64,000 nt of DNA from Candidatus Micrarchaeota archaeon (GTDB lineage Archaea > Micrarchaeota > Micrarchaeia > Anstonellales > Bilamarchaeaceae): positions 32,001 through 96,000 of the forward strand of contig JBBSVN010000010.1 of assembly GCA_038046765.1 (NCBI GenBank), read 5' to 3'. Below are positions 1 to 64,000 of this stretch, one piece after another (position 1 is the stretch's first letter; each line of letters opens with the position of its first letter). The notes beneath the pieces are model-generated. The model searched no databases. It saw only the letters and a list, made by a program, of their open reading frames with translations, and was not told where the DNA came from. Made by a program: the position numbers and the translations under genes.

Positions 1-206
1 ATTATTTTATTTGGTTTAAATGAAAATTTTTCTTCAATTTCACTATCAAGTGCATAAGCATATGCCTTTTTTCTGGCTTTTATTATTGAAAGTATTGCAA
101 GCCATATGTTACCGTAGCTAAGTGAGTGAACAAGTCTTCTGATTGTTTTTAAGTCATACTCTTTTTCAAGTTTTATTTCATTTGTGCCCTTACCTTTGAT
201 TCGCAT
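1..206 (-). CDS. PadR-family winged-helix transcriptional regulator, 5' part only (runs off window)
   Basis: Manual translation from ATG at 206: MRIKGKGTNEIKLEKEYDLKTIRRLVHSLSYGNIWLAILSIIKARKKAYAYALDSEIEEKFSFKPNKI. The RL..L...NIWL.IL and YAY.L...I...F.FKP pattern matches archaeal PadR. Divergent from the membrane-protein cluster. Confidence 0.7.
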   Translation of the reverse strand, partial: MRIKGKGTNEIKLEKEYDLKTIRRLVHSLSYGNIWLAILSIIKARKKAYAYALDSEIEEKFSFKPNKI

Positions 207-267
207 GCAATTCTTATTGGTGTTAAATTTAAAAAGCTGCTATGGTATAGATTTCCATTCGGTATAG

Positions 268-1497
268 TTGAAGGTAAATTCAATGACTTTAAAATTATTT
301 TTAGTTCTATCTGTTTTAGCTATTTTCTCCACCTTGTCTTTTGCAACTATTAATCTTGATGATTTTTTCTTTAGTTTGCCACTTATAATAATTATCGTTG
401 TCATATCTTTTGCTCTTCTATATATGCTAAGCCAGATGATTAATTCTCCTGCATTAAATGCTTGGGTAAAAACAGAAATCAGGGAACTTATAATTGGTGC
501 GATACTTTTTGGGATCGTATATGTCCTCTTTTTTAGTCCAAGTGTGCTAGGAACCGGAAAGGATATTTTTGGTATAATTATTGGTAAACCAAATTACGGT
601 TCTGATGCTTCAGCATTTCTTTCTACAATGATTAATACTTATGCAAAGCAAGCATACATTGACGATCTTAAGGCATCTTATTTGATTGGTTTACAGTCTG
701 CTTATTCAACATCGCTCGCAGCGAGTTTGTTTATAATTGGGTTTAACACCGGAGGAACTCCTTACTCTGGTTACAGCGCATTTTCAACATTCTTAAGTCA
801 GGCAACATACGGTCTTACAAATGTAATTTTCATTTATTCTGCTTTAGCCGTTTTACTGGATTTCTTCCTATTTTCAATCCCAAAACTAATTTTTGTAGCA
901 TTTGCATTTAGGTTCATTCCATTTACGCGGCAGATGGGAAATACGCTAATCGCGATTATGCTTGCTGCTTATGTAGTTTTCCCATTCTCAATATTACTAG
1001 TCCAGGAACTTCATACATTAATAAGCCCATTTCCAACTCCAACAATTACGCGATTTAATGAGTTTGAATTTGGCCTTCCAGCAGGAATGAGTTTTGTTTG
1101 CAGTAAAACCACCGGAATTCCAATACGATTTATGCTTGCATTTTTTGGTGAAATCGGTTTCTCACTAGGCCCGTGTATTATTGTAGGTATCGCAACACTT
1201 GGTTATGGTTTTTGGCCATGCTTTTTGAATTTGGCAGACTGGGTTTTTCCGCTTGTAACCTCTATTGCCAGTCTTTACTTTAATGCTCAGGTTGCGCTCT
1301 CGACATTTTCCGTAAGTGATAATTCCGATGTAATATTTGCGATACTAAAACCATTTTTAATGGCAGTTAATAATCTGGTTGTAATTACTTATCTTGATCT
1401 GATAATCATTTCAACTTTGACTTATATCAGTGCAAAGAGTTTCTCCGCGGCATTAGGAGGGGAATATTTCTTACCCGCAGTTTCGAGGCTGGTCTAA
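268..1497 (+). CDS. Polytopic membrane protein, paralog 1 of 6 (CedA/VirB6-like, tentative)
   Basis: Multiple TM segments. Motifs LYML...AWVKTEIREL, FRFIPFTRQMGNTLIA..YVVFP and C-terminal SAALGGE. Start may be ATG 283. Confidence 0.75.
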   Translation: MKVNSMTLKLFLVLSVLAIFSTLSFATINLDDFFFSLPLIIIIVVISFALLYMLSQMINSPALNAWVKTEIRELIIGAILFGIVYVLFFSPSVLGTGKDIFGIIIGKPNYGSDASAFLSTMINTYAKQAYIDDLKASYLIGLQSAYSTSLAASLFIIGFNTGGTPYSGYSAFSTFLSQATYGLTNVIFIYSALAVLLDFFLFSIPKLIFVAFAFRFIPFTRQMGNTLIAIMLAAYVVFPFSILLVQELHTLISPFPTPTITRFNEFEFGLPAGMSFVCSKTTGIPIRFMLAFFGEIGFSLGPCIIVGIATLGYGFWPCFLNLADWVFPLVTSIASLYFNAQVALSTFSVSDNSDVIFAILKPFLMAVNNLVVITYLDLIIISTLTYISAKSFSAALGGEYFLPAVSRLV

Positions 1498-2609
1498 TGT
1501 CTTGCTTATGTGATTCTGCTTACTTAGAAAAAAATATGATCGCTTCAGCAAGTGACAAATTGCACAACAAAAAATTCATCTTTTTAATCGCGTTCTTTAT
1601 ATTCTCGATCTTGCCAAATCTGTCTTTTGCAGATGGCTTAACTTCATGCAGTTTAAACTACATTGATATTGCAAATAGTGGGATGGGCGCTTACATAGGC
1701 GTATCATTTATGCTTATGGTCATTTTACTTATTTTAGCATATCTATTTGGTACGATGACACAAAATGCAAATCTTCTTGCATTCTACAAAGATGAGCTTT
1801 ATCATGTATTATTTTCAGCAATACTCTTAGTGTGCATAAGCGGCATATTCTACTTTTCATGCGTTTCACTAAGTGCGTTTTTAGATTTTACACTTACCCA
1901 GCTTGGATCAAGCGCTTGTTATAGCGGTGTCGAAGCCCCTTCTACTGTTGCAAGTTGCTATTTTTCAGGTATCGAAGTCAGACTTAGAACATTTGTTTCA
2001 CAAGGGATAAAACAAAGCCTGCAAAATGAGATGGAATCAACTGTAATGCTTATGATAAATAATCCTATTACTGGTTCGACATATATGCCATTAACTGCAT
2101 ACAAAAAAGCATATGCATCTCAATTTGACATGGTTGTAAATAGCTTTGTCATGCCTGCTTTAGTGAGTATTACTATGCAAAAAACATTGATCAAAATTTC
2201 TTCCGCTCTAGTTCCGTGGCTCGTTGCTATAGCATTTTTTTTAAGGGTGTTTATGCCAACAAGACAAATGGGAAATATGCTTATTGCAGTTGGTCTTGCG
2301 CTTTATATTGTTCTTCCGACAATGTACGCAGTAAACGGTGCGATGGACGAATTGATATTTAAAGATTGCAATAGTTATAGGAGTTTAGTGGCGGATGAAG
2401 TTATGGGTGGAATTACACGAAGTGTTACTGGAACTGGTCCAAATCAGCAAGTGCAACCAGTTGTTGATGCATCAGCATGCACTTCAAACACGAGCTTTTG
2501 GATAATCGCGAGCAGCATGCCACAGGCATTTTTCCTGCCAAATTTAACTCTCGCTCTTGTAATTACCTTTATCGCAGGTATAAATAAAGCACTAAAAACA
2601 ATTGGTTGA
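1497..2609 (+). CDS. Polytopic membrane protein, paralog 2 of 6
   Basis: Motifs LAYLFG...AFYKDELYH and FLRVFMPTRQMGNMLIA..LYIVLP. TAATG overlap with paralog 1; true start may lie slightly downstream. Confidence 0.75.
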   Translation: MSCLCDSAYLEKNMIASASDKLHNKKFIFLIAFFIFSILPNLSFADGLTSCSLNYIDIANSGMGAYIGVSFMLMVILLILAYLFGTMTQNANLLAFYKDELYHVLFSAILLVCISGIFYFSCVSLSAFLDFTLTQLGSSACYSGVEAPSTVASCYFSGIEVRLRTFVSQGIKQSLQNEMESTVMLMINNPITGSTYMPLTAYKKAYASQFDMVVNSFVMPALVSITMQKTLIKISSALVPWLVAIAFFLRVFMPTRQMGNMLIAVGLALYIVLPTMYAVNGAMDELIFKDCNSYRSLVADEVMGGITRSVTGTGPNQQVQPVVDASACTSNTSFWIIASSMPQAFFLPNLTLALVITFIAGINKALKTIG

Positions 2610-2610
2610 C

Positions 2611-4893
2611 ATGAAAAAAATATTACTACTGTTATTAATTTCATTTGTGCTCTTTGCGAGTTTTACTTATGCTTTAGCTCCATCCGCAAATGTTGCAGCA
2701 GTAGATAGAGCAACTTCCAATTCTTCATTTGATCTGTTAAAAGACTGGCGTGCAATATCTCTAGCTGTAACAATGCTTGTAATTGTAATAATCGCAATCG
2801 CTTACGCTGTTGGACATGGGTTTGAAATTCCTGAATTAAAAGCATGGGCTGCAACAGAGCTCGCTCAGGCGGTCGCCACTATATTAATTATTGTTGCATT
2901 TGTAGGAGTAATTACTTTTCTTGACGGCATAACCGTTCAGATTATACAAAATTCCAATTTGCCATTTACATGTACTAATTCACAAAATTGCGCAGTACTA
3001 ACCGCAACCAGCTATTTAGATAGTTTAATCGATGTTGCAAATTCACAGGTGCTTGACCGGATAAAAGACAGCATTACAGCAGGCAGGACTGCCGGGTATA
3101 GGGGAGGAATGTATGCGACACAACTTATTTTTCCAATTCCATTATTACAAATATCCGCTTCAGGGTCTGCTGCAGCAGGTTATGTTTTAGACCTAGAGCG
3201 AAATATGCTTCTTATTGAAAACCTTGGAAACCTAATCTCTATTCTTTCATCACAGCGATTTTTTATTTCACAGATTTCATACAATGTTGCTCCAGTAATT
3301 CTTGTACTTGGTATAATTGCGCGTTCATTCTTTTTTACAAGAAAATTAGGTGGGCTTCTAATTGCGATGGCAATAGGTATTATGTATGTACTTCCGCTTA
3401 TGTATGTTGCCAATTGGATTACACTAAATATTACTCTTTTTGGAGATTCTATAATTACACCTGTTGCGCAGGATTGTCCCTTGTCATGTACTATTCTCCC
3501 GCCAAAGTTCTATTCTGGCAATCAGCCAATACAATCCAAAACAAATCTCCTTGGTTTTTATGGGATAACTACAAACCCGGCAGTTAATCAAATAAATCCC
3601 GCCATTGCTATCGCTACGCAAACTCAGTTAAATCAAATGCAGGATTTAGAAGACGGATATTTGCAAACATTAACAATTAATGGCCGAACTGCTTATTCAT
3701 GTGAAGTCGCAGCAGGCGGACCAGTTACACCAAAACAGCCTATTTTTAATGGTGTTGTTACTGGAGGTTTGCAAGATGTTATATCTGATAATTCTGATAA
3801 TTCTGATAATTCTGATACTTTTTCCTCTAATAAAAAAGTTGCATTATTTATTCCAGGAGGTTCTGGAACAGGAGGCAGCGGATCGGGAGGTTCAGGAAAC
3901 AGCAATCCATGCGGACAATGTCCTTCTAATCAAATTTGTGATAGTTCTGGGTCGCGTCCAGTTTGTGTTCCAGACCCAACTCCAAGTGGTTCTGGTATCG
4001 GTAGTTCTGGTTATTGTCCATACGCATGCAGGGAATTACCTTACCCATACAATCAACAATGTACGGGGGTCGTAGAAATAAATAATAAAAACCAAACTGC
4101 AGCACAGACAAGAACTGCATGCAGCAATTTACCTGTGGTTTGTAAAGTAATCCGTTATGTAAATCCTAAAAATCCTTACTTTGATAATGATGGAATTCCA
4201 AACACTGCTGATGATTATGTACTTGATCAATATTCTCCAAACTATCAAAGACCTGCTGGTGTTGCAGCAACTTCTTTAGTTGTACCAACATGTCCAGTGC
4301 AATGCCGAACAACTCCTCCTTTAGCAAATAACTGTATTAATAGTCAATCTGCTTCGATTACATTTAACGGTCAAACCAGAACTTATAACGGGCAATGTAC
4401 TTCTGCACAAACCTTCTGTTTGTTTACGGAAAAAGCTAATGGAGTAATTCTAGGAAATGCCCCGACTGCATGCAAAACTCCTCAGGCATCACCAGCGCAA
4501 ATGGCAAATAATTTGGCATGCGTTTCCAGTTTAGTCGCAACACAATCATGTAAATATGTAATCCCTGGAGAAAGTTTAACTGATAGTGGCATATGCGATA
4601 AATGTATTTTTGTTCCTAAAGAATTTACTTTTGATCCGCCTATTTATCAGGACTGTTCAGCAAGGTGCGGTCAAGGCAATGCCGGTCCTCCATTAATTAA
4701 TCCAGCAGAATTTTCAAGAAGAACACAGCAGTGGATGGTTGGCAGACCGGAAATTGTTTCAGTTTCAGCGCTCATGTTCCCAGCTTATGTTTTGCCACTA
4801 CTCGACATACTTGTAGTTTTAATGTTTATCCGTTCATTTTCATCAATCTTGGGTGGAGATATTGAAATCCCGGGATTAGCTAAAATATTATAA
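2611..4893 (+). CDS. Polytopic membrane protein, paralog 3 of 6, with a large Cys-rich extracellular insertion
   Basis: Motifs IAYAVG...AWAATELAQ, ARSFFFTRKLGGLLIA..MYVLP and SSILGGD. About 430 aa of Cys/Pro/Gly-rich loop before the last TM. ATG 2611 preferred over the track start of 2602. Confidence 0.78.
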   Translation: MKKILLLLLISFVLFASFTYALAPSANVAAVDRATSNSSFDLLKDWRAISLAVTMLVIVIIAIAYAVGHGFEIPELKAWAATELAQAVATILIIVAFVGVITFLDGITVQIIQNSNLPFTCTNSQNCAVLTATSYLDSLIDVANSQVLDRIKDSITAGRTAGYRGGMYATQLIFPIPLLQISASGSAAAGYVLDLERNMLLIENLGNLISILSSQRFFISQISYNVAPVILVLGIIARSFFFTRKLGGLLIAMAIGIMYVLPLMYVANWITLNITLFGDSIITPVAQDCPLSCTILPPKFYSGNQPIQSKTNLLGFYGITTNPAVNQINPAIAIATQTQLNQMQDLEDGYLQTLTINGRTAYSCEVAAGGPVTPKQPIFNGVVTGGLQDVISDNSDNSDNSDTFSSNKKVALFIPGGSGTGGSGSGGSGNSNPCGQCPSNQICDSSGSRPVCVPDPTPSGSGIGSSGYCPYACRELPYPYNQQCTGVVEINNKNQTAAQTRTACSNLPVVCKVIRYVNPKNPYFDNDGIPNTADDYVLDQYSPNYQRPAGVAATSLVVPTCPVQCRTTPPLANNCINSQSASITFNGQTRTYNGQCTSAQTFCLFTEKANGVILGNAPTACKTPQASPAQMANNLACVSSLVATQSCKYVIPGESLTDSGICDKCIFVPKEFTFDPPIYQDCSARCGQGNAGPPLINPAEFSRRTQQWMVGRPEIVSVSALMFPAYVLPLLDILVVLMFIRSFSSILGGDIEIPGLAKIL
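3784..3819 (+). repeat. 9-bp tandem repeat (TCTGATAAT)x4 encoding SDN SDN SDN SDT
   Basis: tctgataat tctgataat tctgataat tctgatact read directly. Confidence 0.9.
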
Positions 4894-4919
4894 TTGATAA
4901 ATGGTTTATGTGAACCTCT

Positions 4920-5963
4920 ATGAAAAAATTAAATTTATTTGCTTTCATTTTTGCGTTTGTTGCAATGCTCGCAATATCTACAGTTAGTTTTGCCGCCCCT
5001 CCTGCACCAAACCAATTTGACGCAAGCGGTAATTGGGTATCTACTGCTGCAATTGCCTTAATCGCAAGTGCTGCACTACTCGCCCTTATTTACATGGTCG
5101 GGCATGGGTTTGAAATAAACGAACTAAAAATGCTTGCAAACGAGGAGCTTTATCAGCTTGTTGTTACAATCGTAATCATCGGACTTCTTCTAGGAAGTAC
5201 GAGTATACTAAATTCATTCTCATCAACATTTGCCCCAAGCGGTGCTACTAATTTTCAGGATGCTGCAATTTCTGCAGTACGAGCGAATCTTGCTGATCAT
5301 CAGAGCATATATAATAATCTTAAGTCATTTAGTGTAGAGCTTGGAAAAGAATCTTCAAAAAGTTATTTTTGCAGTTTGCAAGGTGTAGGATTTTATGTAA
5401 GTCCTTGCAGTGCATTTAGCTCAATTTCGCCATCAGTTTCGCTCGCATTTCAAATTTTATCAGCTTCAATAGCTGAGTTAAATTCCCTTGACACTTTACT
5501 TAACTTTGCTAAAACTTATGGTTTTGCTGTTCTGCTTCCATTTGGAATTTTACTTCGGACATTAAAATTTACTCGGGGCGCAGGCGGATTATTTTTAGGT
5601 CTTGCAGTTTCACTTTACATTGTTCTCCCATTATTAGTTATTTTTATGGATGTCTTACTAAATCCAGCTACGGGTTATAATCCAACTGCATTTGGAATTC
5701 AGATACGTGCGCTTCCAATTCCGGAGTGCGATGAAACAAGTTTTGGCACGGTAACTGGAGGCATTTCCTATGATAATTACGATGCGGCAGTAGGTACATT
5801 CCAATCGCTTTTAAACAATGTCAAAACTTACATTTACTATGCCTTAGTTCGTGGGACAATGTTGCTTGTAGTTTCATTGTTAGGTTTCTTTTCCGCGTTT
5901 AGGGCAATTTCAAAAGTAGCAGGAGCTGAAGTTGATATATCCAGTTTGATGAGGATAAGTTAA
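4920..5963 (+). CDS. Polytopic membrane protein, paralog 4 of 6
   Basis: Signal peptide. Motifs LIYMVG...MLANEELYQ, LLRTLKFTRGAGGLFLG..LYIVLP and SKVAGAEVD. Confidence 0.78.
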   Translation: MKKLNLFAFIFAFVAMLAISTVSFAAPPAPNQFDASGNWVSTAAIALIASAALLALIYMVGHGFEINELKMLANEELYQLVVTIVIIGLLLGSTSILNSFSSTFAPSGATNFQDAAISAVRANLADHQSIYNNLKSFSVELGKESSKSYFCSLQGVGFYVSPCSAFSSISPSVSLAFQILSASIAELNSLDTLLNFAKTYGFAVLLPFGILLRTLKFTRGAGGLFLGLAVSLYIVLPLLVIFMDVLLNPATGYNPTAFGIQIRALPIPECDETSFGTVTGGISYDNYDAAVGTFQSLLNNVKTYIYYALVRGTMLLVVSLLGFFSAFRAISKVAGAEVDISSLMRIS

Positions 5964-5969
5964 TGATTA

Positions 5970-6057
5970 GCAATGAGCATTGGGCAATGGGCATTGGGCA
6001 ACGTACAGTTAGTTTCGTAGCCCACAGCTCAAGGCTCAAACGCCCAAGGCTCAAGGC
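5970..6057. repeat. Intergenic element of two opposed heptamer tandem arrays (imperfect hairpin)
   Basis: GCAATGA GCATTGG GCAATGG GCATTGG GCAACGT, then a spacer, then GCCCACA GCTCAAG GCTCAAAC GCCCAAG GCTCAAG. The arms are partly complementary (TGGGC/TGAGC with GCCCA/GCTCA). Confidence 0.8.
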
Positions 6058-6068
6058 AAAGTGATATT

Positions 6069-7202
6069 ATGGTATTAGCAAACATCTGTGCGCAAGGCGC
6101 TCAAAGTACGGTTGCATCGTTCATCTATCCATTAGTATTATCTGTTTCAGTTTTCGCAGCAATCGTAATCGGTTTAGCATACATGTTAGGTCAGTCAATA
6201 AACAATCCAAAAGTTACACTCTGGGCTAAAACAGAAGCTGTGCAATTGGTCGTTTCTGCAATTGCCGCAGTAATTATTTTACAATCCGTGGGTGTATTTT
6301 GTACAATTGATGCGATGTCAATTTATCAACTTTTTAATGTCCCGCCCCCACAAATTCCGCAGGTAGCTGGCCAGCCGCAGTCATCTATTTCGATTTATAA
6401 TGCAGCAGAACTTTATCTTGTTACGGGAGGTTCTTACGTAAAAAGTGTAGCTGATAGCGCGAGGTATCATCTTGGCGGATATAATATGCTCCAGTCATTT
6501 GGAAGAAATCTTTGTCTTGGTAGTACTACTTCACCCGTTTCTGGATTTTTAAACATAATCTTTTGTCTTTATGGAAACGGAATAATTGGTGGCGGCAGTA
6601 GCAGTGCTGGAATTGGTACTGGCACAAGTATACGTCCTGATTCTGGATACGGGTTTCTTTCAGCGGCAGTTGGTTTTGCATTTAACTCTGCACTGTTTTC
6701 TTACGTTTCTATTTTGAACTATTTATTTATTTTTAAATATATTTTTAGCGGGTTTGTTTTATTCTTTTTGCCACTAGGTATTTTCTTTAGATCATTTCCA
6801 TACCTAAGAGGATTTGGTTCATTATTGATGTCTGTTTCAATTGCGTTTCTGTTTGTTTATCCACTGATGCTTGCGTTCTTTTACATTGATATTGGAGCAA
6901 CAAATTCGATACTCGCTCCAAAGAATTCTCCAGCTTTATTATACTCATCTGATTCGCCAGGAAAAGTAGGGATTGCAGCAGTTACTGGTTTTAAAAATAG
7001 CATTTATGATGATGTGTTTGACAAACCCTCTTCAAATAATGGTGAACAAAGTTTCGAAGTTCTTAAGTTAACAGGAAATGCATTTTTAGTTGGGGTTTTT
7101 ATTCCAAGTTTAGCTCTTTTAAGTGCAGCTGCAGCAGTTTCTTATATTAACAGATTCCTAGGTGAAGAAGTAGATTTAAGTAGGATAGTTCAGATAGTTT
7201 AG
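6069..7202 (+). CDS. Polytopic membrane protein, paralog 5 of 6
   Basis: Motifs LAYMLG...LWAKTEAVQ, FFRSFPYLRGFGSLLMS..FVYP and NRFLGEEVD. Confidence 0.78.
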   Translation: MVLANICAQGAQSTVASFIYPLVLSVSVFAAIVIGLAYMLGQSINNPKVTLWAKTEAVQLVVSAIAAVIILQSVGVFCTIDAMSIYQLFNVPPPQIPQVAGQPQSSISIYNAAELYLVTGGSYVKSVADSARYHLGGYNMLQSFGRNLCLGSTTSPVSGFLNIIFCLYGNGIIGGGSSSAGIGTGTSIRPDSGYGFLSAAVGFAFNSALFSYVSILNYLFIFKYIFSGFVLFFLPLGIFFRSFPYLRGFGSLLMSVSIAFLFVYPLMLAFFYIDIGATNSILAPKNSPALLYSSDSPGKVGIAAVTGFKNSIYDDVFDKPSSNNGEQSFEVLKLTGNAFLVGVFIPSLALLSAAAAVSYINRFLGEEVDLSRIVQIV

Positions 7203-7225
7203 CAATTATAATATGTGATTTATCT

Positions 7226-8296
7226 ATGCCAAATCCAATTTGTTCCGGTTTCATGTGCAATTTCGAACCTTCTATGCTTGGGGGTTTAGCTCCCGATATG
7301 CAATGGTTTGTAATTGCCTTAACTGCCTCAATATTAATTGTAATAATTCACGCAACAATACTCGCATTTTCACGTGCGCTTAATATGAATGAACTAGAAC
7401 GCTATGCAAAATCAGAAATTTTAAATGCGGTTGCCACTTCTTTAATGGTAATATTTTTAGTTTCAACACTTGGTGCTATGGAGAGTTTTGCACTAAACTC
7501 TTTTCTTGGGTGCGGTCCTGGTGGAACTAATTGCCCAACATTAACTTGCGGGGGATCACCAGTACAAATTAGTGACCTTAAATCATCAGTTGATTTACTT
7601 AAGTGCAGACTTAGTGATAAGGCCGCTGGTTTTGCGCAAGTTCAACAACAGATTATACAAACTTCGGTAAGTGGAAATCCATTTAGTGTTTTTAACAGAT
7701 TACAATTCTATCTGGGACTAATGGGTGTGCCAATATTTTCCGGACAATACGTTACTGCATGGTTTAAGGAAGCAGAAACATATCGTTTACTTAATAGTTT
7801 TATTACTACATTTTTAATTGGTTCAAATACTTTAATTGTAGCTGCTGAATACGTAAAAAATAACATGCTTTCATTCTATCTTCCAGTTGGACTGCTACTA
7901 AGGGCATTTCCTTATACAAGAGGCATAGGTGCATTCTTTATTGCACTAGCTTTAGGGATGTACTTTGTTTATCCTGTTTTATACATAATAACTGATCCTG
8001 GGTTTGTAAAACCCAGTTACACTCCTTCACAAGCTCCTCCAGCTAGTGGCCTTTGTTACCCAACATTTAGTTCAATTAGTTTTGCGGTTTCTTCACAAAA
8101 TACTCTTTCCCCATCAGGTGGCAGTACTGATTTATCTGCTAGTGCGCTTGCTAGTGATTTATCTCAGGTTTACACATCATTATTACTTCAGCCGTTTATT
8201 GTATTTGCCATGACAATGGTGTTTGTCAGATACGCAACATACATTTTTGGTGGCGAGCCAGCCGATATTTTAAGAGCAGTTGCAAAAGTGGTTTAA
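7226..8296 (+). CDS. Polytopic membrane protein, paralog 6 of 6
   Basis: Motifs ERYAKSEILN, LLRAFPYTRGIGAFFIA..YFVYP and TYIFGGE. Confidence 0.78.
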   Translation: MPNPICSGFMCNFEPSMLGGLAPDMQWFVIALTASILIVIIHATILAFSRALNMNELERYAKSEILNAVATSLMVIFLVSTLGAMESFALNSFLGCGPGGTNCPTLTCGGSPVQISDLKSSVDLLKCRLSDKAAGFAQVQQQIIQTSVSGNPFSVFNRLQFYLGLMGVPIFSGQYVTAWFKEAETYRLLNSFITTFLIGSNTLIVAAEYVKNNMLSFYLPVGLLLRAFPYTRGIGAFFIALALGMYFVYPVLYIITDPGFVKPSYTPSQAPPASGLCYPTFSSISFAVSSQNTLSPSGGSTDLSASALASDLSQVYTSLLLQPFIVFAMTMVFVRYATYIFGGEPADILRAVAKVV

Positions 8297-8349
8297 TATG
8301 AAAAAATCAAATAAAAATAATTTGAAGGAAATCAGTTTAAGGTGTTAAA

Positions 8350-9228
8350 ATGCAGAACAATCCTTCACTATTAAGTACAGGTAAAATAAAAAACAAAATC
8401 TATATGGTAAGAGATAAACAAGTAATGCTTGATTCTGACCTTGCAGAACTTTATAATGTCCCGACTAAAGTATTAAATCAAGCGGTTAAGAGAAGCATCC
8501 AAAGATTTCCTATAGATTTTATGTTCCAAATATCAAAAAATGAATTTGAAGGTTTGAAGTCACAATTTGTGACCTCAAGTTGGGGTGGTAGAAGAAATTT
8601 ACCATACGCTTTTACAGAACAAGGGGTAGCTATGCTATCTGGAGTTTTGAAAAGTGATACTGCAATAAGGATAAGTATTGAAATAATAAACGCATTTATT
8701 CGAATGAGAAAATTTATGTTCTCAAATGCCAACATATTTTATAGATTGGACATTGTGGAAAAAAAGCAAATAGAACATGATCAAAAATTTGATCAGGTAT
8801 TTGACGCAATACAAAGTAAAGATATCAAACCTGAAAAAGGAATATTTTTCGATGGACAGATATTTGACGCATACAAATTTCTTTCAGATTTAATTAGAAC
8901 TGCTCAAACATCTTTGGTTCTAGTTGACAATTATATCGATGATTCAGTTTTGACGCTTTTTAGCAAGAGAAATAAAAATGTACAAGTTACAATATTTACT
9001 AAAGAGATTTCTAAACAATTACATCTTGACTTAACTAAATACAATTCACAGTATCCAATTATTAAAGTAGTAGAGTTTAATCAGTCTCATGATCGGTTCC
9101 TTATAATTGATAATAAAGAAGTTTACCATATCGGTGCTTCACTAAAAGATTTGGGTAAAAAATGGTTTGCATTTTCAAAGTTTGACAAAGACGTACTTAA
9201 TATACTTGATAAGCTGGCGATAAAATGA
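8350..9228 (+). CDS. ORF6N-domain DNA-binding protein with C-terminal PLD-like nuclease-fold domain
   Basis: ORF6N motifs VMLDSDLAELYNV.TK.LNQAVKR...RFP.DFMFQ and PYAFTEQGVAML. C-terminal LVDNYID and SHDRFLIID...YHIGASLKDLGKK. Confidence 0.85.
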   Translation: MQNNPSLLSTGKIKNKIYMVRDKQVMLDSDLAELYNVPTKVLNQAVKRSIQRFPIDFMFQISKNEFEGLKSQFVTSSWGGRRNLPYAFTEQGVAMLSGVLKSDTAIRISIEIINAFIRMRKFMFSNANIFYRLDIVEKKQIEHDQKFDQVFDAIQSKDIKPEKGIFFDGQIFDAYKFLSDLIRTAQTSLVLVDNYIDDSVLTLFSKRNKNVQVTIFTKEISKQLHLDLTKYNSQYPIIKVVEFNQSHDRFLIIDNKEVYHIGASLKDLGKKWFAFSKFDKDVLNILDKLAIK

Positions 9229-12200
9229 AAAACATAAATTTTGGTTTATTTACGATACTCGGAATTCTTCTTTTCGTATTCATTAGCGGTTGCACTGTAA
9301 AACAAAATGCAACAATTGGCTGTTGTGTAATTGATACAACTAACCCAAACAGTCCAACTTGTAAAAGCTTAAAAGGAACTACATCTGCAGGAATTGCTTT
9401 AGTTAATACTAATTCATGCAATACAAATCTTGGAACTTGTAACATTACTATTGGTATTACGCCTCAAACAGGATCGCAATCCGGAGTTAATACTCAGGAT
9501 AATAATTATCAAACCACAACAGTAAATGCGCCAATATGTTCTAATCGTGCATTTACCTGTATTTCCGATAGTTGTTTTGCACAAGTCTGCGGTCCATTTA
9601 AGTATCAGCCACAACCCGTTCCAAGTTTAAGCGATACAGTTACATTTAGTAAATCGGGCAGTTCAAGTTATTCATTTAATTCAAATCGTGCGCCACTTTC
9701 AATAAATCTTTACGGGACAACGTGTTTAGTAGTTCCTGCAAATGAAACTTTAAAAAACGTTCTTGAAAACTCTAAAGGAAGCGCAGTAAACATTTTTAGG
9801 TTTGGAATTGGTAACACTTTTGAAGAATTTGAAACCTACAGATACTTGTTCCCATTTACTGATACTGCATGCAATATTAATACATTTTCAACAAATGTAA
9901 AAGACCGTTACTTAAATTACATGCTTAGTCCAACTGAATTCCAGAACATGAAAAGTGATTCTGGACGGCTAAGCGGATCTGGGTGGCGTAATACTGGAAC
10001 TGGCGGTGCTCCGGTGCAAGTAACATATCCATGGCAAAGAGTTGCAACAGATAATTTCTGCCCCCAGACAACTGTTTCTCCATTTTTAGGTTCAATAAAT
10101 AACTTCAAAGGAAGCGATGGAATAAATTATAAATTCAATTCATCAGTCTGGAGTTCTGTTTACCAGCCAAGTATAAGAAACCCCCCTACACAATCTCCCC
10201 CATCTACATTTTCGCGAGCACTTGATAAAACATTTTACCGGAATTTCCTTCCATTAATTTACGAAGATGATATGGCTCAAGGAATAACCAGCGCGTCTGG
10301 CCCAGTCCCAGCTCCATTTGAATGCTCAAGTCCAATTGAATGCAGTTCTGGATATTGTAATTTCGTTGATTATAGCCGGAATCTATGCAAGAAAACTTCG
10401 GGTAGTTCTACTACCTGGGTTGAATGCGGATGCAATTCTTTAGGTCTATCCTGCTTTGGAGGAACAACAACATTTAGTTACCTTCCTGGTGTTGGAAAAC
10501 CAAATTCTGCAGCTGATTTGAATGCTTATATTAATGCATATACGAGTGCGAACTTAAACGATCCTAATTCGCAGCCACAAGATTTCTATTCTAAAAATAA
10601 TCCTATTCTTACACTTAACTATGCTGGTGTTCAGCCTAGTTGCAGTGGTTTTCTTACTAGTTTAGTAGCTGGTGTACAAATAGTTGAAGATCAAGGAACA
10701 TGTGTTATTGCAGATGATGGGATTGCAACTTGTACGCTTAGCGCTGGTTATAATGGAAATGATGAACAAACAGAAAGTCTCACTTCAAGAGGCCCGGCAA
10801 CAGTCCGTGTAAAAAATCTCAATTCGTTTTCTTTCCCAAAAGGAATCCAATTATTTGGTGAAATTAAAACGGGCGGTTATGTTGGTTATACTCTTTTATC
10901 TGAGCAACAATTGCAAGCTAGCGATTTTGGACGAAGATGCGGACCACTAACTAACGGAGTAGATTATGTGATTAAGCAACCAAACAAGATACAGTACGGT
11001 AGGAATACTGGTCAACCATCAGATTACGAAGAACCTGATAGCAATGGCCCAGTTAGTAATGCATATGCTGTTGGGACAATAATTCGGCCGCCACCAGCAC
11101 AAGAAACATCGCCTCCTGCATGGCTTAATAGTGATGATAGTACTTTTGCGGATGTTATTCTATTTACAGGAGCGCAAAGCCTAAAAACTTCACCAAGTAG
11201 TTGCGATGATGAAGGGGGATGGGATCATTATATTTATGCTCAACAATATATTTTCTTAAAAGCAAATAATGGTAAAATCGGGACATGTGATTTAGACTCT
11301 AATTCTCCAGGTTTGCCTGTTACAAAATCATTTGGCTGGTGCGAAGCATGCAGTTATGCGACGCTTTCTAAACAAATTGTGACTTCATCTGCTGCAGCTT
11401 ATAATCCCTCTGCAATTACCTACAGCAGGAATTTTGAAAATCCCCAAACGCAGACAAAAGTTACTCCTCTTCTTTCGAATGGAAATCCAACCAAGTATCG
11501 GTCAGCAGTAAGTAATCCTGTTGAACCATATCTGGAGCAAAAGCAGGATAAATATTTGCAAGAAGGAGTTCTTCCTGTTTTTGATTTGTCTGATCAAGGC
11601 AATTGGGTTTCTAAAACCGCAATGTTAAATCCGCAAGATCCTTCGCAGTCAGCTTCTGACGGTGCTTTGATATCTGCGAATTTATTTAGTAATTATATGG
11701 ATGCATACCCCTACATAAAAAATAATGTCGGACCTTCCATGGTTATTGTTGGGAATATAAGTCTTAGTCAACTTTCCGGTTCAAGTTTACCCTCTTCAAT
11801 CGTTTTTAGACAAGTAAGAAGACCAAGCGCTCAAACTATTTATGATTTACAAGTTGAGGGTGTTGGGCCAAATTTCATCTTTGATGAAACCCGCAATACT
11901 GTATCTAATCCCAACCCACCCGTAGATACCAGGTCATCAACCCAAATAGAAAACATTCCTGTAGGAAATTATATTTATAAAATACAGGTTGATAAATCAG
12001 TTACAGTTGTTCCATGTCTATCTGGCCCTCCAAAACCGTATACTGAATCTTTTAATGTCCAAATAAACATTTTAGATCTTAATAATAACCAAGTTTCACC
12101 TACAATAAATCGTCCAATTCCAGTTAGTATACCTAACAATTGCCCAATTGTTGCCCTAACTGGTCCATCAACTACTGTGCAAATCCCAGTTGTTCCGTTC

Positions 12201-13559
12201 TTAACTATATTTAAAGAAAGAATTGATTCAGCAAAGTTAGCCTGCTCAAAATGCTTACTTGGTTTTAGAATTTTAAATAATAATTTGCAAGGGTCGACTA
12301 GAAGAGTTGCTGATATTGCAACTTTAAACGCAGTCGATGCATACGATCTTAGTCAAAAATCAGATACAACTAAAACAATCCTGGACAAAATTGATTTTGT
12401 CGCATACAGTTTCTATCCGGATGAATACACGCAGGAAGATAATAGTTTATGTGGAAGTACTGCAAACAATCAAAATATAATTTCACAGTTAGAAAATCTT
12501 TCAAGGACTACGCTTTACGATTCTGGCAAGCTTTCACTTATAAGCGACTTTTCAATAAACTCTGCTGATTCGCTTTGCTGGAGCGATGCACAAAAACAAA
12601 ACTTTATTTCTTATATGCTAACAAAACAAAGAACGCTTTCAAGTGCGGGATTAATGGGTGTAATATATTCTGATGTTTCCGGATTAAAATCAGGCGGGAC
12701 ACCTTATACAAACACAAATGCATTTTGTGATCTTAATTCGGGTAGTAAATCATTTGTTGCTGACCCTCCTGTTACTGTTTATACTAAAATTTATACTAGT
12801 CCATCTGTTACTTGTGAAGAATGCAATGAATTAGATTACACACTTGGAAAATGCAATTCTGCTGATACTAGTCCTGTTCCAAGAAGCGAATTATGCGATA
12901 ACAATGTTGCCTGTACTTTGCCAAATAGTGCTACACGAAGTCCTACAACACAATTTAAATGTCCTGAAAAAACAATTCCAGACCCATGCGTTCCATGTTC
13001 GAGTGTTCAAAATAGTTTAGATTGTAAAATCTATAGAAGCGATGGAACTGTTAATCAGGTACCTTATGACATTAATACACTTAATGATTTATCCGCAGAT
13101 GTTATCGCAAGTATTCCTCGTCAAACAAACAGTGTTTGCTGTCTTTTAGAAACTAATTCGCAAGCTAGCTCGGGTGCAGCTGGGGGAGTTCAACAACCAG
13201 CTACCCGAAGCTATACTTATGTAAAACAAACTGCTGCTGGAAGAAACGTTGCGCCAATTGTTTTTTCAGTTTCTGGAGACCCGGCTGATGATTGCGGTAT
13301 TCCGGATTCAAGTAGTATCGGTTCTAATATCTGCGGTTCTGCAACTCCAATTAAAAATTATCAGATAAGTTGTACTCTTGTTGATAATAGTGCAGTTGTA
13401 AATCCATTAGCTGGCGGGAGTGGAACGGGTGTTATTAATCCGGCTGGGGGCGGAAGCCCACCTACTCCTGGCCCAGGCGGTGGAGGGGGAATAATTTCTC
13501 CGGGTGCTGGCGGAAGCGGAGGTAGCAGTGGAAATGCTGGTGGAAGTGGAGGGAACTAA
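9225..13559 (+). CDS. Giant Cys-rich surface lipoprotein or adhesin with a degenerate GH-like TIM-barrel region and Gly-rich tail
   Basis: Signal ending FISGC (lipobox-like). Many paired Cys. Segments KIDFVAYSFYP, GKLSLISDFS, WSDAQKQ and GLMGVIY. C-terminal Gly/Ser/Pro tail. Confidence 0.65.
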   Translation: MKNINFGLFTILGILLFVFISGCTVKQNATIGCCVIDTTNPNSPTCKSLKGTTSAGIALVNTNSCNTNLGTCNITIGITPQTGSQSGVNTQDNNYQTTTVNAPICSNRAFTCISDSCFAQVCGPFKYQPQPVPSLSDTVTFSKSGSSSYSFNSNRAPLSINLYGTTCLVVPANETLKNVLENSKGSAVNIFRFGIGNTFEEFETYRYLFPFTDTACNINTFSTNVKDRYLNYMLSPTEFQNMKSDSGRLSGSGWRNTGTGGAPVQVTYPWQRVATDNFCPQTTVSPFLGSINNFKGSDGINYKFNSSVWSSVYQPSIRNPPTQSPPSTFSRALDKTFYRNFLPLIYEDDMAQGITSASGPVPAPFECSSPIECSSGYCNFVDYSRNLCKKTSGSSTTWVECGCNSLGLSCFGGTTTFSYLPGVGKPNSAADLNAYINAYTSANLNDPNSQPQDFYSKNNPILTLNYAGVQPSCSGFLTSLVAGVQIVEDQGTCVIADDGIATCTLSAGYNGNDEQTESLTSRGPATVRVKNLNSFSFPKGIQLFGEIKTGGYVGYTLLSEQQLQASDFGRRCGPLTNGVDYVIKQPNKIQYGRNTGQPSDYEEPDSNGPVSNAYAVGTIIRPPPAQETSPPAWLNSDDSTFADVILFTGAQSLKTSPSSCDDEGGWDHYIYAQQYIFLKANNGKIGTCDLDSNSPGLPVTKSFGWCEACSYATLSKQIVTSSAAAYNPSAITYSRNFENPQTQTKVTPLLSNGNPTKYRSAVSNPVEPYLEQKQDKYLQEGVLPVFDLSDQGNWVSKTAMLNPQDPSQSASDGALISANLFSNYMDAYPYIKNNVGPSMVIVGNISLSQLSGSSLPSSIVFRQVRRPSAQTIYDLQVEGVGPNFIFDETRNTVSNPNPPVDTRSSTQIENIPVGNYIYKIQVDKSVTVVPCLSGPPKPYTESFNVQINILDLNNNQVSPTINRPIPVSIPNNCPIVALTGPSTTVQIPVVPFLTIFKERIDSAKLACSKCLLGFRILNNNLQGSTRRVADIATLNAVDAYDLSQKSDTTKTILDKIDFVAYSFYPDEYTQEDNSLCGSTANNQNIISQLENLSRTTLYDSGKLSLISDFSINSADSLCWSDAQKQNFISYMLTKQRTLSSAGLMGVIYSDVSGLKSGGTPYTNTNAFCDLNSGSKSFVADPPVTVYTKIYTSPSVTCEECNELDYTLGKCNSADTSPVPRSELCDNNVACTLPNSATRSPTTQFKCPEKTIPDPCVPCSSVQNSLDCKIYRSDGTVNQVPYDINTLNDLSADVIASIPRQTNSVCCLLETNSQASSGAAGGVQQPATRSYTYVKQTAAGRNVAPIVFSVSGDPADDCGIPDSSSIGSNICGSATPIKNYQISCTLVDNSAVVNPLAGGSGTGVINPAGGGSPPTPGPGGGGGIISPGAGGSGGSSGNAGGSGGN

Positions 13560-13629
13560 ATTTATATTCTTTTAGTTTGATAACTTTACAATCTTATAAT
13601 CTTATCTTAGGAATTACTTAAGAGGTGCG

Positions 13630-14940
13630 TTGATAATGACTAGAAACTTAGTTCATTTTGGTATAAATAATACTAAGAGAGCAGAAATAGTGAGTCGTTC
13701 AGAATCAAATTCGCCTAATTTTAGAATTAAATCCGTTTTAAGAAAACTTGCTCTTGCGTCAAAATTAGCCGTAGCAACTATTTTTGGTATTTCTGCAATA
13801 TCCGCATGTAGTGAAACTCCTGCCAATTCTTCAATGAACGATCCTAAAGATGGTTCACAACAAAACATAGATGCCGCAATAAATGATGGGTCACAAAGCA
13901 AGGATGCAATCTCAATTGACAGATATTTAGATGGCCAGCAAGCAATCGATAGTAATCCGAACGATAGACAAATTTCTATTGATGGCAGTCAATCTAATGA
14001 TCTCAATAATTCTTGGCCGCTTTCTTTTAATTTTTGCCATAATGTAACTGTTACTAACCCATCTAATAATCCAACCCTCGAGATCTTAGCCATGGATATT
14101 CTCGCAGCGAATTTCACACAGACAAAAGCAGATATGGCTGATATGCAAATGCATCCTGGAACGTGCGCAAACCCCGATACATCTAGACAAATGCCCATAT
14201 CACCCGAACTTTTTGCGCCAAATCAGTTAAGAGATGACAATGGTAATTATAAAATATGGTTCAGATTTAATTTACTTTCTTTCGATTTTCCAGTATCTCT
14301 AGCCATATACCATGGTGACCCCTTAGTAAACAATAATGTACGTCCTAGCTCTGTTTTCGTAAATTTATATGCAGCAGCTAATGGTATAAACTGGACTTCC
14401 ATTCTAGGAACATCTATATTACCCTGTGCTAATGATAATACTGCTCGTACCTGCTTTTCTGGGCGCATAAGTGTGCTTTCCACCCCTATTAATCCTAACT
14501 TAAATGGTAGAATTCTTGAAGCAAGAACTTTTGGCATGAATGGAAGTTCGATGATCTTTGGCATAAGTGATTTTGGGGGTGGATATACTTATGACGCAGG
14601 ATACGCATCCAGTATTTTTGTAATAGGTAATTCTCTACAGGCAAGCGATGGCACTGGAATTTCAATGCAAAGCGGGTTACAAAGACCTCAAAATGCATGG
14701 ACTCTAACAAGTATTGCGTTTCCCAATAATGCTATGGTTCAGGCAACTGACGAAAATAGTAATCTAGTTAGTATATCCTCAAATCTGCCTCGCCCCTCAA
14801 ATGGAATAACGCGTCCTAATCAAATGATTTTTATTGCTGAACCTCAAAGCTCTGGTGGGCAGCAAGGATCCTTTCTTTACGTAAGGAGTAGGTTCATATC
14901 CTCTGCCTCAGTAAGCGTGGGTCCAGAACTAACAAAATAG
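13630..14940 (+). CDS. Putative lipoprotein with Asp-rich linker and DUF2341-like/lectin-like domain
   Basis: Delayed hydrophobic stretch ending ISAC. DG/DA-rich linker. NVTVTN, KADMADMQMH, KIWFRF, IYHGDP and terminal YVRS...VSVGPE resemble DUF2341-domain proteins. Confidence 0.55.
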   Translation: MIMTRNLVHFGINNTKRAEIVSRSESNSPNFRIKSVLRKLALASKLAVATIFGISAISACSETPANSSMNDPKDGSQQNIDAAINDGSQSKDAISIDRYLDGQQAIDSNPNDRQISIDGSQSNDLNNSWPLSFNFCHNVTVTNPSNNPTLEILAMDILAANFTQTKADMADMQMHPGTCANPDTSRQMPISPELFAPNQLRDDNGNYKIWFRFNLLSFDFPVSLAIYHGDPLVNNNVRPSSVFVNLYAAANGINWTSILGTSILPCANDNTARTCFSGRISVLSTPINPNLNGRILEARTFGMNGSSMIFGISDFGGGYTYDAGYASSIFVIGNSLQASDGTGISMQSGLQRPQNAWTLTSIAFPNNAMVQATDENSNLVSISSNLPRPSNGITRPNQMIFIAEPQSSGGQQGSFLYVRSRFISSASVSVGPELTK

Positions 14941-14947
14941 TAACTGT

Positions 14948-14964
14948 ATTCCAGTAACTGGAAT
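14948..14964. terminator. Perfect inverted repeat between convergent genes (possible terminator or binding site)
   Basis: ATTCCAGT-A-ACTGGAAT followed by a T-rich tract. Confidence 0.45.
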
Positions 14965-14971
14965 GTTTATT

Positions 14972-15775
14972 TTATTTAACTTTCAAAGAATTATTTATTT
15001 CCTTTAATTTGTCTATATAATATTGTTCTGATTCGTATGAAAATCTAAACTTTCCCTCGCTTTCTAAAAATCTGCTTGCTTCAATTACCCACTGCCGTAA
15101 TTTAATAAAATAAGTTGTATCTTGGATTGTCTCGCCATCTTTTAGATAAGGTTTAGTATTATTGATAAAAACAATTCCTATCGATCTTAACTCTAATTCG
15201 CTTAATCTTTTATTTGTTCCATCACGTACTATTTCTAAAGGACAAGAATAAATTCCATACATTAAATCTGGTATAGCTGGTTTTACTAATTGTGTTCCAT
15301 CTGCCAGTAACATCTCATCATAAGTCCAAGCTCCAACTCCCCATTTTAATTTTGGATTTCCTCCCCATATTACGTGCGCATTGTTTGCCATGTTTCCGTT
15401 ACCATCTGTGTTTAATCTTCTGATAAATTCAGAGTCATTAATACTCATCGGTGCAGAAAGTGCCTTAGGCGTTCCAGATTCAAATGGGTGCACATGACCA
15501 CTATTAACATTGTCGCAATCTCTATATCCAATTCGTGTTTCACCACCTTTTCCAAGTCTTACTTCTAAGATTTTTGGATAAATAATACTTCCTGTTTTTG
15601 GATCATATTTCTTTTCAAAAATAAAGCCAGTTTCGTTTGGAATATTTTTTGTAGCTTCCCGGATTACTGATTCAGCAAGCGTCTGGCAAATAATCACTCT
15701 TCTGATTGCTCGTACTGAGTATGCTGCTCTTCTAGCTATCGGAATTAATGTTCTTAGATATAAGTTGTCTGACAT
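14972..15775 (-). CDS. JAB/MPN-like metallo-hydrolase domain protein
   Basis: PNETGFIF (E), GHVHP (HxH) and downstream S..D, consistent with a JAMM-like motif with extended spacing. Confidence 0.5.
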   Translation of the reverse strand: MSDNLYLRTLIPIARRAAYSVRAIRRVIICQTLAESVIREATKNIPNETGFIFEKKYDPKTGSIIYPKILEVRLGKGGETRIGYRDCDNVNSGHVHPFESGTPKALSAPMSINDSEFIRRLNTDGNGNMANNAHVIWGGNPKLKWGVGAWTYDEMLLADGTQLVKPAIPDLMYGIYSCPLEIVRDGTNKRLSELELRSIGIVFINNTKPYLKDGETIQDTTYFIKLRQWVIEASRFLESEGKFRFSYESEQYYIDKLKEINNSLKVK

Positions 15776-15787
15776 AATAAATCAGCA

Positions 15788-17389
15788 TTACGCCACAGCA
15801 AATAATGGCGGTATTCGCATTTCAATAATAATTGCTTGTGCTTTTTTCTTCCCTTCTTCTCCTTTTTCGCTTAGTCTTTGCAGAATTCTATGTGTGAGTT
15901 CTCCTCTTTTATTTATTATGCTTAAAGTCCAGCCTGCTACTTCAAGATCCTCTTCTGTGCCTTTTTGGAGAATTAATTCTGCTGTTCTTTTTACTGCTTC
16001 TTTATCATCAAACTCTTTGTAAACATACATGCTTAATGCCGGATAATTATCTTCTAATTCTGCAGCTTTCTTTAATAATTTTTGAGCAGTCAACATGTCC
16101 TTATTTTCTTTGTATTTTTTACCTAGGTATATTGCTAAATTTGCATAAATTATTTTAGCTTCTTCTACGCATCCTCTTTCTAAAAGGATTTCTGCACAAG
16201 AAAATGCTTTTTCGAAATCTACATTTTCATAAATCTTTGCTGCAAATATAATTGCTTCATCTGTACCTAATTCAAATGCCACATCCGCGCATTTTTGTTT
16301 GTAATTCCAGTAACTAGATTTAAGATATGAAAAATTTACGTTTCCTAAAAATTCGGCAGCTTCTTTTATCTTTTCTAAATCTTTTCCTGCTTCGTTTAAA
16401 CGTACAGCAAACTCAACTAATTTTTCTTCCTCTACTTTTGTCAGTGCCTGTTTTTTTGTTTTCATGTATTCTAATAATTTTAATATTCCAGAGTTATCAA
16501 TTATCTGGGGTAAAAATTTGTCCAAATCCCAGATTAAATCCAGCGTTGCTTTGTATTTATCATCTTCTGTTCTTCCATATTTTTCAATAACATGTATTAC
16601 TCCTTCGATTGTACCAGTAGAAATTGCGTAAAAAAATCGTAAATTATTTGTTAATTTAATTGTGGAATCATCTTGCTCATACTTTCCAGTTGTGTCAAAT
16701 CTTGCATAAAATTTAATTCTGTCTGATGCATCAACAAGTAGACCTCTGCATCTAACAACTTCTTCGTGCATTCCAAGTTTCTCATAAATTCTCATGCCAA
16801 AATATTCTTTTTCTCCTTTCTCTTCCATTTGTAAAAGTGACATCATTCCTCTTCCAATTCCTTCTGTGCCAACTTCTGCTGCTGACAAAAACATTCTGTG
16901 TTGTTGATGCGCTTCTGTCCATTCTGTTTCAGGTTTTGGACTTACTTTTATGCTTTGTTTCCCGCTTAAATGATCTGCAACAAGTTTTGCTGTGTTTGGA
17001 CTTTCTTTAATAAGTGCCATTGCTGCCAAATATTTTCCATATGAACCAAATGATTCTAATCTATCACAAGGAGTGCGCATTTCTTGGCTCATACCGTCTA
17101 TTGCGAGAACTCGGAGTTTGGCATAACTTGATTCGTTAGTGTCTCTTTGTTCTACATCTTTAACAAATGCCCTAGCTTCTTTTACAAGCCCGTTTTCTAT
17201 AAGAACATCAACTGCTCGAATATGGCTAATTTCTCTTAGTTTTGTTGATAACTCAATTACTTCAAGTATCCTATGAACTCGAGCTGCAGCATCTACTTTA
17301 CCTTCTGAATGATACGTTTCAAACGCTCTTCTGTAATCTCCTTTATCTTCAAAAGCTTTTCCAAAGTTGCGAGTAATAGTTCTTGTCAT
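15788..17389 (-). CDS. Hypothetical alpha-solenoid (TPR/clathrin-like) protein
   Basis: 533-aa ORF with repeated helical A/E/K/Y patterns (GDYRRAFETY, AAKIYE..DFEKAF). Confidence 0.55.
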   Translation of the reverse strand: MTRTITRNFGKAFEDKGDYRRAFETYHSEGKVDAAARVHRILEVIELSTKLREISHIRAVDVLIENGLVKEARAFVKDVEQRDTNESSYAKLRVLAIDGMSQEMRTPCDRLESFGSYGKYLAAMALIKESPNTAKLVADHLSGKQSIKVSPKPETEWTEAHQQHRMFLSAAEVGTEGIGRGMMSLLQMEEKGEKEYFGMRIYEKLGMHEEVVRCRGLLVDASDRIKFYARFDTTGKYEQDDSTIKLTNNLRFFYAISTGTIEGVIHVIEKYGRTEDDKYKATLDLIWDLDKFLPQIIDNSGILKLLEYMKTKKQALTKVEEEKLVEFAVRLNEAGKDLEKIKEAAEFLGNVNFSYLKSSYWNYKQKCADVAFELGTDEAIIFAAKIYENVDFEKAFSCAEILLERGCVEEAKIIYANLAIYLGKKYKENKDMLTAQKLLKKAAELEDNYPALSMYVYKEFDDKEAVKRTAELILQKGTEEDLEVAGWTLSIINKRGELTHRILQRLSEKGEEGKKKAQAIIIEMRIPPLFAVA

Positions 17390-17511
17390 AATACTATTGC
17401 CTCAAACGAGTTTAAATAACTTTCTATCATCTTTTATAACATAATCTTTCAAATTATCAACTATTTTCACTTATTTAAAGCTTTAATAACATTTCGCTCC
17501 ATTATAAATTT

Positions 17512-18243
17512 ATGAATCCAATTTCAAGAGAACGAGTAATCATCGAAGCTTCAGCCCGCGTACTTACAAGTCGATATCACAAGGATTTACCATTTGAAAA
17601 AGCAGTCAATTTAGTAGAAAGAAATCGTGCTTTAGATAAACCGGCATTGTATGCTGGAGCAAATAAAAACATTGCAGATTTTCTTGCTACTGGGTGTAAA
17701 ATGGGTGTTTTTGTAGATCCAATGTACTCTCAAACCCGTCCATCTTCTGGTCAAACTAATTTACAATTATTTTTAGAAAATTTTAGGTCTTCTCTTTCGA
17801 TGATTGAAGGAGCAACAAATCCTACGATAAAGGAAGAAGGTAACATAAAAAAACGATCTGGAAAGTGGATTATGCGTTTTTATTTCCATAAAGAAGAACG
17901 AACTGTTGCTTGTTATGGCTCAAGTATAACTAGTCTTGGGGTTATGAGTGAGCCACCCGAATTAGAATCCGGAGTAACTCATTATACTACAGTTCATTTT
18001 CCTAGCGAGTGGAGAGAAAGTTTTACTCATCCGCATTTACTTTCTCTGGTTGTTCCTGGTGGTCATCTTGAAACATGGCATCCGCATACGGTACAACCAA
18101 TGCTAGACTTATATAAATTTGAGCTATTACATAGAAACGGATCTAATGATCAAATTAAGGCAATGCACGGAGAGCTTACTGTTAATGGTGTTTCCCTTTA
18201 CAATACACTTTTTGAATATGCTATTTTTAGGAAAAATGCGTAA
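17512..18243 (+). CDS. Hypothetical protein
   Basis: 243-aa ORF with an upstream TTTAAA box. No family recognised. Confidence 0.6.
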   Translation: MNPISRERVIIEASARVLTSRYHKDLPFEKAVNLVERNRALDKPALYAGANKNIADFLATGCKMGVFVDPMYSQTRPSSGQTNLQLFLENFRSSLSMIEGATNPTIKEEGNIKKRSGKWIMRFYFHKEERTVACYGSSITSLGVMSEPPELESGVTHYTTVHFPSEWRESFTHPHLLSLVVPGGHLETWHPHTVQPMLDLYKFELLHRNGSNDQIKAMHGELTVNGVSLYNTLFEYAIFRKNA

Positions 18244-18302
18244 AATATCGAAACATTTATAAATAAGTTTTGATATGAATTAATATGAAAAAGTAGGTTT
18301 AG

Positions 18303-18584
18303 GTGAATAATTTGTACGAACACGTATCTATAATCGGTGAAAGAGGTCAAATTACAATTCCAAAAGACATTCGGGAAGTTGAAGGACTTAAAGAAAAAGA
18401 TAGAGTAATAATTAAAATTGAAGATAATAAAATAGTTATCGAAAAAATCACTACTGTTCAAAAGAAAAAACAAATTGAGTTACTAAAAGAAGGGTACAAG
18501 AAACTTGGTAAATTGTCCCTTGAAATAACAAAAGAATTTGAACATGCTGATAAAAGTGCAAACAGGTTTTTAGATGATTATTAA
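18303..18584 (+). CDS. AbrB/MazE/SpoVT-family antitoxin
   Basis: IGERGQITIPKDIRE..GLKE.D motif; overlaps the toxin gene. Confidence 0.9.
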   Translation: MNNLYEHVSIIGERGQITIPKDIREVEGLKEKDRVIIKIEDNKIVIEKITTVQKKKQIELLKEGYKKLGKLSLEITKEFEHADKSANRFLDDY

Positions 18585-18921
18585 ACGTGGCGATGTAATT
18601 CGAGCTGACCTTGAACCAGTAAAAGGTTCAGAACAAGGTAAAATTAGACCCTGTTTAGTAATCCAAAATGACATTGGTAATTCCTTTAGTACAACAACAA
18701 TAATTGCTCCGCTTACATCACGGATCGAAAATGAAGATTATCCATTTGTAGTTTTTGTAAAAGCTGGTGAAGGTGGGCTCCCAAAAGATAGCCTAGTTTT
18801 ACTTAATCAAATAAGAACTATTTCAATGGAGAATCGGATTTTAGATAAATTAGGTTCACTATCAAACGAGACGATGAAAAAAGTTGACAATGCTTTAAAA
18901 GTTAGTTTGTCTTTGGATTAA
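18574..18921 (+). CDS. mazF: MazF/PemK-family endoribonuclease toxin
   Basis: KRGDV..ADLEPVKGSEQGKIRPCLVIQND and GGLPKDS..LLNQIRTI. Confidence 0.93.
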   Translation: MIIKRGDVIRADLEPVKGSEQGKIRPCLVIQNDIGNSFSTTTIIAPLTSRIENEDYPFVVFVKAGEGGLPKDSLVLLNQIRTISMENRILDKLGSLSNETMKKVDNALKVSLSLD

Positions 18922-18939
18922 TCAATTAATAGCAATCAA

Positions 18940-19001
18940 CTTTGAGCCTTAAGCTGCGAATTCATATTTATTTGCTCATTGCCCAAAGCTCACTGCTCAA
19001 T
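18940..19001. repeat. Second, inverted and shorter copy of the heptamer hairpin element
   Basis: CTTTGAGCCTTAAGCTG is the near reverse complement of CAGCTCAAGGCTCAAAC (6025-6041). GCTCATT GCCCAAA GCTCACT GCTCAAT mirrors the 5970-5997 arm. Confidence 0.75.
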
Positions 19002-19048
19002 AGTTAATATCGCTACCTTTAAAAACCTAAAGCGAGTTTTCACTTTTT

Positions 19049-22000
19049 ATGAATGCAAAATCAATCTTCTTCCTATTGTTTGTATGTTTTGTTAGTTTAT
19101 CTGGTTTAGCTTTTTCTCTTCCACCTGCTCCAACAGGTGGCGCATCGGTAACTTCGTGCAATGTTTGTGAAGATTTATCTTCGTATCAATCTTCATACAT
19201 GAATCTCATTCCTAATGAACAAACTTACAGCATTAATGTTGGGTTTTCTTCAGGAGCGCAGCGATTACCTGTTGGTAATGCACCAATAATGGTAAGAATA
19301 ACGCCTCAGGCTGCAGGTGCGCAACAAGGCTCTGGAGTAAGTGCAAATGCAGGAAATGCTGGTGATGGTGGAATAACACAACAACCACAACAAAGGTTTG
19401 TTCGTATATATACTAATTCGCAAGGAATTGCAAATTTTGATTTTAGTACTTATAGTGATAGTTGTAATAATTACGAATTTTTCTATTGTTATTCTTCACG
19501 AAGTTGCGGGTTTGCAAATTGTTTGGCTGTTTTAGGAATTAATCCAACTACTTACGCAAGTGTCGATGCTGTTCCTCTAGCTCGAGGTGCAAGTGCTGCA
19601 TCTGGAACACAAAGTCCGCTTAGGGTATTATCTTCGTCTGCTAAATATTCCTATTGTCCACCGCCTCCAGGATTAGGTACAAATGGTCAGGTTCCTGCAT
19701 TTTGTCTTGCCTTAGTTTTAATTTTTGCATTACTTGGTGGTGCAATGTACGTTGGCGGAAGAAATCCGTTTATGATGTTCGATTTTAGCGCTCCAAGGTT
19801 AAGTAAACATATAAGGTACAGTGCAAGCGGAAGAAGTTTTAGTGTTGAGCCACTTAATGCGGCTAAGGCTGTTAGTACGGGAGCTAAACTTGCAACTAGT
19901 GCTGGACGAGATGATGTAAAAAAAGCTGAAAAAGGAAATCTTATTGGACAATTTAAGGGTCTAGCAGATAAAGTTAATATGGTACTTCCAACAGAACGAG
20001 GAAGTCAACTAAGGCAAAAAGCAAAAGATGCCAGAGAAGCTATGCGAACTGCTCCTACTGCTGATTCTTCTTCATCAATTTCAAACAGACTTGGAAGGTC
20101 GCTTGGTGATGCCGTTAATTTAGGTAAAGGAATGCCTATATTTTCAATTGGTGATAAAGCCAAATCTACTTTTGCTAGTGGCTTAGAGACAGGTGGAGAC
20201 ATATCAAAGAAACTTGGAATACCATCTATAGTTGGAAAATTTTTAGGAGTTGCAGGTGGTTTTCTTGGTGCATTTATCGCAGGAACATCAATCGGTATGC
20301 TCGTTTTAGATTTAGTTCGTTCAATGAAAGATGTTGGAAATGCATGGAACGCACATGGTAGTACAAAAGAAGCAGTAGAAGCTATGCAAGCAAGAACCTG
20401 CTTTGGACAATACTGCTATGAACAAAAAATTAAGACTGAACCTATGCTTGATAAAGACGGAAAACCAGTTCTAGGAAAAGAAGGTTTACCTATGCAAGTT
20501 CCTGTTTTAGATAAAAATGGACAGCCTCAGGTACTTTCTGTTCAATGGTATAATGGAAGTAAAAAAGTTAATGAATATGATATGCTACTTGATTCAAAAG
20601 GTAAATCTGTACTAGGCACTGATGGCAAACCTGTTTTAATATCTAATATTCCTTCCGTTGTTAAAAACGAAATGCTTCTAGATAGAAACTTTAAATTCGA
20701 GCGATTATTCGCAACTTTGCAAAAAGTAACTGCCGGTGAAATACGAGATCATAAACAAGCAGCTATGGAAAAGTTTGAATCATTCGTAGATGTTGATCCT
20801 AAGAAATTTGTTGCTTCAGTGCAGGCAGTTTCAAAAGAACTTAAAGCAAAGGTTGCTGCACTAGAAAAATTACCTCAAGATACGCAAACCAAGGAAAAGA
20901 TTGCTGAACTTAAATCTGTAGTTGCAAAAATAGATGTGGTAATTTCGCAGTCAAAAGGTAATTATGACTTAGCTTCAGTTAAGTTTGGCTTATTAGGCAC
21001 AGAATTCAAGGATGCATTAACTAAATCGATTGGTTTTGAATTTACTGGTAAAAAATCTGTAGTTTCCTTATCAGCTGAACTTGATTCTAAGTTAGATGAA
21101 CTTAAGAAATTACCTGCGACCGCAGAAACTACTTCAAAAATTGCAGAACTTAATACACTTATTTCAAAAGTCAATGGGGTCATATCGGAATCAAAAGGTA
21201 ATTTAGATTTAGCTTCAACTAAATTAGATTCACTGGGTGCTGGTTTTAAGGATTCTTTAACTCAATCTCTTGGTTCAGAACGTGGAGAAAAATTACTTCT
21301 TACAATGGAAGCAGCTGCTACAAAAGGAGCTTTAGAAATTGGTGCAGTAAGTACAATTAAAGAAAATATATCTTTCAAATTAAATAATCTAGCTGCTGAT
21401 GGGAAATTAGATTCTAAGGAATTAAAAGAACTTAAAACAGAATTAGTCCAAGCAGAAAAATCTGGAGATTACAGTAAAGTAACTGCAATCGTTTGCGGAA
21501 TGGAATCAAACACATCTCAAAAATCTGCGTTAGTTAGTGCAGTAGGAGAAAAAGCTGCAGAATTTTTAATTAGTGATGCAAGTACATTAAAAAATGCTCA
21601 GGCAACAATTGCGAAAGTCGAAACACTGCTTGCAGCAATTCCAGCAAAACAAATTGATAAATTAGATTTAGACGACTTGAAAAAATTAGTTGATGAAAAG
21701 AAATACGACCAAATTTTAGAGTACGTTGCAAAGCCATCTAATAATTACAAACTTCAAGGTTTGGCAGTTGAAACAGAAGGAGCTAAAGTTGCTGTTGTTA
21801 CTTTTGATTCCAAGGATGTTTCATCTGGTAAAATTTCTCTAAACGGTGCCAAGGAATTTGACTTCGTAGTTTCTTCAAAATCTCTTAGTGCAACAGAGAA
21901 AGTTGAATATGGTAAAAAAGCAGAAGCACTTGCAGAAGCTCTTTCAACACTTCCAGCTGAACAAAGAACTGAATATGGTTTAGACAAAATAATTAATGCA

Positions 22001-23782
22001 TTAGCTAGTGGCAATGCGGACAGTGTACAACAAGCATTTTACTCTGCCAAACTTCCAAAAGACCTAAATGATAAACTTGAAGAAGGATTATCTTCTGCCA
22101 GAGCAAGTACATACGTTGCAGAAATAAATAAAAATGTCAAAGACTTACCTTCATCTGTTTTTGCTGCAATCGAGTTAAATCGTGCAATTGAAGATGGTAA
22201 CTTTAATAATTTTTCAAAAATAATGACTGCCAGATCAAACAATGCATTTACCGAGTCCCTTATGCAGTTTTCCTATACTAATCGTGAACTAGTTGCTGAT
22301 TTGACATCAGTAAAACTTAGTGAACACTTAGTAATGTCAGCTCAGCAAAATGAAGACTTATTAAAGAAAATGAATGTTCAATTAGAATCCTTTGGTGCTG
22401 ACGCAAATAAATACCAGGGAATTAGTTCAAAATATCTTGGTAAAGCCGGAGATGAATTTACAGAAGTTGTTCGTGATGCAAGTCCAGAAAAACTTTTAGA
22501 ACTTAGTATGAAATATGAAAAAGACAAACAACTACTTTCAGCCGATGCTTCAAAATATGGTCTTAAACCAGAAGAGTTTAAACGAGACTTATCTGCAATG
22601 TACTCATTATCGTTAGGTTTAGAAGAAACCTATCAAAGAAACAAATCTGCTGCTGATGGAATATACATGCAAGGAATGACTTTTGTTGCTCCTTCGTTAG
22701 CTGCACAGGAAATTCTAAGTGCAACAATGCCAAAAGCACCAACAGTACCAACTTACAATGATTCAACTAAAATGCGCGATGTTTTAGAACACGCAGCAGA
22801 CAGCGTTGAATTAGCAGAGCGTGATAGGTTAAGATTCCAGGCACAGCTTAGTGCGAGTTTAGTTAATCCTAAGATTGACTTTTCGATATTCCAAATTTCA
22901 CCTGGTGCAGCAACACAAATTCCTCCTGCTGTTCAGAGGGATTATTATCGTGATATTGGGAGTTATTATGATAAAGTTGCAAATGGAAATGAAAGTAAGT
23001 ATTCTGAAAATTTTGCAACTCTAGGAAAAATAATGGGGCAGCTCGCAGAAGAAAAAAATCCTGAAAGAGCCAAGGAATTAATTGTTTGTGCAAGAGCTAT
23101 TGCAAATAATACTGGTACTGCCGATACATATTATCAATATGCCGAAAGAGCAGATCCTGACAAACCAGGTTATTTAGAAGGTTTTAATCGTTCAAGAAGA
23201 ATTGCTGAAGCTAGAGATACTGCTCAGACTGATGCTCTAAAATCTTTACCTAAAAAAGATATTGATGAGTTTACTAAAAATACTTTTTCAGGAGATTTAA
23301 TCCCTTCTTATGAAACAACCAATCCGGTAGAAAAAAAGAAGAATGACGAATTCCGTAAAGATGTACTATCTAAAATAAAGGGGGGCACTACTGATGAAAA
23401 AATTGAGTTTATGGTAAAATATTCTAAAGATGATGTCGTTGATAAATTTTTATTAGAACATAATGCTACTTTATCTAAGGAAGGTAAAAAACCTGAAGTA
23501 GTTTCCTATGAAAAAGTGCTTGGAGAATTTGCTATCTGGGAAACAAAAGAAAGTGCTGCTGTTGAAATGATGAAAGCTTCAAAAGATAAGAAATCTCCAG
23601 AATTGCAACCATTCGAACCTCCTAAATTTTCATTCCTTGATCAGGATAAATACAAATCGATAAGGACTGCATCGGAACGTTCTTATTCATCAGAAGAATA
23701 CAAAGACATATATGATATAGGAACTTCAGGTAGTAGAGGAATGCGTTACGATCCAATACTAAAACGCATGGTTTATGAATAG
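19049..23782 (+). CDS. 1577-aa membrane-anchored protein: Cys-containing extracellular head, TM segments, long helical tail with internal repeats
   Basis: Signal peptide. TM FCLALVLIFALLGGAMY followed by GRNPFMMFDFSAPR. Gly-rich hydrophobic segment near aa 390-420. LDKDGKPV-type repeats and an 80-aa duplication. Confidence 0.7.
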   Translation: MNAKSIFFLLFVCFVSLSGLAFSLPPAPTGGASVTSCNVCEDLSSYQSSYMNLIPNEQTYSINVGFSSGAQRLPVGNAPIMVRITPQAAGAQQGSGVSANAGNAGDGGITQQPQQRFVRIYTNSQGIANFDFSTYSDSCNNYEFFYCYSSRSCGFANCLAVLGINPTTYASVDAVPLARGASAASGTQSPLRVLSSSAKYSYCPPPPGLGTNGQVPAFCLALVLIFALLGGAMYVGGRNPFMMFDFSAPRLSKHIRYSASGRSFSVEPLNAAKAVSTGAKLATSAGRDDVKKAEKGNLIGQFKGLADKVNMVLPTERGSQLRQKAKDAREAMRTAPTADSSSSISNRLGRSLGDAVNLGKGMPIFSIGDKAKSTFASGLETGGDISKKLGIPSIVGKFLGVAGGFLGAFIAGTSIGMLVLDLVRSMKDVGNAWNAHGSTKEAVEAMQARTCFGQYCYEQKIKTEPMLDKDGKPVLGKEGLPMQVPVLDKNGQPQVLSVQWYNGSKKVNEYDMLLDSKGKSVLGTDGKPVLISNIPSVVKNEMLLDRNFKFERLFATLQKVTAGEIRDHKQAAMEKFESFVDVDPKKFVASVQAVSKELKAKVAALEKLPQDTQTKEKIAELKSVVAKIDVVISQSKGNYDLASVKFGLLGTEFKDALTKSIGFEFTGKKSVVSLSAELDSKLDELKKLPATAETTSKIAELNTLISKVNGVISESKGNLDLASTKLDSLGAGFKDSLTQSLGSERGEKLLLTMEAAATKGALEIGAVSTIKENISFKLNNLAADGKLDSKELKELKTELVQAEKSGDYSKVTAIVCGMESNTSQKSALVSAVGEKAAEFLISDASTLKNAQATIAKVETLLAAIPAKQIDKLDLDDLKKLVDEKKYDQILEYVAKPSNNYKLQGLAVETEGAKVAVVTFDSKDVSSGKISLNGAKEFDFVVSSKSLSATEKVEYGKKAEALAEALSTLPAEQRTEYGLDKIINALASGNADSVQQAFYSAKLPKDLNDKLEEGLSSARASTYVAEINKNVKDLPSSVFAAIELNRAIEDGNFNNFSKIMTARSNNAFTESLMQFSYTNRELVADLTSVKLSEHLVMSAQQNEDLLKKMNVQLESFGADANKYQGISSKYLGKAGDEFTEVVRDASPEKLLELSMKYEKDKQLLSADASKYGLKPEEFKRDLSAMYSLSLGLEETYQRNKSAADGIYMQGMTFVAPSLAAQEILSATMPKAPTVPTYNDSTKMRDVLEHAADSVELAERDRLRFQAQLSASLVNPKIDFSIFQISPGAATQIPPAVQRDYYRDIGSYYDKVANGNESKYSENFATLGKIMGQLAEEKNPERAKELIVCARAIANNTGTADTYYQYAERADPDKPGYLEGFNRSRRIAEARDTAQTDALKSLPKKDIDEFTKNTFSGDLIPSYETTNPVEKKKNDEFRKDVLSKIKGGTTDEKIEFMVKYSKDDVVDKFLLEHNATLSKEGKKPEVVSYEKVLGEFAIWETKESAAVEMMKASKDKKSPELQPFEPPKFSFLDQDKYKSIRTASERSYSSEEYKDIYDIGTSGSRGMRYDPILKRMVYE

Positions 23783-23794
23783 TCTAAATTCGTA

Positions 23795-24364
23795 ATGCTT
23801 TTAACCCCTCCCTCCATAATATATAACATGCAAAAACTAAAATTTAGTAGAAGTAAAATACTTACGGCTGTTTCATTAGCCTTTCTTTTAACTAGTTGTA
23901 AAAATAAAAGCGAAAACTTAAAAACTTCTGATGCGTCAGCTATTCCTGATGGTGCAATTATGGGAGATGAAGGAAAATTAAAAGGCTTGGTGCCGAAAAA
24001 GACATCAAATCTAGAAGGACTTACGCCAGAAGTAAGGGAATTTACGATTACAATAAGAGATATGCTCAAATCCTTAGATAATTTAGCAAAGAATCCAAAT
24101 CCAAAATTAAAGAAAATGAATACTGAACTTTCTAACCTAGAAGATAGAATCGAGAAAACACCCGTAACAGATAAACCTACGTTGATTAAACTGATGGCAG
24201 AACTTAAAAGTTACGAAAAAAAAATAAAAGAGCAGGCTGAAAAAGGAAGCGAAGGAGACAAAGCGCGTTATCAGTTAATGAGGGGAAAATTTCATGAAAT
24301 GGGTCGTGATCTCACACTTAAAATAGCAGAATCAAACCGAAGAAAAGATATACTTAAAAATTGA
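23795..24364 (+). CDS. Putative lipoprotein, helical/coiled-coil
   Basis: KILTAVSLAFLLTSC lipobox. Likely start is MQKLKF (ATG about 23828). Confidence 0.6.
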   Translation: MLLTPPSIIYNMQKLKFSRSKILTAVSLAFLLTSCKNKSENLKTSDASAIPDGAIMGDEGKLKGLVPKKTSNLEGLTPEVREFTITIRDMLKSLDNLAKNPNPKLKKMNTELSNLEDRIEKTPVTDKPTLIKLMAELKSYEKKIKEQAEKGSEGDKARYQLMRGKFHEMGRDLTLKIAESNRRKDILKN

Positions 24365-24368
24365 AAAA

Positions 24369-25673
24369 CTAGTCCATAATTCCTGAGCTTTTAAGAATTG
24401 GACTGGATTTATTAAAAAATCGTACGGCAAATGGATCCGAACTAATCGTCATGCTAAGTTTCGCGTACTTTTCAGGGTTTGACTGTAATTCATTAAGAAA
24501 AACCATTATTGGTCTTGCAGCTCGGATATCTGCGCGTTCATAATTCTTATCTTTTAATTCCATAGATAAAAGGGAAATCTGGATCGTCTCATTTTTAGTT
24601 AATTCTAATGAAGGCGTATTTGAAAAAAGTTCCCTGCGGTCAAATGCCTTGTTGAAAAAACCAGCTCCGAATACTGCATCGACAGAATCTCTCATTTTAG
24701 TAATGTCTCCTTTACTTAACGCATCTTTAGCTCCGGGAATTTTTTCAATTATTGCATAAACTGTTCCAGCAACTGGATAAACCATATCTCCTGAAACTCT
24801 GGATTCTTCCAATGTTGCTCTTCCTTCATTTAATGCGGTTGGGATGCTGCTACTTGAAGCAAGGCCACGTGCTCTAACTGCACGGTCAAGCTCGGCATGA
24901 GTTAATTCATGAACTAGTGTTCCTTTAAGCAAATTTGGATTTTGGCGTATTTCACCTAGATCAACTATAATCGTGCCGCGTTTGTCCTCTCCGTAAGCGA
25001 TGTTTTGATAAACTGCCTGACCCCTTACTTCTCCAGAAGGTACAATTTTGATTAAAGGCAAATCTTTTGATAACGAATTAAAATCAGGGGATTTAGTTGC
25101 AAGATATGAAGCGGCGGCTGCTAGTTCTTGTTGTGCAAACATAATAATTTGTTGATCAGTCCCAGTTTTCAAATAAGACAAATCTCTTTCAGGCACCTTT
25201 AATCTAGAAACTTTTTCTCCCTCAATTATTGTTGCAGTTGGCTTTTTAGATTCAATTAGTTTATCAACAAAACTTTTCAATTCTTTACTGCCTTGTTGGT
25301 ATTCTGCCCAACCTTGTTCTTTGTTTTCTGGTATAATTCCATACTTTGAAGTTATGCTATACATTTGTTCCATCTGGGACAAATTCAATAACTTTCCACT
25401 TTTTTTCAAAGACACCCGGTAAAAATCCATTTCAATTTTTAATGCTACAAATGGGCTAGTACTCGCTAATTCCCTAAATATTTCTTTTTTTACTTCGCTC
25501 TTTAAATCGCCTGATTTTTTAGATTGGTCGATTGCACGGCTAATTGCATCCTGCTTTGATTGATCTGATAATGTTGCACCATATTTTCGATAGTTGTCCA
25601 TTACAGTAGAAACAATTTTTTGTGCTTCTTCTTGTAATTTATTTAAGGGAGTAGAAATTTCTTTTTCAACCAT
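24369..25673 (-). CDS. Zinc metallopeptidase-like protein (gluzincin-type HExxH...E)
   Basis: LVHELTHAE followed by LNEGRA. No signal peptide. Confidence 0.6.
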   Translation of the reverse strand: MVEKEISTPLNKLQEEAQKIVSTVMDNYRKYGATLSDQSKQDAISRAIDQSKKSGDLKSEVKKEIFRELASTSPFVALKIEMDFYRVSLKKSGKLLNLSQMEQMYSITSKYGIIPENKEQGWAEYQQGSKELKSFVDKLIESKKPTATIIEGEKVSRLKVPERDLSYLKTGTDQQIIMFAQQELAAAASYLATKSPDFNSLSKDLPLIKIVPSGEVRGQAVYQNIAYGEDKRGTIIVDLGEIRQNPNLLKGTLVHELTHAELDRAVRARGLASSSSIPTALNEGRATLEESRVSGDMVYPVAGTVYAIIEKIPGAKDALSKGDITKMRDSVDAVFGAGFFNKAFDRRELFSNTPSLELTKNETIQISLLSMELKDKNYERADIRAARPIMVFLNELQSNPEKYAKLSMTISSDPFAVRFFNKSSPILKSSGIMD

Positions 25674-25760
25674 ATTAATATAAATGTGTTAATAATTAAA
25701 AGATAGCTTATCTAAAAAGATTATACAAAGTAAATTAAATCTCTGCTAGCATTATTTCTT

Positions 25761-27506
25761 ATGCAAATATTATGTAAACCCATCATTTTTATATTATTTT
25801 TGTTCATTCTTAGCTCCACATCATTTTCCGATAATACGTTTAGTAGGTTAAGGTTCGTAGCTACAAATCAGTTCTCTGCCCCTTTAGAAAATGTTTCATT
25901 TTTTCTGCAGTGTAATGTTGATTCTTCACCAATGCCAATATTTCCGATGAATGGCAAAACTTTTATCTGCCAGTCAAATAAAGCGGGTATTTGTGACCCT
26001 GGTGCATGTTTTGCCTGTTCTGCAAATTCTACTGCGACAGTTTACGCAGATTATTATGGTGAAGAAGTTTCCCAGTCAATAATTCGCTGGCAAGGATACC
26101 GCTATTATACGGACTGTTACGCTATAACTGCTCCTGCAAATACACTTTCCCCATTTATCTTTAGAGATTATGAGCTTATTATACAATTAAGGGATCAGAA
26201 TAGTGATTATGTAAAAGGAGCAAATATAATTGTGAGTTCCCTAAATTATTTTTATGCAACATGCCAGACTGATGAAGTCGGTGAATGTATACTATATAAT
26301 GTTCCTCAAGGTACCAGCTACAATGTAAAAGCAACTTACAATGATGCACAGATTGGGGATTCTTTTGCGCTAAATGATAACAAGATCCTTAAACTAATAA
26401 TTAATATTAAGCCAAAGTTATATAATTTAGAATTTAGGTTCTTTGATAAAAATAATAAACCAGTAAGTGGATTTGAACTTTTTGTATATTCCAATACTAA
26501 GTCCGCCTATCTGATTAATATAAAATCTACCAAAGTTAAAGAACTTGTTCAGATGTCTAAAGGAGATTCAATAAGTTATATCGCAAAATACCAGAATAAT
26601 ACCATAAAAACTGAAACATTCACAGCCGATTCAGATAAAAATATTTCCATCATCTTAAGCTGCGAATTATGCAATGATGGAGTTTGTAAATTGTCTTGTG
26701 CATTGCCAGCAATTCCTCAAGCAATCAATAATTCTAGTACTACTGAAGTTAATATTTCAATAAATAGTTCCCTAAATATAACCCAAAATAACATTTCCTT
26801 AGATGATTTCCTATACATCATAAATAAAATTGACTTACTTGTCCAAAAGGAAAAACAGAAAAAGCCTAAGCTAAAACTAGTTTTTGTACCCATTGGATAT
26901 AATGAAACAGATTACGAAGATTTTAAACAGATCGCCCAAGTCTCAGTTGACCGTTTTCTTGAAGTTAGTCCATTAAGGGAATGCAGTAATCCTAGAGATA
27001 CTGTTGATATCATTCTTATTAACTTAAGTTCTTGCAATATAAACGGCTGCTCAGAAATTTGCGATGATGGGACTTTAAATAATTGTCAGGTTCTTGTTCA
27101 AAAATGTGTAAAGGAGAATGTTCAAAAATACGACAAAATCATTGGTTTATGCGAGGGAAATTCTTGTGGTAGCCTTTCTGATGCAGGATGTGCAAATCAA
27201 ATTCCAGGAGTTAGTGCTGTATTAAATACTCAAAATAGTTTGACTATTTCAAAGAAAAGAGTAACTCATGAATTAGGGCACATTTTTGGATTATCTCACA
27301 TAAAATCAAAAGATGGTTTGAATGGATGTATTGATGATGAACAGGGAGCATGTATCGATCCAAATGGTTCTGATTGTAGTTTGTCTGCAGAAGAAATCTC
27401 AAAAAATATTATGGCTTATTGCCCAATTAGAGAAACGTATGGACCTGCAGGATATCGCTATCTTAAAAATATTGTACTTTACAACTATACAAAGGTGTGT
27501 AAATGA
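25761..27506 (+). CDS. Secreted metzincin-like metalloprotease with N-terminal Ig/carboxypeptidase-regulatory-like domains
   Basis: Signal peptide, THELGHIFGLSH (HExxHxxGxxH) and Met-turn-like NIMAY. Confidence 0.75.
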   Translation: MQILCKPIIFILFLFILSSTSFSDNTFSRLRFVATNQFSAPLENVSFFLQCNVDSSPMPIFPMNGKTFICQSNKAGICDPGACFACSANSTATVYADYYGEEVSQSIIRWQGYRYYTDCYAITAPANTLSPFIFRDYELIIQLRDQNSDYVKGANIIVSSLNYFYATCQTDEVGECILYNVPQGTSYNVKATYNDAQIGDSFALNDNKILKLIINIKPKLYNLEFRFFDKNNKPVSGFELFVYSNTKSAYLINIKSTKVKELVQMSKGDSISYIAKYQNNTIKTETFTADSDKNISIILSCELCNDGVCKLSCALPAIPQAINNSSTTEVNISINSSLNITQNNISLDDFLYIINKIDLLVQKEKQKKPKLKLVFVPIGYNETDYEDFKQIAQVSVDRFLEVSPLRECSNPRDTVDIILINLSSCNINGCSEICDDGTLNNCQVLVQKCVKENVQKYDKIIGLCEGNSCGSLSDAGCANQIPGVSAVLNTQNSLTISKKRVTHELGHIFGLSHIKSKDGLNGCIDDEQGACIDPNGSDCSLSAEEISKNIMAYCPIRETYGPAGYRYLKNIVLYNYTKVCK

Positions 27507-28054
27507 AAAATATTCTTTTAATACTTTTCTTTGTCGGTCTTACTTCTTTAATTTATTCTCAAATTTATGATTTAAGTTTGCTTATTTATAAAAATGATAG
27601 CGCAAAAATAGTTGATATATCTATATCTGATTTTGAGCCTGGCCCATTTCCAACTAGTCTAAATAATAATTATCATTTTGAAATTATTGATACGGAAAAT
27701 AAAATTATTTTTAATCAACCCTTCACAATGAGATTTGTTGTTTATCCAGACCCTTATGAAGATGGAACTGCAAGGGCTCAAGTAATCAATCTAAATCAAA
27801 CTTATAGTTTTTGGAGATTACCCTACTTCCAAAATGCAAAAACAATTCAGCTTTATCATGAAAATAAAAAAATCTGGGAATACAATGTCGAATACCTTTC
27901 TAATAAAACCTCACCCACCTTCCCAGAAAAACGATCTGGAGTTATGGGGGTTATAAATAACAATATTCTTTTGGTTCTTTCCGGTTTATGTTTGGCTTTC
28001 TTAGCTATCCTTGCTTTGGCTTTCTTAGTTTACAAAAAAGTTTTGAAAAAGTGA
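27503..28054 (+). CDS. Secreted, C-terminally anchored protein coupled to the protease gene
   Basis: Signal peptide, C-terminal TM plus KK tail, ATGA overlap. Confidence 0.7.
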   Translation: MKNILLILFFVGLTSLIYSQIYDLSLLIYKNDSAKIVDISISDFEPGPFPTSLNNNYHFEIIDTENKIIFNQPFTMRFVVYPDPYEDGTARAQVINLNQTYSFWRLPYFQNAKTIQLYHENKKIWEYNVEYLSNKTSPTFPEKRSGVMGVINNNILLVLSGLCLAFLAILALAFLVYKKVLKK

Positions 28055-28058
28055 TACT

Positions 28059-28394
28059 ATGAAGACGCAAATTTTCCTGTTTACAATCTTATTTTTGACT
28101 TTACTCGGTTGCACTCAAACTCCCCAGGGCAAAAACTGTGGGACTGATAAAGAGTGCCTCAAGTCAGCCTTTACAAGTTGTGAGCAAGCGTATGGAAAAT
28201 GGGTTGGTAAAAACGGAAATATCGGCATTCAAATTTTAAACAACTCTTCAGACAGTTGCAAAATTATATTTTTGGTTATGGACAGTAATCTGGAAATATC
28301 CAATAAAAGTATAAATTGCAGTTTTTCCCCCTCTAAAAATTTCTCGATTGTAGAAGATTGCAACGGTGAATTAAAAACTTTGCTTAGTAATTAA
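28059..28394 (+). CDS. Small Cys-rich lipoprotein
   Basis: LLGC lipobox and CGTDKECL.....SCE. Confidence 0.7.
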   Translation: MKTQIFLFTILFLTLLGCTQTPQGKNCGTDKECLKSAFTSCEQAYGKWVGKNGNIGIQILNNSSDSCKIIFLVMDSNLEISNKSINCSFSPSKNFSIVEDCNGELKTLLSN

Positions 28395-28411
28395 AACTAA
28401 GGTAAATATTT

Positions 28412-28747
28412 ATGGGCATTCTAGACATCTTCAAAACAATGCTAAAGGGAAATTCTAATTCCAACAAAGGTCAAAAACAAAAATGTCCAAATTGCGGCGA
28501 AATTCTATTTCTAAACCAAGAACGTTGCGAAAAATGCGGAATCAGAGTAAAATCAATGTTTAGGATGTCATGTCCTAAATGCAAAAATTTAAACGAACTT
28601 GATGCAAAAAAATGCACTAAATGCAAATACGATTTTGAAGCAGAGTTTGCAAGGGCAGCTAGGACATTCTTTGTCTGTCCCATTTGTGGTTATAAAAGTG
28701 AAGCATACTTGACAGAATGTCCTGCTTGCAGTACGAGATTTGGCTAG
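28412..28747 (+). CDS. Multi zinc-ribbon protein (double-ZR type)
   Basis: Six CxxC pairs. Confidence 0.85.
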   Translation: MGILDIFKTMLKGNSNSNKGQKQKCPNCGEILFLNQERCEKCGIRVKSMFRMSCPKCKNLNELDAKKCTKCKYDFEAEFARAARTFFVCPICGYKSEAYLTECPACSTRFG

Positions 28748-28820
28748 TCACTATTTATTGTCCAATGTTAGTCCTTTTTATTATTTCTCATTCCTTTATC
28801 TATAATATCAATTTGATCAA

Positions 28821-29402
28821 GTGATACTCATGCCTGAAGGAGCATTTAAGATGGAAGAAACCCACAAGAAGAAAATGGAAGAACATAAACGTAAGTTCAC
28901 TTATCTTCTTGACGAAGATCATACCGAAGTCAAACGCCTTAGCTTAGAAGATTTAGAAGAAGCCGTAAAAATAATGCGAAAGTGCGCTTTTGATGTAACT
29001 GATACTGATGTAAAAACAATAATTGTTTATAACAATAGTTTTGGATGCTATGTCAACAGGATGCTAATTGGTGTTGGTTTATCTTGGCCTGCACATCTTA
29101 ATTTAGACCAAAAAATCTTAACTGCAGGAGAGCCAAATGCGATATACTTAGAAGACCCAGCCGTATTGCTCGCTTACGAAGGTCGTGGATTAAGGCGAGT
29201 TTTATTACATGAACGGGAAAACGAAGGTAAAAAACTTAATTTAAAATACTCTATTGCATACTTAGCTGAAAATATCGAAAAAGGGACTTCTATAGAAGAA
29301 TCCATTAAAGAAGGCGGTTCGCAATTAGAAAAACTCTACTTATCCGAAGGCTACAAATTTTTTAGGACCGATCGCGGGATTATGGCATTAAAAGAATTGT
29401 AA
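28821..29402 (+). CDS. GNAT-fold protein
   Basis: AVLLAYEGRGLRRVLL (motif A-like) and KLYLSEGYK. Confidence 0.65.
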   Translation: MILMPEGAFKMEETHKKKMEEHKRKFTYLLDEDHTEVKRLSLEDLEEAVKIMRKCAFDVTDTDVKTIIVYNNSFGCYVNRMLIGVGLSWPAHLNLDQKILTAGEPNAIYLEDPAVLLAYEGRGLRRVLLHERENEGKKLNLKYSIAYLAENIEKGTSIEESIKEGGSQLEKLYLSEGYKFFRTDRGIMALKEL

Positions 29403-29443
29403 TTTTGGTTGACTTATTTAAACTTTATCCAATATATAGTATC

Positions 29444-31213
29444 ATGAAATTTTCTTATGTTTGTTTATTTACGCTACTTATTGTGTCATTATCTACTGCG
29501 ATATCTTGCAATGGGATTGCATCTAATTTCGCCCCGTCAGTTGTAGCCGATAATCGAACTGCTATTGGCGAATTATTCAATATGTCTGTTCGAGTATCAC
29601 AAGGTACTGGGAATATTTATTTTACAATTGATCCTGAAGTTGGATTAACAACTCAGTTCTCTGCATTATCTGCAATAAGATACGCTTATTCGATATCCAA
29701 TGTATCAAACCAAAGCTGTGATACTTTTGTAACATTAAGTCGTTCGGAAGGTGTTGAATCAGTAGATGGTCCAAGTGCAGGATTAAATCTGGCAGTGCTA
29801 ACTTACGCTGCACTAAATAACGAGCCTGTACGAAGCGATACTGTATTAACTGGAGCAATAAGTAAATATGGTAATGCATTACCTGTTGGCGGACTTTTTG
29901 AAAAATCAAAAGCAGCTGCATTAAGCGGGGCAAAATATTTTGCAGCACCACTTGATAGTCTTACAACAAGAATAATTCTGCTACCAATTGAAAAAAAATA
30001 CAATATCCAAATCGTTAATATAAAAACTGCTAAAGAGGCCATAGACTTTTTAGTTAATGGAAAATTGCCGCAAGAGAGTTCGCTGTTCGATGCAACGGGG
30101 GTATCTCCTCCTGATATTAACGCTTCTACGGTAAGCGGTATAGAAAATTTCAAACAACTTGCCCTAAACATGGTTTCACTCAATAATGATTCTATATCTA
30201 ATTTTAAGTATTCTGACAAATATGCAAATGCAATAAAATCTGGATTTAATTTAACTATAAAAAAAGAAGAACTTTTACTAAACAAAGGTTACTTCTTTAC
30301 TGCTGCTAATGATGCATTTCTAAATTATATCGGCCTCGAAACCATAAATGGTTATTATTCTGGAGATTACGTAAACATCCGGGAAACAAAAAAAGAAATT
30401 AATAATTGTATCTCTTCCATTCCAGTTATTCCCAAGACCCTTAAGAACTACGAATTCGTAATCGGTTCAGAATTAAGAAAAGGGTGGGCAGAAGAAAAAA
30501 TACAAAGTACCGAACCAGGGATTCTAGAAGAAGAAAAATACTTCAATTATAATGATCTTATGTATGCTAAAGCCTGGTGTATTGTTTCATCTTCAATAAT
30601 AGATGCCGTACCAGTTCAAAACTCACCTGAACAAATCTATGTTAATGAATCTTTATGGCAAGATTTATCAAAGAAAAGGCTGGATTACGTAGAAAAAATA
30701 AATTCCACAAATGGTGAATTTAAAAGAAGAAAAACGGTTGCAGAAAACCTTTACAATCAAGGTAAATACGGTGCATCTGTCTTTGAATCGCAATATCTTA
30801 TTAATTACTACGCCTTAGATTATTTGTCTAATGATTCACTTACTAATACTAATGCAGTTAACACATCCACTCTATTCTCTTATTATACAACTTCACTGTG
30901 GGCAAAAGTATATGCGTCCCATGCAGAGTTTATCTATCAGACTAGTGATGATAAAAATGAAGCGATTAAACTTTTATCCTATTCTAAATCCTTAAATGAC
31001 CTAAATGAGGCACTATTAGATGCTCAAAAGATTAACAATTCCATAAATTCTACAGGTTCTAGTTTACAAAATAATTTACAATCTCCTGAAGATAGTTTAT
31101 ACAAATATCTTATTTTCGGTGTCTTATTTATTTTAATAATCATCGTACTATTATACATCCAGTCCAGACCAAAAAAACAATCTGAAGCTCCAAGATACTA
31201 CAAAAAGAAGTGA
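29444..31213 (+). CDS. Secreted, membrane-anchored S16 (Lon-C-like) serine protease
   Basis: Signal peptide from ATG 29444. VDGPSAG catalytic Ser, LTGAI...G..LPVGGLFEK (Lys dyad) and a C-terminal TM. Confidence 0.85.
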   Translation: MKFSYVCLFTLLIVSLSTAISCNGIASNFAPSVVADNRTAIGELFNMSVRVSQGTGNIYFTIDPEVGLTTQFSALSAIRYAYSISNVSNQSCDTFVTLSRSEGVESVDGPSAGLNLAVLTYAALNNEPVRSDTVLTGAISKYGNALPVGGLFEKSKAAALSGAKYFAAPLDSLTTRIILLPIEKKYNIQIVNIKTAKEAIDFLVNGKLPQESSLFDATGVSPPDINASTVSGIENFKQLALNMVSLNNDSISNFKYSDKYANAIKSGFNLTIKKEELLLNKGYFFTAANDAFLNYIGLETINGYYSGDYVNIRETKKEINNCISSIPVIPKTLKNYEFVIGSELRKGWAEEKIQSTEPGILEEEKYFNYNDLMYAKAWCIVSSSIIDAVPVQNSPEQIYVNESLWQDLSKKRLDYVEKINSTNGEFKRRKTVAENLYNQGKYGASVFESQYLINYYALDYLSNDSLTNTNAVNTSTLFSYYTTSLWAKVYASHAEFIYQTSDDKNEAIKLLSYSKSLNDLNEALLDAQKINNSINSTGSSLQNNLQSPEDSLYKYLIFGVLFILIIIVLLYIQSRPKKQSEAPRYYKKK

Positions 31214-31217
31214 AAAT

Positions 31218-32030
31218 ATGCAAACTTTAACTGATGGTGTGTACTTAGAAAATGCAGTCGAATTTGAATGTAAAAAGCTAGAGCTTGAAATAAAATATGC
31301 TATTTCCAAATCCTCTTCATCTGAAAAAGCGCAGTTCTTTGAATCAGAACTTCTAGAACTTAATCAAAAAATTACTAAGAATTCAGAAAAATTTTCCAAA
31401 CAATTAAAAGAAATCGCTCCTTTACCAAATTATAATCGAATCAAACAGCTTTCCGAATTTTTAAAAGCTAATCATGACAAGTTACTTTTAAGTTTAAAGC
31501 AAAAAGCTGGTACAGAGTATGAATTTTTGACTGAGTTTTTAAATCTTCTTAAGAAAAATAGCGATAATAAAAAAGAAATAGCCAAACTTAACTTAATTTT
31601 TGCGAAGCTTGGTTCGGAAGATAAAAATCGGATATCCTCTATTTTGTCTTTAGGATCCATCGAATCAACGGTGGAATTTTTTGCCGAAGAGAAAACAAAA
31701 CTGCTACTAAAAAAAATCTTTGCAAGACTCTTTGATACTAGTGCTGAAGCATTCATTATAATAAACGGGAAAAAATTCTGGTTCGATGCCCTATTAAAAG
31801 ATAAATTTAATGATAACCTAAATCAGATAAAGATATTCTCAACTAAAATGCAAGTTTTATCAGCCCAAAAGCAAAGAGGCGAACTTGATGAAGAAAAAGA
31901 TAAAGAATTCTCATCTTTACAAGAAAATTATCTTAAACTTTTAAAAGAACAAGATGAACTTTTAAAGGATTTTAATGAAGAGTATAACTTTGCCTCAACA
32001 TCTGAAGTTAAAGTTGCTGCTGTAGCATAA
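31218..32030 (+). CDS. Hypothetical coiled-coil protein
   Basis: 270-aa K/E/L-rich ORF. Confidence 0.65.
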   Translation: MQTLTDGVYLENAVEFECKKLELEIKYAISKSSSSEKAQFFESELLELNQKITKNSEKFSKQLKEIAPLPNYNRIKQLSEFLKANHDKLLLSLKQKAGTEYEFLTEFLNLLKKNSDNKKEIAKLNLIFAKLGSEDKNRISSILSLGSIESTVEFFAEEKTKLLLKKIFARLFDTSAEAFIIINGKKFWFDALLKDKFNDNLNQIKIFSTKMQVLSAQKQRGELDEEKDKEFSSLQENYLKLLKEQDELLKDFNEEYNFASTSEVKVAAVA

Positions 32031-32049
32031 TTCATTTTGCTCCTAATTT

Positions 32050-33609
32050 TCATAAATTCTTCTTAACATAAGGCCCAGCCCTTTTATACCCTAGTTTAAA
32101 GTAGTATTCTCGAACTCCAGTTCCTGCAATTATTACCATCTTGGTTTTTCCAAATTCTTCTTTTGCAATTTTTTCTGCCATTTCTAATAATTCCCTTCCT
32201 AGTCCTTTATGCTGTGCTTTTTTGGTTTCCCTTTTTCCAACGTCTAATTCCTGGCCATAAATATGTAATTCACGTATAAGTGCTGTTTTACTATCTATTT
32301 CTTTTCTATGACTTTTACCCGGTATTCTTAATCGCAAAAACCCTGCAATAATTGAGTCATCCTTGTTTTCAAACGAAAGAAATATTTCCTTACCTAAGCT
32401 AGCCTCATAATCCATTCTTTTAATCTCAAAATCTGCTGATTTAAAGTCCATTTTATTTAGGCCGATTTCTCGGTATCTGATTTCTTTTGGAACTATTCCC
32501 TTCTCGCGCATCTTGGATTCAACCATTTCTCTTAGGTTGCTCTTTTTCACTCCCTCGGCAATATTTGTTGCTGGAATGTCTCTTTGTATTCGCATTACTC
32601 TTACGTATTTTGGGATATATCTATAAAATTCTGAAATTATTTCTGCTGCCTGTTCGCTTGTATATGGCGTATACTTTCCTTGGTGCATCATCGTATATAA
32701 CTCTGTTTTTGGTATTACTAATGTCGGATAAATCTTTAGCATGTCTGGTTTAAAATCAGGATTTTCAAAAACTTTCTTTACCATTTCTATGTCCTTTTCC
32801 CTGTTTGAACCAGGCTGGCCGGGCATTAGGTGATACACGATTTTGAAGCAGGCATCTTTAAGATTTTTTGTAGATTCAACAACATGTTTTGTCAAGTGTC
32901 CTCTTTTAGTTATCTTATAAATTTCATCATCTGGGTTTTGAACACCAAGTTCAATTCTTGTAGCACCAAATTCAAGTATTTCGTCAATATGTTTTGTAGT
33001 ACATACATCTGGTCTGGTTTCTATTGTTAAGCCTACTATCCTATGCTCGGCAGTTTCATTTATTTTTTTTGCATTTTTTATGTTTGTGCTTTTTTTGCAG
33101 TTACAAGCATCATAAATATTTTTTATAAAATAATTCTTGTATTCTTCGTCCATTGCTAAAAATGTTCCTCCCATTACTATTACTTCGCATTTATCTGTGC
33201 TGTGCCCACCAATATTAAACTGATTCAGTCTCATTTTAACCTGCTTGTACGGGTCAAATCCGTTATCTATCGAACGACGCGCCGCGGGTTCATCGCCCGT
33301 ATAACTTTTAGCAGCCCTTCCGGTAAATGGGCAAAATATGCACTTATACAAGCATGATTTTTCCGGTTTAATCATTACTGCAACTGGTGTTACACCAGAA
33401 AGCGTTCGCATTGGCTTTTTTAGAAGTTTAAAATTAGTAATTATTTTTCTTTCTTTTATTCTTTCTATGATTTCGCTATTCTTTAATACTTGTTTTAATT
33501 TAAACTTCCTTGCAACCTCATTTTTTAAGACTTTAAGGTTTTTTCCTCCGTTTTGTAATTTGTCGATTATATAATCTATCGCTTCTTCGTTATTCATATA
33601 AATACACAA
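32050..33609 (-). CDS. elp3: tRNA uridine(34) acetyltransferase Elp3 (radical SAM + KAT)
   Basis: KKPMRTLSGV.PVAVM, C..C..C cluster motif, MGGTF, ETRPD, RIQRDIP, IRELH and QHKGLG. Confidence 0.95.
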   Translation of the reverse strand: MCIYMNNEEAIDYIIDKLQNGGKNLKVLKNEVARKFKLKQVLKNSEIIERIKERKIITNFKLLKKPMRTLSGVTPVAVMIKPEKSCLYKCIFCPFTGRAAKSYTGDEPAARRSIDNGFDPYKQVKMRLNQFNIGGHSTDKCEVIVMGGTFLAMDEEYKNYFIKNIYDACNCKKSTNIKNAKKINETAEHRIVGLTIETRPDVCTTKHIDEILEFGATRIELGVQNPDDEIYKITKRGHLTKHVVESTKNLKDACFKIVYHLMPGQPGSNREKDIEMVKKVFENPDFKPDMLKIYPTLVIPKTELYTMMHQGKYTPYTSEQAAEIISEFYRYIPKYVRVMRIQRDIPATNIAEGVKKSNLREMVESKMREKGIVPKEIRYREIGLNKMDFKSADFEIKRMDYEASLGKEIFLSFENKDDSIIAGFLRLRIPGKSHRKEIDSKTALIRELHIYGQELDVGKRETKKAQHKGLGRELLEMAEKIAKEEFGKTKMVIIAGTGVREYYFKLGYKRAGPYVKKNL

Positions 33610-33646
33610 ATTTTAAAATAAATTTTTAAAATATCTCATTAAAAAA

Positions 33647-34456
33647 TTAAAATAAATTCGAAAGCAGGCCTGCAAACGAGTAAACTATGTTTTCAAAGAA
33701 TGGGAATATTAATACTCCGTTGTTGGTTGCTTTGTAATCTGCTAATATATCTGTCCTTACGTTTAATGTAATGTTTGTATCCTTCTGGATAAGTGAGCTT
33801 GCCTTTGATTTAACCTTTAATGTGACCTTATAACTCTCTTCTTCTCTATTAGTTATTTCGTAAAATACTGTCTTTGTGCTTTGTGCTGCAACGTAAACTG
33901 GTTTTTTGTACTCCCATCTTTTTATTCCTTCACTTGATACTTCAAATACATCTGCTGCTGAACCTTTATTTGTTATTGTTATTACATACCTGGCTGGCTG
34001 GTCTGGCCCAACCGTTATCTCTGTGGGTGTTATAGACGTTTCTAAAACATCCTTCGTTATTTGTACTCTGACTTTAAAACTGACATTATTTAATTGCTCC
34101 CCGTAATTTTGATCAATGGTCGTTATTTCTGCACTATATACTCCTTCTTTTGCATTTTCATCAGCAGTTATTTCTACTTGCAAGGGATTACCATATATTT
34201 TACTATTTTTTGCTTTCCAGTTTGGGGGTAACGCGGTTACGACGGCCTGGTCATATTGGCCTCCTTTGTCAAATTTTCCCCCTGTTATAACTTTTGGTTC
34301 GATGCTTACAAATATCGTTTGACCCGGCCCAATTTTACCTAAGTCTATTGTTTCTGCGCCTTTTAATTGTGCCTTTATCGGCTGAATTAGTTCTATTGCA
34401 AAACTTACTGAAAATAATAAAACGAAGATTGCCAGAAATGTTGTATATTTATTCAT
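33647..34456 (-). CDS. Secreted protein with Ig-like domains
   Basis: Signal peptide, beta-rich (ITITNKGSAADVFEVS), amphipathic C-terminus. Confidence 0.65.
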   Translation of the reverse strand: MNKYTTFLAIFVLLFSVSFAIELIQPIKAQLKGAETIDLGKIGPGQTIFVSIEPKVITGGKFDKGGQYDQAVVTALPPNWKAKNSKIYGNPLQVEITADENAKEGVYSAEITTIDQNYGEQLNNVSFKVRVQITKDVLETSITPTEITVGPDQPARYVITITNKGSAADVFEVSSEGIKRWEYKKPVYVAAQSTKTVFYEITNREEESYKVTLKVKSKASSLIQKDTNITLNVRTDILADYKATNNGVLIFPFFENIVYSFAGLLSNLF

Positions 34457-34511
34457 GTCTTATTATCGCTAATAAATATTAAAAAGCCGCTCTTTGTTAG
34501 TTCTTTGTTAA

Positions 34512-35489
34512 TTATTGCCTTAATGGATTAAGCATCCGTTCTTCTATTACGCAAATGAATGTACTTTTTCCTATAATCCCTGCAAACTTAGTCTTAATTT
34601 CGCTCATAAAATTATGTAGTTCGACATTGTCCCTTACAATTATGTCTAGTTCAATATCGTGGCTTCCGATCGTCTTGTTTAGAAAAATCAGGTCATCATT
34701 TTCTATACAAAATTGCAGAAATTGTTTTTCTTTTTCTGGTGTAATACTTCTAAAGTTAATTAATAATTTGTAATAATTAAATCCTAATTTTCTGGCATCA
34801 AACCATGCAGTGTAGCCTAAGATGTACTCCTTCTCTATAAGTTTTTTTATTCGGTATTGTACTGCATCTGGAGTTAATTCTACTTTACTAGCTAGTTCAA
34901 CTGTCGTAGTTCGCGCGTTCTGATAGAGTAAAGACAATATTTTCATATCTGTCTTGTCTGGTTTTTCTACATTCACAATTTTCTCTAGTGGGAGCTCGGG
35001 GTGGCGTTCGCTTTCTAATGCCTTATTCCATGATAAATATGTTTGATAGATGGTTGTTGCTATTGTTTTCTCTACTATTTTTTCACCAAATCTTGCAGTC
35101 ATTATTGCTGCTGCCTTTTCTACTTCGATTTCGTCTTGCGCTACTATTCGCCAAAGAACATCATATTCGCCTTCGCAAATCGTTCCCCATAAAGTTCTAG
35201 GATATTCCTCAAAAAGCGTGAGTACATTTTCCTCGGTTTTTTTATCCATGCCGTGGAATTTGAAATAAAGGCGATACCCTTTAAGCCCTAATTTAGCGAG
35301 GTTTACATCTGCAAAAAGTAGTGAAATTAGGCCTGATTCTTTAAGTTGGGTTAATCTTCGCTCTACTGCACTGCTAGATAATTTTAGTTTCTCACCAAGC
35401 TTTGTGAAGCTTTCGCGTGAATTAAGATAAAGTAACGTTAGAAGTTGTTTGTCTTTTTTGTCTAGTTTAGTTGTGTTACTAGTCATCAC
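34512..35489 (-). CDS. Tandem-duplicated Lrp/AsnC transcriptional regulator
   Basis: Two HTH+RAM units: LDKKDKQLL..L..NSR and DKTDMKIL..L.QNAR. Confidence 0.88.
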   Translation of the reverse strand: MMTSNTTKLDKKDKQLLTLLYLNSRESFTKLGEKLKLSSSAVERRLTQLKESGLISLLFADVNLAKLGLKGYRLYFKFHGMDKKTEENVLTLFEEYPRTLWGTICEGEYDVLWRIVAQDEIEVEKAAAIMTARFGEKIVEKTIATTIYQTYLSWNKALESERHPELPLEKIVNVEKPDKTDMKILSLLYQNARTTTVELASKVELTPDAVQYRIKKLIEKEYILGYTAWFDARKLGFNYYKLLINFRSITPEKEKQFLQFCIENDDLIFLNKTIGSHDIELDIIVRDNVELHNFMSEIKTKFAGIIGKSTFICVIEERMLNPLRQ

Positions 35490-35964
35490 TTAATATCGCC
35501 TCCTCTTCCCCTTTTGAAAATACATAGTAGTCCTTATTTTTCAAGTCCGTCAAGATAATTTTTAATTCTATATTAGAAACTATCTCTGTTTTTTTGCACA
35601 TTAAAAGAAAACTTGCTAAACTTATGGCTACAAGTCCCTCTTTTTCTGCTTTTTCTAGTGCCTTTTTATCATCAATAAGTAAAATTCCATTTTTTTCTTT
35701 GGCAAGTTTAATACAAGCCATTTCTCCTTTACCGAATGTTTGGTTACTGCTAATTTCCATTGGAATAACTAGAATTTTAGATATATTCTCCTTGTCATAG
35801 CTAAAAAGATAAGCTACACTCATAAAAAAAGGACTCTTTTGAATTTCTTCTAATACCTGAATAGGGGCTAAAATTTGTTCAATTTCAAAAAGTCTGAAAA
35901 TAAGTTCAATTCTATTTATTTTAAGCATGCTACTGATAAAACCCGTGTCAACAACTACTATCAT
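35479..35964 (-). CDS. PIN-domain (VapC-like) toxin
   Basis: VVVDTG, GKGEMACI.LA and LLIDD..A. Confidence 0.85.
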   Translation of the reverse strand: MIVVVDTGFISSMLKINRIELIFRLFEIEQILAPIQVLEEIQKSPFFMSVAYLFSYDKENISKILVIPMEISSNQTFGKGEMACIKLAKEKNGILLIDDKKALEKAEKEGLVAISLASFLLMCKKTEIVSNIELKIILTDLKNKDYYVFSKGEEEAILSDD

Positions 35965-36294
35965 TTATTTCGCCTTTTTTATCGCCTTTAAAGCCAGATT
36001 TGCTCGTTTTTTTACTTCTTCTGTAGTTTCATGTTTCCACAATTTTCTTTCCACAAGAATTTTTTTCATTTCATCATAAGACACGTCAGTTATTTCTGCA
36101 GCCCTACCGGTTGAAATCTTATTTTCTTTATACAGTTCCAAAGCTATTGCTGTTCTTACATCTCTTCTTACTGCTAGATATGCCCTTATTGCATCTCTTA
36201 AGAATTCGCTAGTGCTTGAATAAAGACCTGTTTTTGGTATTGCCTCAATTTCTTCTTTCATTAACGGAGGTAAAGTAAAACTTTCAACTGCCAT
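35965..36294 (-). CDS. RHH + UPF0175 antitoxin
   Basis: YSSTSEFLRDAIR (RHH) and AIALELYKENKISTGRAAEI (UPF0175). Confidence 0.85.
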   Translation of the reverse strand: MAVESFTLPPLMKEEIEAIPKTGLYSSTSEFLRDAIRAYLAVRRDVRTAIALELYKENKISTGRAAEITDVSYDEMKKILVERKLWKHETTEEVKKRANLALKAIKKAK

Positions 36295-36394
36295 AATATC
36301 ACCTAGATATTACTTAGATAATATATTTAATAAAACTTTCGCTAAACTCTGTTTTATCTTATAAAATTTATTTATCCTAAAATATTTATATATT

Positions 36395-36463
36395 TTTCGG
36401 TTTATTTGCGTTTTTTAATGAAAGATAATAAATATATTGAATGTTTAGTTATAATTGGTGATA
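36395..36463 (+). promoter_or_regulatory. Duplicated promoter region, copy 1
   Basis: 25-bp exact core GTTTTTTAATGAAAGATAATAAATA (36410-36434) shared with 39334-39358, plus similar flanks. Confidence 0.7.
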
Positions 36464-37318
36464 ATGATGGTAAACGAAACTGAAATTAGAAGTTTGATTG
36501 AAGATTTAGGTACAGTTCCTTATGAAATGAGAGAACCAATTGAACAAAAAATTCTAGAAATGGGTGCACCAGTTGTTTCATTACTACTTGATTATATAAA
36601 AAGAAATTATGCTCATCCAGAAAAATCATCAGCAAGTCATGCTAAAATCTTAGGTGAGTTCAGAAAAAAAGGCATTGTTCAAGCTACTAGTGCTTTGCTT
36701 GAACTATTAGATATTTTGCCATTTGAAAAATCAGTTCATGTTCGTCATGTTCTTGACTATTTAGAAACTTGGGCGATGCGTTGTGAAGAATTAACTCAAG
36801 AGAAGCTTTTACCCATCTTAAAGCGAGCATCAGATCGTCTACATAAAGATGTTGATCCAATTATGTATGCACATGACGATGCGGGTAAAACAATATTCCA
36901 TATTACATTTTCCTTAGGTCTGCGTGGGAATATTGATGTTTTACCTATTTATATGGAAGCCTGGGGACAACACCTTTTTGCATCTTGTAATTCTAGTCTT
37001 CAGGAAAGATGTGTAAATGTTTTAGGTTCCATCATCAAGAGAAGTTCGCCAGAAGAGGTTATGAAATACAAAGATCAAATCGAAAAATTTATTCAAAGGT
37101 TAGAAATTCTTGTACTTGAAGATAGTGTATTACCATCTGATACAATTTTTTTATCTGAATTTGAAAGGACTAAGCAGGTGGTAAAAGAAAAATTTCAATC
37201 CTCATCAGTCAATCCTCTAGCAAAAGATGGCGAAACACTAGATGCAAAACATTTAACTGCTAGACCCGTTGCAGGAGGTGGGCAAGCTCCTCACGTTGCA
37301 AGGAGGATGTTTAGATAA
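36455..37318 (+). CDS. HEAT-repeat-like helical protein with basic C-terminal tail
   Basis: LIEDLG.....REPIEQKILEMGAPVV..LL (HEAT/PBS-like). Tail AKDGETLD...ARRMFR. Start is probably ATG 36464 or 36467. Confidence 0.6.
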   Translation: MVIMMVNETEIRSLIEDLGTVPYEMREPIEQKILEMGAPVVSLLLDYIKRNYAHPEKSSASHAKILGEFRKKGIVQATSALLELLDILPFEKSVHVRHVLDYLETWAMRCEELTQEKLLPILKRASDRLHKDVDPIMYAHDDAGKTIFHITFSLGLRGNIDVLPIYMEAWGQHLFASCNSSLQERCVNVLGSIIKRSSPEEVMKYKDQIEKFIQRLEILVLEDSVLPSDTIFLSEFERTKQVVKEKFQSSSVNPLAKDGETLDAKHLTARPVAGGGQAPHVARRMFR

Positions 37319-37372
37319 TTTTCCTATTTGTTTCCTTTCTTTTTTAGTTCAAAATTAAAAATTATTTAACTG

Positions 37373-37999
37373 GTGATAATCATGTCAAAACTTAAACAAA
37401 AAATTGCATCCTCGCTTCTATGTACTGCAATTATTGTTGCACCTAAGTTCAGCGAAGCAGAAATCTTAAAAGAAGCTAAAATTGGTGCTGTTGTTGGTAC
37501 TAATACTAATGGCAGATCTGTTTTTACAGGAGTAAATTCACAAGTAAATCTGAATATTGGACCTAACACTAGTTTTACTGTTGAAGGCGGTCCTAGTATC
37601 GATAATTTACAAAATGCTGATTTTCAAAAAGGGAAAATTGCAATTTCTCATCGCGAGTTTGGCTTCAGAGTTAAACGCGATTTAAGTTTTGGAAACAAAG
37701 GCTCGTTTGGTGCTTTTTTTGATTCTCATTTTTTAACTTTCGGCATCGATAAGGGTCTTTTCAATGGAGGCGCAGTATTCACATTAAATAAAGGGTTTAA
37801 TTTTAAGAGTTTATCCATACTTCCTGAATTTTTTGTTACTGCTGGGTTTAATTCAAATGAAATTGGTTCAGACTTAAGTTTATCTGTTCCTATATCTAAA
37901 CATTTTTCATTAGATGGTTTAGTTATTTTCTCATTAATTCGAGAAAGTGGTACCATCGGTACAGTTAATGCATCAGTTTCTTTTAATTATATTTTCTAA
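37373..37999 (+). CDS. Secreted all-beta protein resembling an outer-membrane beta-barrel
   Basis: Signal peptide ending SEA, alternating hydrophobic/Gly strands, C-terminus VNASVSFNYIF. Confidence 0.55.
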   Translation: MIIMSKLKQKIASSLLCTAIIVAPKFSEAEILKEAKIGAVVGTNTNGRSVFTGVNSQVNLNIGPNTSFTVEGGPSIDNLQNADFQKGKIAISHREFGFRVKRDLSFGNKGSFGAFFDSHFLTFGIDKGLFNGGAVFTLNKGFNFKSLSILPEFFVTAGFNSNEIGSDLSLSVPISKHFSLDGLVIFSLIRESGTIGTVNASVSFNYIF

Positions 38000-38060
38000 T
38001 ATTTTTCTTTTCTTTTTCCTTCAATAATCTACATTTTAATTAGAAGCTTCATTTGTTTTT

Positions 38061-38582
38061 TTATTCTTTATGAAATTTCTTTTTGTCCTTGTTAATTTGG
38101 GCTTTTGAAGCAAACTTTCCATAAGGTGTTTCCTTCACCTTGCTTTTATCAATTAGTTTATCCTTATGTAAAATTATTGTATTTCCATAATATCCAAGCA
38201 ATTTGGCTATTTTCTTTGCCCTAAAAGTTTTTTTGTTTAAATTTCTTTCAATCCTTTTTTTCAAGTCTATTCTCTTACTGATTATTCCATTTACAATATG
38301 CACTGTCTGTGATGGCCTAGGGTTAATTCCAAAAAAATTTTCTGCAGTAGCACAACTATAATAAAATTCTTTAGTTTTAAGGAACATTCGAACAGTTTTG
38401 GACAATATTGCTAATGGTTTTTCAATAAACCAAGCATCTCTTTCTTCTTTACTTGGTATATAATATATTCCTTTAAATGGTGTTGGAAATATATCTAAAC
38501 TCGCGCTCATATTCTTTATTTCTTTTGAAGTTAAACCTTCTTCTAGTAATTGTTTGTAACTTATAATTTGTTTAGGCAACAT
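38061..38582 (-). CDS. AbiEi-like antitoxin/regulator
   Basis: PFKGIYYIPS.EER and YYS..TA..F.G. Overlaps the AbiEii-like gene. Confidence 0.6.
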   Translation of the reverse strand: MLPKQIISYKQLLEEGLTSKEIKNMSASLDIFPTPFKGIYYIPSKEERDAWFIEKPLAILSKTVRMFLKTKEFYYSCATAENFFGINPRPSQTVHIVNGIISKRIDLKKRIERNLNKKTFRAKKIAKLLGYYGNTIILHKDKLIDKSKVKETPYGKFASKAQINKDKKKFHKE

Positions 38583-39165
38583 GATTAATTACCTCTATAA
38601 ATTCTATGTATTGTTTTTCTTCTAACATTAAATCCTTTAACTCCTCTAAATTCAGTGGGGCACCACACATCTTTATAATTTTTTTAATTTCTCCTAGGTC
38701 TTTTTTCAAGTAATTTAAAATCATAAAAATATCATACAAATCTCTTGCTTCTTTTCTTGAGGCATAACTGATATTTTTTAGTTCTAACAAGTCTTCTAAA
38801 GAGGCTACCTTGATGTTGTTGTTTCCGATTGCTTTATCTTCGACTCTTTTAATTTCTGTTTCAGGACTAAAAATTTCTATTTTTATGCTAGTGTCTTCAA
38901 ATTGAATTACAAATTGATTTCTATACGCGCTTCTAAGGGTCTGATATCCTTTTTTGCTTAGCTTTCCTTTAAGTTCATTTTTTAGTTTTATTTCATCTTC
39001 TTTTGTAGTTGGAACAAAGTCTAAATCTATACTTATCCTGTGTTTTAGATAAAAAAGAGCTAAAGCTGTTCCACCTACAAGTATTAGCTTGTCATCTGTG
39101 CATTCAGCTACATCCTCTATTATTTCGAGTATTTTTTTGTACTTTAAATAAAGCCTTTCATCCAT
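38572..39165 (-). CDS. AbiEii/AbiGii nucleotidyltransferase toxin
   Basis: LVGGTALALFYLKHRISIDLDF and K.....SRKEARDLYDI. Confidence 0.9.
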   Translation of the reverse strand: MDERLYLKYKKILEIIEDVAECTDDKLILVGGTALALFYLKHRISIDLDFVPTTKEDEIKLKNELKGKLSKKGYQTLRSAYRNQFVIQFEDTSIKIEIFSPETEIKRVEDKAIGNNNIKVASLEDLLELKNISYASRKEARDLYDIFMILNYLKKDLGEIKKIIKMCGAPLNLEELKDLMLEEKQYIEFIEVINHVA

Positions 39166-39203
39166 ATTTGTATTTCTATCCGAACATTTATATACGTTTG
39201 CAC

Positions 39204-39226
39204 TAGGTTAAACTTTCTTTAACCTA
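39204..39226. promoter_or_regulatory. Inverted-repeat operator upstream of the AbiE-like operon
   Basis: TAGGTTAAA-CTTTC-TTTAACCTA (perfect 9-bp arms), just upstream of a minus-strand TATATAAA box at about 39187-39194. Confidence 0.6.
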
Positions 39227-39318
39227 ATAATATTATAATCGTTTGACTAATTTTCTTTCGATGTTGTCTTTTCCTAGTTAATATTTTTTTCCAATTATCC
39301 AAATAAATAGCTATTTTC

Positions 39319-39387
39319 TTTCGGTTTTCTTCTGTTTTTTAATGAAAGATAATAAATAATCTGATTGCATGTTATATTTAGTGATAA
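39319..39387 (+). promoter_or_regulatory. Duplicated promoter region, copy 2
   Basis: Matches 36395-36463 with a 25-bp exact core. Confidence 0.7.
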
Positions 39388-39408
39388 AATTAGTAAAACT
39401 GATAAGAG

Positions 39409-40134
39409 GTGGGAATTATGGCTGATGTTTTAACTAATAAAGAAACCAACAAAGACGAAAAATTTGTTAATTGGGGAACAAACTGGGCAACAGTACTCCC
39501 TGAACTAATTGGAGAAGACCTAAAACAAAAAATTTACGATAATACTCTATTCAATCTTATGGGAGATCTAAAAGGAAAAACAATACTAGATTATGGTTCT
39601 GGTCCAGCAGTTATTGCATCTAGGGCAAAAAAAATCGGTGCAGATGTAAAAGTATTTGATATTTCATCAGAAATGCTAAAGGCATCTGCAAATAAAATTG
39701 GCATATACAATGTTTATCATAAAATTGATGAAATACCTAGCAATCATTTTGACGTTGTCCTGTGCAATCTGGTTGTATGTATAGTTCCAGAAGAAGCTGA
39801 AGTTGCAAGAATTGCTCTTAATCTAAGATTAGCTCTTAAGGAAGATGGGGTAACTTACATTGGTTTTTGCAATCCAAAAATTTTCAATGTTCCAGAATCC
39901 ATAATTGACTATCGAATGCAAACTGGTAGGAAATATGCTGAATGCCATCAATATCAAAAAATCAAAAAAGAAGGCGGTTACAAAATTGTTGAAATGCATA
40001 GACCAACAGAATGGTACGAAACAATTTTCAAGAGTGTTGGGCTAAATGTTACATCCGTTCATCTGACTCCAAGTTATGACTTAAATGGAAGGCAAATTAA
40101 TGATTTTGTTATCCTAGAAGTTAGAAAAAATTAG
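39409..40134 (+). CDS. Class I SAM-dependent methyltransferase
   Basis: ILDYGSGPA, VFDISSEML and FDVVLCNLV. Confidence 0.88.
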   Translation: MGIMADVLTNKETNKDEKFVNWGTNWATVLPELIGEDLKQKIYDNTLFNLMGDLKGKTILDYGSGPAVIASRAKKIGADVKVFDISSEMLKASANKIGIYNVYHKIDEIPSNHFDVVLCNLVVCIVPEEAEVARIALNLRLALKEDGVTYIGFCNPKIFNVPESIIDYRMQTGRKYAECHQYQKIKKEGGYKIVEMHRPTEWYETIFKSVGLNVTSVHLTPSYDLNGRQINDFVILEVRKN

Positions 40135-40144
40135 GTGATTTATT

Positions 40145-40516
40145 ATGAAAATGAAAGTCGGACAAAAGGAAAAAATGAGTATCGCTAAATGCAGTTTTGT
40201 CAGGCATGCTTTATTTGGATCTGCTCTGTTAGTTTCTGCTGCAAGTGGGTGTGAAAGTAGAAAGAGTGAAGAACCAGAAAATATGACACAGATGACTTTT
40301 CTTAACGGTGCAAAAATCTCAGGATGTATGTTTAAGGCAGATAAGAAAAATCCACTTGAGAAAGATGAGCTTGCGATACATATTGTCTTGTCAGATGAAG
40401 TGCCTGCTGGAGATACTCTAGCTGTGCGTAACATAAGTTCTCAATTAGGGGTAGTTCAAATCAACGGATTTGGGGCAAATCGAAAATTAAAATTTCCGAA
40501 ATGTAACAGAGAATAA
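40145..40516 (+). CDS. Short lipoprotein with S-layer-like motif, possibly truncated
   Basis: ASGC lipobox. IVLSDEVPAGDTLA resembles the IVVG..A.A.D..A motif of euryarchaeal/DPANN S-layer-like proteins. Confidence 0.45.
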   Translation: MKMKVGQKEKMSIAKCSFVRHALFGSALLVSAASGCESRKSEEPENMTQMTFLNGAKISGCMFKADKKNPLEKDELAIHIVLSDEVPAGDTLAVRNISSQLGVVQINGFGANRKLKFPKCNRE

Positions 40517-40540
40517 TAATGCTGCAAGGGGTGGATAAAA

Positions 40541-41851
40541 ATGCTAAATGTATTAAAAACAAAACTGTCAGATTATTTCGAGTTTGCCAAGCATAAAGCT
40601 AATTTCAAAACTGAAATTTTAGCTGGTATTTCTACATTCTTGGCACTATCCTACATTTTCATTGTAAATCCTGCAATATTAGGTGAAGCCGGTATGGCTA
40701 AGGGTTTTGTTTTCTTTGCCACAGTATTTGCCTCTTGTATTGTAACTTTAGCTATGGGGTTATACGCAAAGAAGCCCCTAGTTTTAGCTCCTGGTTTGGA
40801 GATGAATGGTTATATTGCATTTTTTGTAATTGGCGCGCTAGGTTTTAGTTGGCAGGGAGCTTTAGGTGCAGTATTCTGGGAAGGGGTTTTATGTATCCTG
40901 TTTACTTTGCACGAAATGAGAGTAAGGATAATCAAGGCAGTTCCTGCGAGTATGAAAGCTGGTTTATCATTAAGCGTCGGCGTATTTGTCGCAATAATCG
41001 GTTTAAAGGTTTCTAATATTTTACTATATCAAGGAATTGTCCTATCTGGAATAGGTGCGCTCCTTTCAAAAGAAGCCTTGGTTGTTTATTTTGGGCTAGC
41101 TGTTATTTTGATACTTGAGAGATTGAAGATAACTGGCTCGGTTTTAATCAGTATAATTCTTGCTACTTTGCTTGCTTATTACTTCGGTTTAGGGGTAAAG
41201 CCTGAAGAAGTATCATTGCTTTCTCAAGGATGGCTTGATGGCTTTTTGAAGTTTGATTTAGGAGTCATCTTAGATCCAAGAATGTGGAGTATTATTCTCA
41301 CGCTTTTTGTAATTGATTTTTATGGTAGTATTGCTAAGTTCATTGGATTAACCAGGAACACTTCCATAGTAGATGAAAAGGGGGACATGCCGCAGATAAA
41401 AGAAGCTATGCTCGTTGATGGAGCGGGTACTATAATCGGCGCGGGAGCTGGAACAAGTAGCATAATCACATATGTAGAAAGCGCGGTCGGTATAGGTGCT
41501 GGCGGAAGAACCGGATTGACTGCAGTAGTTTGCGGCTTACTTATGTTGTCATTCCTTTTATTACCGAACCTAGTAGGATTAGTACCTGTTATATCTGCTG
41601 CTGGTGCGCTATTATTTGTCGGATTAACTCTTATGCCTTCTAGAAAAGAACTTACAACATACTCAAATGTTGAGAAAGCGTCTATTCTTGCAATGGCGCT
41701 TACAGTATTATTTACATTTGCATTAGACAAAGCTATGCTGATTGGTTTTGGAACTTATATTATTGGCTCAGTTCTAGCTGGTAAATCAAAGCAAGTTGAC
41801 ATCTATTTGGTTATTTCAACTGCATTAATTTTGCTTGCATTAGTGTTTTAG
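40541..41851 (+). CDS. NCS2/AzgA-family purine permease
   Basis: TEILAGISTFL.LSYI.IVNP.IL, APG, YVESAVGI.AGGRTGLTA. Confidence 0.92.
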   Translation: MLNVLKTKLSDYFEFAKHKANFKTEILAGISTFLALSYIFIVNPAILGEAGMAKGFVFFATVFASCIVTLAMGLYAKKPLVLAPGLEMNGYIAFFVIGALGFSWQGALGAVFWEGVLCILFTLHEMRVRIIKAVPASMKAGLSLSVGVFVAIIGLKVSNILLYQGIVLSGIGALLSKEALVVYFGLAVILILERLKITGSVLISIILATLLAYYFGLGVKPEEVSLLSQGWLDGFLKFDLGVILDPRMWSIILTLFVIDFYGSIAKFIGLTRNTSIVDEKGDMPQIKEAMLVDGAGTIIGAGAGTSSIITYVESAVGIGAGGRTGLTAVVCGLLMLSFLLLPNLVGLVPVISAAGALLFVGLTLMPSRKELTTYSNVEKASILAMALTVLFTFALDKAMLIGFGTYIIGSVLAGKSKQVDIYLVISTALILLALVF

Positions 41852-41889
41852 CAGGTGTAATTATTTTTCTTTCTTTTCTTATTAAAATA

Positions 41890-41966
41890 TTACATTTTAG
41901 TAAATCCATTCGTCAAGATGTATACATTATAGTAAATCAATTTGCTAAAATGTAATAAATTAGCTA
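41890..41966. repeat. 77-bp direct repeat, copy A (two palindromic subunits)
   Basis: 71/77 identical to 43213-43289 by manual alignment. TTACATTTTAG...CTAAAATGTAA inverted ends. Confidence 0.92.
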
Positions 41967-41974
41967 GTTTTTGC

Positions 41975-43180
41975 CTATTTTTTATCTTTTTCTACTAAAC
42001 CAACCATAAACAGAGGTCTTTTCATTTCTTCGATTACTCCAGGATGCGTTAATATAATCTGTTTCTTTGCTTTAAAACCTTTAAACTGGCTTGCGCTTTT
42101 ATTTACTCCGCCTATTTCAAAAACAGTTTCCCCAATCAAATAATCAGGTATCTTTTCTCCTCTTTCTGATTTTAAATAGTTTATTTCAAAATCAAGATTC
42201 TGTATCGCTTCAGCAAAAAAATCTTCTCTTATTGCGCCTATGCATTCATCGTAATTTTTATAAAGCAGACGATAAGGTAATGCAAGCAGTATCTTAGGTT
42301 CCTTTAGGACATTTGTTCCTTTAGGAAAAATGCATCTTAAAACAAATGTTTTTTCAAGCACTGTAGCATATTTCTCTACCTTATACTTTGTTGAGCCAAT
42401 ATTTTTTGCAACATTTGTGTAGCTAGTATCTTCAACAGATGATTTACCAAGAAATGAGATCATTTTTCTTACTTCTACAGCTTCTTCAGAAGTTACCCTC
42501 CCGCCTAAAACTAAATCATTTCTTATAATTGTTTCTAGGATGTTGAAAAATAAAGATATTGTTTCTATTTTTCCCATCGTAAAAGGATAATTCCTTCCTT
42601 TTAAGTATAATTCAAAAAGAGGTTCTAGGTGTAAAATTTTTCCATAATATTTTTTTGCGATTTCCATATCCGCTAAATCTTCAATGTTGAACTTTGGCAA
42701 AATTTCATCTTTTTCAAAATAAATAAATTCCCTAAATGAAAACGGGTGTACCTTTATTATCCTCATTCTTCTTGAAAGGTCTGCAGATAACTCATGAAGG
42801 GAAATCGAAGAAGAACTAGTGCAAACTACGTTTATTTTTAAAAAGTCATAAATTCTTTTTAATTCAACTTCAAAGTTTGGATAGTTGTGTATTTCATCTA
42901 TAAATAGTAATTTTGTATCTTTTTCTTCCAGCTCCTTTGCTAGTTCAAATAAATTAGTATCGATACCACCTGTTTCCAAAGATACATAAAAAGAAGATTC
43001 AGTTTCGTATAAAAGCTGCTTTAGTATAGTTGTTTTTCCAGCCCCCCTTGATCCGATCAATGCGATAAATGTTCTTTCTGGCAGGTATTTTTTAATGTCT
43101 TCATAAACAAATCTTTTTTTTGTATATGTTACACCTTCTGCTCGTGCTTTAGCATTTAGTTCATTTAGTATCGGTTGCAT
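41975..43180 (-). CDS. AAA_14-type ATPase with C-terminal DUF4143/PD-(D/E)xK-like domain
   Basis: GSRGAGKTT, LFIDEIH, SSSS, PFSFREF and C-terminal PDY....FEIGG..K. Confidence 0.88.
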   Translation of the reverse strand: MQPILNELNAKARAEGVTYTKKRFVYEDIKKYLPERTFIALIGSRGAGKTTILKQLLYETESSFYVSLETGGIDTNLFELAKELEEKDTKLLFIDEIHNYPNFEVELKRIYDFLKINVVCTSSSSISLHELSADLSRRMRIIKVHPFSFREFIYFEKDEILPKFNIEDLADMEIAKKYYGKILHLEPLFELYLKGRNYPFTMGKIETISLFFNILETIIRNDLVLGGRVTSEEAVEVRKMISFLGKSSVEDTSYTNVAKNIGSTKYKVEKYATVLEKTFVLRCIFPKGTNVLKEPKILLALPYRLLYKNYDECIGAIREDFFAEAIQNLDFEINYLKSERGEKIPDYLIGETVFEIGGVNKSASQFKGFKAKKQIILTHPGVIEEMKRPLFMVGLVEKDKK

Positions 43181-43212
43181 AATCTATAAACAGCACAACA
43201 ATATTTAAATCT

Positions 43213-43289
43213 TTACATTTTAGTAAATCCATTTTCCAAGATGCATACATTATAGTAAATTAATTTTCTAAAATGTAATAAATTAGCTA
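43213..43289. repeat. 77-bp direct repeat, copy B, abutting the ATPase promoter
   Basis: Matches copy A. Minus-strand TTTAAATA box at about 43202-43209 is adjacent. Confidence 0.92.
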
Positions 43290-43290
43290 A

Positions 43291-44802
43291 TTATAAGAAT
43301 GCTTCAACCTGTTTCTCCTTTTTTACCTTAGTTTCTTCAAACCTTTTAGCCATATCTCTAAGTGGTGCGCCTTTTTCTCGCTTAACTGATTTTCGTTGTC
43401 TAACTGATAAGAAAATCGGGTGATTAACTGCTTCTCCAACAACAATTGCTTCGCCCGTCTTTAATCCCGTAATGCTCTTAGCAACCGTTGAATCAATACC
43501 CTCGCTACTCATTTGAATGTGATCTAAATCATTTGGGTTAGTTACACGTAAAATAATGTGCGTAGCGCACTGCGAAAGTGCAGTTGTACTTAAATTAACT
43601 GGACGCTGAGAGATTAAGCAAAGTGAAGCGCCAAATTTTCTTCCTTCTCGCGCGATCGTTTCAATTATACTTCTTGAAATTGCTTCGCTAGCTTCTGCTT
43701 TTTCACGTGCAAAGTTATGCGCTTCTTCAATAAGTAATAAAAATGGCGGAATCCTTTCTTTTTTCCTTAAATTAAATAACTTTCTTCCAAGTAAAGAAAC
43801 TAAAATTTGTTTTTTTCTTAAGCTATCAACGCTTGAAAAATCTAAAATTAAAAGTTTACCTGGCACAACCTGTTTTATTAGGCTTGGATTTTGTTCATCC
43901 TTAGAAATAAATCTGTATCTATGAATTTCACGAAGCGCCCTTTTCAATGTTTTTTTGACAACATCTGTTGATATATCACTATCATCAATAGCTGCAATGA
44001 GTTCGGAAAATCCGTAGTTTACTTCATGCTCTCGCTTACACTGCTGCATTGCATATCGTAAAAGTTCTTTTTGTGGCGGGGATAAATTTGGTAACCACTC
44101 TTCAAGCATTTCTGGGGCGATTTTTGAAAGTGGAATACGCATGTCTTTTACATCAACTATTTCGGTATTGGATCCGTACTTTTGGTCATACTTAAATCCA
44201 ATGTATTCGCCGTGCATATCGATTACGATTGTTGCAATTCTACCTTCGCCTTCTTTAATTTCTAAAAGTTCTTCCATTAAAACTGATGATAAATGTGATT
44301 TACCTGCCCCAGACATTGCTAATATCGCTAAGTGCTTCTGAAGTAGCCTCGTCAAATCAATATTCGCTAGCGTATCATGATGTTGTAAGTTTCCTAAATA
44401 AAGTCCGTCCGCAGAAAATCCCAAGAAATTCTTTAGAATTTCTGATTCGCATATCTCAACTTCATTTCCAGGCGAGGGCGGAAGATAACATCTGGTAAAT
44501 TTACTCTCATCTTTAGCACCAAGTACTCGAACTTCCGCTACAGAATAATCCCAGTTTGTTGTAGGAAAATCCATTTTTATACTACCCTGGTTCTCATAAG
44601 TGGAAATCGTTTCAGCCCGTTCAAAATAACGATTTGATCTATATATCTCTTTAATCATTCCAAATATTATTCCATTCTCGTTTTTTGTCTGAACGTATTG
44701 TCCTTTTTTGACATTTGATTTAGAATTAGTAATGACGAAAGCAAATTCACTAGTCGAAGGAGATTCTTCTGTTGAAACTACTGTACCTATTGCATGTGAC
44801 AT
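43291..44802 (-). CDS. herA: HerA-family DNA translocase/helicase
   Basis: N-terminal HAS-barrel-like region, HLAILAMSGAGKS, ID.HGEY, IEEAHNF, IAREGRKFG, SQRP, LSQC. Confidence 0.9.
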   Translation of the reverse strand: MSHAIGTVVSTEESPSTSEFAFVITNSKSNVKKGQYVQTKNENGIIFGMIKEIYRSNRYFERAETISTYENQGSIKMDFPTTNWDYSVAEVRVLGAKDESKFTRCYLPPSPGNEVEICESEILKNFLGFSADGLYLGNLQHHDTLANIDLTRLLQKHLAILAMSGAGKSHLSSVLMEELLEIKEGEGRIATIVIDMHGEYIGFKYDQKYGSNTEIVDVKDMRIPLSKIAPEMLEEWLPNLSPPQKELLRYAMQQCKREHEVNYGFSELIAAIDDSDISTDVVKKTLKRALREIHRYRFISKDEQNPSLIKQVVPGKLLILDFSSVDSLRKKQILVSLLGRKLFNLRKKERIPPFLLLIEEAHNFAREKAEASEAISRSIIETIAREGRKFGASLCLISQRPVNLSTTALSQCATHIILRVTNPNDLDHIQMSSEGIDSTVAKSITGLKTGEAIVVGEAVNHPIFLSVRQRKSVKREKGAPLRDMAKRFEETKVKKEKQVEAFL

Positions 44803-44834
44803 ACTTGGTTTAAGCAGCTAAGTTTAATATTCCT

Positions 44835-45362
44835 TTACTGAAAACTCGTCCGACTAATCTTCACAAAAATTGGTTTCTGATTCTTTTTATCAACGTACGC
44901 TAGAACTAATTCTTTTCGAAGGTTATTTGCTATTTCCATTTCCTTTTCGATATCGCTAAGTTTTGCCTTTCCACTTGAATCAATAACCTTAACTAAGTAT
45001 TTTGTCCGATCTTCGCCTGGTCTAAAACCTTTTTGGTAAACTCTAAAATACGCGCTATCTTCAAGATTAAGCCTTGCAATAAATCCATTATCCCTAAAGT
45101 ATCTAAGAATTGCATATTTTTCCTGTGCGAGTTTATCCTTCTTTAGAAATTTCCAAAGCTCATCTTTATCAAGTTCCAAGACTCCTTTTTCAGTAAAGTA
45201 AATTGCTTCTAGAAAAGTTAGTTTGTTTTCATCGTAAAGTAATCCGCCTAAATCCTGAATTTTTGATATAATTTGCGTATCATTTATTTTTAAAATATAA
45301 TTTTTCTTGTCTAGTTCTAAGTTTTTCGAATTCTTCATGTTTTTACCCCTATATTTAATCAA
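44835..45362 (-). CDS. endA: tRNA-splicing endonuclease subunit, probably non-catalytic (beta) type
   Basis: LTFLEAIY..EKG, LRYFRDNGF, FRVYQKG.RPG...KYLV and LRKELVLAYVD. The catalytic KYG Tyr and His positions are not conserved. Confidence 0.75.
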   Translation of the reverse strand: MIKYRGKNMKNSKNLELDKKNYILKINDTQIISKIQDLGGLLYDENKLTFLEAIYFTEKGVLELDKDELWKFLKKDKLAQEKYAILRYFRDNGFIARLNLEDSAYFRVYQKGFRPGEDRTKYLVKVIDSSGKAKLSDIEKEMEIANNLRKELVLAYVDKKNQKPIFVKISRTSFQ

Positions 45363-45396
45363 TTAAAATAAAAAAAAGAAAATTTAAAATGATGTT

Positions 45397-45804
45397 TTAA
45401 AAGAATCTGTTTGATAGTACAATCGATGCGCCTATTGCGATCATTGCTACTAATTGATATACTGAAAATATCGTGTATGTCATACTAGATCGTTTTTCAA
45501 ACAATACGCTTGAGAAGTTTGTTGTTGCAATAAATCCAGCCCACAATAAGACTCCTATTAATGCACCATACAATGCTCCAGTTATTCTAAATTGCTCTAA
45601 AACTATTGCTAGTACAAATGTCTGTACTACGGACATAACGGTCATAAGGAAATATGTTTTACCTGTGTCACTTTTTTTAACTTCTGATTCCTTCATCTTT
45701 AATTCTTTCATCCATTGTTTTCCAAAAACTGATGGGGAATACCATATCATACCTATAACAATTGATACTACTGTTCCGATAATTACCGATATTGCATTAA
45801 TCAT
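45397..45804 (-). CDS. DUF1761-family membrane protein
   Basis: IGMIWYSPSVFGKQWMK and four TMs. Confidence 0.85.
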   Translation of the reverse strand: MINAISVIIGTVVSIVIGMIWYSPSVFGKQWMKELKMKESEVKKSDTGKTYFLMTVMSVVQTFVLAIVLEQFRITGALYGALIGVLLWAGFIATTNFSSVLFEKRSSMTYTIFSVYQLVAMIAIGASIVLSNRFF

Positions 45805-45817
45805 ATTTTTTACTCAC

Positions 45818-47587
45818 CTACAATCTAAATTTTATGAATATCAAATAAAGAATAACTACGCTTGTTAATAGCACTATTGGAGCTACAATCTTTGCAACTG
45901 CAACAACTGCATTAACTGTTGAAACCAGTTCTATTGATTGTTTTGCCCCTATTACTTTTATATCTATCCATTTTTTATCTGCATAAAACTTTGCTTTGCT
46001 TATATCTTTGTTTGCTTTTAGTGTAAGTTCTTTTATCGTATGCAGTAATTCAACGCTTTCTTTTGCGGGGTTTAAAACTCCCTTAACTACGTTTGCCTGG
46101 TGAGTGTCGGTTGTGAAAACGGCTGCATGCCATTTCTCTTTCATGTGTTTTCCAATCGACTCCATTTCCTTAATTATTTTTTCCCTAAATTCGGGGGTAA
46201 TTCCATTTGAGTCTAGCCAAATCATTACGTACTTTGGTTTTGTACTTATTATTGCAACTTTTATTCCGGCTTTACCAAACTCGTTAAATGTTACGCTAGT
46301 TTGTGATACTCCAATTTCAAGTTCGCTTTTTTCTAGCTTCTTATTTATTGCCTCATCTACTGCCCCCATGTAATTAAATCCTATTTCGCTTCCCGCTTCA
46401 AAGCTCACTACTTCTCCAGTTTCTGCATTATGCTGATCTACAACTGTCGCTTCCTTGTAAATTGCCTGTGCTTGTTGTATCATTGCTAAACCTAATCCAA
46501 AATGTACATCTTCGGTTACAAGAGGTGCACGAGTTAAACTTATGAATGCGTTATTATCAAAACAAAGTGCTTCTGCAGAGCATTCTTTTTGTTTGCCAAT
46601 TGCTAAACTCACGTTAGTCTTCTCATACTTTGCCTGGCCTAGAATTTCTTTACACATTTTAAGTATTTTTTCAATTTCAGTTGCTGCTACTGGATTTAAG
46701 TCGTGAGTAACTGTTGGATGAAAAACAAATGTTGTCGCATTATATTCTTTAGATAATTTATCTGATAATAAATAACTAAACTCACTTCCCCCTAAGTTTC
46801 CAAATGGTCCAAAATGAACATAAGGAGATACAAAAAGTACCTTGTCGTTTTCTCTTTGAAATGAATAAACTGAAATTAATGTCTTAACGTTTTCTCCTAG
46901 GTTGTCCATAGTCTTTTCCATATTGTTGTCCTTGTAGAGCCACTGTGCAACTATTAATGAAAATGCGTCTGTGCTGTTTATTCCAAAGCTTCTTCTCATT
47001 GGTGCGTTTACAATCATAAAAAATATGTACAAACCTAGTAGAAGTAGAAATGCTGCAAAATAAAACCTAAAGAGGTAGCCTCCTAAGTCCGATGAAAAAG
47101 AATTCCTGGAAAAGTTTATGAAAAACATCAGGTGAAAGAATAGCTGCAGGACTGCAAAAAGAAAACTTCTGAATTTTAAAATAAATATTAGTTTTGCAAT
47201 TGCGTACCATAAAACAAAAACAAGTGCTGCTCCTATAATTATTATTATCTGTCCGTAAATCGCATCATATTTGGATACAAAAAATCCAGCGAGGTATGTT
47301 ATTGCGTATATTATTTCTCCAGCTAACGCCGTAACCAATATCCTTCTAAAAAACATCTTTCTTAGCATGATTTTTATAACTGTTGCTGTAAGTAGTGATG
47401 GCAAGGCAACTAATAAAATTCCATCTATAAATCCATTTGTCAGTATGTTTAGTCCACTGTAAGTCTGGACATCTATTAAAATTCCAAAAATTATTCCAAG
47501 TAAGACTATTGCTACAATTAAGTACTTTGAACTTGGAAGTGAATGAAAATAATCTGTAATGCTTAATGCTTTTTCTACGTTTCCCAT
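45818..47587 (-). CDS. DUF2070-family archaeal membrane protein
   Basis: N-terminal TMs, VHFGPFGNLGGS, H...HDLNP, DQHNA, D.NG, TTDTH. Confidence 0.85.
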   Translation of the reverse strand: MGNVEKALSITDYFHSLPSSKYLIVAIVLLGIIFGILIDVQTYSGLNILTNGFIDGILLVALPSLLTATVIKIMLRKMFFRRILVTALAGEIIYAITYLAGFFVSKYDAIYGQIIIIIGAALVFVLWYAIAKLIFILKFRSFLFAVLQLFFHLMFFINFSRNSFSSDLGGYLFRFYFAAFLLLLGLYIFFMIVNAPMRRSFGINSTDAFSLIVAQWLYKDNNMEKTMDNLGENVKTLISVYSFQRENDKVLFVSPYVHFGPFGNLGGSEFSYLLSDKLSKEYNATTFVFHPTVTHDLNPVAATEIEKILKMCKEILGQAKYEKTNVSLAIGKQKECSAEALCFDNNAFISLTRAPLVTEDVHFGLGLAMIQQAQAIYKEATVVDQHNAETGEVVSFEAGSEIGFNYMGAVDEAINKKLEKSELEIGVSQTSVTFNEFGKAGIKVAIISTKPKYVMIWLDSNGITPEFREKIIKEMESIGKHMKEKWHAAVFTTDTHQANVVKGVLNPAKESVELLHTIKELTLKANKDISKAKFYADKKWIDIKVIGAKQSIELVSTVNAVVAVAKIVAPIVLLTSVVILYLIFIKFRL

Positions 47588-47620
47588 ACCTTTTATTTAC
47601 TTCCCCTACATATTTAAACT

Positions 47621-48343
47621 ATGATAATCTGTCCAAAATGTGGTATTACTAATGATAAGGTTCAATTTGTAAATGCTTTTTGCATAAACTGTACTAAAGA
47701 AACGGTTAATGTTACTTGTCAGGAAAAATTCGAGTATCAAAAATGTAAATTCTGCGACAATGTTTTTTTCCGAGGAAAATGGGTTCCTTGGGATGCAAAA
47801 ACCGAACATGAAATGGAAAAATCTATCCTTAGCAAATGCAAATACAAAGATGGTATAATTCGTGGTACTTACGATCGGGCACATTCTCTTGCTGTATTAT
47901 ATCTTAATGTCGCAAGAGAACAAGTTCGCGTTGAGCGAAAAATTGAAGTTGAGGTCAAAATTTCTACTTGTGTCGATTGTTCAAGAATGTCTGGGGGATA
48001 TTTTGAAGCTATAATTCAGCTTCGTGGGAACAAAGATAAGATTGAAAAAAATATTAAGCGGCTTCAAGTCTTGCTTGGAAAACAAGTTGTTAAAATTGAC
48101 CAGCTTAAGGAAGGAGTTGACCTTTATGTAATGTCAACAAGGGAAACTGGAGCTGCTTTATCAAAAGCGCGGTTACCATTTAATACTTCTAAAAGCTTAT
48201 ACGGCGAAAAACAGGGAAAAAGAATCTATCGAACTACTTTTGCAGTAAGACTTGCTGACCCGGTTAAAAAAGAAATACCAGTAGAAGAAACGATACAAGA
48301 AACTAATCCAGAAGATGATGGAGACAATGATGACGAAGATTAA
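47621..48343 (+). CDS. nmd3: NMD3-family ribosome biogenesis protein
   Basis: CPKCG, FCINC, CKFC, CVDCSRMSGGYFEAIIQLRG, KEGVDLY and YRTT. Confidence 0.92.
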   Translation: MIICPKCGITNDKVQFVNAFCINCTKETVNVTCQEKFEYQKCKFCDNVFFRGKWVPWDAKTEHEMEKSILSKCKYKDGIIRGTYDRAHSLAVLYLNVAREQVRVERKIEVEVKISTCVDCSRMSGGYFEAIIQLRGNKDKIEKNIKRLQVLLGKQVVKIDQLKEGVDLYVMSTRETGAALSKARLPFNTSKSLYGEKQGKRIYRTTFAVRLADPVKKEIPVEETIQETNPEDDGDNDDED

Positions 48344-48487
48344 GATAAAAACGATTAATTGTGTCTATTTCTTCAACCCGAGTTTATGATCTCTGTTCTG
48401 ATCTTCTGTTGCACAGACTAAAAACTCTGATTGCACTTTATCCGGAGAGACCAAAGAAAAGGTAACTATTATTTTATATCCTAAAGT

Positions 48488-49714
48488 TTATGCCATCTTT
48501 AGTTGTGCTCTTGCTGCTGCAAGTTCATTTGGCATTATTTTCTCTTCTATCTGATCCAAAATTGATGCAGTAAGAACTAGTTTAGTAGCATTCTGCACAG
48601 CAACCGAACTATTAGAAACAGAAAAACTACTCGATTTAGCGCTATTAGTTTTAACTTCAACTCCGTTCGTTAAAGGTGCTAGAAAAACAGGTGCATAATC
48701 TTTAACAGATTGTTTAAATTCAACTGTTCCAGATAATTTTATTGGATCTACGCTATGTAAAGCACATAAATAAACTGCATTATCTAAAATATCGCTGGTT
48801 CTTAAGTTAATTTCTTTATTTAGTTTCACTTCTTTTTCACTAAGTTCTTCTTTCTTTTCTTTTTCCTCTTTTTTAGAAATATTTCCTTTTGCCTTCTCTT
48901 CTTCTAATTCTCTTTTTGCAGTTTCAATTGTCTCCTGTTTTTTAATAAATTCTTTCTTAAAAAGGTCAAATTTAGAAGTAACTCCAAAGCTTTCAACAAG
49001 GTCTTTTATATGCTGAACTATGCTTTGCTGTGCCATTTGCATGACAAATGTTGCATCTAGTGCGGTAGCTTCTGCCTCTTTTCTTAATGAAAGTGTTGAT
49101 GCATCAAGGAAACTATTTGCTAAAGCAAGTGCACCTGCTGAAAATCCAGCGATTTTTGCAGCACTAAAAATATCTTCTTTTTCTTTTTCATTTCTTGCAA
49201 GAGCTCCTCTATAAATCGCATAACTTTTTTGAGCTTCTACGTCCTCTCCAAGATTTGCTTTTCTTGATTTTAAAATTGAAACCCTTTCTTTTGTTACATC
49301 ATCTCCTTTCTTTCCTTTTATCGCAACGTCTTCTCTTTGTTGGTCATCTTTAGCCTTACGAGCCCGTGCTTCTTCTTGACGCATATTTTCTTCTACTGAT
49401 TTAATAAATGATTCCCATAATTTAGCATCAAAATGCGCACCGTCAAGTACTGCAATGGTTATTGCTTTAAATGCCTCTGAATCCTTTTGTTTGGTTTGAA
49501 TTAGACGACTTGATGCCTGTTCGTAGGTTTCTCCTTTTTGTGTTTTATTTTCGTGAAGAAACGCATCTAGTTTTTTATCAGAAGTAGAAATATTTTGATG
49601 AGAAAGTTCGGTTGTTCTATCGCTTATAGCTAACCTAAATTTTTTTTCTTCTCTTTTTAATTCTTCTACCGAGTTTGAAGTTTCTGAATCTTTACCTTTA
49701 AAAGACATTGCCAT
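48488..49714 (-). CDS. Hypothetical coiled-coil protein
   Basis: 408-aa charged helical ORF with one weakly hydrophobic Ala/Gly segment. Confidence 0.65.
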   Translation of the reverse strand: MAMSFKGKDSETSNSVEELKREEKKFRLAISDRTTELSHQNISTSDKKLDAFLHENKTQKGETYEQASSRLIQTKQKDSEAFKAITIAVLDGAHFDAKLWESFIKSVEENMRQEEARARKAKDDQQREDVAIKGKKGDDVTKERVSILKSRKANLGEDVEAQKSYAIYRGALARNEKEKEDIFSAAKIAGFSAGALALANSFLDASTLSLRKEAEATALDATFVMQMAQQSIVQHIKDLVESFGVTSKFDLFKKEFIKKQETIETAKRELEEEKAKGNISKKEEKEKKEELSEKEVKLNKEINLRTSDILDNAVYLCALHSVDPIKLSGTVEFKQSVKDYAPVFLAPLTNGVEVKTNSAKSSSFSVSNSSVAVQNATKLVLTASILDQIEEKIMPNELAAARAQLKMA

Positions 49715-49758
49715 GATAAAAATTAGAAGATTTAATTTAAAAAGCTACTCCTATAAAA

Positions 49759-50469
49759 TTAGAGTTTTGCAAGTGTATCCGCAACTATTCTTCTAGTAGG
49801 TTCCGAATCTCCCTGTAGCTTACCTTTAGACAATAAATACCCAATATCTAGAACAGGAACTCCTTCCTTTATTTCACCATTTAGTGCATCTAAGGGAATA
49901 ATTGTAAATTGAACATAGTCACCTACTTGAGGGTCTTTTCCTTTCTCTACTACTACTTTAACAAAATTTAGATCTTTTCCGTAATAACTCTCTAGTAAAC
50001 TTAAGTCAATGCCTTTAGCTAGACTCTTACCTTCTAAATTTACATTAAATATTTTAGGTGCACCACCATTAGCGCACTCTGAGTTTTTACAGATTGTCAC
50101 TAAACCGTTTAATCCTATTGAACGAACATTAACTAGATATGTAAAACGATCTGAACTGTCCAAGCCATCTGCGATAATTTTAGAATCTTTCTTCATTTCA
50201 GCTTCTAGTTTCTTTATTTCAGTTACACCTACTTTTGGTAGTGCTTCTAGTTTTTCTCTAATGCCTGGATCATGTCTTAAAGTAGTAGTTTTATTATTCA
50301 AAGCAACAGTAATCTTTCCTTTCTCCTCAGCCCTAGCAGTTCCGGATAAAGAACCTAATAATAATGAAGTAGTAAGTAGTTTAACTAATGGTCTTTTTGC
50401 TACGGCTAATGCGCGTTGCATTCTTGAAGTTTTAATTCCTTGACCTTCTAGTTTTTTCATATCTCCCAC
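49759..50469 (-). CDS. Hypothetical exported protein with delayed signal peptide
   Basis: About 28-aa basic leader, then LLTTSLLLGSLSGTARA-EE. Confidence 0.6.
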   Translation of the reverse strand: MGDMKKLEGQGIKTSRMQRALAVAKRPLVKLLTTSLLLGSLSGTARAEEKGKITVALNNKTTTLRHDPGIREKLEALPKVGVTEIKKLEAEMKKDSKIIADGLDSSDRFTYLVNVRSIGLNGLVTICKNSECANGGAPKIFNVNLEGKSLAKGIDLSLLESYYGKDLNFVKVVVEKGKDPQVGDYVQFTIIPLDALNGEIKEGVPVLDIGYLLSKGKLQGDSEPTRRIVADTLAKL

Positions 50470-50583
50470 ATCTTACTTAGTTAAACATACTGCCTCATAA
50501 CTCTATATAAAGATTTGCTTTTTGGTTGAAAGTGACGTAATTTAGTTTAGCGAAAGACGTAATGTAATATTTTTAGTACCTTA

Positions 50584-51261
50584 TCATTTTATATCAAATA
50601 TTTTATCAGATAAAAATAACTCAGACCTAAGTTCTTTTAAGAACAGTCTTAAAAATTTGTTTCTCTGCTTAGCCATTTCACGAGCTGTTTTAGTATGTAA
50701 TCTATCAGGTATCTTAAGCAAACGTTCGTAAAAAAGATCTAGGGGATAACTAGAAGCATCAGCTTCCCTATTTTCACAAAAAGGATCTAAAGGGTGATAA
50801 AATGACCGTTTCATCTGTCCAGCAGAAGAAAACGTCCTCATTATTGAAATTGCACCAGTGGCTTCAAGTCCATCCGCATCTTGCAATATTTTTGATTCTG
50901 AAAGTGTGGGTAAAACTCCTTTTGAAAAGGAACATTCCAAGATGCATATTTTAATTCTTTCTATTTTTTCCTGTTCAAAACCCATTTCAGAGAGTATCTT
51001 CTCTGCAAATTTGGCACTTTCTCCCTGAGATTTATGCTTTTCAGGATGATTTTTTTGATATACAACTAAATCGTGAAATAGGGCAGCCGGAACAAGAATA
51101 TCGAGGTCTCCACCTTCTTGTTGCGCAATAACCTCTACATTCAGTAAAACCCTATAAGCATGTTCAAAATCATGAGATACATCTTCCATTGCAATTTTAT
51201 TCTTTGCAATTTTAATTAAATTTTCTCTTAAAGTTGAATCCATAATATCATCGTTTTTCAT
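50584..51261 (-). CDS. HD-domain phosphohydrolase (YedJ-like)
   Basis: SHDFEHAYRV, AALFHD, LQDADGLEATGAI and TAREMA..R. Confidence 0.9.
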   Translation of the reverse strand: MKNDDIMDSTLRENLIKIAKNKIAMEDVSHDFEHAYRVLLNVEVIAQQEGGDLDILVPAALFHDLVVYQKNHPEKHKSQGESAKFAEKILSEMGFEQEKIERIKICILECSFSKGVLPTLSESKILQDADGLEATGAISIMRTFSSAGQMKRSFYHPLDPFCENREADASSYPLDLFYERLLKIPDRLHTKTAREMAKQRNKFLRLFLKELRSELFLSDKIFDIK

Positions 51262-51943
51262 TTTTTCTTGATATTATCATCACTAGTATTGGAGAAATAT
51301 GATATAAACTACCATTAAAAATACTATCTAGAAAACCCCCAAAAGGCAATCGGATAAACGATGAACCAACTTCTTCCAAATGCCCATTGGTATGTTTAAT
51401 AATCTCCCTCCACTTTGAATAAGTCCATAAATTCTCATCGCCCCTAAGCGTAGAAGAACGACAAAAAAAGGTCGGAACAGAAAAAACACACCTTTTAGCT
51501 ACCCTCAGACATTCATTTATCATCTGAGCTATTTGGGCAGGTTCAAAATGTTCTAATACTCCATGAGAAAAAGCTAATTCAAAATAATCATTCTTATATG
51601 GCAAATCAAATAGACTAACGTTTGCATAATTTACTCTTCCACTAAAATAACGATTTAGGGACTTTGCAATTTCTAGAATCCCTGGATCATTATCTATAGC
51701 GGTTACTTCATAGCCTTGTCTATTTAGTATTACTGAATTAATCGAAGAACCACAGCCTGCTTCAACAATTTTACTTCCAATAGGGGCATGTTTTCTAACA
51801 TAACGAAATAGGAAATTACTTGCTACACGCTTCTGTTTTAGGTATTCATCAGGTCCTCCAAAGCAATCAATTCTATCTGAATAATAATCTGACCATGAAG
51901 TCAACTTATTCTTATTCTCCCTTTTTTGTTTAGGTAGTATCAT
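51248..51943 (-). CDS. Class I SAM-dependent methyltransferase
   Basis: IVEAGCGS, AIDND, LPY.NDYFE and GVLEHF. Confidence 0.88.
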   Translation of the reverse strand: MILPKQKRENKNKLTSWSDYYSDRIDCFGGPDEYLKQKRVASNFLFRYVRKHAPIGSKIVEAGCGSSINSVILNRQGYEVTAIDNDPGILEIAKSLNRYFSGRVNYANVSLFDLPYKNDYFELAFSHGVLEHFEPAQIAQMINECLRVAKRCVFSVPTFFCRSSTLRGDENLWTYSKWREIIKHTNGHLEEVGSSFIRLPFGGFLDSIFNGSLYHISPILVMIISRKNEKR

Positions 51944-52208
51944 CCTTCTTCACCTTTTACATTTTAATTAATCATTTACCATACCACGTATTTATACTTT
52001 TCTTAACAAAAAATGGATAAATAATCATTAAATATATAAATAAATGTAAAACTTTTACAAAAAATCAGGCACTTTTTGTGTAATTTATACATTTAAATGT
52101 TATAAAAAACGTCTGAAATTGATTTTAGATCTGGAATGCATGGACACTTCAAACAAAAAATCGCTCGAATAAGCGAAGTTTTTTAATTGTAAAATCATTT
52201 AGTAAAGC

Positions 52209-55200
52209 ATGCCAGAACCATCTAGGGAAGAACAATTAATTACTGTAGCTAAACTTAGGTTAGAGCAAGACGAAAAAGCTAAGAAAGCTGCAGATGCAAT
52301 ATATAAACAATACAAAAAAGACAAAGCAAATAGAGATTTTGTAATTCTTTTAAAGACGTTTTATAAAGTGTTAAGGAATCCAGAAAAAGCCTTTGAAATA
52401 GAAGAGACGGATTATATCATCGGTCCAGCTTGGAACCGATCAAAAATTGAAATTTTTCAAAAAATAGATTTAATAGACAAGGCGATAAAAGCAGGCGCAA
52501 TAAATCAACTGGAAAATACAGTATACCGAAATGAGTTTAATAAAATAAAATCGGATTTTCATTTTACTATCGGGGAAATATTTCTTAAAGAAACTAACTT
52601 AAGCAAAGCTGAGTTTCATTTTGAAAAAGCTACTGAAACCTTAATGGAAAAAAGATATTTGGATAGTTACAGAATCTTTGTATTATACTATTGTAAAAAC
52701 AACACACGAAAGGCATTTGCATTATTAGATAAACTTGCAAAAAAGTTTCCAGATAAAAATGATTATTGGAACTTACTAAGAGCAGACTTTCTTATTAAGA
52801 TAAAGGCTTATAAAAAAGCGTTAATAATTCTTGCAAAAGTAAAAGATTATCCTTACGTTAAGAGTTTTAGACTAGGTATTGCTTACTTGGGTCTTAATAA
52901 TTTTAAAAATGCAGTTAAACATCTGAGATATTACAGGATTAACCCGAATAAATTGTACTCATACCCGCCGGATTTAGGACCCTTGCCTTTATTCCAGGGT
53001 GTCAAATATTCAACATATCAACATCTGTCAAATTTCGTTGAGCATAACGAATTAATGAATTTAGGACTATTCATAATATTTGTTGCAAATAAATATTACA
53101 AAAATGCGTTTGAATTACTATCAAAAACATCTGTAACTTCGAACTCGCCATTTTATTACGAGTTTCTGAACTTACAAGGCATTATGTATTATGGCAAAGG
53201 GTATTATCGCTTTGCATTGGAGTCTTTTGAAGAAGCAATAAAACACTTGGGCAAAAGAACAGATTTACTTTTTAGTCGTGCAGTAGTACTATCAACTCTT
53301 AAGGATAAAGATAAAGCAATAAAAGACTTAGAAAAAGTCTGTAAAGATTTAGGTACAGTAATTCCTGCAAAGGATGAAATTGAAAATTTATTAAAGGATC
53401 CGAAATTCCTAATGGAATTAAGCTTCAAAAGCCCATTTTTCATTAAAGAAGAACGTAATGCCAGTTCGGATATTCAGGCAAACGAAGAATCAAAACATAA
53501 TCCAATAGATAGAAGGAAACAATTTATTCTATTTGATATTATGGATTCTTTTGATATACCATACTCAAAACATTCTAAATTTGAGGAAATAGGAATAAGA
53601 AGATATGATGAAGGAAACTATGATTATGAAGAAGGAGAATATGCAAATGCGATATTAAGTTATGGAAGTGCATTAGAAATCAATCCAAATATACAGGAGG
53701 CATATTTTAATCGTGCACTTGCTATTTTTATGGATGGCGATAGTAAAAAATCCCTGTCTGATTTTGATGAGTTTTTAAATATAAACAAAAAAGATTATCG
53801 CGCATATAACAACAGAGCCTGTATGTATATAGAGGAAAAAGAGTATAAAAAAGCAGAATGCGACTTAAAAGCTGCAATCGAAATCTGTCCAGATAATCCT
53901 TTGATACTTCATAACTTAGGTTTAGTACATTTTTACTTAGAAAAAGATGATTCATTAGAAAAATCTTTAGAATATTTTTCCAAAGTAATAGATGTAAAAC
54001 CAGATTTTTTAGCTAAAACATACTCAGTAAGAGCTCAGGTTTATGAAAAACTAGGGAAAACGTCTGAAGCATTAAGCGATTATAATACGGCAATAGCACA
54101 TGACTCATCAAATGAGTGGTACCAGGAACTTAGAGATAAAATTAACAAACCAGAAGAAAAACCTAAAGAAGAAATAAAAAATGAAACAAAACAAGAGCAA
54201 ACGCATGTTGAAGATGAAGAAGATTTTATCACAAGGTTTATTTCAGTAATAAATGAGGATGTGGTTCAAGTATCTATCTCTGAAGAAGCGAAAGATTTGC
54301 CAAAATTAGTTAAAGAAAACATGCCGAAACTGCTTGAGACTGCAGAATATTTTTACAAATCTAGAAATATCGACCGTGCACTTGAGCTTTATTCCAGTTT
54401 GCTTGAAATTGAACAGGATAGTCATCTAATTCACAATAATTTAGGATGTTGCTTTTATAGAAAGCAAGATTTTAAAAGTGCAATAAAACACTTTGATAGA
54501 ACTTACGAGATAAATCCATCATTCAAAGATGCGTTATATAATAAAGGACTTTCCTTTGCAAGTATTGAAGAGTATGAGAAATCTATTTTTATTTTTACAA
54601 AATTCCTGAAATTTAATAATGATGATTTTAGAGCACACAATTTACTTGCCTTAAGTTATGAATATGCTCATTATTATGATAAGGCTATAGAAAGCTATGA
54701 AAAGGTACTTTCCATAAATCCAGACTTTATTGAATCAAAAACGCATCTGGAATGTGTAAAATCAAAGAAAAGTGAAAATGTTTCCTCAAAAGCTACTAAA
54801 ACAAATGAAAATGAAAGATTAGTAGAGGAATCAGATGTAAGCTATTTCTCACAAATAACCTTTTCAGATGTAGGTGGAATGCAAAACATAAAGAAAAATC
54901 TTAATACGAAATTTATCGCTTCTTTAAAAGACAAGGAAATTGCTAAAAACTATGGCAAAAAATTTGGCGGAGGATTAATTCTTTATGGCCCTCCAGGCTG
55001 CGGTAAAAGTTATGTTGTTGAAGCACTTGCAGGAGAACTAGAAATTCCTTTTATAAAAATTAGTATCGCAGATATTTTGAACATGTACGTAGGAAATAGT
55101 GAAAAAAATCTAAAAAGAATTTTTGAAATTGCAAAAAAAAGACAACCAATAATAATATTCTTCGATGAAATTGAAGCATTAGGAGGCAAAAGAGAGGGTA

Positions 55201-55742
55201 TGAATCAGCACTTTGAAAGGACACTTGTAAATCAATTTTTGATGGAGATGGATAAAATTGACAAAAATAATGAAAATGTTCTGGTCATTGGAGCTACGAA
55301 TGAACCGTGGTCTGTGGATCATGCATTAAAAAGAAGCGGAAGGTTTACGCATAAAGTATTTGTTGAACCCCCTGATCCAGAAGCAAGAAAGGAAATATTT
55401 AACTTATATACTAAAAACAGTTCAATGTTAGATCAATTAGACTATACTAAATTAGCAGAACTTACCGAAGGTCTTTCTTGCACAAATATCAAATCAATAT
55501 GCGAAAATGCATTTGATTTTGCATATGAAGAAGCAGTAGAAAAGAAAATCGAAAAGAAAGTCGATATGAAAGATTTTGAAAAAGCAATCTCAAAAGAACG
55601 ATCTGATGTAAACGAATGGTTTGAGCAGGCAAAGCAATATGCTACCAACAATTTGTTTAGGGAAACGTATAAAGAACTAGTTAAATATTTGGAAAAAGAC
55701 AAAGCATATTTAGATAACAGGGGAGGCAGTATGTTCGGCTAA
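52209..55742 (+). CDS. Multi-TPR protein fused to a C-terminal classical AAA ATPase
   Basis: Many TPRs (AYFNRA, AYNNRA, HNNLG, ALYNKG). FSDVGGM, GPPGCGKS, FFDEIE and ATNEPWSVDHALKRSGRF. Confidence 0.9.
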   Translation: MPEPSREEQLITVAKLRLEQDEKAKKAADAIYKQYKKDKANRDFVILLKTFYKVLRNPEKAFEIEETDYIIGPAWNRSKIEIFQKIDLIDKAIKAGAINQLENTVYRNEFNKIKSDFHFTIGEIFLKETNLSKAEFHFEKATETLMEKRYLDSYRIFVLYYCKNNTRKAFALLDKLAKKFPDKNDYWNLLRADFLIKIKAYKKALIILAKVKDYPYVKSFRLGIAYLGLNNFKNAVKHLRYYRINPNKLYSYPPDLGPLPLFQGVKYSTYQHLSNFVEHNELMNLGLFIIFVANKYYKNAFELLSKTSVTSNSPFYYEFLNLQGIMYYGKGYYRFALESFEEAIKHLGKRTDLLFSRAVVLSTLKDKDKAIKDLEKVCKDLGTVIPAKDEIENLLKDPKFLMELSFKSPFFIKEERNASSDIQANEESKHNPIDRRKQFILFDIMDSFDIPYSKHSKFEEIGIRRYDEGNYDYEEGEYANAILSYGSALEINPNIQEAYFNRALAIFMDGDSKKSLSDFDEFLNINKKDYRAYNNRACMYIEEKEYKKAECDLKAAIEICPDNPLILHNLGLVHFYLEKDDSLEKSLEYFSKVIDVKPDFLAKTYSVRAQVYEKLGKTSEALSDYNTAIAHDSSNEWYQELRDKINKPEEKPKEEIKNETKQEQTHVEDEEDFITRFISVINEDVVQVSISEEAKDLPKLVKENMPKLLETAEYFYKSRNIDRALELYSSLLEIEQDSHLIHNNLGCCFYRKQDFKSAIKHFDRTYEINPSFKDALYNKGLSFASIEEYEKSIFIFTKFLKFNNDDFRAHNLLALSYEYAHYYDKAIESYEKVLSINPDFIESKTHLECVKSKKSENVSSKATKTNENERLVEESDVSYFSQITFSDVGGMQNIKKNLNTKFIASLKDKEIAKNYGKKFGGGLILYGPPGCGKSYVVEALAGELEIPFIKISIADILNMYVGNSEKNLKRIFEIAKKRQPIIIFFDEIEALGGKREGMNQHFERTLVNQFLMEMDKIDKNNENVLVIGATNEPWSVDHALKRSGRFTHKVFVEPPDPEARKEIFNLYTKNSSMLDQLDYTKLAELTEGLSCTNIKSICENAFDFAYEEAVEKKIEKKVDMKDFEKAISKERSDVNEWFEQAKQYATNNLFRETYKELVKYLEKDKAYLDNRGGSMFG

Positions 55743-55993
55743 TCTTTCCTAAAAAACACCATTGAACCAATAACTTTCCTTTTTATTTTTCCCGAGCTTT
55801 GAATCTTTTCTATAATTTCAAGATATCTTTTAACTGTTTTTGCGTTTAGCCTTGTCCCATAAACGATTTGGTACAAACCTACTTTTTTGTTTGTTATGAA
55901 GTGAAGAATGATATCGATAATTTTTGAAGCATTCATAAAATAGTTGGTTATTTTTCTGTATAAATCTTTTGAATAGGTGTGTGTACATTTCAC
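55739..55993 (-). CDS. Small winged-helix protein
   Basis: QIVYGTRLNAKTVKRYLEII HTH-like. Start is probably MNASKI (ATG about 55936). Confidence 0.5.
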   Translation of the reverse strand: MKCTHTYSKDLYRKITNYFMNASKIIDIILHFITNKKVGLYQIVYGTRLNAKTVKRYLEIIEKIQSSGKIKRKVIGSMVFFRKD

Positions 55994-56183
55994 ATTGAAA
56001 AACTTTTCATACGTAAAAAGGCTTAGTTTTGGTGAAATATTGCAGATTTAAGGCTTAAAAACACTAATATTTACTGTTAAATTTCCATATTTTAGTTGAT
56101 ATTTTTTTAGTTCATTTCTCGTAGGTGTTGTTTTTAATTTAGTATTTTCACTCATTTTTTCCACCCACGTTCTTCACCAGAGT

Positions 56184-57179
56184 CTATTTCTTACTTCCTC
56201 CTTTAAGCAACATATTTATCGCATCAGGAACCGCAATTAAATTTACTGCAATTGTCTTAAACCTAGTTAATAGAGCAAATGTAATTCCTTTAGCTACGGG
56301 TATTCCAAATAAACCTAAAACAACTGCTGCAAAACCCTCACTAAATCCAGTACCAGCAAATGAAGGCAAAGGAGCAAATTCAATCATAGTAATTAATGGC
56401 TGGAATAGAAAATAGAACAATACCTCTGGCATTCCCGCATCTATGGTTATCCCTACGCTCTTTGCTGCAAAATACCAGGAGATTGCTTTAGCGCTCCAGG
56501 TTAAACTTAATATTCCAAGTAATTCTGGTGTTCTTTTTATAACTGCATGTGAGTTTTGTTGCATTCGCTCAAATAAATCATAAACTTTATTAGCTAGCGG
56601 GATTGTTTTAGCAAAACTAAATAATCCAAGGAATTTTTTAGAAAATAAAATCAATACCATTATGATTATCATTGTAATCATTGCAAATGAGGCAAAAACA
56701 AGAATCGGTTTATCTTCTGGTTTTAAAAATTGCCAAAGTAAATAAACTATCGCCGTACTTCCTGCTAAAACTTTTAATGCAAAATCAAAAACAGTTGGTC
56801 CCATTACGCTTACAAATGCCTTTTCTGATGGAACATTATATTTATAGTGAAGCATTCCGGCTGTTGCAAAGTATCCGCTTCGAGCTGGTGTAAAATCTGC
56901 TGCAAGCATTCCAACAAAGTGCGATCTTATAACTTCAATCCAGGTTGCCTTTACCCCCTGTTCTTCTAATAATATCTTTATTCGTAAAGACATCAAAACG
57001 TACATGAATAATAAAAATAATATTGAAATTCCAAGCAGTACTAGGTCTACCTTTGATATTTCATTTAAGAATTTATCAACTCCAATAAACTGTAAAATAA
57101 AGTATATTATTACTACTGATATTATTGCATTTATTGCTAGTATTAACTTGTTTCGTTGCATTTCTTGCATGTTTATCAC
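56184..57179 (-). CDS. UPF0104/LPG-synthase TM-family flippase-like membrane protein
   Basis: LRIKILL, FTPARSG, P.PS.AG.G.SE and LLTRF, with many TMs. Confidence 0.85.
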   Translation of the reverse strand: MINMQEMQRNKLILAINAIISVVIIYFILQFIGVDKFLNEISKVDLVLLGISILFLLFMYVLMSLRIKILLEEQGVKATWIEVIRSHFVGMLAADFTPARSGYFATAGMLHYKYNVPSEKAFVSVMGPTVFDFALKVLAGSTAIVYLLWQFLKPEDKPILVFASFAMITMIIIMVLILFSKKFLGLFSFAKTIPLANKVYDLFERMQQNSHAVIKRTPELLGILSLTWSAKAISWYFAAKSVGITIDAGMPEVLFYFLFQPLITMIEFAPLPSFAGTGFSEGFAAVVLGLFGIPVAKGITFALLTRFKTIAVNLIAVPDAINMLLKGGSKK

Positions 57180-57246
57180 TAATCTGTTTTTCTATTTTAA
57201 ACTTACAATCGCTATGTTTATTAATTATATTATTTTTAGTTTCCTT

Positions 57247-57810
57247 GTGCCAAACTACTATTTAGATATTGAAACAACTGGTTTAGATTGCAAAAAGGAC
57301 AAAATTATAACTATTCAGTATCAACGTTTGGACTCGCGATCTGGTCTTCCAAATGGAGATTTACATATTCTTAAAGAATGGGAAAGCTCTGAAAAAGAAA
57401 TTATTCAAAAATTCTCTGTTGACTCAGGTATTCTTTCTAGCAATCCGTTTTCCTTCGTATCTGTTGGTTTTAACTTAAAATTTGAACATAATTTTCTTAA
57501 TGCCAGATCAAAGCTTCACGCTCTAAATGAAATTGACATCCTAAGTAAACCTTTTTTGGATCTGCATAGTTGTGCGGTTATAATGAATAATGGCGCGTTT
57601 AAGGATTCTGGCTTAGATAAAATTACGAACAAACCCCACAGCGGAAGTCCGATTCCTAAATTGTACGAAAACAAAGAATATGATAAAATCATAAAATACA
57701 TCGAAATCGAAACAACTGAATTTTTGAATTTTTCCTCCTGGCTATATAAAGAACTGCCCACATGCTTGGCTAATTTTAAGTCTTACTATAATAAAACAGC
57801 TAACAAGTAA
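57247..57810 (+). CDS. DnaQ/RNase_H_2-like 3'-5' exonuclease
   Basis: YYLDIETTGLD, VGFNLKFE and LDL. GTG 57247 taken as start because the track's upstream extension overlaps the opposite gene. Confidence 0.8.
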   Translation: MPNYYLDIETTGLDCKKDKIITIQYQRLDSRSGLPNGDLHILKEWESSEKEIIQKFSVDSGILSSNPFSFVSVGFNLKFEHNFLNARSKLHALNEIDILSKPFLDLHSCAVIMNNGAFKDSGLDKITNKPHSGSPIPKLYENKEYDKIIKYIEIETTEFLNFSSWLYKELPTCLANFKSYYNKTANK

Positions 57811-58640
57811 GAAACCAAACCTAAAAACAGAGCCAATAAACTTATCTTTCTAGCGTATTTGTATGGTTTTTTATCTGGTTTACAAATTATTTTGTATATG
57901 ATTGTAATCATGAGTAAATTCGCAATTACTAATAAGCCTACTGCGTAAATATTCGCTTTTAATCCAAAGAAAAATGGCAGTGCAGTAAGCGGTAAAAATA
58001 TTATGTAAATTATTGTCGCAAGAAAGATTGCGTTTTGTTCTCCAATCATTGCAGGAAGAGTTTTTGAGTTACGCGCCTTAACATCCCCTTCCAAATCTTC
58101 CGTACTCTTTATTATTTCACGAGCAAGACCAGATAAAAATCCAAGAAGCGCTAGTACAATTGCTATTTTTGATAGTTGTTCGCTAACTACTAAATTACCA
58201 AATATAAACGGTATTGCCATTGTTAATCCGATGTATAAGTTTCCAACTAACGGCAAATCCTTTAGTTTGTAATTGTATGCTATTGCTAAAATATTAAATA
58301 TTACTGCAACTAAAAACGCGTTTGTGTTGATAAAATACGCTGCAACTATTGAAACTAAAAAACAAATCCAGGAAAAATAGAACGCAAACTTCTTTGAAAT
58401 TGTTCCATTAACTAACGGGCGATCATTGCGCTTGTTTAGCCTGTCGCTTTCTACATCTAAATAATCATTTAACGCAAAGCTTCCCATCTCGCTAAATACT
58501 GGCACGATTAATGATAGTATTATTATCGTAGAAAAATCCGGCAGTTTTCCAAGTATTATCGTTTCTCCTATTAATACGGCTATCGCGAGCATTATCGCAT
58601 GTTCGAATCGAACGAGCTTATAAAACTCCTTTATTCTCAT
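57786..58640 (-). CDS. UbiA-family prenyltransferase, likely DGGGP synthase
   Basis: LNDYLDVESDRLNKRNDRPL, YNYKLK.LPLVGN and REIIKSTEDLEGD. Confidence 0.88.
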   Translation of the reverse strand: MRIKEFYKLVRFEHAIMLAIAVLIGETIILGKLPDFSTIIILSLIVPVFSEMGSFALNDYLDVESDRLNKRNDRPLVNGTISKKFAFYFSWICFLVSIVAAYFINTNAFLVAVIFNILAIAYNYKLKDLPLVGNLYIGLTMAIPFIFGNLVVSEQLSKIAIVLALLGFLSGLAREIIKSTEDLEGDVKARNSKTLPAMIGEQNAIFLATIIYIIFLPLTALPFFFGLKANIYAVGLLVIANLLMITIIYKIICKPDKKPYKYARKISLLALFLGLVSYLLAVLL

Positions 58641-58694
58641 ATTCCATTATTAATCGAACAAACATTAAAAAACATCGTTGTTGTTCTACTATCC

Positions 58695-59642
58695 ATGGCG
58701 ACCTATAAAGTAGAATTAATCTCCCCGAAAATGAAGAACGATATAATGTTTGGATTAGCTGATAAAATACCCTATTCAAAAAAAGCCCATATCCACGGTA
58801 CCTGCGTAAAATTCTTTACAGATAGTGCTGAATTTGCATCTATGTGGGAAATGAATTTTAGGCACATGCTAGACGAGATACGTCCTCATGCCAGGATATT
58901 TGCTATTACTGATAAAACAAAAAAATTGCGCGTACTATACGAACCACATTCAAAGACCGTTATCATAAAAAACTGCGATTATTATGGCTGGGTAAAAAGT
59001 ATTGCACTTGGATTAGTTGCTGACTTTTTTGAAGATTTTACTTCTGAACATAGAAGATACTCCATACATGGTTCACTAATTGATTATAATGGACATGGTC
59101 TAGCTATTATTGGCCCCTCTGGAAGCGGTAAGACAACACTTACCTATGGCTTAATGACTGATTATAGGTATAATTTTCTTACTGATGATTGGTTTTTTGT
59201 TCGCATGATGCGAAACGGAACTTTAGTGTTTTCTTCTGAAAAAAATTCTTACATTCGAGATGACTTAGCATCTAACTGGGCCGAGTTTAAGGATAAGTTA
59301 TTACATTTGAAAAAAGATAATCACGGTCGGTCTATTGCAGATATTAAAAGAATTTTTGGTGGCGATCGTATACGCGAGTCTTCAGCATTAAAATCGATTA
59401 TTTTACTTAGACGTGAAAAAGGCAAAGACGTATTTAAGAAATTATCTGCTACTGAAGCTCTTGAATTTATGCTAAAAAATGATTTTTGCAACCCTCACCA
59501 GTTAGTTAGGAATAAGGTAAAGTTGTTATCGAGAAAGGAATTCTTTAAAGAACTTTTTAGTAAAGTTCCCGTATATCTACTTAATACAATTGAAACCCCA
59601 AAACAAAGCTTAGAGAGGATAAAGAGGTTAGCATATGACTAA
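58695..59642 (+). CDS. HPr-kinase/PEPCK-like P-loop protein
   Basis: IHGS...NG.GLAIIGPSGSGKTT...TDDW. ATG 58695 preferred. Confidence 0.75.
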   Translation: MATYKVELISPKMKNDIMFGLADKIPYSKKAHIHGTCVKFFTDSAEFASMWEMNFRHMLDEIRPHARIFAITDKTKKLRVLYEPHSKTVIIKNCDYYGWVKSIALGLVADFFEDFTSEHRRYSIHGSLIDYNGHGLAIIGPSGSGKTTLTYGLMTDYRYNFLTDDWFFVRMMRNGTLVFSSEKNSYIRDDLASNWAEFKDKLLHLKKDNHGRSIADIKRIFGGDRIRESSALKSIILLRREKGKDVFKKLSATEALEFMLKNDFCNPHQLVRNKVKLLSRKEFFKELFSKVPVYLLNTIETPKQSLERIKRLAYD

Positions 59643-60501
59643 TGGTAATTCTAAATTCAAAGTTGCATTATTACAAATGAAGATGTCCGACTCTGTATCG
59701 GAAAATTTGAAAAAAGCAGTAAAAATGATCAAAAGCGCTTCGAAAAAAGGAGCGAATATTGTTTGTTTGCCTGAACTATTTAATACGCCTTATTTTCCAA
59801 TTCAGGAGAAAGCAGATGCTCTAAAATATGCAGAATCAATTCCAGGTCCAACTAGCGAAGTACTCTCTATTGCTGCAAAAGAAGCGAACGTAGTTCTTGT
59901 TGCGGGTTCAATTTACGAAAAAGATTCTGCAACTGGAAAACTCTACAATACTTCTATGGTGTTTGATGAAAACGGATTAATGCTAGGCAAATATAGAAAA
60001 ATGCATATACCTCATGATCCTGGTTTTTATGAACAGAATTATTTTGAAAAAGGAGATTTAGGTTACAAAGTTTTTCAAACAAAATACGGCAATGTAGGAA
60101 TTCTTATTTGCTATGATCAGTGGTTTCCAGAAGCAGCTAGAACCTTGGCTTTGATGGGAGCTGATATTATATTCTATCCAACTGCAATCGGTTGGGCGAA
60201 GAATGTTGAACCTGTTGAAGGAAACTGGCAAAAAGCATGGGAAGGAGTTCAAGTTGGTCATGCTATTGCTAATAATTTAATAATCGCTCCAGTTAACCGA
60301 TGCGGTGTTGAAAAAAATACTACTTTTTGGGGAGGAAGTTTTGTTTCAAACGCTTTTGGTGCGATTCTAGCTAAGGGAAAAGACAAGGAAAAAATAATTA
60401 TTACAGAATGCGACTTAGCACACAGCAAGCATGTCAGGGAAGGTTGGAGATTCTTTTATAATCGAAGACCAGAGAGCTATGGGAAATTGGTGGAGAAATA
60501 A
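59635..60501 (+). CDS. aguB: Carbon-nitrogen hydrolase, N-carbamoylputrescine amidase-like
   Basis: LPELF, YRKMHIPHDPGFYE..YF..GD, ICYDQWFPEAAR, YPTAIGW and FWGGSF. Confidence 0.85.
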   Translation: MTNGNSKFKVALLQMKMSDSVSENLKKAVKMIKSASKKGANIVCLPELFNTPYFPIQEKADALKYAESIPGPTSEVLSIAAKEANVVLVAGSIYEKDSATGKLYNTSMVFDENGLMLGKYRKMHIPHDPGFYEQNYFEKGDLGYKVFQTKYGNVGILICYDQWFPEAARTLALMGADIIFYPTAIGWAKNVEPVEGNWQKAWEGVQVGHAIANNLIIAPVNRCGVEKNTTFWGGSFVSNAFGAILAKGKDKEKIIITECDLAHSKHVREGWRFFYNRRPESYGKLVEK

Positions 60502-60575
60502 ACTACATTATTTATCTAAAGTATGTTTTATAATAACTTAATCTTAATAGTTTATCTAATTAAAACGGTGGTAAA

Positions 60576-61427
60576 ATGCCCGACATATCCTCCATTTATA
60601 GTTATGCAATGCTTAAGGAAATTATTGAAAAAAGAACGGATACGAAAGATCTGGACTTTGTAGTTTTTAATAATTACTTTGAATTAATAATTACCGCTCA
60701 TCTCAAATTGCACGCTACTTTCGATAAGCGTGTTCGTGAGGTTCATGACGCGAAAAATTTAGCATCAAAAACCATGTTCTGTGCTAAAATGCTTTTAATT
60801 AGAAATATTGTTTATATCTATTCTGCTTATGAACTTTTTAAAAAAGAATTTAATGATCCTTGTATAGAAATGTTGCGTGTAATTTTAGAGACATCTTTAT
60901 CCAACTACTTATTGATATATGAAGGTAAAATAGACTTTTTTGAAAATCAAGGCAAATTGGCACACGATTTTTTTAAAGATCCTGTAAATATACTAGATGA
61001 GGAAAAAAGAAAAAAATTTCACGAAACTGCAAAAAGTTTAAGTTCTAGTGGTACTACACTTCGCAATTTAGCTGAGAAATTATATTCCAACCCAAAATCA
61101 GACGAATTGAAAAATTATATTAAATTTGTTGAAGCAATTTTAAGTCCTAGTTCTCATGCTAGTTTACTAGGTATCGAATTTAACTACTATCTCCCTAAAG
61201 AAAATAAAAAAATCTTAGCAATTGAAATGACTTATTTGTTAGTATTTAGTTTAATGTCATTTTGGGAGATCTGCTTTGATTATATTGAAAACGATCCAAT
61301 TAATATCGAACTTAAACTAATCTGCAAGTCTGGTTTAAATATATCTGAAAATTCTATTATGCCACTTCCGAATAATCCTGAAATCGAAAAAAAGTTAAGA
61401 ATAACATATGCTTATTTAAACAGTTAA
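60576..61427 (+). CDS. Hypothetical helical protein (DUF5677/HEPN-like, tentative)
   Basis: MLRVILE and LSPSSH pattern. Confidence 0.45.
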   Translation: MPDISSIYSYAMLKEIIEKRTDTKDLDFVVFNNYFELIITAHLKLHATFDKRVREVHDAKNLASKTMFCAKMLLIRNIVYIYSAYELFKKEFNDPCIEMLRVILETSLSNYLLIYEGKIDFFENQGKLAHDFFKDPVNILDEEKRKKFHETAKSLSSSGTTLRNLAEKLYSNPKSDELKNYIKFVEAILSPSSHASLLGIEFNYYLPKENKKILAIEMTYLLVFSLMSFWEICFDYIENDPINIELKLICKSGLNISENSIMPLPNNPEIEKKLRITYAYLNS

Positions 61428-61500
61428 CAATTCATTTTCATCTCAATAAATAAAATATGATTCTCCATTTTTATCAATCAAAACCCTTACTAAAGCAGGG

Positions 61501-62328
61501 TTGGAATTCAATTCCGTTGAAAATTCGCTTAAAAAACTCAGTCTTCTGGAAGATAAATATTTGACAAATACGGCAGTTCTTCTTTTTGCAGAGCAACCTG
61601 AAAAATTTATCAAAAATGCAAAACTTAGATGTGCTGTATTTGCCGGAGCTGATACAACTACTGCTATCGATATGAAAGAGTATGTTGGAGATGTACTTTA
61701 TCTAATCGAAGAGGCACAGAAATACCTTCTTAAGAATATTCATATTGGTATGCGTATAGCGGGCTTAGTTCGGGTTGATGTTCCTGAAATAAACGAGGAG
61801 GCATTGCGTGAAGCCATTATCAATGCATTTTGTCATCGAGACTATTATAATGATGACTCAGTTAATATCGCAGTATTTAGTGATAGAGTTGAAATAAGGA
61901 GTCCGGGGTTACTGTATGGTGGGCTCACAATAGAGCGCATTAGAAATGAAAAAATTTCTGAACGACGGAACGATCTTCTAGCCGATATGCTTCATCGAAT
62001 ACATTATATTGAAAAGTGGGGGCAAGGTATTAGCAAAATGTTATCAAAAGAACCCTCTGTTTCTTTTAAGGAAGTTGGAAGGCAGTTTATTACTGTTTTT
62101 AAACGACAGGAAAAAACCTCTGCTGTGGAGAAAACTAGGGAGAAAACTAGGGAGAAAATATTGGCTCTAATTAAATCTAATCCATCTATTACTACAGATG
62201 AGCTTGCGGATAAACTTAAATTAACTACTAAAGGTATAGAATGGCAGGTGTCCCGGTTAAAGTCAAAAGGAGTTCTAAAAAGAATTGGCCCAGATAAAGG
62301 CGGACATTGGGGAGTTTTAAAAGAATAA
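61501..62328 (+). pseudogene. 5'-truncated RecG-C/HATPase_c_4 + wHTH protein (N-terminal AlbA/Schlafen-like domain absent)
   Basis: ALREAIINAFCHRDY, DRVEIRSPG, IEKWGQGI and a C-terminal wHTH (RIGPDKGGHW). Only a TTG start, with an in-frame stop at 61447. Confidence 0.7.
62127..62158 (+). repeat. 12-bp tandem repeat GGAGAAAACTAG (EKTR) in the linker before the wHTH
   Basis: ggagaaaactag ggagaaaactag ggagaaaa. Confidence 0.85.
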
Positions 62329-62356
62329 GATGATTAACTAGTTTGAGGAATTTCTT

Positions 62357-62907
62357 ATGTCTAAAATTTCATCTAATACAAATCTTGATTTAGAACAAAA
62401 ACTTTGGGCTACTGCAGATAAACTTAGAAACAATATGGATGCTGCTGAATACAAACATGTCGTCTTAGGTCTTATTTTCTTAAAATATATTTCAGATGCT
62501 TTTGAAGAAAAACATAAACTATTATCGACTGATAACGAAGCTGATCCAGAAGATAAGGACGAATATCTTGCAGAAAATATTGGTAGTGGATTCCATAAAA
62601 TGATTAATGGTTGGGATGAGTACTGCCATCTAAAGCCGTTGATTGAAGGCGATTTTGATTATTATAAAATTGTTTTTCCAACTACCACTACCACTAAAAC
62701 TACTATTAAAACTACCACTAAAAAAATAATGAAAAAGTTGTTCTAGATATCCTAACTAATAATTCCTTACTAACTGCAGAGGATATTGCACAGCAGATAG
62801 GTATCGGAAAGGATGGAGTAAGATATCATCTAAAAAATCTAAAGAAGAAAGGATTGCTTAGGCGTGTTGGGAGTAGTAAAAAAGGCAGTTGGGAGGTTGT
62901 GAAATAA
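62357..62907 (+). pseudogene. hsdM: Chimeric pseudogene: HsdM N-terminus fused to a RecG-C/wHTH C-terminus, with a frameshift at A7
   Basis: [34 protein letters not shown]...EYLAENI, then GSGFHKM. After the A-run at 62720-62726 a shifted frame reads [59 protein letters not shown]. Confidence 0.8.
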
Positions 62908-63099
62908 TTAGTTAGTTAAGTAATCCTAATTTTGACCAGACTCACTTTAAAAAGTCAGATTTTTATACTTTAAGTGCGTATGCTCCACATTCTTATTTAA
63001 GGCAGTAAAAAATAAGAAAAGAAAATTAGATTAATTGTTCCTCAAGGCTACTAATCTAATGTAATATTTTTAAATGTTCCTAACTGCGAGGTGGATAAA

Positions 63100-63243
63100 A
63101 TGGAATTTGAATTTGCCATATTAGCTGGTAAACCTGCAATTTTTGCAATAATTGGCTTGTTTATTACTTTTAAGATAACTGGAAGATCGACAGTTGCAAT
63201 CGTAGCTGGGATACTCTTTGGATTAGCTTCATTTGCTTTCTAA
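63100..63243 (+). CDS. 47-aa two-TM small membrane protein (missed by the ORF track)
   Basis: GAGGTG RBS. MEFEFAILAGKPAIFAIIGLFITFKITGRSTVAIVAGILFGLASFAF. Confidence 0.65.
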   Translation: MEFEFAILAGKPAIFAIIGLFITFKITGRSTVAIVAGILFGLASFAF

Positions 63244-63284
63244 AGAATACAAATAAAATTATTCTTTCTTTTTTTCTTTTTTAA

Positions 63285-64000
63285 TTATTTCACCAATTCC
63301 CCACTAAATGCTTTTTGCATAAGCGAATTAAACAGTTCTTCAGAATATTTCTGGTTTTGAAGTTGTTTTTGTTTTATTAATTCTACTCTCTCAACGATTT
63401 TAGAAAATTTTTGTTGAAGATCCAGAGTTGGTACTGGAATTTCTAATTTTTTTATTATTTGTTGGCTAAGATTTGGTTGAGCAGCACCTACGCATTGAGA
63501 TATGAGTCTATTCGCAAGTCTTTCTAAACAATGATGAATATACTCGTAATGTACTAGTTTTGTATCGCATGTTAGTCCTGCAATTGCTTGGTTGGTAGTA
63601 GCCTTTATTTTTAATACAGCGATTTTACCGGCAGTTGCGCCGTACATAGCAACTAAAATTGTATTTGGTTCAAAGTATTTTGCACTACTATTCTGTAATC
63701 CAGTTTCTGTAATTTTCTCTTCTGTATCAAAAACATATTTATTATTTACTTCACCAGATTTTACCCATGAAATTGTGCCACCTTCGTAATACTCTGGTCT
63801 TGAACGGTTTGGAGTTCCACCACTTGTTATTTCACAAATAGTTCCAAGACCTATTTTTTTCCAACTTCTAGGATTAGTTTCAGGATCACCAAACATTTCA
63901 ATAAAAACACTCTGCAAAACCTGATTTGTAAGGGCTTCGATTTGCTGACGTTTTTGTTTTATGGATTCGGCTTTCTCTAGGATTGTGACGATTTTGTGCT
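63285..64000 (-). CDS. hsdS: Type I R-M specificity subunit HsdS, 3' part (starts beyond the window)
   Basis: FIEMFGDP..NP..W, SGGTP, AMYGATAGK, NQA, GAAQPNLS, P.L.LQQKF and LFNSLMQKAFSGEL. Confidence 0.92.
   Translation of the reverse strand, partial: HKIVTILEKAESIKQKRQQIEALTNQVLQSVFIEMFGDPETNPRSWKKIGLGTICEITSGGTPNRSRPEYYEGGTISWVKSGEVNNKYVFDTEEKITETGLQNSSAKYFEPNTILVAMYGATAGKIAVLKIKATTNQAIAGLTCDTKLVHYEYIHHCLERLANRLISQCVGAAQPNLSQQIIKKLEIPVPTLDLQQKFSKIVERVELIKQKQLQNQKYSEELFNSLMQKAFSGELVK

Follow-up and report, generated by a model that had tools for sequence, protein, structure and literature searches.

A gene of 205 codons in the chromosome of a Candidatus Micrarchaeota archaeon probably encodes a small transmembrane beta-barrel, and we tentatively read this protein, with somewhat less than even confidence, as a pore delivered not to the archaeon's own membrane but to that of a partner cell. 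The protein stands outside every described family of outer-membrane proteins (OMPs), and its working would be porin-like if the fold holds. Single-chain transmembrane beta-barrels are regarded as the hallmark both of outer membranes of the bacterial type and of BAM, the machinery that inserts them, and a small barrel where no BAM was found would mean BAM-free insertion, the disputed second membrane of Micrarchaeota, or the use of a partner's machinery. Each of these answers touches open questions, namely the envelope of Micrarchaeota and whether DPANN archaea have bacterial hosts, and the 179 residues of the predicted barrel are small enough for direct testing. The DNA analysed here, called the window, is the whole stretch of 64,000 nucleotides taken from contig JBBSVN010000010.1 of assembly GCA_038046765.1; coordinates carrying a contig or locus label lie elsewhere.

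The barrel gene is a real, intact and native accessory gene of the Micrarchaeota chromosome. An earlier note, made from the letters of the window, placed its frame at 37373-37999 on the forward strand; this frame is open, but its start is more likely the ATG at 37382 than the GTG at 37373, because the latter sits within the GGTGA ribosome-binding motif (Table 1). The resulting reading frame, 37382-37999, gives the product of 205 amino acids. Of the 1162 genes of this genome, 109 have GGTGA no farther than 16 nt from their first ATG. The frame is unbroken from the signal region through the last strand, and the chance of a 205-codon open frame at the given base composition is 2.7e-7. The gene falls at the 92nd percentile of the genome for codon adaptation and at the 3rd for GC3. 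Since all similarity to other proteins has been lost and 205 codons nevertheless stay open, the gene is most simply taken to be under selection. It is probably co-transcribed with the 284-aa gene upstream, from which it is separated by 63 nt and for which neither a family nor a paralog was found. The 49-nt promoter-like repeat precedes two transcription units of the accessory segment and has a third, weak match elsewhere with 5 mismatches. A promoter common to the barrel genes was looked for and not found, and no RNA run was among the listed sequencing runs that share words with this stretch.

Table 1. Coordinates of the barrel gene, its surroundings and further candidates (window positions unless a contig or locus is given).
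Feature	Position	Strand	Remarks
Accessory segment, 8.8 kb	34457..43290	.	between the conserved 269-aa gene and herA
Conserved exported Ig-like 269-aa gene, function unassigned	33647-34456	-	present in 37/40 family genomes
Promoter-like element, 49 nt	36395..36443	+	84% repeat at 39319-39367, before the methyltransferase gene
Upstream orphan gene, 284 aa	36464..37318	+	co-oriented, helical by eye, without signal peptide
GGTGA ribosome-binding motif	37372..37376	+	5 nt ahead of ATG 37382
Predicted signal peptide, residues 1-26	37382..37459	+	by eye and hydropathy; cleavage guessed after Ala26
Predicted transmembrane beta-barrel, 179 aa	37460..37996	+	ESM Atlas and sequence pattern
Twelve hand-assigned strands	residues 31-41, 46-59, 63-74, 81-90, 93-103, 107-114, 117-126, 130-141, 144-157, 161-171, 175-186, 194-205		
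Last strand, partial beta-signal	37961..37996	+	Phe -1, Tyr -3, Phe -5, Val -7, Ser at -6
Second small candidate P0005, 263 aa	C2:19159-19950 (L013:5160-5951)	-	12 hand-assigned strands, similar lengths
Larger orphan, 526 aa	C11:6993-8573 (L016)	+	signal-like start, barrel-like by eye
Larger orphan, 697 aa	C8:33214-35307 (L017)	-	signal-like start, barrel-like by eye
OMP-like protein of a same-class Micrarchaeote, 357 aa	L011:811-1884 (G100:C2)		signal-bearing, textbook beta-signal
Lipoprotein-like protein, 856 aa	C16:2067-4637 (L014)	-	weak SLT lytic-transglycosylase domain, E 5e-4

By eye a signal peptide is plausible at the N-terminus, but it is weak: a basic n-region is followed by an h-region at residues 8-20, Pro21 and Ser-x-Ala at 24-26, and the Ala/Ser-rich h-region has a best 11-residue mean hydropathy of 2.26. 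The composition and the alternation described in the earlier note were both borne out. Past residue 30, G, F, S and N make up 46% of the chain, the top value among 1306 proteins, and the hydrophobic i/i+2 pattern of the mature part was matched by 3 of 2000 shuffles. Moment-based alternation statistics were reached by 43 and 62 of 2000 shuffles, and an initial, cruder strand score lacked significance, being reached by 198 of 1000 shuffles. In alternation the mature part ranks 7th of the 1306 proteins, and with six others higher the pattern is not unique. The chain ends, as had been quoted, in ASVSFNYIF with Phe at -1 and Tyr at -3. Its description as a BAM-type beta-signal was overstated: the aromatic-x-aromatic end (Tyr203, Phe205) is there, but Ser200 takes the place of Gly at -6, and residue -2 is not basic, unlike in the published motifs. 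These have been given as GXX-aromatic-X-aromatic and LGLGYRF, and the classic motif is absent from some OMPs (PMC13067283, PMC10629564). A strict C-terminal pattern fits 1 of 1500 proteins and, having been written from the query itself, is no test.

Evidence for the fold has come mainly from the ESM Atlas, where the full chain resembles unnamed Pseudomonadota clusters and OMP_b-brl clusters with feature scores of 0.96-0.97, a level to which about 1 in 100 shuffled proteins also gets. The Atlas's own model, of moderate quality (pTM 0.55, pLDDT 0.59), matches clusters of OMP_b-brl/YfaZ/DUF481, Porin_4 and KdgM/NanC with TM 0.60-0.68 over 169-187 residues. Residues 27-205 alone had features at 0.94-0.95 and best named matches in a single clan in 10 of 10 cases, as one third of shuffled proteins also do, and the two Atlas queries count as one source based on a language model. 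AlphaFold, run on the single sequence without an alignment, gave pLDDT 35 and no barrel and was uninformative. The strands in Table 1 were assigned by hand, which is partly circular; they are 8-14 residues long with links of 2-7 residues, and they place 53 hydrophobic and 3 charged residues among the 69 of one face, and 12 Gly, 28 Ser/Thr/Asn/Gln and 14 charged residues among the 68 of the other. Gly amounts to 12% of the protein versus 6% of the proteome, and Glu plus Lys to 9.5% versus 15.8%. In a combined score of alternation, Gly and aromatic residues, the protein ranks first of 1390 ORFs. According to the standard barrel formula, the backbone of a 12-stranded barrel would lie about 11 angstrom from the axis and so measure about 22 angstrom across, and because long loops are absent the lumen would be open. 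The outer-membrane barrel fold claimed earlier is thus backed by the Atlas and by the sequence pattern but not by an independent confirmation, the AlphaFold model being uninformative, and we regard the protein as probably a transmembrane barrel.

The same data could also describe a soluble or surface-attached beta-rich protein, either an up-and-down sheet or barrel that keeps its hydrophobic face inside or a filament subunit, whose outer-membrane look would be convergence; we consider this rather unlikely. It would agree with the AlphaFold model lacking a barrel (though that model is uninformative), with the missing family match, with the non-significant first strand score and the Atlas pLDDT of only 0.59, and with alternation of equal strength in other proteins of the genome that are probably soluble. 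However, every named Atlas neighbour, by features and by structure, belongs to an outer-membrane barrel family, and the polar face, rich in Gly/Ser/Asn and poor in Glu/Lys, resembles a pore lumen more than a face in contact with solvent. In addition, the chain stops exactly on an aromatic-x-aromatic strand, and the second small candidate of the genome stops on Phe.

Relatives of the protein were searched for in several collections. Nothing beyond the gene's own copies was found in a set of 5.8 billion proteins, at near and longer lengths, and no relative beyond itself among 1.84 billion cluster representatives. The sole matches are two frameshifted copies of the gene, single records of about 13.8 kb that are broken at the same place, and the frameshifts are probably read errors. 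Metagenome, genome and viral contigs held no credible relative, the gene is present in none of 98 family genomes, and no match was obtained in Pfam, NCBIfam, PHROG or PADLOC, nor in PDB by sequence. With the profile HMMs of OMP_b-brl, YfaZ, DUF481 and KdgM, no family was hit at E up to 1. A repeat protein (P0003; 35% over 68 residues, E 3e-4) was rejected as a relative, and of 400 phylum genomes searched, 7 gave matches (E 0.01-0.05), all of which proved on inspection to be unrelated or off-frame. The literature searched, mostly non-subscription, held no report of outer-membrane-type barrels in Micrarchaeota, nor did the available part of PMC6349945; the nearest published mention is a single sentence pointing to a possible, distant relative of PopA in Altiarchaeales (PMC12228718).

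A decaying, functionless bacterial or phage OMP gene left by horizontal transfer, which had been offered as one explanation, is very improbable. The gene does share its accessory segment with genes for defence and for toxin-antitoxin systems, many of its Atlas structural neighbours are viral or bacterial clusters (which is not evidence of transfer), the two database variants are frameshifted, and a protein of another genome (L011) shows that OMP-like genes occur in this class. Against decay stand the intact frame, the host-like codons and the archaeal-type ribosome-binding motif, and the billions of proteins and cluster representatives searched contain no donor, so that the gene would have diverged far and still be open. 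The further barrel candidates described below disfavour it as well.

The genomic setting indicates that the gene belongs where it was found. The window lies on a 123-kb contig, and the genome measures 1.5 Mb, with 89.7% completeness and 0.15% contamination. In 25 of 29 loci the conserved 269-aa gene adjoins elp3, and herA lies within 1.5 kb of it in 16 of the 29 loci examined and within 300 nt in 9. The gap between the 269-aa gene and herA is an insertion hot spot. In the present genome the segment filling it carries an Lrp regulator, a PDC-S70 pair, the 284-aa orphan and the barrel gene, an AbiE pair, a methyltransferase, a lipoprotein-like orphan, a membrane protein and a PDC-S01 ATPase, and AbiE, PDC-S70 and PDC-S01 are defence-type genes. 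The lipoprotein-like orphan (40145-40516, forward strand, 123 aa) stands between the methyltransferase and the 436-aa membrane protein, and its single weak match is to an Rz-like spanin (E 0.07). Tandem 32-nt palindromic repeats are found at 41883-41962 beside the PDC-S01 ATPase gene.

It is extremely improbable that misassembly or mis-binning has attached bacterial DNA to an archaeal contig, the event that the earlier note wished to see excluded, as the length of the contig and the low contamination argue against it. Both flanks consist of Micrarchaeota genes that are neighbours in relatives: a complete genome of the same family (G051) has homologs of 24 of the 56 window genes, among them those at 268-8296, with the flanks in matching order, and this synteny disfavours contamination. 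The G+C content of the barrel gene (32.5%) is close to that of the flanks (33.3 and 34.0%), that of the segment being 32.3%. Moreover, three sequencing runs contain all sampled words of 36400-38100, although they may be the source sample; the small shares of words in further groundwater runs are left out of account.

A second small exported candidate ending in Phe was detected on another contig of the genome (C2). Its signal resembles that of the barrel gene (basic, Ile-x-Ala/Ser-Ser, Cys, Ala-Pro, Ala) and is followed by a polar linker, and its end, Gly-Val-Glu-Arg-His-Phe, has Gly at -6 and a terminal Phe. By single-sequence AlphaFold it reached pLDDT 31. The global alignment score of the two small candidates was reached by 3 of 1000 plain shuffles and by 108 of 1000 pattern-preserving shuffles, and the pair is the best non-self match among 1162, by a small margin. 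They do not match each other by phmmer at E up to 1, and a MAFFT alignment sets them two strands out of register. That they are paralogous is suggested by these comparisons of sequence but unproven.

Two larger orphans, on contigs C11 and C8, have by eye helical N-terminal halves and amphipathic beta C-terminal halves, and their ends are not Phe. The combined score ranks the C2 candidate 3rd and the C11 candidate 5th of 1390 ORFs, and no relatives were found for either, so both are orphans. Since one more small and two large candidates exist in the genome, the barrel gene is not a lone remnant. In the complete genome G051 the same score gave one large candidate and no small barrel with signal and Phe; the score is insensitive, having missed the OMP-like protein L011 too. 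The latter, judged by eye, appears to consist of two small barrels in tandem, with weak OMP_b-brl and Opacity matches, and no close relative of it was found in genome contigs. When 401 genomes of the phylum were searched with PF13505, 3 had weak matches, L011 being one of these; all stayed below cut-off, and none was in this genome. Long proteins with barrel-like C-termini occur in other genomes (L062:6869-8845 in G051, L119 in G050, L118 in G085, L120 in G086, L009 in G300), and those of two other genera are kept within the genus. A common family for the large candidates was rejected for now, as its profile retrieved only congeners of the seeds (5 of 99) and leave-one-out was not significant. 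A helical motif ahead of the barrel is seemingly common to the C8 protein and the long proteins, without statistical support.

Machinery for insertion was looked for as well. Omp85/BamA was found neither in this genome (0 of 1, 89.7% complete) nor in 351 genomes of the phylum, with controls above cut-off in 7 of 14, and this genome gave no POTRA match. An S-layer protein is encoded (PF05124, E 3e-16). An outer membrane built by the archaeon's own BAM is disfavoured by these results.

A barrel in the archaeon's own envelope could instead do without BAM, inserting spontaneously or through some other insertase, either in the cytoplasmic membrane at a contact site or in a true second membrane; this we hold to be fairly unlikely. 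The fold evidence from the Atlas and the hand-assigned faces applies to it equally, several barrel-like proteins exist per genome and also in other genera, and the cell's own Sec suffices for export without a special delivery route. The lack of a terminal Phe in the larger candidates and of Gly in the present beta-signal is expected if BAM is not reading these ends. Thin-section TEM of ARM-1 and tomography of ARMAN were interpreted as an inner plus an outer membrane (PMC8784108, PMC4243693), but later cryo-tomography made the outer layer of ARM-1 an S-layer (PMC11329633), and an S-layer gene is present here. Furthermore, a core porin should be conserved, yet the gene is missing from all family genomes searched and sits within an accessory island. 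An open pore in an energised cytoplasmic membrane is harmful, and this too speaks against the archaeon's own envelope as the destination.

We tentatively favour a pore for the membrane of a partner, partly because of this harm and partly because the protein and its sister candidate end in Phe while no BAM was found at home. A patchy, fast-evolving gene in a variable island is as expected at a host interface. The precursor is predicted to be cleaved after Ala26 and to form a barrel of 12 strands that is hydrophobic on the outside, has a lumen lined by small polar residues and carries neither plug nor long loop. Delivery would occur at cell-cell contact, and a diderm partner's own Sec and BAM, reading the terminal Phe, would carry out the insertion; alternatively it could be spontaneous, as reported for Bdellovibrio PopA in prey. 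Small solutes would then leak through the pore to the symbiont, and the fast turnover of the sequence would reflect the host interface. The missing Gly of the beta-signal, the short loops and a fold drawn from one language-model source count against a partner pore. The partner membrane of the earlier note survives as an idea, but none of the present results shows a Gram-negative partner. In its boldest form, which is unlikely, the proposal would be that groundwater Micrarchaeota live on diderm bacteria and obtain their food through the delivery of private, fast-evolving barrel precursors, from which host Sec and BAM build archaeal pores in the outer membrane. If true, this would be a cross-domain hijack of outer-membrane biogenesis, and such sequences would mark those DPANN archaea whose hosts are bacteria.

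There is little that points to a bacterial partner. The cultivated Micrarchaeota described in PMC11329633 and PMC8784108 live on archaea. In other DPANN groups, enzymes that lyse murein were interpreted as a sign of bacterial prey (PMC9723730, PMC12352652). The 856-aa SLT protein, which has a homolog in G051, is a possible sign of contact with peptidoglycan, and this genome gave no match to M23, amidase, PG-binding or NlpC/P60 families. An exported orphan (C4:87624-88445, forward strand, L019) with Cys/His motifs resembling NlpC/P60 by eye was rejected, Pfam, NCBIfam and PDB giving no support. About forty proteins share a long basic n-region and a weak Ala-rich h-region, many of these signals ending in a lipobox-like Cys; most of those scanned are orphans, and 18 of 20 proteins chosen from or near the set have no Pfam family above cut-off. 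The set has the appearance of a large orphan secretome. Since the S-layer protein has a weak Ala-rich signal too, such a signal alone does not mean that a protein is host-directed.

Among known systems, the protein is most like OMP_b-brl (PF13505), YfaZ (PF07437), DUF481 (PF04338) and KdgM/NanC (PF06178), sharing with them a predicted signal, about 180 residues of amphipathic strands and an aromatic-x-Phe end. KdgM/NanC channels have 12 strands, which fits the hand count. It differs from these families in having no HMM match, no Gly in the beta-signal, very short loops and an archaeal genome in which no Omp85 was found. Prototypical OMPs assembled by BAM are closed antiparallel barrels with an even number of strands and a hydrophobic belt facing outward. 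Outer loops of OMPs typically have 11-25 residues and the periplasmic turns are short (PMC10629564), whereas all the hand-assigned links here have 2-7 residues.

Among the structural neighbours in the Atlas are several Uroviricota clusters of 180-230 aa, and in this respect the protein is like the OMPs of phages. Those of the Lom/Ail type are barrels of an entity that has no BAM itself and are assembled by the Sec and BAM of the host. The protein is unlike them in having no PHROG match and no relative on viral contigs; besides, phage proteins are made within the host cell itself, but one made by an archaeon would need delivery. Ihomp1 of Ignicoccus hospitalis is small, oligomeric and helical and not a single-chain beta-barrel, and it is by this description of Ihomp1 that the two are set apart. 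A title cited in PMC4243693 presents it as the protein that forms pores in the outer membrane of an archaeon.

Bdellovibrio PopA (Bd0427), and Neisseria PorB in mitochondria, are OMPs that have been moved into the membrane of another cell (PMC12228718). The superfamily of PopA comprises oligomeric, porin-like barrels that enclose a lipid-trapping chamber. PopA is larger, with about 350 aa, is pentameric and starts out in the outer membrane of the predator itself, where BAM assembles it, and neither a sequence link between it and the present protein nor a PDB sequence match was found. What PopA may offer is a functional model by analogy, in which one cell makes a barrel that ends up in the membrane of its partner.
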